From positions 1 through 37,943 of the forward strand of contig JAUCBJ010005365.1 in NCBI GenBank assembly GCA_032718475.1: DNA of 37,943 bases. Direction: 5' to 3'. Within the stretch, counting starts at the first letter, position 1. The number at the start of each line of letters is the position of its first letter. The position numbers were made by a program, and so were the translations under genes. Shown one piece after another: positions 1-37,943 of the stretch. This DNA comes from Nemertoderma westbladi (Eukaryota; Animalia; Xenacoelomorpha). The notes under the pieces are model-generated. The model saw only the letters and a list, made by a program, of their open reading frames with translations. It ran no database searches and was not told where the DNA came from.

Positions 1-195
1 AGTGAATAAGCATGGTGGACAGCCCATGACTTTCTTGAGACGCATCTTAAAGGACACTGGCCTTAAAGATGCAGATGATCTAGCAAATGTCATGGGTGAT
101 AGGGAGTTGTGGCGGTGCAATTTTGTTGACAAGCCGGCACAGCATTCTTAAAAATGCAGCTGCAATGCAGCATGCCGATCCTAGTAGTAGTAGTA
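1..195 (+). mobile_element. 3' end of an RTE-clade non-LTR retrotransposon (second copy of the element at ~845-2702)
   Basis: Near-identical to 2499-2693 (one substitution seen, gca/gcg), including the ORF stop and (TAG)n tail. Confidence 0.9.
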
Positions 196-377
196 CTTCG
201 ATGCTATCACTCACTTCATGGCTCGCCCCCATAGGTTGTTGCGTAGTGATAAGTATAAATACAATAACCTTACTTCGATACTATCACTCACTTCATGGCT
301 CGCCCCCATAGGTAGAATAATCAAATTAAAATAATATTATAAATACCTTATTCTCACTTCGCTGCTCGCCCCCACAA
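194..377. repeat. Three copies of the HINE/Helentron terminal motif (CTCACTTC...GCTCGCCCCCA)
   Basis: ~43-bp unit at 194-236 and 272-314, plus a partial copy at 352-377. A closely related motif ends the elements at 5900, 18080 and 21242. Confidence 0.6.
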
Positions 378-443
378 CTTATTGCTTGACAATATTGGTA
401 GCCGCCGTTAGTCTGTGTTTATTCACCTTTTTTTAGTTGTTGC

Positions 444-822
444 GTCTGTAATAGTCTATCATGTTAAAGACTTTATTAAATAAATTGGAGATGAGCTGTT
501 GCAACTGTAATTAAAGGTGTAATATTATGGGTTTGTTCACTTTATAACAAACGTCTGCAACCCACTTACTATATTGGGTTTTACCTATTGCGGTTCAAGG
601 TCAAACGCCGACCGGTAGACACGAATTAATTAAATTACTTCCGTCTGTGGACTGGCCTTATACCGCATATGTCACATATACACAGTGGTGACATATGTTA
701 CATATGCACAATGGTAACCATAGTAACCATAGTAAGTGGGTGGGGCAACAATAGTAATCATAGTAAGTAGGCGGGGCAAGAGCCGTTCGGCAAATTCTTT
801 AACATGGTAGACTATGGCAGAC
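444..822. mobile_element. Small non-autonomous element bounded by a 27-bp inverted repeat
   Basis: GTCTGTAATAGTCTATCATGTTAAAGA (444-470) versus the reverse complement of 796-822, 3 mismatches. Confidence 0.45.
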
Positions 823-2649
823 ACTGTCTCAATCCCGGTGTTTAGCATACTACTCCAACAGGTTGATGCCATCAATGATGCTGACGACAGCAGGCAATCA
901 TCCCAGGCATGGAAATCAATCAATCTGCTTACTGGGCGGAAAAGCCAACCAACCACCAAGGTTAAGGCTGAATCACCAGCCGATCGCCTCAATGGTTGGA
1001 AAGCCCACTTTGAAAAGCTCCTCAATAATGACAGGGTATTGCCTGATAACTTTATAGAAGTAAAAGTGTCTGAGTCTGTACTCCCAGATATTCCCATTGG
1101 CGATATCTCCTTTGCAGAAGTGAAGGCTGCTGCAAAGAGCATTAAGACCAATCGTGCCAGTGGAGTAGATGGTGTTCCCCCTGAGGTCTTTAAAATACCT
1201 GAGTGTTTAAAGCTCATCTATCCCATCATAGTAGACATGTACCGAACAACAAGAGTCCCACAAGAAATGAAAACAAATAAGTTGGTGCCAGTTCCCAAGA
1301 AGGGCAACCTAACACTCTATGGTTCTTTTCGGGGAATCTCATTGATCTCGATTGCTGCAAAGCTATACAATAGGATTCTATTAAATCGCATCAGGGATCC
1401 CATTGAGAGACTGCTCCGTGGAAATCAGAAAGGGTTCCGTAAAGGTCGTGGGACCATGGAGCCCATTTTGGCACTTAGAAGGATAATTGAAGAATTATCA
1501 AAAAAGAAAGACAGGCATCTGGCTGTTATCTTTGTTGACTTCTTCAAGGCCTTTGATTCAGTCTCTCGCTCACGTATGTTCAGCATACTTTCATTATATG
1601 GGATTCCTGATGAAATTATTGCAGCAATCAGATCAGTATACGATGGTTCGACAACATTTGTGTCTACTGTTGACGGTGATACAGAACCATTTGAAGTGTT
1701 ATGGGGCGTCCTCCAAGGAGACACACTTGCACCATTCTTGTTCATTATTGTGGTTGACTATGTTCTACGCATGTCCTTAGATCATCATAATGATGATGGG
1801 GTGATGATAACTCCACCTACTGGCTCCAGAAGTCGAGGAAATCCTGCCAAGTACCTAACTGATCTAGACTTTGCTGATGACTTAGGAGTACTCTCAGAAT
1901 CATTAGAGGGAGCCCAACGGCTCCTCAGCTCATTAGAACATGCTGCTTCTAGTGTTGGTCTTTTTATTAACTCCAGAAAGACCAAAATTCTGACTGTTAA
2001 CTTTGAAAGTCCTCAGCAAGTCTCTGATCGGATGAGCATAAGCTCAAAGGATGGTATGCTTGAGCATGTGGACGACTTCTGTTACCTGGGATCATGGATC
2101 CGGAAGTCAGGTGAGGACCTTCGAATACGTAAGGGAAAGGCATGGACAGCCTTGAATAGGCTTTCCAGGATTTGGAAATCACCGAGAATTAATCGGAAAC
2201 TTAAGGTCCGATTATTTAGAGCAGCAGTAGTTCCAGTACTCCTCTACGGGAGTCCATGCTGTGCTCTAACTGCTGAGGACACCAAATCTCTGGATGGCAC
2301 ATTCACAAGAATGCTACGCCGGGTTCATTGTGTCAAGTACAATGCACACATCTCCAACCAGACACTATATAACATTGGAGGTGTCTCATTGGTTCCCCCA
2401 AGCTTGACACTAGAACAAAATCGCCTCCGCTTTGCAGGACATTGCTTTCGCCGTGAGGACCAGCCAGTGCATAATCTTGTACTTTGGCAGCCTCATGGAG
2501 TGAATAAGCATGGTGGACAGCCCATGACTTTCTTGAGACGCATCTTAAAGGACACTGGCCTTAAAGATGCGGATGATCTAGCAAATGTCATGGGTGATAG
2601 GGAGTTGTGGCGGTGCAATTTTGTTGACAAGCCGGCACAGCATTCTTAA
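814..2649 (+). CDS. Reverse transcriptase of a 5'-truncated RTE-clade LINE (no endonuclease domain)
   Basis: RT motifs GVDGVP, PVPKKG, FRGISL, QKGFRKGR, FVDFFKAFDSV, GVLQGDTLAPFLF, LDFADD and FCYLGS; RTE-type C-terminus (RLRFAGHCFR, DRELWR); short 3' UTR and (TAG)n tail to 2702. The ATG at 814 lies in unrelated flanking sequence. Confidence 0.9.
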   Translation: MADTVSIPVFSILLQQVDAINDADDSRQSSQAWKSINLLTGRKSQPTTKVKAESPADRLNGWKAHFEKLLNNDRVLPDNFIEVKVSESVLPDIPIGDISFAEVKAAAKSIKTNRASGVDGVPPEVFKIPECLKLIYPIIVDMYRTTRVPQEMKTNKLVPVPKKGNLTLYGSFRGISLISIAAKLYNRILLNRIRDPIERLLRGNQKGFRKGRGTMEPILALRRIIEELSKKKDRHLAVIFVDFFKAFDSVSRSRMFSILSLYGIPDEIIAAIRSVYDGSTTFVSTVDGDTEPFEVLWGVLQGDTLAPFLFIIVVDYVLRMSLDHHNDDGVMITPPTGSRSRGNPAKYLTDLDFADDLGVLSESLEGAQRLLSSLEHAASSVGLFINSRKTKILTVNFESPQQVSDRMSISSKDGMLEHVDDFCYLGSWIRKSGEDLRIRKGKAWTALNRLSRIWKSPRINRKLKVRLFRAAVVPVLLYGSPCCALTAEDTKSLDGTFTRMLRRVHCVKYNAHISNQTLYNIGGVSLVPPSLTLEQNRLRFAGHCFRREDQPVHNLVLWQPHGVNKHGGQPMTFLRRILKDTGLKDADDLANVMGDRELWRCNFVDKPAQHS

Positions 2650-2702
2650 AAATGCAGCTGCAATGCAGCATGCCGATCCTAGTAGTAGTAGTAGTAGTAG
2701 TA

Positions 2703-3276
2703 TCGCAGTTCAAAGCAGCCATTTGCGAAAGGTATAATAGTAGAACATTGAAGACAAAGATGTATAAAATTTTTAGTAGAAGAGGCAATCCTTGCTATTC
2801 TACCAAAAATTGTATACTCATATAATAATTCTATACATAGATCTATTGGAATGCCCCCAATTCAAGTCAATAAGTCGAATGAAGATAATGTGAGAAGAAA
2901 ACTTTACGGAAATTTAGCTAAAATCATTGTAACAAAACCCAAATTGAGAATAGGTGACAATGTGCGACTTAATATAGCTAAAACGGCGTTTGAAAAAGGT
3001 TATACAAAAAATTGGACTGGTGAGGTGTTTACTGTGAAACGTATAAGACTAGATCGTTTTCCTCAGCCTATGTATCATATAATAGATTCAGTTGATAGAG
3101 AAATAGAAGGAACATTTTACCCTCACGAATTGCAGAAGGTTACACAAACAACTGATATTCAGCCAATCGAGTCCATTTTGAAGTCTCGATTAAAAAACGG
3201 TCGGAAGGAATTCCTTGTAAAATTTAATAACTATAAACGGAGCTCTTGGTTGAACGAGTCCCAACTACGTAAATAA
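2703..3276 (+). pseudogene. Polinton retroviral-type integrase, C-terminal half with chromodomain-like tail
   Basis: KAAICERYN(S)RTLKTKMY (catalytic Glu helix), then a frameshift, then LPKIVYSYNNSIHRSIGMPP, GDNVRL...FEKGYTKNWTGEVF, GTFYPHELQ and the chromo-like IESILKSR...EFLVKF...SWL. The 5' half is cut off by the LINE. Confidence 0.88.
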
Positions 3277-3286
3277 ATCAACAAAA

Positions 3287-4209
3287 ATGAATAACTATAT
3301 AACTTTATTCTCAAATGGACCTACAAACAAATTTCCTGATAACACCCTTTCGAAATTTACGGTTGATCTACCATATACAATCAATCTCAGTGGTAATGTA
3401 GAAGTGGGACTATCTGAAATTCAATACTGTTCCTCATTCTATAATATACGTCAACAATCTCTGTTTACAATTTATTATGGAGATAGGACATCGCAAGTTG
3501 TTATATTTGAACCAGGACTATATACGAGTGTAGAAGCCATTATTAATAAAATCAATCAACAAATTGATCACCCGAAGTGGCCCCAAATTCAATATTTCTA
3601 TTTGAACCAGGACTATATACGAGTGTAGAAGCCATTATTAATAAAATCAATCAACAAATTGATCACCCGAAGTGGCCCCAAATTCAATATTTCAAATACT
3701 CAAATAAAATCGAGCTCGCTACTTCGCAACACTTTTCTTTTGAAATTACTGGAGATTTGATTACAATACTCGGTTTTGAGGAGTTTACGCAGGATTATGA
3801 TCCGAGGGATGTACCTTATCTAGCTAATTGGTATGATTATTGGAGTGTAAATGTTAGTGAATTTGGCTCTTTAACATTCAAACAGCAACCGGGACGCGTG
3901 CTCATTTTAGAGGGATTTGTCCCTTTTCTTGCGATTTAGTCTTAGGGCAACATAATTTGTTTATCTATAGTGACATTACTTCTCATGTGACTGTAGGAAA
4001 TACGACGGCACCGTTATTACGCACGGTGCCTCTCGAACTTGAGCATAATAAAGTTATAACACGCGAATTTAAAAAAAAATTATTACAGACCAGTTGCTAG
4101 AACAGTTATTAATCAGATAAATATTGAATTACGCAACGAAAAAGGAGAACTAATATTATTTAATGGAGGTGCAACAATAATTACCCTACACTTAAAAAGT
4201 AAGTCATAA
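3287..4209 (+). pseudogene. Minor capsid (penton) protein 1, frameshifted
   Basis: N-terminal YITLFSN...FPDNTLSKFTVDLP..INLSGNVEVGLSEIQY; C-terminal LFIYSDI...VGNTTAPLLRTVP and YRPV...INIELRNEKGELILFNGGATIITLHLK. Broken by a 95-bp duplication and two further frameshifts (~3930, ~4075). Confidence 0.8.
3504..3693 (+). repeat. Exact 95-bp tandem duplication
   Basis: 3504-3598 equals 3599-3693; removing one copy rejoins the ORFs starting at 3287 and 3577 in frame. Confidence 0.95.
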
Positions 4210-5003
4210 TGGAGAAAATATTATATTTACCCTCGAATTCTTCACCTAAACGATTTCAATTAAATCAACCTTCTAACTTTAATGTGGATCTATCTGAACC
4301 ATTGCGTTTTAGTGGAAAGTGGATGGTGGGTTTGTCAAAAATTGTTTACCTCTCCTCGGTTCATAATTTAGAAGATACATTCATTTATATTCAGAGTTTA
4401 CAAGGAACTAAAAGAAAATATATAATACCATCTGGTTGCTATACTGATGTGGAGGCGTTGCTTACACAGCTAAATATAGATGGTCTCAATTCCCATTTAG
4501 AAATAAGACAAAATGAGCTTTATGACAACATTAGTATTCAGTTTATCGGTGAAAGTAAAGTTGTTCGTTTTTATGGAAATAAGTTGATTGAGTTACTTGG
4601 ATTGCGGGGATTAGAAAATGAGTATTATGTTAATAAAAATAAATTTCTTGTTAGCCTAAAAAATGATTATCTACAAATAACGCGAAGGGGGGAAATAGAG
4701 GGTGATTCTGATATATTACATATTCAAAAAGCAGCAAATGTTTTTATGGGAAACATTAGTATATTTTCAAATATTTGCGGAAATGAGATTGTTGGAAATC
4801 AACTGAAACCCCTCTTAAGATCTATTCCTTATCAAGGAGATTATGGTAAGCTTGTTCATCATGAATTCACAAATATTAATTATAAATCCATTGATATGCA
4901 AAATATAGAAACAATAAATATACAGTTAAAAAATGATCGAGATGAATTCATAAAGTTTAATAATGGTACTGTAATTGCGACATTAATTTTGAAACGCCAA
5001 TAA
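4209..5003 (+). CDS. Minor capsid (penton) protein 2, intact, 264 aa
   Basis: LYLPSNSS...NQPSNFNVDLSEPLRFSGKWMVGLSKI, IPSGCY, IFSNIC...IVGNQLKPLLRSIP, YKSI...INIQLKNDRDEFIKFNNGTVIATLILK; paralogous to penton 1. Confidence 0.82.
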   Translation: MEKILYLPSNSSPKRFQLNQPSNFNVDLSEPLRFSGKWMVGLSKIVYLSSVHNLEDTFIYIQSLQGTKRKYIIPSGCYTDVEALLTQLNIDGLNSHLEIRQNELYDNISIQFIGESKVVRFYGNKLIELLGLRGLENEYYVNKNKFLVSLKNDYLQITRRGEIEGDSDILHIQKAANVFMGNISIFSNICGNEIVGNQLKPLLRSIPYQGDYGKLVHHEFTNINYKSIDMQNIETINIQLKNDRDEFIKFNNGTVIATLILKRQ

Positions 5004-5136
5004 ACGATAAATAAGGAAATATATTCAGGAAGCAATGAGTTATAAAGATTGTTATCAAAGGAGTTTGTAGAAAACATTACAGAGAACACTTTATAAGGTT
5101 ATTCGCGGTGGCGTTAAAAATAAACAGACTGGGACG

Positions 5137-6271
5137 ATGAAGGGTCTCAGCTCAGAAATTGTTACACCCCCTTCCATAATGAGGCAACGATTACAATTAT
5201 TAGAAAGGAAACGAAAGGCGGGGGGAGGACTACCTTGTTTTGAGGGGGGATATAGACATCGACACATGAACACGTTCGTGGGGACTTCGCGCAGCACGTA
5301 GTCGGCAAGCCTTGGCATACGGTTCATATAGAGCAAATGGGGCATGTCTAGTTTGGACCCCATATCCCATGCTATAAATGTATTCATTCGATATACAATC
5401 ATATGTTAATCCGCTAGGTGGTGTCAAATTGTTATTCTGCAATTTCGTACTTACCAGTGCAGCACTGTACAGCAGTACCGTACCGGTAGGCCTATGTCAT
5501 TACTTCTGAGTCTCTAGCGGATCCCCAATTAAATGTCTTAACTTTTCAATTTCGTAAAAGATAGACTTCATGATTCTCTACAGGCCACCAAAATTTCAGC
5601 TCAGGAAAATGAGGCCTTCCCGAGAAATTTAACATTTTCTAAAAACCACATAATCTGTCGTAGCTGACGTCAGACTGCATGATTTTTCACCAAACTCTAC
5701 AAACTTTCTAAACTTTCTCTCTACTACTTACCTACTAAGTTTGGTTCAATTCCAAACGAGCGATACCGAGAAATTCGCGTTCAAACATTTACCAGACAGA
5801 CGGACGGACAGATAGACGGACAGACAGACAGACGGACATGCCCCATTTGCCCTATATGAACCGTATGCAAAGGCTCGCCGACTACGTGTCTCGCCCCACA
5901 GTCGCACAGTTTTTGTGAGACACGGTCAACGAGGTAAAGGTATCCTTGGAAATATTATTCGGATTGCAACTAAAGTAGTGCCCAAAGTTATTAAGCCCGT
6001 CGCGCGAGCAGCAATTCGCAAAAGTGCTCCTTTTGTAAAAAAGACAGGGAGAAAAATTGTCAAACGAGTAATTCGTCGGGGAATTCCACAACTTAAAAAG
6101 ATTGGAAAGAAATTAGCAGAACAGGCTCTCGCCAGCTCAAAACCTTCCACTAAACGAGTAGCTCATAAAATTATTGAAGAAGTTTTAAATGCTGCTGATG
6201 GGAGGTCAATAAACGAAACTCGCAAAAAACGCAAATCAAAAAAGCATCACTGTCCAGATATTTTTGGCTAA
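5137..6271 (+). pseudogene. Basic core/DNA-condensing protein (pVII/pX-like) split by an insertion
   Basis: Removing 5269-5899 gives in-frame ...KAGGGLPCFEGGYRHRHM-SRTVFVRHGQRGKGILGNIIR..., a Lys/Arg-rich protein ending DIFG, located just upstream of the major capsid gene. Confidence 0.65.
5269..5900 (-). mobile_element. Helentron-associated (DINE-1-like/HINE) non-autonomous element
   Basis: Minus-strand 5' end TGTGGGGCGAG, (GTCY)n microsatellite at ~5794-5837, ~54-bp internal inverted repeat (5296-5348 / 5835-5888), 3' end CCCCACGAACGTGTT, no TSD. Confidence 0.7.
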
Positions 6272-6285
6272 ACTAAATAATAACA

Positions 6286-7543
6286 ATGGAAGAAACCACG
6301 GAAGAACTAAATTTAGTTAATCGCGGTAATGTTCAGACTGTAATTGAAGAAAGTTTTGAGCAGGAAATATACCCTGTGACTACATTGGGAGAGGGCACAT
6401 CAGTTATAGATTTCATGATTGAAAAGTCAGAAGATTACTATAAGATAGGAAGTGAAACAACACTACAATTAGTATATCGTATTGTAACAACAACACGACC
6501 TGACAATGGCGCAGTTTATCAAACACCACTAAGCCTCTCTACTCTATTTTCAAACATTAGTGTTTTGATTAATGAGCGGGAGGTAGAGTCTAATACTGCA
6601 AACTATCCCTATAAAGCTTTCCTAAAAGCGGTCTTACTTAATGATCAGAGTACAAAAGAAACGATTTTAGCTGTTAGCTGCCGAAGGGTTTGCAGAACAA
6701 GAAGCATTTGGTGTTCCTGTAGACTTTGCTGCAGCTGCTCATTTGGAAAGTAGACCATATTATGTTCAGGGGTCTCTATTTGTTGACCTTTTTGAACAGG
6801 CTAAATTTATCCCACCCAAAACTAGTATAAGAATTAGATTAACAAGAGCTACAAATGCATTTAACTTAGTATGTATTGCAGCTGTACAAGAGCCTCGAAT
6901 CATTATATCTAATGCTTTGTTGAAAATTAAACGAGTAAAATTGGATCCATATATACGTCAACAACATATAGAACAATTAAAAATAGGAGATTATATTTAT
7001 CCAATTATACAGAATGAGGTGACAACCTTTACTATAGCAAATGGTCAACAATCTCATGTGAGGGAAAATTTGTTTACAAGCAAGAATGTACCTCGCTTTG
7101 TTAATATTGTCATGGTTCGAAATGACTCTTACAATGGAAACTTAAGATCTAATTCACTATTGTTTGATCACTTTAATGTGAATTACTTACAACTTACACT
7201 GGATGGTAAGGTAATTGGAGGTGTGACATATAAACCAAATTTTGCTACTGGACAATATATTAATGAGTATTGCGCCAGTCAAAAAAACCTGCTATCTATA
7301 ACCAGAGGTACAAACAACGGCATTACTCCCACTAGATTTTGTGATTTATATCCAATATTTTCTTGGAATTTATCCCCCACGGGATTTCTTGATGAAGACG
7401 AACGAAACCCACATCAAATAGGCAATGCTAGATTAGAGATTGCTTTCTCAGCTCCTTTACAAAATACAATTAACGTTATTATGTGGGTGGGATATGATAG
7501 AACTGTGAATATCAGCAATGTCGGATCAGTAACTATTTTCTAG
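6286..7543 (+). pseudogene. Polinton/adintovirus major capsid protein (double jelly-roll), one frameshift
   Basis: Q..IEESFEQEIYPV, LSTLFSNISVLIN, NYPYKAFL, DLFEQAKFIPP...IRIRLTR, NLFTSKNVPRFV, FDHFNVNYL, GNARLEIAFSAPL. A 7-bp duplication TTAGCTG (6667-6680) shifts the frame; removing it gives 416 aa. Confidence 0.88.
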
Positions 7544-7553
7544 AAAGAAAAAC

Positions 7554-7981
7554 ATGTTGAACTCATATGATTTGAATAATTTCCCTATATAGAACATTAT
7601 CGTGGTTCTTTCGCCATTGATCAATTACCAGCGAAGGATGGCTCTAAAATGAGCTTCATTTCAAATACTCAAGCCGCTCATTTACCTGGTATGCACTGGG
7701 TCGCTGTTTTTATGAATGAAAATATAGGTGAATACTTTGATTCATTTGGAGTGTTCCCCCCGGCTCGTATAGAAGACTGGTTGTTGCGTAATACAATAAA
7801 ATAGACAAGGACACGAAAAGTGGTTCAACACCCTCTAAGGACAAGTTGTGGGGGATACTGTTTATATTACTTATCTAAACGATCAAAAACTGACACGCCT
7901 CTACGCAAGTTTGGAACAGACTTGAAACAAAATGAAAAGATACTTGCATGTTGGTTGCGGAACAAAGCCATAATGAATTGA
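7554..7981 (+). pseudogene. Adenain-family maturation cysteine protease (missing from the ORF track)
   Basis: YRGSFAIDQLP, FISNT...PGMHWVAV (His), EYFDSFG (Asp), VQHPLRTSCGGYC (Gln, Cys). Lesions are a 2-nt frameshift near 7590 and an in-frame TAG at 7802-7804. Confidence 0.9.
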
Positions 7982-8221
7982 TATTATTAATTGTGTTACA
8001 ATGTGTTATATCTTAAATGTTACTCTGCTATATGTATATGTGTTATGTTATAAATATATATTTCAATGTTGCTATATTAAAAATATGAAAATAGTCAACT
8101 ATATTTCATTTTTCTTTTTTCATCTTTGGATAAATAATATCAGGGTTAAACAAAGAACATCAAAACAGTTAAACAGTAAAACATTTACATGACCAGTTAC
8201 AATAGACAAGTAACATAAAGT

Positions 8222-9934
8222 TTAGTTTATATCCACAGCATCTAGCTTTATCTTTTTCTGTTCTATTGGAGGATAGTGAGCTAATTTTCGTTTTATAATT
8301 TCCATCGAATATCTTTTAGAGACGTTGGGGGAATCATTAGGGTGAAATAGATTGAGGTGGATCTGCTTGGGGAGGAAAACTGCATCTTTTAGTATGCGTT
8401 TGAGAAAGTTGATGCAACACTCAACAGCATAGTTTGAAGGTAGGGTTAATTTCTTTGTTGTCTTCAGGTTGACAATAATTGTTTCTGATGGTGTATGTTG
8501 AATGTGTATAAGGGGGGTGAGATAGTAATGGGAGGAAGTGGATTGTTGAATGAGATGAAAGTTGGAGAAATCACTCGCTTTTATATTTAAACCATCGGTA
8601 AACTGAAACGTAGTTGATTTCAAATATTTTTTGATGACAGGCCATATGGCAACATAAGCTTCACCTTTGAATGAATAAATGAAAGCCGCTACTGATTCGT
8701 ATAAATTAAGACACTGGTGATTAGGTAGTTGTAGTTGCTTTGGTTCATAATCACTATTGTTAGCCAATGACTTTAGTTCAGAGAGTGCTTCTCGGGCGCG
8801 ATCTGTATTGTCAATAGAGAACATGTAGTCATAGCGTCTGTCAGAAATTTCGAGGGTTTCGCAGCTGTAAGCGGTATAAATTTTTATTCGATCTGAAATT
8901 AATTCTTCGTGGTTGACTTCATCGTAGCATTCGTATCCTTCGACCGCAGAATCGAACCATGAAATTTTAAGAAGTTCATTTCTCATGAGTAAAATTGCAT
9001 CTCTTGTGGAAACAATAACTTTGTTTGAATCAACCTCAACTCCGCTCGCGATTGCAATGTTTCTTTTATTATTAATATTTGTGATATAACCAAAAGTAGA
9101 ACTATCGAAAGAAACATAGTTCTCTGACTCTAAGACAATGTGCGAGATTGGATTGATGTAAAGACGACAAATGTTTATATAATGTTGTAGTAAAGCAACC
9201 GCAGTGTCTGAGATGGTTAACCAACCCCCATCTACTGTATCTTCTAGTTGTATTAAATCAATAGGTTTCAGTGGGGATGTTTTCGAATAACGAACAACTT
9301 TAAAATTAAAACCAAAATAATGTGCTTTGCTGTTGTTGTAGAAACAGGTTATTTCATTCAATTGTTCAATAAAAGTTAGTACATCATATCCAAACAGTTT
9401 GAAGAAACGAGATTCATCTTTGAGGGGATGAATCGAGGCGTTCCAAATAATTAAAAGAATTGAGTTTGAAATATTATGAAAATCAAACAGACACTCATCA
9501 ACAAAAAAGGAAGCTTTGAGTGTTGACATACCAAGGAGCTTGTTTGCAGATTCTTGTGTTACATTGCTGTGGATATATTCAACAACCGGTTGAGGTATTA
9601 CAAATGTTTCTAGCGAGGTTGTCAGATTGAACATTATATTCGATTCTGATTTGTGCAGTTTGAAACCATGGTTTGCGGAATGAAATTTATCATTATTTAG
9701 AGTTTGATATTGACCATCCTTCAACTCAAAGCAGGATCGTAGAATGAAATGTGCATAATTTGCTGGAATGAGTTGGGGTTGGTTAGATGAAGTGGTAACC
9801 GTCATTGGAAAGCGTTTGTTCGAAGGATCAAAATATAAACCGAATGAGTTGTCTGAGAGAGATATTTGATTTTCGTTGGAAACAATTTTTACTTGAGGGA
9901 AGTTGAACTTTTGAAGGAGTTGAGCTTGAGCCAT
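8222..9934 (-). CDS. Uncharacterised 570-aa intronless protein, probably a viral accessory gene
   Basis: Long uninterrupted ORF in AT-rich DNA, convergent with the protease; C-terminal basic NLS-like KRK...KKIK. No family recognised. Confidence 0.7.
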   Translation of the reverse strand: MAQAQLLQKFNFPQVKIVSNENQISLSDNSFGLYFDPSNKRFPMTVTTSSNQPQLIPANYAHFILRSCFELKDGQYQTLNNDKFHSANHGFKLHKSESNIMFNLTTSLETFVIPQPVVEYIHSNVTQESANKLLGMSTLKASFFVDECLFDFHNISNSILLIIWNASIHPLKDESRFFKLFGYDVLTFIEQLNEITCFYNNSKAHYFGFNFKVVRYSKTSPLKPIDLIQLEDTVDGGWLTISDTAVALLQHYINICRLYINPISHIVLESENYVSFDSSTFGYITNINNKRNIAIASGVEVDSNKVIVSTRDAILLMRNELLKISWFDSAVEGYECYDEVNHEELISDRIKIYTAYSCETLEISDRRYDYMFSIDNTDRAREALSELKSLANNSDYEPKQLQLPNHQCLNLYESVAAFIYSFKGEAYVAIWPVIKKYLKSTTFQFTDGLNIKASDFSNFHLIQQSTSSHYYLTPLIHIQHTPSETIIVNLKTTKKLTLPSNYAVECCINFLKRILKDAVFLPKQIHLNLFHPNDSPNVSKRYSMEIIKRKLAHYPPIEQKKIKLDAVDIN

Positions 9935-10045
9935 CTTGAAGAAAATATAATATTATGAATAACAATAAATGTATTATAACTTTAAATAAAAAGTAAAATG
10001 GTCAATAATATTTTTGTAAGTAAAGTTCAAAGCGATGGATGGGGG

Positions 10046-10137
10046 TTTATAAGGGAAAGGGTAACCAATGAAAATAAAAGTGAAGCTTGTGGGTACCAAT
10101 AGAAATAAAAAAGAGAGAGAGAGAGACGTGCTATTGG
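10046..10137 (-). promoter_or_regulatory. Possible Pol II promoter of the 570-aa ORF
   Basis: Minus-strand TATAAA at 10046-10051 and CCAAT at 10133-10137, upstream of the ATG at 9934. Confidence 0.3.
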
Positions 10138-10704
10138 ATTGAGGGAATAATAAACACATTTCATTGGGTTCATTAAATGTAAAACCATAGTTAGGATGGG
10201 AAATGGGGTGAATTGAGAAGCGGGGAGTGCGCTGGAGAAAAGTGTATGTAATGAATGGGCTGCTGCATCAGAATGGGTATGCTAATTAATGTTAAACTAC
10301 AGTATCTGAACAAATATTTTAGGCATGGTATGCGTGAGGGGTTATGCATTACTTCAAACAAAAAACTACAGTAACTAGTATAGAGAAGGTTGGGGGTTAA
10401 TTTGACATATGGTTTTTTTGGGGGTATTGGCTTTGTCAATGAGCTAATACGCGCGCAGGCTGCTTCGCAACACAATGCGAAAGAATGCAATCTATTGCAA
10501 GACCAGATGTTTATTCTAATTTCTCTGGCGAATTGACAATGGTTTGCATGATAACAAAGCTGGAGTTTAAATAATTTAAAATGTGTGGCAGGCCCACGTT
10601 GACATAGAGTATAACTCAACATGGGATTCCGTGGGATGCTTAATCCTTCACGCATGCCATACCAAAAACTATGGTCCTGTTTGAAATGTTGAGGTGGACC
10701 TTTC

Positions 10705-10737
10705 TATATAAATAAAACCATGTAAAGTTAGATCATT
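10705..10737 (+). promoter_or_regulatory. TATA + Inr core promoter of the CHHC zinc-finger gene
   Basis: TATATAAATA at 10705-10714 and TCATT at 10733-10737 (~30-nt spacing), ~75 nt before the ATG at 10813. Confidence 0.5.
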
Positions 10738-10812
10738 ATCTCTAAAAAACATTAAGTGAAGTTTTTCAAAGTTTTTTAAAAGTAAATCTTAATAAATTTG
10801 TCTTTTGTTACT

Positions 10813-11136
10813 ATGGAGTACTTTATATGCCCGTATGATGCCACGCACCGGATTCATTCGGAGAAATACGTCAAACATCTAAGAAAATGCCGCAAGAACT
10901 TTTCCGACCAAAAAATGGTTCAGTGTCCCTTTGAAGTTGCGCACAGCTTTAGAGGAGCTGAAAAGGACCACCATCTACGATTTTGTGAATACCGGAACAG
11001 GAACTCAATTTTTGAGATATTAAAAGAAGAGAAAAAAGAGAAAAAAGTAGAGAAGAAGGAGAAGAAATTGAATGTTCGATGGCGTGGGGAGAAGAGGTGT
11101 GGGATTGATGTGATGATGCGATTCTCCGCACTCTAG
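10813..11136 (+). CDS. GTSF1: GTSF1/Asterix-like protein with two U11-48K-type CHHC zinc fingers (107 aa)
   Basis: CPYDATHRIHSEKYVKHLRKC and CPFEVAHSFRGAEKDHHLRFC, both C-x5-H-x9-H-x3-C, joined by an RKN linker as in GTSF1; intronless; first ATG at 10813. Confidence 0.85.
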   Translation: MEYFICPYDATHRIHSEKYVKHLRKCRKNFSDQKMVQCPFEVAHSFRGAEKDHHLRFCEYRNRNSIFEILKEEKKEKKVEKKEKKLNVRWRGEKRCGIDVMMRFSAL

Positions 11137-11254
11137 TATAAATTGTTATGTAATTATAATTGGATGTCCGGTGGTGTGGGGAGAAGAGGTGTGGGATTGA
11201 TGTGATGATGCGATTCTCTGCACTCTAGTATAAATTGTTGTGTAATTATAATTG
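11066..11254 (+). repeat. 92-bp tandem duplication of the 3' end of the GTSF1-like gene
   Basis: 11066-11157 versus 11158-11249, with a few substitutions. Confidence 0.9.
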
Positions 11255-11290
11255 GTGTATAAATTGTATGTACGGTGCAGCCATGTATAT

Positions 11291-14200
11291 TAGGCCGGAG
11301 CTTTCAAATATAAATTTTGGATCTCAGCACTGTACAAGCAGGATATATGGTTTTAAACTATGCCGATTCCAAATCTGATATCCGTTTCACCTGAAAATCT
11401 GACCAACCTATGCAGAATTGGAAAATAAAAAAATTAAAATTTTGCGAAAAATACAAATTTTTATTAAAATTTCATAGTAAACACCATGCACTATATCATA
11501 CTGATGACTATTAGAGTTTGTATAAAACAATAATTTATGCTCCATTTATTACTTAAAATACAGATTTGAAGTCTCTCTTTGTTTCAAACTTATGCATGAC
11601 TGAGCGCCCATGGAATGTCCCTAGTATGTCCCGATGGCGTTTTTTGTAACCAAATACTCTTCCAGAAACTTCAGTTACAACCTTTACTGTCCGTTCTACA
11701 CTTTGAGTATGGCAGGGGAAACGAGGAATATGAGGACAAGGAGGTGATGCCATTTGAGACCATTCCCTAAGTGTTTCAGTTGGTATATGCTTGGTTATAG
11801 GTGGCTCTGTTCGGTCCTCTCCTTGCCATGAAATAATATCCTCATATGATTTAGCTGAAAAATTGAGCTTGGGGACTTGGAATTGTCTCTGAGGAATCAA
11901 TCTGCTCCGTGCTCTCAAAATTCTCACAAAAGCAAGTCGCCGAATATAAACTCTCTCATCAGCTAGCATTGACAGGAGTAAGTTTTCAGAATGGCAAGAG
12001 AAAGCATTACGCTGCAGAGACTTCTTCAAAATCTTAAGTTCTTCTTCAGGCAGTTGCAATTGCAGGGTGAGGCTAACCAGAGTGAAGAAATTACGAGGTG
12101 CCTGAGTTATATGTGAGTTATTTTTTATTGTAAACCATGCAATTGCATAAACCCTGACAATGAAATTGGCTATCGATATGACATGTTAGGTTGGTGAATA
12201 TGTGCTTACATAAAGTCTCAGTATCCGGTTTGCAAATGTCACCCATTGTGAATGACTCAGTGTTCCAGGAGACGACTTAGCCAGTTCTGGATCAATAATG
12301 CCAGTGTTAACAGCTTTCACAATTTTGTATAAATATAGTTGGTCACTGCTGAGTTCCTTTTTATCGACATCAGGAAATTCATGAGAAAGTATAGGAACAA
12401 AAGCAACTATAGGTCTTAATTCACAATTAGATAGCTGCTTTCCTATGGTACCACTGAAAGACTTTGGACCTGTTGTTGCGCCTTCATCAACATGTACAAA
12501 ATACGCTCGCAGTGGAAGTTCAACAAGATGCAACTGGCAAATTATCCATTGTAAAGGACGTCCTAGTGAGATTTCCAGCCTCCTTATAATACCTGTATGA
12601 ATTCCAACGTTAACTGCAGTACCATCGGAACCAGCTCCAACAACCCTCTCTGCATCAAAGTAAGGCAGTATAAGATTGGTGATGGTAGCTGATTTCCCAT
12701 CAGCTGGTGTGATGTGGTCGAGGTACTGTGAGCATGGTTATTCAACTATAGATATATGTTCTTCAACTAAAATAGATTGTCTCTTGTTGATCATTGTTCG
12801 GGTTTTGTCCTTACAGCCATCAAAATAGATGGCTGTTAAGTTTGGATGTTTTGCAGCTGATATTTCCTCCATTACAAAGTTTTTGGCACGGCGAACCGAT
12901 CCACTACACCATCATTCTCATGTCCAAAATCAATCAATGTTGCAGAAGCTATTGCAGCAGCAGCTCTCTCAGAAACACCATACCGAATAGTTTGAAGATC
13001 TACATTGTGCAATTTGATTGTGCGATCACAATATGTTGAATGAGATACTGATGGGCATTCAAAGTCAACATCTTGACTTGTTTCGAGTTTTCTCCTCTTT
13101 ATGTCGATTTCATCATTAGTTTCAGAACTTTCTGATGCGGTATCATGGACTACAGTTGGATTGGAAATAGCAGATAATGCTGATGTTGAGGCCTGTCTCT
13201 GTAAAAAAATTTTAATTTTTTATTAATTGAATATATTTTTTATACATGTCAATAATTTATTATACTTTCGCTCCAACATACTACAAACTATTGTCTCAGA
13301 AACTTTCAAATAATAATTTATGAGGCTGACACACAATGCATCATTTCATTATGTATCATTAAAATTGTAAATATAAATGGGTTGACAAATATCTAAAGGC
13401 ATCATTTAGATGAAAATGAATTAAGTTATACAAACATGCTAAAAAGAAACATTAATATATAATTATTATTTTATATATGTTACCTCTATTTCAGAACACT
13501 CTACCAAAAATGTCTCAAAAATAATACAAAAAAGTATGGTTAAAATATTTTCCTTATCTCAGAATATATTTTTGAATAGTTTTTATAACAAAAATACCTA
13601 TTTTCAGAGATAAAATAAATATATTATATTGAGTACATACCCCCCCCCCCCCCCCCCACCCCTACCCCCACCCCCTCCCCCCAACTGGTATTCATAAGGA
13701 TGTTTAACGAACCTGTTCATAAGATTTGCGTTTTATTCGCTGGTTGATTAAACGTGATTCATTCACATCCACTTTGCCAATCTGTAATTGCTGTACTGTC
13801 CGCTGATCGATAAGAAAATCACGCTCGATTTTTGGGACCTTTATCTTGCAGTTACAAAGAAAAACGTTAATGCATCTACATGAACAAACATCAAACAAAG
13901 TTGACAGCATTGTCAGAAAGTCATCTCTCTTCAAATTTCCTCTTAAAATTTTAGCACCTGCTGCGATGTAATCCTTAGTAATTCGTCGTACTACACTGCT
14001 TTCAACAATAGTTGGAATGGATGCTTTTCTCCACACTTTGATAACATCAAGTGCTGTGTTTCTAATTGCTACAACTTTGGATTCATGGACATAATGATCC
14101 TCGTAGCACCTAACCACATCATGTCCAGTCGGTAAGACATTTCCAGGCAATGGTGATGGACTACCAAATAGAGGGTGACATGTTGAACGAGTATTCATTA

Positions 14201-14966
14201 TAAAACCTCATACAAATACTATTTATAATTGCATATAACTGAAATTAATATTACAGCAATGGGGTAGAAGGCCTATAATTAATATCAATCACAATAACAA
14301 TCCTAAATTAACGGAGTAATGAAGGTTTAGGACATCAACCTGATAAACTAGAAGATCAATATTAGATATTCTTAACTTAGGGTTTGGGCTCAATGGCACT
14401 CCAGTGTTTAAACAGCTAAAAGCTGTCTAAACATAAATATTTTAAATATTTTACCTAAATATTTTACTTATACCAGCAATACTGCACCAGTCTGCCAGTA
14501 CAATTTCCTGGTACCAGTACACAATTAGAATCCCTATTACAGTATTAATATTCCTTTAAAAATCAAATAATAGTAAAAATATCTCTGATGCCTAAATCTA
14601 CTCTGCATTTGAGTCCACACTTACACTTAATATTACCTACAGTATTTGCTTATTCCCAATACCGGTATTCAAATTACAATCAGGATAGACCTACAATTTT
14701 ATGTAGGCCTTCTGGTTGTTAGTAAATCACAAAATGTTTGTTTGATTCAGGTAATTTGAATTTCCCGGGCTTTTATATTACATTTTTGAATAAATTTCTG
14801 ATACCTAAAATTGGCAGAAAATGGAGGAATATCGCAAATTTAAATCATTTATTCTGCTATACTTACTTTAGATCTTATTCAAAATTATTACTGACATATC
14901 AAATGTGACATGTTGTGGCTACTTTTTGTGCTTGTACAAGAAAATTGGAATGAATACACCGGCCTA
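11291..14966 (-). mobile_element. hAT-superfamily (hATm-like) DNA transposon
   Basis: Termini TAGGCCGG (11291) and CCGGCCTA (14959-14966) enclose the transposase; the flanking 8-mers do not match. Confidence 0.65.
11553..14198 (-). pseudogene. hATm-like transposase, two exons (14198-13713, 13198-11553), with frameshifts and stops
   Basis: LFDVCSCRC..CNC..KVP..ERDFLIDQR, RYGVSERAAAAIASA, IYFDGCKDKT (Asp), GSDGTAVNVG (Asp), WIICQLHLVELPLR (CxxH), PCHTQSVER (Glu); phase-0 GT-AG intron at 13199-13712. Confidence 0.8.
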
Positions 14967-15053
14967 TTGTGGTGTATCAGAATGTTGGTTTCAAAATATG
15001 ATTTGAACATTCACATTGACAGAAAATATCCGATGAAATATTTTATGTTTACC

Positions 15054-15274
15054 TGTGTTTTAAATATGTAATGTAGTAGGACAATATGATAATGCTCACC
15101 ATATCAACCGACCCTATTGGGGCTCGAACCCGGTACCTAGGTTTCAAACTTCCGGTTATCATCAGGAAGTTTGAAACCTAGGTACCGGGTTCGAGCCCCA
15201 ATAGGGTCGCTTGATATTTTTCGCCATGGAGAGCATTATCATACTGTCCTACTACATTATATATTCAAAACACA
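15054..15274. repeat. ~220-bp palindrome (foldback) with tRNA T-arm/B-box-like arms
   Basis: Perfect 45-bp inverted repeat at 15109-15153 / 15165-15209 with an 11-nt loop and imperfect outer arms; each arm contains GGGTTCGAGCCC. Confidence 0.8.
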
Positions 15275-15298
15275 CAACGATTTACTTATTATTATTAC

Positions 15299-15394
15299 CT
15301 GTGTTTTATACTTCGGCAACTTGGGGTCCATCTTCTTGGAAACATGTTTCGCTAAATCGTCGAAAACATGAAAAGCGAATGTCCCAACCAGTTG
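15299..15394 (-). CDS. GLS: Glutaminase exon 10
   Basis: [32 protein letters not shown] followed by the donor CAG|gtaat. Confidence 0.9.
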
Positions 15395-18300
15395 CTGCAA
15401 TGTAAAAATAGAGGATTAATCAATATAAAGCAGGACAGATTGGTCAAAAGTAATTTACAGCAAAACTAGTCCCTAAAGATGACACTTAAAAGGGTTCTGC
15501 ATAACCATAATTTGAGGAGGAATGTTGTGGAACACTATCAAAATATTACCTTAAGTCATCGCAGAAACAATTAACTAATGCCATAAAAACTGCAGCCACT
15601 TATCCAACAAAAAGAAATAAAACCCTTGGTTCGATAATGAGTGCAAATCCAAGAAATCTGAAATTCAACACTCACATACCCGTCATACTCACATACATGT
15701 CCAGGAATATAGTGTCTTTATTACGGTACATTACGAAGAGTCGCAGAAAACTGATATAAATACTGTACAAAGTTAAATAGCCCACCACAAATTGTGAATT
15801 ACTTAATTATGTTTACCTGACAGAATTTTATTCCTCTGACACTGTTACCGAGCTGATCTAATGGCGGACTCCATATGACAATCCCACAGAGTTTCGGTAT
15901 AACCAGAATAATAGCACCAGAAACAGCAGATTTACCGGGTAAGCCAACCTAAAAGGAAAATATTATATAGCCAACTGACTTACTTACTGTTTAAACCAAT
16001 TGCCTTTATTTATTCACATATCTCGCCGGAGATCGTGGGTTCGATCCCTGCACGGGTCCATGGTAGTTTCGTTTTGGCACAAATCCTTTAAATTGATTAG
16101 CCAAGGCGCTGATCTGCCTTGCATCATTAAATGATAGCTAATTGAGTTTCATCTGGGGAGTAAAGTTCTGGGGGGACCGCACTGGAAATAAGTCGTCAGA
16201 CTTTGTGCGTAATCCCTGGCCTAGCGGCCAAAGAAAATTTACTTTTTATTTACTTCATAACATTTATAGTACAGAGATACAGGCGGGGTATGCATGGTGG
16301 GATTTAAAGAACGCTGTCTGGGCTGCAATAGCAATACTTCTGCCTATTACTGTACGTGTACAATTCCCCTCTCTGGTTAGGCTACAGCAACAACTCCCAG
16401 CAGCTAGCAGCTCCACACCAGCGCAGCAGAGACTATGTTGACCAATAATGGGCAGGATTAAATTTGTACTCAATAATTGTGTTTCTATCATCATCATTGA
16501 GTCTATGGCAATTTTCGTATGGGGCTATTTTTCGAAATAAAGAAAAAGACACTTTGATAATTTTTTTCGAAACTTTTATTTCCACATCCTGGGGTTGAGC
16601 TTCGTCTATTGATATAACTTTCATTGACGTACGAATTATAGCTTCGGAGGAGTTCACCTGATATACATAGATACATAATACTGTACTTTTACAGTAAGAA
16701 GTCCTAACGGTCTTCTAATTATTTATCTGTGAAAGATAATTTTAAATTTCGAGGAAATTAAATTATTTTACATGGAAGTCTACGTAATGTTGTTTAAATT
16801 AACTAAATTTGTCATTTTTTGCTAGGACACCGGCTTAAGGGGAGGGGGGGGGGGGGGGGGGGGTATACCCCACCTCAGGTAAAATTTTCAAATTGTTTCA
16901 AATTATTTCACCTAGAGCAGAATTTAATGAGGATTACAAATCTGAAAACCGCTTAGTGAGACCTCTTTCCGAGTTATCACCGTTTTTCCGTATGACGGTC
17001 TGTCCGTCAAATTATAAGAAATGCAGAAGACCGACAGACAGAAAGAATAGACTAGATTCCATCAAAATTAAAACTGACATCGGAAATGAAATCAGTGTCC
17101 CCGAAAACCCCAGTAATGAACATTTTAGCTCGTTGGTGTGCATCCTTCGTGCCAGAAATAATTAACCAACCAAAACACAGACAGCCAATTTTGGCGGGAC
17201 GGTTTAAACTTTGGAGGGCATTTTCTCGGAATGACATTTTTCATTTTCAATTTTCTACTCCTCTGTAATTTTTCAACCAATTTTATTCGTGTTTAGCTCA
17301 TTCAAACGAGCTTTGGAAGCTCTTTAAAAGTTATCTTATGGAATTTTGATAAATATTACCATTTTTTCTAATTAGCCAATTTTAATTAAAAATATGATAA
17401 TTAATTAATTAAATCGCATCCCTTATCTCGCTTTCCACACGAGATTTTGAAAAATCCGGGTTCTTTCCATTTGCCTTTATAATCAACGACTCAACTCACA
17501 ACTCGATAAGGGAAATTTTTTCCCTTGGTTTTCTTAATGTTGACGGACATACCGTTTCGAGTGCACCAATTATGTAGGGAATAATATTATCAGCAGCTAT
17601 TTAATTAACCGCTCCAAACAATGTAAAATCCAATCAGAAGCCTTCATTTCGTATGTAATTTATGTTAAATTAATTTCTTAAAATATGTAGTAATAAAATA
17701 AATATGAGTACCGGAATAATATTACTCATTCTAAGGGAATATTACTAATGTAGTACATCAATCATTGCGACTTTACATATTGAAACAGATATTAGAATAT
17801 TCATAAGTAAAATATACAAAAAATATTTAACAAAAGTAGTAACAATCCTGTAATATCATACAGTATATTATGATTTCAACATGCGGTTGGTCTAGTGATA
17901 TTACTGGGCTTCCGCAATCCGTTAAACCGATAAGTTTGGATAGATTTCGTAGAGGATTGGCCGAATTATTAATAATTAGCAACAAGGCTACAGAATGACA
18001 AATCCACAGATACACCGATTTAGTTAGTGGTATGCTAAAACCATATGCTAAGCTCGCTTAATTTTGTGGCTCGCCCCACATAATAATTTAATTTCGGTTA
18101 ATTTTAACCAACAATACCAAAGTACTGTATCTTTGACATTTAATATGAAAGTGTAAAGAATTAATGTCAGCAGTTAATTAATTAACTGCTCCAAACAAAA
18201 TTTACTACGCTATTATATCGATCGTACAACCGTAAACTGTAAACAGATAATCTAATGTAATAAACAAATAAAATAAGAATACCGAAAAAATATTCTCATT

Positions 18301-21300
18301 GTAAATGTTTATTACTTCTATTAATAGAACAATAAGTGTGATTTTACGTATCTAAATAAATATTAGAATATTCATAAGTAAAATATATAAAATATATATA
18401 AAAGATTAGGTGATATGTTATACCATTATATTAGATTAGAATTCAAATTCCCGTTCTTATCAACCTTTGTGAATCCTTATTCCTCCAGCGGTTAGAGCCC
18501 ATGGATTCCCATAGTTGAGTACTGGAACTTCTGCTGCCCTAAATATTCAGACCTTAAGTTTCCGATGAATTCTGTGTGACATCCAAATCCTGGAAAGCCC
18601 ATTTAATGCTGCCCATGCCTTTCCCTTACGTAATCGAAGCTTCTCTCTCACCTGACTTTGGGATACATGATCCCAGGTAACAGAAATCATCCACATGCCG
18701 CCCATGTGAAGAATACCAGGATTTCACTTTTCGGTCGACTTTTTATTGGAATTTTATATATGAAGATTTTTTATTTTTTTTTTAATGTATCTTTACTAAG
18801 TGTTTTATAGCGCTTATTTCTGTCTTATAACCTGTACATATACTAATTCGTTTATTGTTTTGGTTAGATTCAGCCCTTCTGTAACCTGTGGTTTTGGTGA
18901 AAACCTGGTATTATTTACATGGGGGTAACTGCAAAGTGAAATATAACGGCAGAAAGTCTGGAATTCTTCACATGGGCCCCACATGCAAGAGTATACCCAT
19001 ACCATCCTTTGAGCTTATGCTCATCCGATCAGAAATATACTGATGACTTTAAATTTTAACTGTCAACATTATGGCATTCTTGGAGTTTAAAAAAGACCAT
19101 CACTAGAAGCAGCCTGTTCTAATGAGCTAAGGAGCCCTTGTACTTCCTCAGCAAAGTCTAGAACAGTTAACCCTTTAGGTGATAATGGATCATCCATGTG
19201 TTCTATAAGCAATGGTCCGCTACTGCACTGTGTATTACACCATAATATGGCATAAATTTAGTATCGATATTCAATAATTTAATACTCGATTGATATTATT
19301 GATCGTTTTAAATGATTTTTGTATTGCTGAATTATTTCGATTGATATTATTGGTCATTTTAAATAAAGTTTTTCAACTTAAATATTTCGCTTGATATTAT
19401 TGATAGATTTAAATAATGTTTCAAAACTGCTTTATTTTGCTTAATATTATGGGTTGATTTAAAACATTTTGTCTGTTTGCGTCATATACATTTATATATG
19501 GGGTATGACCGTTAGGAGGCTCTACCTCTCCCTTTGTACATGGCCTCTCTAGGCTTACTTTATTCGGATATACTGCCGTTCATACTGATGCATGGCTTAC
19601 CGGTACACTGGTTAATTATTGGCAGTCTGATAGTCAGACATTATATATGTGATCATACGCTTCTGATAACCTATACCACATGTATTAATAACACGTTCGT
19701 GGGGCCATCGCGCAGGACGAGGCTCAGTTATCAGATACAGATTAAAATTGAGCGACTGTATCACAAAATCAGGTTTTGAAAAATTTACCCACACCACCAA
19801 TCAATCAAAGAAAGGGGGACAGTACGTGTTCACCCCTTTTAATCTGCACCCCCCCCCCCCCCCACCCTTCCCACCCACCAGTACTTTATAACTACCGATG
19901 CCTTCAATAGGCGAAGCCAGATATGGTTTATAGGAATATAATCAACGCAGTAGGCAGTACTCGGCTTCATTATTATAAACGTCGTTGTGCTCGTCCTTTT
20001 TGTATTTAAACATATTTCCTAAACGCAGACTGACGGACGATCTATATAACTACCGATGCTTCAATAGGCGAGGCCAGGTATGGTTTATAGGAATATAGTC
20101 TACGAAGTACTCGTCTTCATTATATGCCTCGTTACGCTCGTCGCTTGTCCTGTTTTGCATTAAAATATTTTTCCTAAATCAAGACTGACGATCTTTATAC
20201 AGTTATAACTATGCGAAGTTTCGAAAATTTGCGAGTAACTGCTGATACATCTATGTGGAGATGTGTGATATGTGGAGATGTGTGATACAACGCCAACGCA
20301 TCGTATGCCGATGTACGTAGTAATATGGGTATTGAAATACTATTAAATCAATGTACACTCTTAAAGCTGCAGCGAAAAAATGTAGATAATTTCCTAGGTT
20401 ACATATAAAATAATAATATTATTTTTAAGAACATTAATTTTACTACTTTGCAAAAATTCAATTAAAAACTAACCAGACAAATATATTGCGGAATAAACTA
20501 TTTCAGATATAAGCCTACAACAGTCATTATATCTTCTGTCACCTGAGATAGTAAGTAATACAACATTTATAGTATAGAGTCAATAGGAATTGAAATACAG
20601 GCAGTGTATGGTTGGAGTTATGTCTGGGTTGCTATAGCAATACTGGCTGCCTATTACAGTACAATTCGCCTCTGGTAAGGCTACACCAACATCTCCCAGC
20701 CAGCTAGCAGCTCTACACCCCCGCAGAGACTATGTTGACCAATAATGGGCAGGATTAAATTTGTACTCAATAATTGTGCCGCTTTAATTACGTTTAGATC
20801 AATTAAAGACACATTTATTAAAACAAATCACTTGAACTAATTAAAAACTATAATAGAATGGGGTATGTGGATTACATCTGTATAATTTATAAGTATAATT
20901 ATATAAATCTTATACGGTAAAATAATTAATTTCCTTTAACAGGTAGGTTGAAAATGCAGTTTTTACCGTAATCAACTTAATTAACTAATTAATTGCTATT
21001 ATCTTAGCTTCTCGAAGGCCACACGGAAATTCAACTTGGAAAATTTCTAAACTTTTGCCAGACTACATGTGTACCAAATTTGGTTAAATTTCATTAACAT
21101 TTGGCTGAGTTATTAACGTTTAAATTTGGACACAACAGAACGACAGAACAACAGATCGACAGATCGACAGAGCAACAGACACACCGATTGAGTTAGTGGT
21201 ACCTGTATGCTAAGCTCGCTTACTTTCGTCGCTCGCCCCACACACAGACTCACCCGCGGTCTAGATCAACCATGGCGCAGTAATAGGTACGACCTAAACC

Positions 21301-24300
21301 TAACCACCTCGCAAACCAGCATTCCCCACCAACTCCCGCCGCGCAGCTTCATACTACGAGACAGCCCACCCACATTCGACATCGAGTCTGAACGCCTCAC
21401 CTGGGACCTGTGGTGCGATGAGTGGGACGGCTTCCTAATAACCTCTGGACCACCTAAACGACCACCTACTGGATCAGTTTGTGGCTGGATTCAACGACCA
21501 TGAGGTCACCGAACAACTCCTCCACCTCGAGAATGGAGCCACCCTCAACGACGCCCTCAAACGCCCCCAGTCGGTCTGTCCTTCATCGTCTCCATGACTA
21601 CTGCCACACTGTCCCACAGCATGGCGACCCATTCGACACCGACCCCAGATCCCAGAACCTCAGAAACCAACCACCACCCAACATGCCAACAATGCGGATA
21701 CCCACAGCACACTGCTGGGAAAATGTGCCCCGGTTTACAGGCGACATGCCACCACTGCGGTATAACCAGGCATTACGACCATATGTGTCGTACTAAACCA
21801 AGAGGACCCCGGCCACAAGCCCACGCTACCTCCGGCTCCGACGACGCAGACACGTACACCGCTGCGACCAACGCTGTCGTTTGGTCCGTCCTGGTCAGAG
21901 ACGAACTGGAGGATGCGAACTGGAGAACTGATCATCTTGCGATGATCGTTTTTTATTGTTTGTTTTTTACTATATTTTATGATGCTTTTATTGTTGGTTT
22001 TTAATTACTACATTAATTTAGTTGATTTTTATTTCATAACTATGGCTATTGCAGTCACGAACTATTAATTACTGTGTACTATGTGTTGTCAGCGCCTTAG
22101 AGTACGTATATGATGTAAATTTGGCGCTATATAAATAAATATATATTATTATTATTATTATTATTATGCCCTGCGGGTCTCGGCAATCGGGGCACTGGAG
22201 CCCCTCGAAACCATCACCATCGGGTTCCAAGTGACAAGGACCCAGCCTTTGGAATATCCGACGTCCGCTTTCTTCCCGACTCTGGGGCATCAGTCATCAG
22301 TATAATCTCGGAAGGACATTATTATAAATGTTAACATGTTGAAAAGATGTGGGGCGTGCGTAGAAATAAGCGTACCGCTGCATTAATTGTTATCAAACGA
22401 GACTGCTATGCTTTGTAACAACTTATGTACTCGACTATTCTAAACCGCTAGACTCACATTGAAAGCAAATTGTCCACTGTAGTCATACAGGCCACAACTC
22501 AGCATTAGTGATAATGTATCCCGAACTGAGGCAGTTGTTAGTATCTTCTCCCCTGTTAACGGGCATATACCCCCGTTTGCGAGTGTTGAAGCCATCACGC
22601 TTAATGACTCGCAGTTCACTTCCATTGAGCACATCTGGACACATAAAGTGAGAAAAGATAAAGAGCGAGTAACAAAAAAGAAATATATATTTTCTAGAAT
22701 AATTATATACAGTGTACCTATATTTCTCTGCATAAATATTTACAATAACTATTTACATCATTATGTGCAAAGTAGCACTTTGCAGCGTTATGACCCGAGT
22801 TTATTTATGTACCGAGCGAGCGCAGCGAGGGAGGCTTACATCAATAAACAAGGGTCTTTAACGCTGTAAAGTGACCTTTGCAAGGAATGATGTATGTAAT
22901 TTTGTTACATTATGTCAACTTATCAGCGTTGTGTCAACGTGTAAAAAGTCGTTTATGTCAACTTATAAAGAAAGGATTTTATGGTTGCTCATTTAAACAT
23001 TTTAATCATGAACTATATCAAATAAGTGAAATTTATTAACAGGTACACAATATTAATTATACATTATTAAATCTAAATAAAGTTTATTGGATGTTATCTC
23101 CTGCTTGGGTGTGATAAATCATTAATCCATCTTGACTATAGTCGACTGAAGCAAACTGAGTCACCGTTTTGTGTCCGTTCAGTTTTACTGAACATTGTCG
23201 TCACTTTCTTTGGTCATTTTAGTGTCTTCTATTGGACGTTTCGACATAATGGATTACAGTACACGTTAAACAATTCTTTACATACAGTAGCTAGTCCTGC
23301 ACTGTAGTCCCGTCACTGCAAACTGGATAATAAAGCAGCACTCATTAACATAAATGGAAATAATAAATTCTGGAATACGGTAATTGAAGTTGTTTCCATG
23401 TCATTGATTACTTTGCAGCGTTCCGTCCTATAGGCCGTAACGCTGCAAAGTAGTACTTTGCTGCGTTACGAGTAATTCACCAGAACGCTGTTAAGTTGAC
23501 ATAATGTAACAAAACTTTTTTTTAATTTTTTTTTACTTATTTAAATTAAATTAAAAGTTACATTACATTTAGAGTACATTACATTACAAAACTTTACCTT
23601 AAAATACAACTGGAGTGTTTCATTAAGATTGGTATAAGGGGGGAAGCATTTGTATTCCTGCATATAGTAACCCAAGGCGAAGTTCCTACTGTTAGCAGAA
23701 TATTCCGAGTCATATGTTGTTTGGCTGAATCCAACGAATTCACCACCAGCTAATTTTTTCATTATACTATGTAGCTAAAATAAATAAAAAAAGTATTAAT
23801 TTTACAAAAAGATGGCAACATTTTTTTTGTCCAACTTTTTAATCCGCATTTTCGAGGAAGAGTATCTCGCGCCCAGTGAAAAAAAGTACTTATTTTACTT
23901 TTTCTAATACAAAGAGGAAAAATATATTACACTAAGAAGTATTTATTTTCAAGTAAAAGATTTAGTTTTCTTAAAGATGTTATACTTTATGAGTTGTTTA
24001 TTAATAATTACCATCATATTTACTAATATAGAATAAATAATGCAAATTCTACATAATAAACTCCCAGATCGTTTCGAGTACGCGGTGAGTGCAATTACTA
24101 ACAGTATCAAACCGGGCGTTGGCATTGCCTGAAAGCTCCCGTTTCAGCAGGGACACCACTGCGATCGCACCCGCGTTTATCATCGGGTTGTGGGGTTTAC
24201 TGTTTAAGTCGAGACAAATATCGTTGAAATTTCTTCCAGACGGTTCTTGACCGATGTATTCGTGGACCTTTTCTGTACAATAAAAGGTTAATATGTGTTG

Positions 24301-27300
24301 GTAAAGTTGTTTATAATTAAAAAATATAATATGCATTTGGCAGGCATGCAGTATCTGCAGTATGGGTCAACGTACAGTATTTGGCAATAAAAGAGGTGCG
24401 CTATACACCCTATAGCACCCTGTACACCCTGTAGCACCCTGCACACCCTGATTTATTACAATCAATAGATCTGTTGATTTCTGTAGTAACAGCCCCCAGC
24501 TGGGGATGCCCCAAATCAGAACTGGATCTACTGCTGTCCGAAATAAATTTACCTTCATATAAGATTTGTTTCCAGGTGATTTCCCTACCATTGATACGGT
24601 TGTACGGTTAAAACTATGTAACTCCAGTTGAGGAAAGAAAAAAACTTTTTGAAATGTCTAGTTCAAGTTTAAAAGTCGTCATGATTACATCGAACGATAT
24701 TACGTCGAAATTAGAACCAACAAAAATCTCCATAACGCCAGAAAGTGGTGGAACAATTAATTTACATAATAAAGGGATATTCAAAATTTGGTGCTAGAAC
24801 CAAAAATTTACACTACCCAAAAAACCAGTTTGAATTTCTAGCTCATTTCACATGTATTCCATCGAATTGTAATCCCCAAAAATCCAATGTTACTATAAAA
24901 AAAAGAGATGATACAATTAATAATTTCCAGCAATTAAATTCTCAAAAATAGAGATAAAATTAGTGTTCAAAAATTGCGCTATATATCGAAAAGTAGGCGT
25001 AGGATGTAAGGAGGCGATATATTTTTCACTATTAGGAGACAACATATTTCTATGATAAGACCTAAAAGTTCAGATTCCAACTCAGTTTGTTTCAGAGAAC
25101 CACGGTAACAAAAAACCGCGGTAGGGGAGGGGGGGGGGGGGGGGGGGTGTCATATTGAACCAACGTAAAACATGTAGTGGCATATTGGGTGGGCTCGAAC
25201 TCTCGACCTATGCCATCGCAACGCTACGCTAATCTGTACAACCGTACCTGAACCGTAAAGAGTAGAGGCCAAGGCATACAGTAGAGGTTTGGAACAGGAT
25301 TGAATGGTAAATGTATCAGAAACATCGCCGATGCTAAATCTAAAAATATAAAGAAATTAAATTTACATAAATATTACCACTCACACTCAAAAAAGATATG
25401 GACAAACATTTTTTGGTTATATTTTCCCCGATTTATATTTGATGTACTACATGGTACACGATTCAGTCCCTTTGCCTCTCTCAGTAAATTTAGTAAACAA
25501 AATAATAATTAATGGTTAGTTTATATTTTCAATGTTTTCCAAATGAAGCTCGTTATCCCTCCGTCGGTGTGGTTTCCCCCAAGATGGTTTTACCATTTTA
25601 CCTTAGAGGACCTCACAAACACAAAACCCAAAGCTGTTATAACATCTGGATTGTAATTTACTTTAAAAAATTCGTTTTCGACACGTTCTCGCAGATAGGG
25701 GGGATACTGGACGCAATAAAAATTCATCCCTCTCCAGGGGGGAATTCGACGCAAATAACAGCTCATTACTCTCAAAAATAAAACTTTAACCTGTTCTATT
25801 GTGTTTAGTTTATTGTTTTGGTTAAAAAACGTGCCACTGTATCCTGCTCCTTTCCCTAAATTGAGAATTTAACTTTGAGGCGGGATATTAATTCGCCAAA
25901 GCGGGTTTTGCGTCCAGTTTCCCCCCTGTCTCCGTTCTCGAATCAAGTCAAATTCAATAAATTATCATGTGTTCTGGCGCGACTGATATAACTTTCGCAC
26001 TTTCTATCACAAATGTAGTGATAGAAAGTATTAATATTGAGAAAATAAGTACTTTCTTTCTTTAGTAAGTAGTAATTTGTATAGGTTATTTATTACCTTT
26101 GTCCACTGATAGTGCAAACAGAAACGCCCCATTTTTGTGTGTCAGCTTGGGCTAGGATGGGGATGTACGTTGCAACCTTACCGCCGCCCTCATTGCGGCA
26201 GCTGTTATATAAACGTTCCATCTGGTAGCAAAACTCCTGGAAGTCGGGAATAGCGAGTTTCTTCTCGAACGCATTAGTGAGTATCGTAATATTATCTTTT
26301 ATCGCGCTAAAATATAATTTGTATAACAGTGATGATATTAAAAAATACCTAGATTACGTCACTCACGCCTCCAATATTGTGGGGCGTAAAGAAACTAAAG
26401 CATTTAAATAATAATTCCTGTTTAACAATAATACAGTAATATGATAAATGATTGGTAATATATCTTTATTATCCCCAAAGGATAGTTTAAAAATGTTTCA
26501 AAATAAATACAAAAATATGTAAGTGCACAATTTAAATAAAATATAAGGTTACCGTTTAAAATAACTGATATGAGGCCAATGAAAATATGAGTCCGTAGTA
26601 CTTGAAACTTTCTGGAAAGCTATTATATGATTAATATAACTCAATTTATGAAATCACTTAAATTTAAAGTGTGGGGCGAGCCGTGTATTCTGCGAGGGTT
26701 TTACAAACTGAGACTTTTGGGGTCATTTTAACCTGTCAATTATCGAATGTTGGGATATAGAACATATATTATGGTTGGGATATAGAACATATATTATGGT
26801 TGGGATATAGAACATATATTATGGTTGGGATATAGAACATATATTATGGTTGGGATATAGAACATATATTATGGTTGGGATATAGAACATATATTATGGT
26901 TGGGATATAGAACATATATTATGGTTGGGATATAGAACATATATTATGGTTGGGATATAGAACATATATTATGGTTGGGATATAGAACATATATTATGGT
27001 TGGGATATAGAACATATATTATGGTTGGGATATAGAACATATATTATGGTTGGGATATAGAACATATATTATGGTTGGGATATAGAACATATATTATGGT
27101 TGGGATATAGAACATATATTATGGTTGGGATATAGAACATATATTATGGTTGGGATAAAGTTGGGAACTTACTGAATAAAATCATCGCAGAGAAGAACAG
27201 ATGATACATTAGACGACCTGTATGTTTCTATGTTTGTCCGTAGCTCTGACAACCGGGGGTCTGTGAGCCTCAAACCAAAAGAGTTAATTTCCTGAAAGTT

Positions 27301-28803
27301 CAATTAAAAAAGATACAATAATAATTTCTTCATTTTCGATGTCTGTTTTTACCATCGACAGATTCTAGTCCGTCTATCAAAAAATATGAATAATATTGTA
27401 ATAAGCTACGTACGTCCGTTTCAGACCTCTTTAGTAGCGCTAGTAGGTTCAGCCACTCTCCCCTGACATTCACCTTTCTATTTATTCCACTTCTACTGAA
27501 TAGGCAGTCTTGTCAGAGGAAAGTGGATAGCAAGGGAGAGTGGCTGAACCTATTAGCACTACTGAAGAGGCCTGATAGACCGAAACGTACGTATAGCGCT
27601 TTGGTTCAACCCCCGCGGTGACGCGCTTTCTCATTTTTTTTCCATTTCTGAATAACTTATTACAGTTCAAAATATAGATAAATAGACACAAAAAGAAAGG
27701 ACAAGCAGACTGGCTGACAGACAGACTGAAGGGTCGACATCTGATGTCCATGAGTCGAGTCTGTAATTAATCACAATATTCTGGGAGATGGCGTACGTGT
27801 TTATATGACTTACTGATATAAGTTTATCAATGGGTACTCCAGGCGGATCGCCTTCACTGAGAACATGAAATAGAACTTCTTCATCCGTCCTAAAACAGAA
27901 TAGCAGACTAAGTTGTAACGTAGATAAATAAAGTAAAGTTCCCCAACGGTAAAATATTTGGAATTTAATTGAGTAAGGTAATTTTCTGTCAATTGTAAGT
28001 AGTACTTGTGTTTATTACTGTACTTGCTTGGGTTCGGTTATCGGGGAATATGCCTTTTGGGTGTTGATGCGTTGTGGGCTATTATTATATTTCGGTACAT
28101 AGAATCGGTTGACTGGTCTTTTGATCCATTGCATTGGATTCGGTCCTTGTTGACCTAGGCGATAACCGAGCCAGTATTTCTTCTGGAGGTTTCCCAACCA
28201 CTACTTATCTTTCGTTTTTGGAAGGAAACCGATTGTGGTCGCAGCTCCTTCAAGCGGTTTTGCAGGTAGGCCACCATTGGTTGATTACCTTTCGCCTAAT
28301 CCATAGTCTATAGCACTGATTGCAACTAGTGCTCCATTTGTAGCAACAGAACAGGCCCTTGTAGCTCCACATTGTTACCATAGTGGTAGCAGGACGTGAG
28401 GAGCCTGATCTAGGAGGATCCTGATCTGAGATTCCAGATACCGGTACATCAATATTTCCTATACCTTAAAACCTCAGGTCAGGAGGAGTAATTCAAGCTC
28501 CTATTAAATTGGTTTGTGATAAATAAATCGTAAATAAACTTACATTCTTTGCATGCCTACATTGTCGGCTTCTGTATGCTGGTGGGTGGCTTGTGGATTG
28601 TATGTGGCGGCGTCACTGAATACAGAAACACATCGCTTTACTACTATTGGGACAGTTCGTCTGTTACTAATAGTCTGATTTATCGTTATATTGTTGCTTT
28701 TCCTGAGATTGAGATGTTGACAATTGGAAAGTTGATGAAACCGATTCTTTATTCTAATCGCGCCAAACAACCGACTTTTAAATATAAGTTTCTTTAGCAG
28801 CAT
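15299..28803 (-). CDS. GLS: Glutaminase, kidney/liver-type, mitochondrial; spliced gene, 10 exons visible, 3' end probably outside the window
   Basis: Exons 28803-28544, 27889-27814, 27291-27173, 26306-26097, 25339-25248, 24272-24103, 23774-23598, 22634-22458, 15948-15817 and 15394-15299 splice GT-AG in consistent phase to 503 codons. Motifs: [14 protein letters not shown] (catalytic SxxK), [54 protein letters not shown]. Confidence 0.95.
15817..15948 (-). CDS. GLS: Glutaminase exon 9
   Basis: [44 protein letters not shown]. Confidence 0.95.
16021..16250 (+). mobile_element. 5'-truncated tRNA-derived SINE
   Basis: B box GGTTCGATCC at ~16038, SINE-sized body and T-rich simple-repeat tail. 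Confidence 0.5.
16318..16480 (+). repeat. ~160-bp dispersed repeat, second copy at ~20621-20778
   Basis: Shared ...CAGCTAGCAGCTC...GAGACTATGTTGACCAATAATGGGCAGGATTAAATTTGTACTCAATAATTGTG. Confidence 0.75.
17588..18400. repeat. Diverged ~240-bp direct repeats (17588-17826, 18165-18400) around a HINE terminus (~17990-18082)
   Basis: Shared TCAGCAG...CTCCAAACAA and TATTAGAATATTCATAAGTAAAATATA; the terminus ACACCGATT.AGTTAGTGGTA...GCTCGCCCCACA matches 21181-21242. Confidence 0.55.
18482..19145 (-). mobile_element. Old fragment of the same RTE LINE family, interrupted by a MITE
   Basis: The reverse complement aligns by eye with ~1915-2280 (GGAAAGGCATGG, GTTACCTGGGATCATG, GATCGGATGAGCATAAGCTCAAAGGATGGTATG). 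Confidence 0.85.
18699..18978. mobile_element. 280-bp MITE with 21-bp TIRs and an 8-bp TSD (Merlin-like)
   Basis: TIRs CGCCCATGTGAAGAATACCAG / GGCCCATGTGAAGAATTCCAG; TSD CCACATGC at 18691-18698 and 18979-18986. Confidence 0.85.
19690..21242 (-). mobile_element. HINE/DINE-1-like element (composite), with two ~155-bp tandem units at ~19887-20198
   Basis: Ends AACACGTTCGTGGGG and GCTCGCCCCACA as at 5269-5900; 20779-21242 is the reverse complement of 31848-33270 with a short microsatellite. Confidence 0.65.
21270..22312 (+). mobile_element. Degenerate Ty3/Gypsy gag-protease fragment
   Basis: GC-rich; [12 protein letters not shown], double zinc knuckle CQQCGYPQH...CP...[14 protein letters not shown], and retropepsin motif FLPDSGASV (Asp codon 22278-22280). 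Confidence 0.75.
21893..22167 (+). mobile_element. L2/CR1-type LINE (or SINE) 3' tail inserted in the gag-protease fragment
   Basis: GCGCCTTAGAG...GGCGCTATATAAAT followed by (ATT)n; flanked by GTCCTG/GCCCTG. Confidence 0.6.
22458..22634 (-). CDS. GLS: Glutaminase exon 8
   Basis: [29 protein letters not shown]...[14 protein letters not shown]. Confidence 0.95.
22754..23514. mobile_element. Non-autonomous element with a ~140-bp terminal hairpin and 31-bp inverted repeats (Crypton-like architecture)
   Basis: Hairpin at 22754-22894 with a GAGCGCAGCGAG loop; inverted repeat TTTTGTTACATTATGTCAACTTA(T/A)CAGCGTT at 22900-22930 / 23484-23514. Confidence 0.55.
23598..23774 (-). CDS. GLS: Glutaminase exon 7
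   Basis: [13 protein letters not shown]...SE...[16 protein letters not shown]...LQLYFK. Confidence 0.95.
24103..24272 (-). CDS. GLS: Glutaminase exon 6
   Basis: [16 protein letters not shown]...[18 protein letters not shown]. Confidence 0.95.
24480..24585 (-). mobile_element. Small, diverged RTE RT fragment
   Basis: [25 protein letters not shown] resembles KSPRINRKLKVRLFRAAVVPVLLYG of the 814-2649 ORF. Confidence 0.55.
25248..25339 (-). CDS. GLS: Glutaminase exon 5 (catalytic Ser/Lys)
   Basis: [24 protein letters not shown]. Confidence 0.95.
25693..25931. mobile_element. MITE with 24-bp TIRs; related inverted copies at ~31020-31232 and ~34103-34315
   Basis: AGATAGGGGGGATACTGGACGCAA versus the reverse complement of 25908-25931 (2 mismatches); internal TTTAACCTGTTCTATTGT is shared with the other copies. 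Confidence 0.6.
26097..26306 (-). CDS. GLS: Glutaminase exon 4
   Basis: [14 protein letters not shown]...[12 protein letters not shown]...[12 protein letters not shown]. Confidence 0.95.
26749..27157. repeat. 25-bp minisatellite, ~16 identical copies
   Basis: (GTTGGGATATAGAACATATATTATG)n. Confidence 0.97.
27173..27291 (-). CDS. GLS: Glutaminase exon 3
   Basis: [17 protein letters not shown]...; tttcag/gtaagt boundaries. Confidence 0.9.
27407..27600. mobile_element. Penelope-like element pseudo-LTR remnant in inverted arrangement
   Basis: Inverted arms at 27407-27462 / 27534-27593, each carrying a hammerhead-like motif. Confidence 0.6.
27555..27600 (+). ncRNA. Minimal type I hammerhead ribozyme
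   Basis: Stem I AGCACTA/TAGCGCT, core CTGAAGA (27562-27568), stem II GGCCT-GAT-AGACC, GAAA (27582-27585), palindromic stem III AC-GTAC-GT, cleavage triplet GTA (27591-27593). Confidence 0.7.
27814..27889 (-). CDS. GLS: Glutaminase exon 2
   Basis: [25 protein letters not shown]; ttttag/gtaagt boundaries. Confidence 0.85.
28544..28803 (-). CDS. GLS: Glutaminase coding exon 1 (mitochondrial transit-peptide-like)
   Basis: [22 protein letters not shown]..., basic and acid-poor; ends AT|gtaag, and phase 2 fits the next exon. Confidence 0.75.
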
Positions 28804-30058
28804 TTTTCTTCCACTCGAAAAATCGATGTAATTAATTTATATTTATGAAAAGCAACAGAGGCAATAAATAATGAATCAAATAAATATTGATTAACATATT
28901 AAATAATTTTGATTAAAATATTCACTAATATTAAGTAATTAATTATTTTTTAAGATAGGTTTATTTATACATTATGTAAAAACAATAACAAATACACCAA
29001 ACAATGTACCGGTATAAAAGGTATTGTCCAACATAACATACAGGATTAAGCCTAAATCTTTACAGCTTATTTCCAAGGGGGTCTAATATTACGTTAAATA
29101 AATTCAAGATATTTATATATATTATATATTATAGATTCAATCTGCTGTTTGCGAAATAATACATCAATATTACGAGGATCAGAATTAACAGAACAAGGAA
29201 TTCAACAAAATTGTATTGTACATGTTTAATTAGAACCGGTTCCCATAGCAATTATGACTAATTAACCGGTATTTTGGTAAATCATTTATATGAAACCTAG
29301 GAGTGAACTCGCAACTCCAAACCGCACGTGCAGAACCGATTACAATTACTCCCTACCACGATATAATCATAAAACGCGAGATAAATAATAATAATTGTAG
29401 ATCACAATTGTATCTGTATGTGCAGGCTGGTTTCCCTATCTCATATTCAGTCGCAGATAAACTGTTGTATCTCACTGGACAGATCTTTAGCAGCCCGCAG
29501 CTTCCATCATTAACCATCAACCAATCAACTGATCCCTGATAAATGGGTTATAGGGATGTTCCTTATGCTAGGAGCTCTTCTAGGAATACAACATTTTGGG
29601 AAGAGGGATTTGGGTGAGGTGGGGGGGGGGGGGGGGGGGGGGGGGTGCGATTGGATGGGCCTAATTAGTAATTACACCAAACTCAAGCCCCCAACCCCGA
29701 ATATTTCTAGGTTAATTTAAATAATTAGATTTTATCACTTAGGAATTATATACTGTAAATTTGGTTTTTTTATTGGAGCATTCTGATTTGAGCAATATAT
29801 CCTTACGAGGTACCCGAAAACTTGAACCTTAGCCATGATATAGACGTTGTGGGCTGCTTAGCCAGGCAGGTCTGGTCCTCTCTGTTGCAACAGCCAAGTG
29901 TGAGATCCAGCTTTACACTACAGCTGAGAATCCGGGGACCAGGGCCGTATTAATTAACGGCGGGACTTTTGGGACTGTAGGCCCGGGCCCCGAATAAGTT
30001 TGGGGCCCGGGCCTCAAACCAAAATTCATCAATTTTACATTACTTATTATTTTTATAG

Positions 30059-31568
30059 TTTTTAATTAGTTCAAGTGATTTGCTTTAAGAAATGTGTTTT
30101 TAATTGATCTAAACGTATTTAAGTCATCAAAATGCCCTCGTCACTCTATACCTCCCTCATTCCTTGGCATGCTTGCTATTGCCTATAATTTGGGAACCAG
30201 TCCAATCATCTCACCACTACTTGGCAACTGGTAATTACATCTATAGCATAGGACATAGGCCGGCACTACTAGTGTAAGGTGCCATACTAATAATCCAGCT
30301 TGCTTATTATTTATCTATAATATATAATATATTATATGTAATTATATATAATATATTATTTATCTCGTAAAATGATTGCCTGAGTATTTAATCATGATTC
30401 TTTCGAATAATTAGCTAAATAATTTCGTTGAGGTGTTGACATTATAAATTAATATTTCAGTACCAATACTATCGGCATAAGGTGAGTTTTAATAAGTTTT
30501 ACTAATTGGGTTGCCTCCACACCTAAAAATATATTACTTTTAAAACACATTTTTCCTGTTAATTCCTCTGCCTTTCATTAATCCTCTGTGCTCATTTGGG
30601 TTGGGGTGGTGCAGATTAAGAGGGCGGTTGAAGCGAGAAGGGGGGAACTTTCCTCTCTTCTTTGATTTATTCTTATTGGCAGTTTGTTTAAATTTCTTAT
30701 TTATTTATTTAAATTTCTTAAATGCCGATTTTGGGATAGAATTGCTCCATTTTAATCTGTATCTGATGACTGAGCGTAGTGCTGCGCGAAGGCCCCATGA
30801 AGGTGTATAGCTTATAGCTAATAGTGAATAATGACTAATTGTATTTTATAGCAGAAACTAACAATTATTTTTGAAAAATACTGCCTTGAAAATAATAAAA
30901 AATTAGCGGTGGCCGGCCCTAATGCTGGCCCAAAAATACGAGATGGTGGGGGGGGGGGGGGGGGGGGGGGGATATGCGTCAAAACTCCACCCCCCGGTGG
31001 GGTCTTGACGCATATCCCATCACGGCGAATTAATATCTCGCCTTTATGTTAAAATATCAATAAAAGAAGAGGAGCAGGTTACAGTGGCACATTATTCTAA
31101 CCAAAACAATAAATAAACTAATGACAATAGAACAGGTTAAAGATATATTATTGGGAGTAATCAGCTGTTATAGATTTCCCATAAAGAGGAATGAATTTTG
31201 ATAGCGTTGAACCTCCCACCCCCCCCATCTGAAATTATACAAAATTTAATAATATGGTGCCTCCCACATATCCCGGACCTGAGAATCTGATTGGCGGAAC
31301 TGCTGTACAGTAGTTATGAAGCAGGGGATGATGGGGGTGTGGGTGTTGCTGCTTTGGTGAGGTAGTTCGGCAAAATTTTGTTAACATAATTTTTTTCAAA
31401 AAACAACTATATTTTTGGATAGTACTCAAGTCATATTCTGAACCTATCTGAACCCAATCTCGAGAATTATAACAAATCTGAATCCAATCTGAATCGAAAA
31501 TAGAAAGAGGGGTGAAAAAAATTATTAATTTTTGCATTAACAATTTTGAAATTTGAAGAAATTTTACA
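30059..31568 (+). repeat. ~1.5-kb direct duplication, copy 1 (copy 2 at ~33205-34651)
   Basis: Colinear sequence, including the identical 102-aa spurious ORFs at 31235-31543 and 34318-34626; copy 1 is bracketed by a ~65-bp direct repeat (29981-30047, 31574-31643). Confidence 0.9.
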
Positions 31569-31846
31569 TTCGGGGCCCGGGCCCCGAATAAGTTTGGGGC
31601 CCGGGCCTCAAACTAAAACTTTTCATAAATTTTACATTACTTACTATTTTAGTACTTAATGTAGGCCTAATATAATATTTTAATTATTTTTAAATAAGAA
31701 ACATTATAAAAACAGAAAAATTTTCCGCATCGCTCGCGCTTCAGTTTTCTATACTACACTATTATGGAATATTACATGTTTAGTGTTGATACTTTACTGT
31801 CAGCACCTTCCTGCGGATAACGCCTATAGTCAATTAGTGAGTTAAA

Positions 31847-33910
31847 TTGTGGGGCGAGGCACGAAAGTGAGCATTCGGGTACCTCTCAATAACTAACTCA
31901 ATCGGTGCGTCTGTTATTCTGTTGTTCTGTTGTTCTGTTGTTCTGTTGTTCTGTTGTTCTGTTGTTCTGTTGTTCTGTTGTTCTGTTGTTCTGTTGTTCT
32001 GTTGTTCTGTTGTTCTGTTGTTCTGTTGTTCTGTTGTTCTGTTGTTCTGTTGTTCTGTTGTTCTGTTGTTCTGTTGTTCTGTTGTTCTGTTGTTCTGTTG
32101 TTCTGTTGTTCTGTTGTTCTGTTGTTCTGTTGTTCTGTTGTTCTGTTGTTCTGTTGTTCTGTTGTTCTGTTGTTCTGTTGTTCTGTTGTTCTGTTGTTCT
32201 GTTGTTCTGTTGTTCTGTTGTTCTGTTGTTCTGTTGTTCTGTTGTTCTGTTGTTCTGTTGTTCTGTTGTTCTGTTGTTCTGTTGTTCTGTTGTTCTGTTG
32301 TTCTGTTGTTCTGTTGTTCTGTTGTTCTGTTGTTCTGTTGTTCTGTTGTTCTGTTGTTCTGTTGTTCTGTTGTTCTGTTGTTCTGTTGTTCTGTTGTTCT
32401 GTTGTTCTGTTGTTCTGTTGTTCTGTTGTTCTGTTGTTCTGTTGTTCTGTTGTTCTGTTGTTCTGTTGTTCTGTTGTTCTGTTGTTCTGTTGTTCTGTTG
32501 TTCTGTTGTTCTGTTGTTCTGTTGTTCTGTTGTTCTGTTGTTCTGTTGTTCTGTTGTTCTGTTGTTCTGTTGTTCTGTTGTTCTGTTGTTCTGTTGTTCT
32601 GTTGTTCTGTTGTTCTGTTGTTCTGTTGTTCTGTTGTTCTGTTGTTCTGTTGTTCTGTTGTTCTGTTGTTCTGTTGTTCTGTTGTTCTGTTGTTCTGTTG
32701 TTCTGTTGTTCTGTTGTTCTGTTGTTCTGTTGTTCTGTTGTTCTGTTGTTCTGTTGTTCTGTTGTTCTGTTGTTCTGTTGTTCTGTTGTTCTGTTGTTCT
32801 GTTGTTCTGTTGTTCTGTTGTTCTGTTGTTCTGTTGTTCTGTTGTTCTGTTGTTCTGTTGTTCTGTTGTTCTGTTGTTCTGTTGTTATGTTGTTCTGTTG
32901 TTCTGTTGTGTCCAACTTTAAACGTTAATAACTCAGCCAAATGTTAATGAAATCTATCCAATATTGGTACACATGTAGTCTGGCAAAAGTTGAGAGATTT
33001 TACAAGTTGAATTTCCGTGTGGCCTTCGAGAAGGTAAGATAAATTCAGTTAATTAATTAATGATTAATTAATTAATGCTGGTTAGGGTAAAAACAGCAAT
33101 TTCAATATGACTTTTAATGGAAATTAATTATTTTATAGTATAAGATATAAATAATTATACTTAACAATTATACAGCTGTAATCCCCATACCCCATTCCAT
33201 TATAATTTTTAATTAGTTCAAGTGATTTGCTTTAAGAAATGTGTTTTTAATTGATCTCAACGTAATTAAGTCATTAAAATGCCCTCGCCACTCTATACCT
33301 CCCTCATTCCTTGGCATGCTTGCTATTGCCTATAATTTGGGAACCAGTCCAATCATCTCACCACTATTTGGCAACTGGTAATTACATCTATAGCATAGGA
33401 CATAGGCCGGCACTACTAGTGTAAGGTGCCATACTAATAAGTCAGCGTGCTTATTATTTATCTCGTAAAATTATTGCCAGAGTATTTCATCCTGATTCTT
33501 TCAAATAATTAGCTAAATAATTTCGTTGAGGTGTTGACATTATAAATTAATAATTTCAGTATCAATACTATCGGCATAAGGTGAGTTTTAATAAGTTTTA
33601 CAAATTGGGTTGCCTCCACACCTAAAAATATATTACTTTTAAAACACAATTTTCCTGTTAATACCTCTGCCTTTCATTAATCCTCTGTGCTCCTTTGCGG
33701 CTGGGGTGGTGCAGATTAAGAGGGCGGTTGAAGCGAAGGGGGGAACTTTCCTCTCTTCTTTGATTTATTCTTATAGGCGGTTTGGTTAAATTTCTTATTT
33801 ATTTATTTAAATTTCTTAAGTACCGATTTTGGGATAGAATTGCTCAATTTTAATCTGTATCTGATAACTGAGCGTAGTGCTGCGCGAAGGCCCCACGAAG
33901 GTGTATAGTT
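31847..33910 (+). mobile_element. HINE/DINE-1-like element with an expanded microsatellite
   Basis: Starts TTGTGGGGCGAG, has the microsatellite near the 5' end, and ends GTGCTGCGCGAAGGCCCCACGAAGGTGT, closely matching the element at 5269-5900. Confidence 0.7.
31910..32909. repeat. (TCTGTTGT)n microsatellite, ~125 copies
   Basis: Nearly perfect 8-bp repeat; it explains the 330-370-aa repetitive ORFs. Confidence 0.98.
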
Positions 33911-36249
33911 TATAGCTAATAGTGAATAATATTTTATAACAGAAAATAACAATTATTTTTGAAAAATACTTACTGCCTTGAAAATAATAAAAAATTAGCG
34001 GTGGCCGGCCCTAATGCTGGCCCAAAAATACGAGATGGTGGGGGGGGGGGGGGGATATGCGTCAAAACTCCACCCCCCGGTGGGGTCTTGACGCATATCC
34101 CATCACGGCGAATTAATATCTCGCCTTTATGTTAAAATATCAATAAAAGAAGAGGAGCAGGTTACAGTGGCACATTATTCTAACCAAAACAATAAATAAA
34201 CTAATGACAATAGAACAGGTTAAAGATATATTATTGGGAGTAATCAGCTGTTATAGATTTCCCATAAAGAGGAATGAATTTTGATAGCGTTGAACCTCCC
34301 ACCCCCCCCATCTGAAATTATACAAAATTTAATAATATGGTGCCTCCCACATATCCCGGACCTGAGAATCTGATTGGCGGAACTGCTGTACAGTAGTTAT
34401 GAAGCAGGGGATGATGGGGGTGTGGGTGTTGCTGCTTTGGTGAGGTAGTTCGGCAAAATTTTGTTAACATAATTTTTTTCAAAAAACAACTATATTTTTG
34501 GATAGTACTCAAGTCATATTCTGAACCTATCTGAACCCAATCTCGAGAATTATAACAAATCTGAATCCAATCTGAATCGAAAATAGAAAGAGGGGTGAAA
34601 AAAATTATTAATTTTTGCATTAACAATTTTGAAATTTGAAGAAATTTTACAATAAATAAATTTTTTAATTTAATTCAATTAAATGCACATTATATATATA
34701 TGTAGTCCTCATGTAAACAAATATTAAAATTAAAATGGAAAAATATAATACGATTAATTACTTAAATAAATGTAATCACTAACACAATATTAATTTACTC
34801 AAATCATATCAACAATTAATTAATTATATTTAATGCAAATACAACAATGTAGGCGTACTGTAGAGTCTATGCATCAATTCAGTATATGTACAAAATACAT
34901 AGTAATATTGTTAGTTAATATTATTTGGTACAGTATTATAGGCGGGTTGCATTGTTCACTGTTATAGTAATCACAGCAGTATAGTAGTGCAATGTGTTAG
35001 TTGGCAAAACCCTGATCTCGGTTGGATAATACTGTATACACTTATAGTAATGGGGTTAGTTAGGATTAGCCATCAAATTAATATTAATTAAGTCATTGGT
35101 TTTGGTTCGGTCCATATTTATTTACGTTTCTTTATATATCTCATTACTTCACATGAAACTTAATGTGACGCGGTCTATATTTCCATGCATCAGCCGCCAT
35201 TGAATTAATTTTACCCGCCCACATGATAGTAAGACTGTACTGTTTGACTTTATATACCCTTGCTAGCACCGAGAGAAACCTTCTCCCACCTGCAGTCTTA
35301 TTCCCTCAGTAAATCTTCGCCCAATTAATAATAACAACCCCGAGATACTAAATATGTGGTATCTATTTTGTATATTTAATATTATATTATATATATTATA
35401 TTATATTATATTTATTTTATATTTGTATATTTTTTTATATTTTTACATTCACAGTTTAGGCCTACCACAGAACACAATAGCACAAAAATAAGATTAATAA
35501 AATATATAATTTCCAAAGTATTTGTCATATAAATCACACCGCACGAAAGATAATGGTATGCCGCTATATATTCAAACATATAACATTGAGCGTAAATCGT
35601 CGTTACAGATGCCATTAACCACATCATACCACACAGATAAGATGTTACATAGTATACAAGCACTAACTTCTCCAGTTATGACTTACTAGTATTCTTGAAT
35701 AAGAAACACATCCGTTTAAAATGGGTGATAAATTACTGGAGGGTTATCAACCTTGCACTCTTTGGCCATCCGTTTGAAATCTGTACGGCACCGACTACGA
35801 CAATCAAACAATGTAAGAATTGCAAGAAAACGAGAGTCACGTAAAGTATGAGTAAATTTAATAGACCGTTTCCTGATCGTAACGTTGATTCTCGCAACCA
35901 ACAAAGTCTTCAACAATACATATTGAGCAACCACCCAAACCTTACTACTCCTAATACTAATATAATACTGGGGTGATTCCAGGTCACGAGGTGAGCTCCC
36001 ATAAAAGCTTGTTGTAAACAACCGCTGGATATGTGTTACACAGCCGCCAGGTAGTGCGAATGTAAATTCCTATCAGAGGCAAAAAATGAAACACACAAGT
36101 ACGGTAACCAGCACTTTTCAATTTGAATGTCACAAACATTTTAATTGACTTCTACGATGCTATAAATTCAGATTTTCAGGTTTTCTGTGGCGCTGATTCT
36201 AATGGAATACATTTCTAATTTTCCAGATCATTGCTACACGTATTTTTCT

Positions 36250-37807
<1,558 letters not shown>

Positions 37808-37943
37808 TTAAGTGTTGTTATTGAATTGCGACGGGGTATTTTTTTTTTTTAATAATACAATTCTATGTACATTGTATGCTACCCAATTCAGTAATACAAA
37901 TAACAGCATGTACAGTAGGGCCAGTACTGTACAAGTATATCTA

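Follow-up and report, generated by a model that had tools for sequence, protein, structure and literature searches.

A GTSF1-family gene beside a Maverick capsid module in Nemertoderma westbladi, a possible element-encoded antagonist of the piRNA pathway

A small intronless gene of the GTSF1/Asterix family lies beside the capsid module of a decayed Maverick (Polinton) element in Nemertoderma westbladi (Xenacoelomorpha) and is probably cargo of that Maverick family. Its product appears from sequence comparisons to be a complete minimal GTSF, with two CHHC fingers and, in many copies, an acidic tail ending in Trp-Asp. Such a protein could act on the PIWI proteins of the host, more likely against them than in their favour.

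The window is the whole stretch of DNA that was analysed, 37,943 nt of contig JAUCBJ010005365.1 (assembly GCA_032718475.1). Copies elsewhere were followed in contigs of four public DNA runs (X1-X4) of the same species label, which come from three samples and three studies; one run is perhaps the source of the window. The features discussed are collected in Table 1.

Table 1 Features of the element and of the GTSF-like cassette in the window.
Feature	Position	Strand	Remarks
Integrase-like gene, 3' part, chromodomain-like end	2702..3276	+	Pfam: weak Chromo match only
Two minor-capsid-like genes	3287..5003	+	First broken; second intact, 264 aa
Basic core-protein-like gene	5038..6271	+	Split by a 628-nt MITE
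Double-jelly-roll (DJR) major capsid gene	6286..7543	+	Frameshifted in window copy
Cysteine-protease-like gene	7555..7980	+	Broken; weak match to ASFV S273R (E 0.057)
Orphan ORF	8222..9934	-	Intact, 570 aa; viral-core depth; divergent from finger gene
Repeat unit (promoter and gene), ~780 nt	10326..11111	+	End joins start of next unit elsewhere
TATA box and Inr-like site of cassette	10705..10737	+	Putative promoter, from sequence
GTSF1/Gtsf1L-like ORF	10813..11136	+	107 aa, intronless, window copy
Fingers of the GTSF-like ORF			Finger 1, C6-H12-H22-C26; finger 2, C38-H44-H54-C58; then charged helical linker and tail
A-rich linker	11040..11065	+	Length variable among copies; sets frame of tail
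Acidic Trp-x4-Trp-Asp-stop tail	11066..11108	+	Second frame of window copy
92-nt tandem duplication (gene end and 3' flank)	11066-11157 / 11158-11249	+	93% identical
Right break of element	11283..11289	.	Depth drops to flank level; broken DNA transposon starts

The GTSF-like gene and its tail

Both fingers of the ORF keep the C-x5-H-x9-H-x3-C spacing exactly, with all eight ligands present, which bears out the two perfect fingers in an intronless frame that an earlier note on this DNA had described from the letters alone. The interval given there, 10705-11254, is wider than the ORF: it opens at the TATA box and closes with the downstream duplication. A DNA pattern for the double finger occurs once in the window and in none of 100 shuffles. 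Pfam zf-U11-48K matches the ORF in two stretches (E 2.9e-10), and the best matches in the PDB are mouse GTSF1 (6x46, E 4.9e-11) and, from the PIWI complex 9nhb, the GTSF1 chain (E 3e-8); U11-48K aligned to one finger only (E 0.009). Pfam found no further domain in the ORF, hence neither the spliceosomal nor the methyltransferase body that is the trait of U11-48K and TRM13, respectively. The AlphaFold2 model of the window protein has a pLDDT of 92-96 over residues 1-60, and its best two Foldseek matches are 6x46 (E 1.7e-4) and the GTSF1 of 9nhc (E 1.3e-3). The model fits the latter, PIWI-bound GTSF1 with an rmsd of 2.6 Å over 69 columns. Judged by sequence and predicted fold, the ORF belongs to the GTSF1/Asterix family and not with U11-48K or TRM13, and the GTSF1-type identity proposed earlier holds.

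A search of 1.84 billion representative proteins gave 403 matches at E 0.001 or better. Among the 150 of these listed, identity to the ORF does not exceed 51%, and the homologues that carry names are animal GTSF1 proteins. BFVD gave no match to the protein at E 0.001 or better, word-index protein searches returned nothing for this ORF or for the orphan ORF, and none of five window proteins had an exact entry in the protein collection. Mouse R26, R29, K36 and K39 correspond to H, K, K and K in finger 1, so that the window protein has three of the four basic sites, the commonest state in the family (133 of 231 relatives). In profile score among the 231 relatives finger 1 stands at the 18th percentile and finger 2 at the 3rd, and the drift of finger 2 includes an invariant-like Asn/Asp position. 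The earlier note had suggested a phylogeny; a tree made by a quick method on 64 columns, with 78 finger pairs, gives the gene an end branch of 1.2 against a median of 0.31, but is unresolved and indicates no donor lineage.

In the window copy the Trp-Asp tail is out of frame, and the last ~20 codons differ in frame from many other copies; this is a decayed copy. The last Trp of the second-frame tail lies ~39 codons past the last finger Cys. Two linker-length variants, among the 12 of 50 rows listed, open into the Trp-Asp frame, and together they make up ~43% of the local depth in X1, ~78% in X2 and ~76% in X3. A strict finger pair is present in 141 of the 150 homologues listed (of 403) and a tail of at least 45 residues in 115, of which 94 have an acidic-Trp-acidic motif at a median of 42 residues after the last Cys; by itself this motif appears in 9% of shuffles. 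The joint between repeat units lies 3 nt past the Trp-Asp stop. Taken together, the position of the motif, the linker variants and the array joint make this stop the likely natural end of the gene, and by analogy with known GTSF proteins the tail is a likely candidate for a PIWI- or Tudor-docking motif.

Since the product would thus be a complete minimal GTSF, its shortness is no sign of a decoy. The earlier note had read the short version as a decoy, dominant negative or modulator of PIWI; an argument from shortness to a decoy is not supported by the architecture, which is that of Gtsf1L, a working activator, with the Trp-Asp tail in many copies and three of the four basic sites.

TATATA lies 108 nt 5' of the ATG and an Inr-like TCATT ~28 nt past the TATA box, so the TATA/Inr pair noted earlier is present as sequence. 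Further upstream lie two copies of a 33-nt motif, inverted relative to each other (10317-10349 and 10636-10668, 82%); the motif marks where the repeat unit begins and may resemble a paired-domain binding site. Within the unit, the ~50 nt at 10476-10524 have a depth far above that of their neighbours in the four runs and different flanks in some contigs, and are a motif common to other repeats or cassettes.

The Maverick module and the copies of the gene

The Polinton capsid cassette reported earlier as adjoining the ORF is present, with a DJR major capsid gene, but it is decayed by frameshifts, stops and insertions. Against the protein atlas the capsid scored 0.98 to DJR-like clusters and 0.95 to an NCLDV capsid, its recognition value of 2182 lying below the tool's mark of 2300; Pfam gave no match for this gene. 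The minor-capsid-like genes are a tandem pair and not a single gene. We assume the first gene of the module to be an integrase, the pair to be minor capsid genes from position and familiar motifs, and the basic gene to be PW/cupiennin-like, presumably so from its position. With several labels thus assumed, the order integrase, minor capsid, PW, major capsid, protease agrees with that of the second Maverick module in the available part of PMC8097293.

Besides frameshifts and stops, the window copy has a 95-nt duplication, a MITE, a LINE at its left and a broken DNA transposon at its right. The MITE-like insert in the basic core gene (5270-5898, 628 nt with 54-nt inverted repeats) is missing from the main element copies in all four runs and is very abundant by itself. 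The LINE (1-2702), with a 611-aa reverse-transcriptase ORF and a TAG-repeat tail and preceded by the tail of a second LINE copy, replaces the left part of the Maverick copy. To the right lies a broken cut-and-paste DNA transposon of low depth (11283-14300, minus strand), presumably hAT-like by its motifs, whose terminal repeats were not found in the window.

The element is cut at 2702 and ~11283. Between and around these breaks, the six frames of the window gave no motif of a protein-primed polymerase or packaging ATPase, and the window holds no terminal inverted repeats (AG/AGT ends) or 6-bp target-site duplication enclosing the gene, in line with the missing right terminal repeat noted earlier; the AGT runs in the window are LINE tails. 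An (AG)7 run at 10112 was rejected as an end of the element because a contig of X2, with a depth of 1663, bridges 10062-10193 at core depth. The orphan ORF, intact and back-to-back with the finger gene as previously described, has CCAAT-like boxes and a TATA box upstream, and no relative of it was found in Pfam, the protein search, the viral contigs or the atlas.

Spliced glutaminase exons occupy 15300-25300 (minus strand). A motif search of the window turned up no ankyrin-tail exon, for which reason the element may lie inside an intron of the glutaminase gene. Elsewhere in the window are a long nested hairpin at 15054-15274 (arms of 53 and 49 nt), which is probably a MITE, a 25-nt tandem array at 26649-27248 and, at 30053-34336, a long 8-nt satellite with a 3.1-kb duplication around it.

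Depth in the runs was summed over contigs; because overlapping contigs inflate it, it is not a copy number and is to be read as an order of magnitude. Contigs of the viral core reach ~4000-5100 in X1, 1100-1230 in X2 and 740-830 in X3, and the DNA right of 11283 reaches 84-130, 9-29 and 19-29, respectively. The finger ORF stands, to an order of magnitude, at 0.49 (X1), 0.53 (X2) and 1.11 (X3) of core depth and at 17-71 times the depth of the DNA right of 11283 in these three runs. No bin from the orphan ORF to the finger gene falls to flank level. In X4, a low-depth run from the third study in which a gap in coverage carries no weight, the viral core and the orphan ORF are covered but the GTSF-like gene is not.

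Each contig of a finger variant has only ~5-15% of core depth in X1, and the cassette is therefore not identical in all copies. Variants of the gene are up to ~17% apart, and the contigs listed differ from the window at no more than 21 of 120 letters. The best-supported 40 of 129 rows list 17 differences in codons 2-61, of which 15 are synonymous, an excess (p 4e-6) over the transition-only expectation of 0.33. This pattern argues that the finger gene is under purifying selection in other copies. Head-to-tail joints from 11111 or 11203 to 10360/10361 were found in X1, X2 and X3; position 11203 is the twin of 11111 within the 92-nt duplication, and the bridging letters of the joint resemble 10326-10339. 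Other copies form head-to-tail arrays of the ~780-nt cassette. Among the run contigs, which are short, none spans the capsid and finger genes and none has the gene between terminal repeats.

The gene is thus multicopy, of core-like depth, continuous with the element and without poly(A) or target-site duplication, and its carriage by the Maverick family, as supposed in the earlier note, is likely. That note had allowed for a single-copy host retrogene, which is rejected by the multicopy depth, the variants and the arrays in the DNA runs; at the finger gene there is no A-run of 8 or longer and no flanking repeat of more than 8 nt.

An unlikely alternative is that the gene is one of a tandemly arranged family of short host GTSF paralogues, lying beside a dead Maverick fragment or once picked up by it. 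No terminal repeat was seen, and the finger variants differ more than the core genes do (12-21 differences in contigs of 118-160 nt against 4-9 in 330-790 nt), both of which suit a host array; short and tandem GTSF paralogues of hosts are known, with short forms in ants and several paralogues in flies (PMC9539491; further background on the family in PMC13650160 and 10.1101/271270). Depth, however, stays near core level past the orphan ORF and on into the first part of the repeat unit, and most copies of the element therefore seem to continue into it; the intronless gene with neither poly(A) nor a flanking direct repeat over 8 nt, and its long branch, also speak against a host array and for Maverick cargo. 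Five ant paralogues among the homologues (P0140, P0225, P0232, P0233 and P0240) are 102-108 aa long with a Tyr-Trp acidic tail.

Recurrence of the association was sought in other collections. A metagenome scan gave 61 double-finger loci, most of them short, and none was matched by tblastn with nine proteins of the window element; at loci of at least 1.8 kb, 156 neighbouring ORFs were host-gene-like or noise by eye. Nine of the loci (L004, L005, L008, L017, L027, L028, L054, L055 and L061), on AT-rich contigs, hold similar double-CHHC frames of 127-221 aa, and in the portion of each frame looked at no acidic Trp motif stands out. Viral contigs gave no locus for the finger gene, the orphan ORF, the capsid pieces, two finger patterns or the integrase end, blanks that say little since the core genes are also absent and the collection lacks this Maverick family. 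The co-occurrence of capsid and CHHC genes that the earlier note had suggested looking for thus did not recur in these two collections, and the association so far concerns one family under one species label.

Possible effects on the piRNA pathway

The action of mouse GTSF1 depends on four basic residues in finger 1, and its tight binding to PIWI on three tryptophans (PMC9385479). In silkworm Gtsf1L the terminal W99-D100 contacts Vreteno and helps the protein bind Ago3 (PMC10711660), of which Gtsf1L is an activator (PMC9808576). Activation by GTSF paralogues is PIWI-specific and may fail when the PIWI is not the partner of the paralogue (PMC9385479, PMC9808576).

The protein described here would compete with host GTSF1 for target-bound PIWI, a reading that is placed first although we hold it at somewhat short of an even chance. 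The Maverick would have acquired the gene from an animal, and at a remote date to judge by the long branch and by the lack of any listed relative above 51% identity. It would have pared the gene to its RNA- and PIWI-contacting regions and multiplied the result in an array. Finger 1 would bind RNA, and the Trp-Asp tail would attach to PIWI or to a Tudor protein as partner. Finger 2 and the linker, having diverged, would be poor activators, and expression of the element would then slow slicing, the ping-pong cycle of amplification or the assembly of nuclear silencing complexes. Competition for the PIWI cofactor site would in this way blunt the germline defence.

This reading is ranked first because the element gains most plainly from a slower PIWI, because GTSF paralogues are partner-specific and may fail to activate the wrong PIWI, because the docking parts are kept and finger 2 has drifted, and because diverged variants arranged in arrays point to dosage or to more than one target. 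Against it, the basic patch required for activation is largely kept in finger 1, and the architecture is the same as that of the silkworm protein, a working host activator. In addition, a broad block of piRNAs is expected to harm a germline element and to sterilise the host, as argued in the available part of PMC6719617.

The fingers of the cargo could instead bind RNA, such as tRNA or viral mRNA, or another small-RNA enzyme, leaving PIWI unblocked. We think this improbable, though the preserved basic patch of finger 1 and the lack of an in-frame tail in the window copy would suit it, as would the reports, in abstracts, that GTSF1 binds tRNA and that the partner of nematode GTSF-1 is an RNA-dependent RNA polymerase and not PIWI. 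Many copies nevertheless retain the Trp-Asp tail to the end of the unit, and in mouse and silkworm a motif of this type binds PIWI or a Tudor domain (PMC9385479, PMC10711660).

A true activator, carried as cargo and speeding up PIWI slicing, is distinctly unlikely. It would serve the element by limiting its own copy number, by hitting competing elements or a co-infecting virus, or by biasing one PIWI paralogue. The parts list shared with BmGtsf1L, the family-typical set of three basic sites and the fit of the model to the PIWI-bound GTSF1 of 9nhc all agree with activation, whereas the drift of finger 2, at its invariant-like position included, does not, and the gain for the element is harder to see. 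A counter-defence at the RNA level, in which piRNAs from the captured sequence silence host gtsf1 mRNA, is very improbable: fragments of nxf2, aub and piwi have been captured and amplified within Drosophila telomeric elements, but in the excerpts available those captures match the host gene at ~90% identity and cease to work near 80%, while here a whole ORF with promoter shows apparent constraint at the protein level and variants up to ~17% apart.

Of these readings, competition for PIWI leads to a tentative wider proposal, which we regard as possible but doubtful: that the Maverick encodes a protein antagonist of the piRNA pathway, a GTSF1 mimic whose accordion-like array of variants would jam the PIWI paralogues of the host.

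Genes of the piRNA pathway evolve fast, and an arms race with antagonists encoded by elements is often invoked. A whole GTSF-like gene in a virus-like element, apparently under purifying selection, is a concrete, small and easily expressed candidate for such an antagonist, and existing PIWI slicing assays suit it directly. If the proposal is true, this would be the transposon-encoded anti-piRNA protein predicted by arms-race models. Even if the protein is an activator, a mobile element with a PIWI cofactor in protein form would be new within the literature searched.

No report of a GTSF-Maverick/Polinton association was found in the excerpts of the literature searched; cargo tables of Maverick surveys or Repbase entries could list such a gene. 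Papers naming both GTSF1 and Maverick are reviews or meeting reports, with the two terms unrelated in the passages looked at. According to a review of 2019, the piRNA pathway had no known anti-silencing factor encoded by an element (PMC6719617), and the later cases found work through captured RNA fragments (PMC13534243, PMC7785250).

Comparison with known systems

The protein closely resembles Bombyx mori Gtsf1L and other short GTSFs, with which it shares two CHHC fingers, a basic finger 1, a length of ~100 aa, the Trp-Asp end and the predicted fold. Gtsf1L and mouse GTSF1, in contrast, are products of chromosomal host genes and activate PIWI. The window gene differs from Gtsf1L in being intronless, in its many diverged copies beside viral genes and in its drifted finger 2.

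In the order of its module, its intronless genes and the accessory ORFs beside the module, the element is like the Mavericks/Polintons in the available parts of PMC8097293 and PMC8502044. The window fragment, unlike full elements, is without polymerase, ATPase and terminal repeats. Known Maverick cargo includes IAP, Bcl2 and oncoid genes (PMC8502044), and nematode Mavericks also carry cargo genes (PMC11512509, PMC11131425); in the parts of these three papers available, neither GTSF nor any other piRNA factor is among the cargo.

Drosophila telomeric retroelements likewise carry and amplify sequence of piRNA-pathway genes, namely pieces of nxf2, aub and piwi, 140-235 bp long, whose effect is exerted by piRNAs (PMC13534243, PMC7785250); gtsf or asterix is not mentioned in the available part of PMC13534243. 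Those captures are short, near-identical fragments, whereas the present case is a whole gene in a DNA virus-like element, with selection that appears to act on the protein. VANC of the Arabidopsis VANDAL transposons is also an accessory protein of a DNA element tied to the control of silencing (PMC6719617). As far as the excerpt of that paper goes, VANC acts on the methylation of DNA within its own transposon family and, unlike the GTSF-like protein, has no homology to a host cofactor.

Follow-up and report, generated by a model that had tools for sequence, protein, structure and literature searches.

A frameshifted copy of a compact, repeated GTSF1-like gene beside a decayed Maverick/Polinton in Nemertoderma westbladi

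Why does a gene with the zinc fingers of GTSF1, a PIWI cofactor, end in a lysine-rich tail with an acidic tryptophan tail hidden in another frame of the same DNA, and to which genetic entity does this gene belong? These questions are raised by a locus of Nemertoderma westbladi that we analysed within its contig JAUCBJ010005365.1, and "the window" here denotes the whole stretch of 37,943 nucleotides. Both endings had been described in a sequence-only reading of the window, and both are indeed present at the positions given there.

The GTSF1-like gene and its hidden tail

As the window reads, the GTSF1-like gene is an intronless open reading frame (ORF) of 107 aa on the forward strand (10813..11136) with a lysine-rich, out-of-frame ending. 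A TATA-like box on the same strand, 108 bases 5' of the start codon (10705..10712), is its putative promoter element. The ORF matches PF05253 in two stretches (E 2.9e-10) and mouse GTSF1 (PDB 6x46; E 4.9e-11), and a single-sequence homologue search with it returned no relatives. The GTSF1/Asterix family is defined by two tandem N-terminal CHHC fingers of the form C-P-x4-H-x9-H-x3-C (PMC9539491), and the ORF carries just this arrangement with finger 1 at 10828..10890 (C6, H12, H22, C26) and finger 2 at 10924..10986 (C38, H44, H54, C58), both on the forward strand. A predicted model of the fingers (pLDDT 79) has its best PDB matches in 6x46 (E 1e-4) and in the GTSF1 chain of a SIWI-piRNA-target-Maelstrom structure, which it overlays (9nhc_E, TM 0.80), with U11-48K being a far weaker structural match than these GTSF1 chains. 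In mouse GTSF1, the RNA-binding basic ridge of finger 1 is described as R26, R29, K36, and K39 (PMC9385479). The corresponding residues of the window gene are H15, K18, K25, and K28, i.e., lysine at three of the four RNA-binding positions, and the histidine at the equivalent of position 26 is not a clear loss because this position varies across the family, with arginine in only 88 of 261 rows.

The frame two bases over from this ORF is open from 11016 and ends in EEGEEIECSMAWGEEVWD before a stop at 11106-11108, so that the WGEEVWD motif (the "hook") and its stop span 11085..11108 on the forward strand. We compared this ending with two sets of family proteins. The first set came from a cluster-representative search (the best 150 of 460 matches) plus 19 cluster members, giving 169 proteins with tandem fingers in 155 and a tail of at least 45 residues in 114, while the second comprised 112 new proteins (tandem fingers in 102, a tail of at least 30 residues in 89). 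Among the long-tailed members, a loose hook motif ([DE]x0-2W[DE]) is found in 91/114 of the first set, there within 60 residues, and in 76/89 of the second, and the strict form [DE][DE]xW[DE] in 50/114 and 43/89, respectively. The hook tryptophan of the window gene stands 38-39 codons past the last finger cysteine (family 5-95% ranges 33-52 and 32-43) and falls on W98 of mammalian GTSF1 (horse, P0191) in the alignment to orthologues that the earlier reading had proposed. Judging by motif, alignment, and spacing, the hidden tail represents the acidic-tryptophan motif that GTSF1 proteins conserve, in agreement with its previous identification as the PIWI-binding tail.

Could a motif of this kind have arisen by chance? 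Scored with a matrix built from the hooks of 91 family members, the window motif reaches 8.0. Native hooks, which were in the training set of the matrix, have their 25th percentile at 9.1, above this score, and the fit of the window motif to the family matrix is moderate by this measure. When the 181 bases 3' of finger 2 were subjected to dinucleotide shuffling, 22 of 5,000 shuffles scored at least as high as the window hook in any of the three frames, and [DE][DE]xW[DE] was present in 28 of 5,000. Across the 42,297 stop-free 10-mers of the window, only the hook and its second copy (see below) reach a score of 8. The 30-aa hook frame alone had no match in PDB or Pfam.

Loss of W98, W107, and W112 of GTSF1 is reported to weaken MIWI binding 60-fold (PMC9385479), and the horse protein has W107 and W112 in addition to W98. 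The claim that aromatic residues of the hidden tail would contact PIWI therefore stands in part: the first known contact tryptophan is present, whereas aromatics of the W107/W112 type are absent, with the stop coming one residue after the hook tryptophan. Where family hooks are followed by a continuing tail, another aromatic occurs 5-14 residues on in 131 of 157 cases. Aromatics of the W107/W112 type are also missing from members of the Gtsf1L type, and by this distribution they mark a long subtype and not the whole family; 15 proteins of the compared sets end no more than two residues past the hook motif. To call this tryptophan a PIWI hook needs a further qualification, as the same residue binds a Tudor domain in silkworm Gtsf1L.

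Sibling copies, the frame break, and the gene end

Our data on sibling copies are short contigs of three DNA runs from two studies (X1, X2, and X3, of which X2 and X3 represent one sample); another run with the same species label, X5, barely covers the gene and was excluded as evidence. With the flank from 11325 onward as reference, contig depth in the three runs is 22-, 16-, and 32-fold over the finger region and 30-48-fold at 10300-10340, on the side of the element, a ratio that is not a copy number. Distinct contigs over the stretch amount to 176-247 per run, many of them at 82-95% identity. The GTSF1-like gene is repeated. Upstream of it, the segment 10464-10545 has about ten times the contig depth of the gene in X1-X3 and is nearly the sole part covered by X5. 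A larger family of elements may share this segment as a regulatory or repeat motif.

Fingers and hook are separated by a purine-rich linker (10987..11070, forward strand) of variable length among copies, which contains the two GAAAAAA runs noted before (11031-11037 and 11040-11046). All seven listed contig pieces from X1-X3 that cross the linker join fingers and hook in one frame. These pieces differ from the window in length and form two length classes and one frame class. None of them extends for 31 letters to either side of the break at once, a further 74 contig pieces fall outside the listing, and no stop codon was seen by eye in the finger-hook frame of the sibling pieces within the listed letters. 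Because all seven pieces join the two parts, the window copy is, as far as they go, the odd, broken one among its siblings. The reverse outcome, i.e., siblings that keep the lysine-rich frame and let the hook decay, did not occur.

The A-runs had been suspected as the site of the break, to be checked by their length in sibling copies. The listed pieces keep the window length over the A-runs that they cover, save for one low-depth length variant of the second run, and depart from it farther 3' at about 11050-11070, which places the break in the 3' part of the linker instead. The same runs had led to the idea that slippage of the ribosome or polymerase gives two isoforms, one with the hook and one with the lysine-rich tail. 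Two A6 runs do lie where the frames overlap and both are open, and the low-depth variant would fit as well. However, no X-XXY-YYZ heptamer was found in the zero frame of the window copy, the longest run is only 6 A, and pseudoknot-free folding gave no stable structure just 3' of the slippage region (z = -0.94; 33/200 shuffles as good). Furthermore, the listed siblings join the frames without any slip, and several of them lose the lysine-frame ending past the hook stop. Slippage therefore appears most improbable.

A side question that concerns only the window copy, and is compatible with the other readings, is whether the break is an assembly error in an intact gene. No listed piece spans the break at the window's length, and apart from that length one sibling class matches the window fully or almost fully across 60-66 letters. 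Real decay is nonetheless present nearby (an internal stop in the protease gene, a split capsid gene, a minor-capsid duplication, and LINE and transposon insertions; see below), and we view an assembly error as conceivable, leaning toward unlikely. As it reads, the window copy itself could encode no more than the fingers followed by a basic tail and is probably a dead gene, as its neighbours are.

The hook lies in a 92-bp tandem duplication (11066..11157 and 11158..11249, forward strand) with 6 differences between the units. As claimed earlier, the second unit repeats the motif: it reads IGCPVVWGEEVWD before a stop at 11198-11200 (repeated hook at 11177-11200), has no start codon of its own, and forms 3' non-coding DNA. 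The duplication is not an assembly artefact because the joint between the units also occurs in X1 and X2. Four of the six differences fall in the first 18 bases (11066-11083 versus 11158-11175) and all four change residues in the hook frame, with WGEEVWD identical in both units; the second unit may derive from a different sibling copy.

Several sibling contigs depart from the window sequence at 11108, 11109, or 11111, just past the hook stop, and have therefore lost the lysine-frame ending. In some of them (6 listed rows, X1-X3), the stop is followed by a segment from upstream of the gene (10326..10360, forward strand) at what would be a head-to-tail junction. These joints mark the hook stop as the conserved, true 3' end of the gene and suggest that the gene is repeated partly in head-to-tail units. 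One contig class joins linker-like letters almost straight onto the last hook bases (11102; X1, X3), which could reflect either a deletion or a variant with a shorter linker.

Substitutions in the finger frame are mostly silent among the listed rows (23 of 28 versus 8.3 expected), a count of 24 from the main variant listing, from which 56 rows of the whole stretch are left out, and 4 from linker pieces that covers the fingers only, with no substitutions listed in the hook. The listed sibling differences run from G/C to A/T in 15 cases and the opposite way in 3; considering only C>T and G>A, changes affect 16 of 33 silent sites versus 2 of 52 replacement sites, which are unphased and treated as independent. 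Zinc ligands and basic ridge are untouched by any listed finger difference. By these counts the fingers are under purifying selection, and because their differences are mostly silent, intact copies should make, or recently have made, a protein. We are thus highly confident in the combination of a hook that is the family motif, siblings that keep it in frame, fingers under purifying selection, and a repeated gene. The earlier proposal of a minimal protein made of fingers plus hook agrees with these siblings with both parts in one frame; such a form was already known from host genes.

The surrounding Maverick/Polinton and the host locus

Besides copy number and purifying selection, the sequence-only reading had missed the Maverick setting of the gene. 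On the forward strand, this element includes an ORF at 2752..3276 that we take, from motifs and gene order, to be the C-terminal part of an integrase with chromodomain (chromo E 0.013, below the cut-off). It is immediately preceded by the reverse transcriptase of a LINE (814-2649), which has a direct repeat of 195 bp. Two ORFs at 3287..5003, of which the first is interrupted by frame changes as well as a 95-bp duplication, are presumably minor-capsid-like by motifs and position, and a basic ORF at 5816..6271 presumably occupies the position of the PW gene; neither region has a library match. The gene of a double-jelly-roll (DJR) major capsid protein follows, split over two frames (6286..7543). 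Its first Atlas matches are at 0.98 to DJR-like clusters with PF21738 on 10-17% of members, and capsid families come out at 0.95 with a recognition value of 2182, below the 2300 mark; scans of Pfam and PHROGs gave no match for it. At 7580..7981, still on the forward strand, a probable cysteine-protease gene with an internal stop has its best PDB match in ASFV S273R, which is weak (E 0.057) with the His and Asp motifs aligned.

Between the protease and the GTSF1-like gene, and divergent from the latter, is a 570-aa orphan ORF (8222..9934, reverse strand) that is probably an accessory gene. A TATA-like box 117 bases 5' of its start is similar to that of the GTSF1-like gene, and the ORF is intact though neighbouring genes are broken. 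It had no relatives in any library tried (Pfam, single-sequence homologue, PHROGs, and IMG/VR searches), and its structure model (pLDDT 32) was unusable as evidence.

The second module of Mavericks is described as integrase, minor capsid, PW, major capsid, and protease genes flanked by accessory ORFs (PMC8097293, also the source for the PW position), and the window shows the same order with the accessory ORFs after the protease. By this order and its genes, the surrounding element is a decayed Maverick/Polinton. A protein-primed DNA polymerase and a packaging ATPase are not in the window, where the element runs off the left end. Its right side is cut off by the insertion of a broken DNA transposon (11283..14276, reverse strand, boundaries approximate), and contig depth drops to one long contig from 11283-11289. 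The transposase in its ORF pieces (11553-14198, reverse strand) is decayed, shows a PCHTQSVER motif, and has no Pfam family match. As for Maverick end motifs, there is no ACTACT in 9900-16000, CTCTCT occurs only inside the transposon, and no terminal repeat was found.

The host locus itself is a glutaminase gene on the reverse strand with exons at 24049-24336 and 22440-22733 (Pfam PF04960) and further exons near 15815-15950 and 15299-15400, which by their motifs we take to reach down to a donor site at 15299. No exon past this donor was found by motif within the window, and the intron after the last exon therefore probably holds the Maverick, the LINE, and the DNA transposon. Other repeats of the window are two hairpin-type insertions (5295-5888 and 15054-15274) and a 3.1-kb duplicated repeat with an 8-bp microsatellite (30053-34336).

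Whose gene is the GTSF1 homologue, then? It sits in accessory position after the integrase-capsid-protease block, 880 bases from the 570-aa ORF. From this position, its gene design, and its presence as the lone unit of a repeated family in a probable glutaminase intron, we infer that it is probably cargo of the Maverick, a linkage seen in one copy only. Alternatively, the gene would be one of several GTSF1 paralogues that the host has in tandem, or would travel with another small mobile unit, and one copy would merely have come to lie beside the Maverick. The joints from the hook stop to upstream sequence suggest head-to-tail units, several GTSF1 paralogues are common in animals (bioRxiv 2022.06.30.498350), and the third-position G+C of the fingers is host-like (0.50, compared with 0.38-0.47 in the glutaminase exons and 0.22-0.33 in the core genes of the element), though the listed sibling differences run mostly toward A/T. 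Yet the window has a single unit, which stands in the usual Maverick accessory position next to the divergent orphan ORF with its similar TATA-like box, high depth extends upstream past the bin of the junction segment, and no poly-A tail or other mark of reverse transcription was seen in the sequence 3' of the gene. This origin seems rather unlikely to us; were the gene only part of a host tandem family, what is left of the finding would be a paralogue of known build that is broken.

Competitor or activator, and comparison with known systems

Intact siblings of the gene are predicted to encode a protein of fewer than 100 residues that consists of two CHHC fingers, the linker, and the acidic-tryptophan hook directly before the stop. 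In the GTSF1 family, the basic ridge of finger 1 binds RNA and central aromatics bind PIWI (PMC9385479, PMC9539491). By analogy, the fingers would rest on the duplex of piRNA and target, with the tryptophan docking on a PIWI or Tudor partner, so that the short protein might bind host PIWI at the site used by GTSF1 and act as a competitor of host GTSF1, not as its replacement. With this site occupied, piRNA silencing of the element would likely be dampened. We favour such a competitor because the gene is divergent, amplified, apparently element-borne, and without the later aromatic contacts, and within the cargo case the chances of a decoy are about even. Our best explanation overall, held with somewhat less than even confidence, is therefore a frameshifted copy of a compact, repeated, probably Maverick-borne GTSF1-family gene whose siblings encode a predicted PIWI-site competitor. 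The fuller scenario, in which a Maverick/Polinton captured and amplified a stripped-down GTSF1 as a mimic that occupies PIWI or a Tudor partner and thereby suppresses piRNA defence, is more tentative.

Maverick cargo could also be a normal activator of PIWI slicing like silkworm Gtsf1L. The element might profit from it by keeping its own activity or that of competitors in check, or because the host would tolerate a supplier of a germline factor. Zinc ligands, fold, and three of the four basic residues that bind RNA persist under purifying selection, the retention of these basic residues speaks against a decoy, and the histidine of the ridge is no clear loss, as noted above. A minimal build does not imply a decoy either, because Gtsf1L, a host protein of 101 residues that likewise terminates at the hook tryptophan, activates its PIWI partner, if modestly. 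It has moreover been argued that a broad piRNA block would cost an inherited element the fertility of its host (PMC6719617). The long branch and the amplification of the gene fit conflict equally well, however, and the benefit to the element is speculative, so we consider an activator unlikely. Sequence alone cannot tell decoy from activator; the slicing assay described in PMC9385479 is able to separate them. The predicted target calls for caution because GTSF1 homologues are able to switch partners (PMC13650160).

With a competitor as the favoured reading, the locus bears on a proposal from the literature: piRNA genes evolve as if attacked, and transposon-encoded mimics of piRNA proteins have been put forward as an explanation (PMC6367137). 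No element-encoded anti-piRNA factor was known according to a 2019 review (PMC6719617), and a GTSF1 homologue encoded by a Maverick offers a concrete candidate for one. Even as an activator, it would represent a cofactor of PIWI that a virus-like element carries and has amplified, which would still be new in the literature searched. Among the matches listed in our full-text searches, with many subscription papers outside them, none describes a GTSF1 gene carried by a mobile element, and GTSF1 and polinton met in the text of one review in which the terms are unrelated. The minimal GTSF1 build is already known; the mobile-element setting seems not to be. In sequence collections whose limits leave absence unproven, no match was obtained from IMG/VR (scanned with the capsid, P0042, alignment A2, the 570-aa ORF, and the integrase), JGI metagenomes (hook DNA and P0152), or viral models (Foldseek against BFVD, no GTSF1-like match at E 0.001). 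One 12-residue IMG/VR match to the finger region (L001) was dropped as it is not a CHHC finger.

Among host genes, silkworm Gtsf1L ends in W99-D100-D101, binds the Tudor domain of Vreteno through W99, and modestly activates BmAgo3 (PMC10711660; bioRxiv 2022.06.30.498350). Like the window gene, Gtsf1L and its lepidopteran orthologues (P0258, P0263, P0273, P0274, P0277) have two CHHC fingers and a linker of ~40 residues, are about 100 aa long, and end no more than two residues from the conserved W-D. Unlike it, Gtsf1L is a host gene and not on a mobile element. Because the two do not group in our family tree (165 rows, 62 columns, quick method, mostly poorly resolved), the short form is likely convergent. 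The window gene has an end branch of 1.0 in this tree and at most 44% identity to any of the 164 other rows, and we distrust its grouping with two amphioxus proteins (support 90) in view of long branches. Five minimal GTSF1 proteins of about 105 residues (P0004, P0042, P0125, P0152, P0153; two on 49-kb ENA contigs) form a separate clade (support 93) and end in EEKW[DE]F or similar. Another member, P0068 of Branchiostoma lanceolatum (CAH1240888.1), combines a GTSF1-type finger pair with a C3HC4 RING domain, lacks the hook, and might represent either a fusion in the gene model or a form that acts as ubiquitin ligase.

Mouse GTSF1 and fly Asterix (6x46; silkworm GTSF1, 9nhc) share with the window gene the sequence and fold of the fingers, three of four lysines, and the W98-type motif. 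In contrast to them, the window gene lacks the W107/W112-type aromatics together with the whole C-terminal part, is intronless, repeated, and fast-evolving, and is frameshifted in the window copy. Known cargo of Mavericks/Polintons (adintoviruses) includes homologues of Bcl2, IAP, gasdermin, and PLA2 as well as a nematode protease and kinase (PMC8502044, PMC11131425); like the window gene, these genes are intronless, host-derived, and flank the core module. No piRNA-pathway gene is named among them in the main texts of these two papers, from which "GTSF" and "piRNA" are absent.

Mobile elements holding something aimed at host silencing have precedents, and the window element resembles them in this respect. 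The VANC proteins of plants are a transposon counter-defence that is element-specific and unrelated to host cofactors (PMC6719617). A trick at the RNA level was set aside for our locus because the constraint falls on the protein. TART of Drosophila reportedly carries part of nxf2 and is said to act through RNA. Unlike both VANC and TART, the window element would hold a homologue of a PIWI cofactor that is constrained as a protein and whose activity against silencing is, so far, a prediction.
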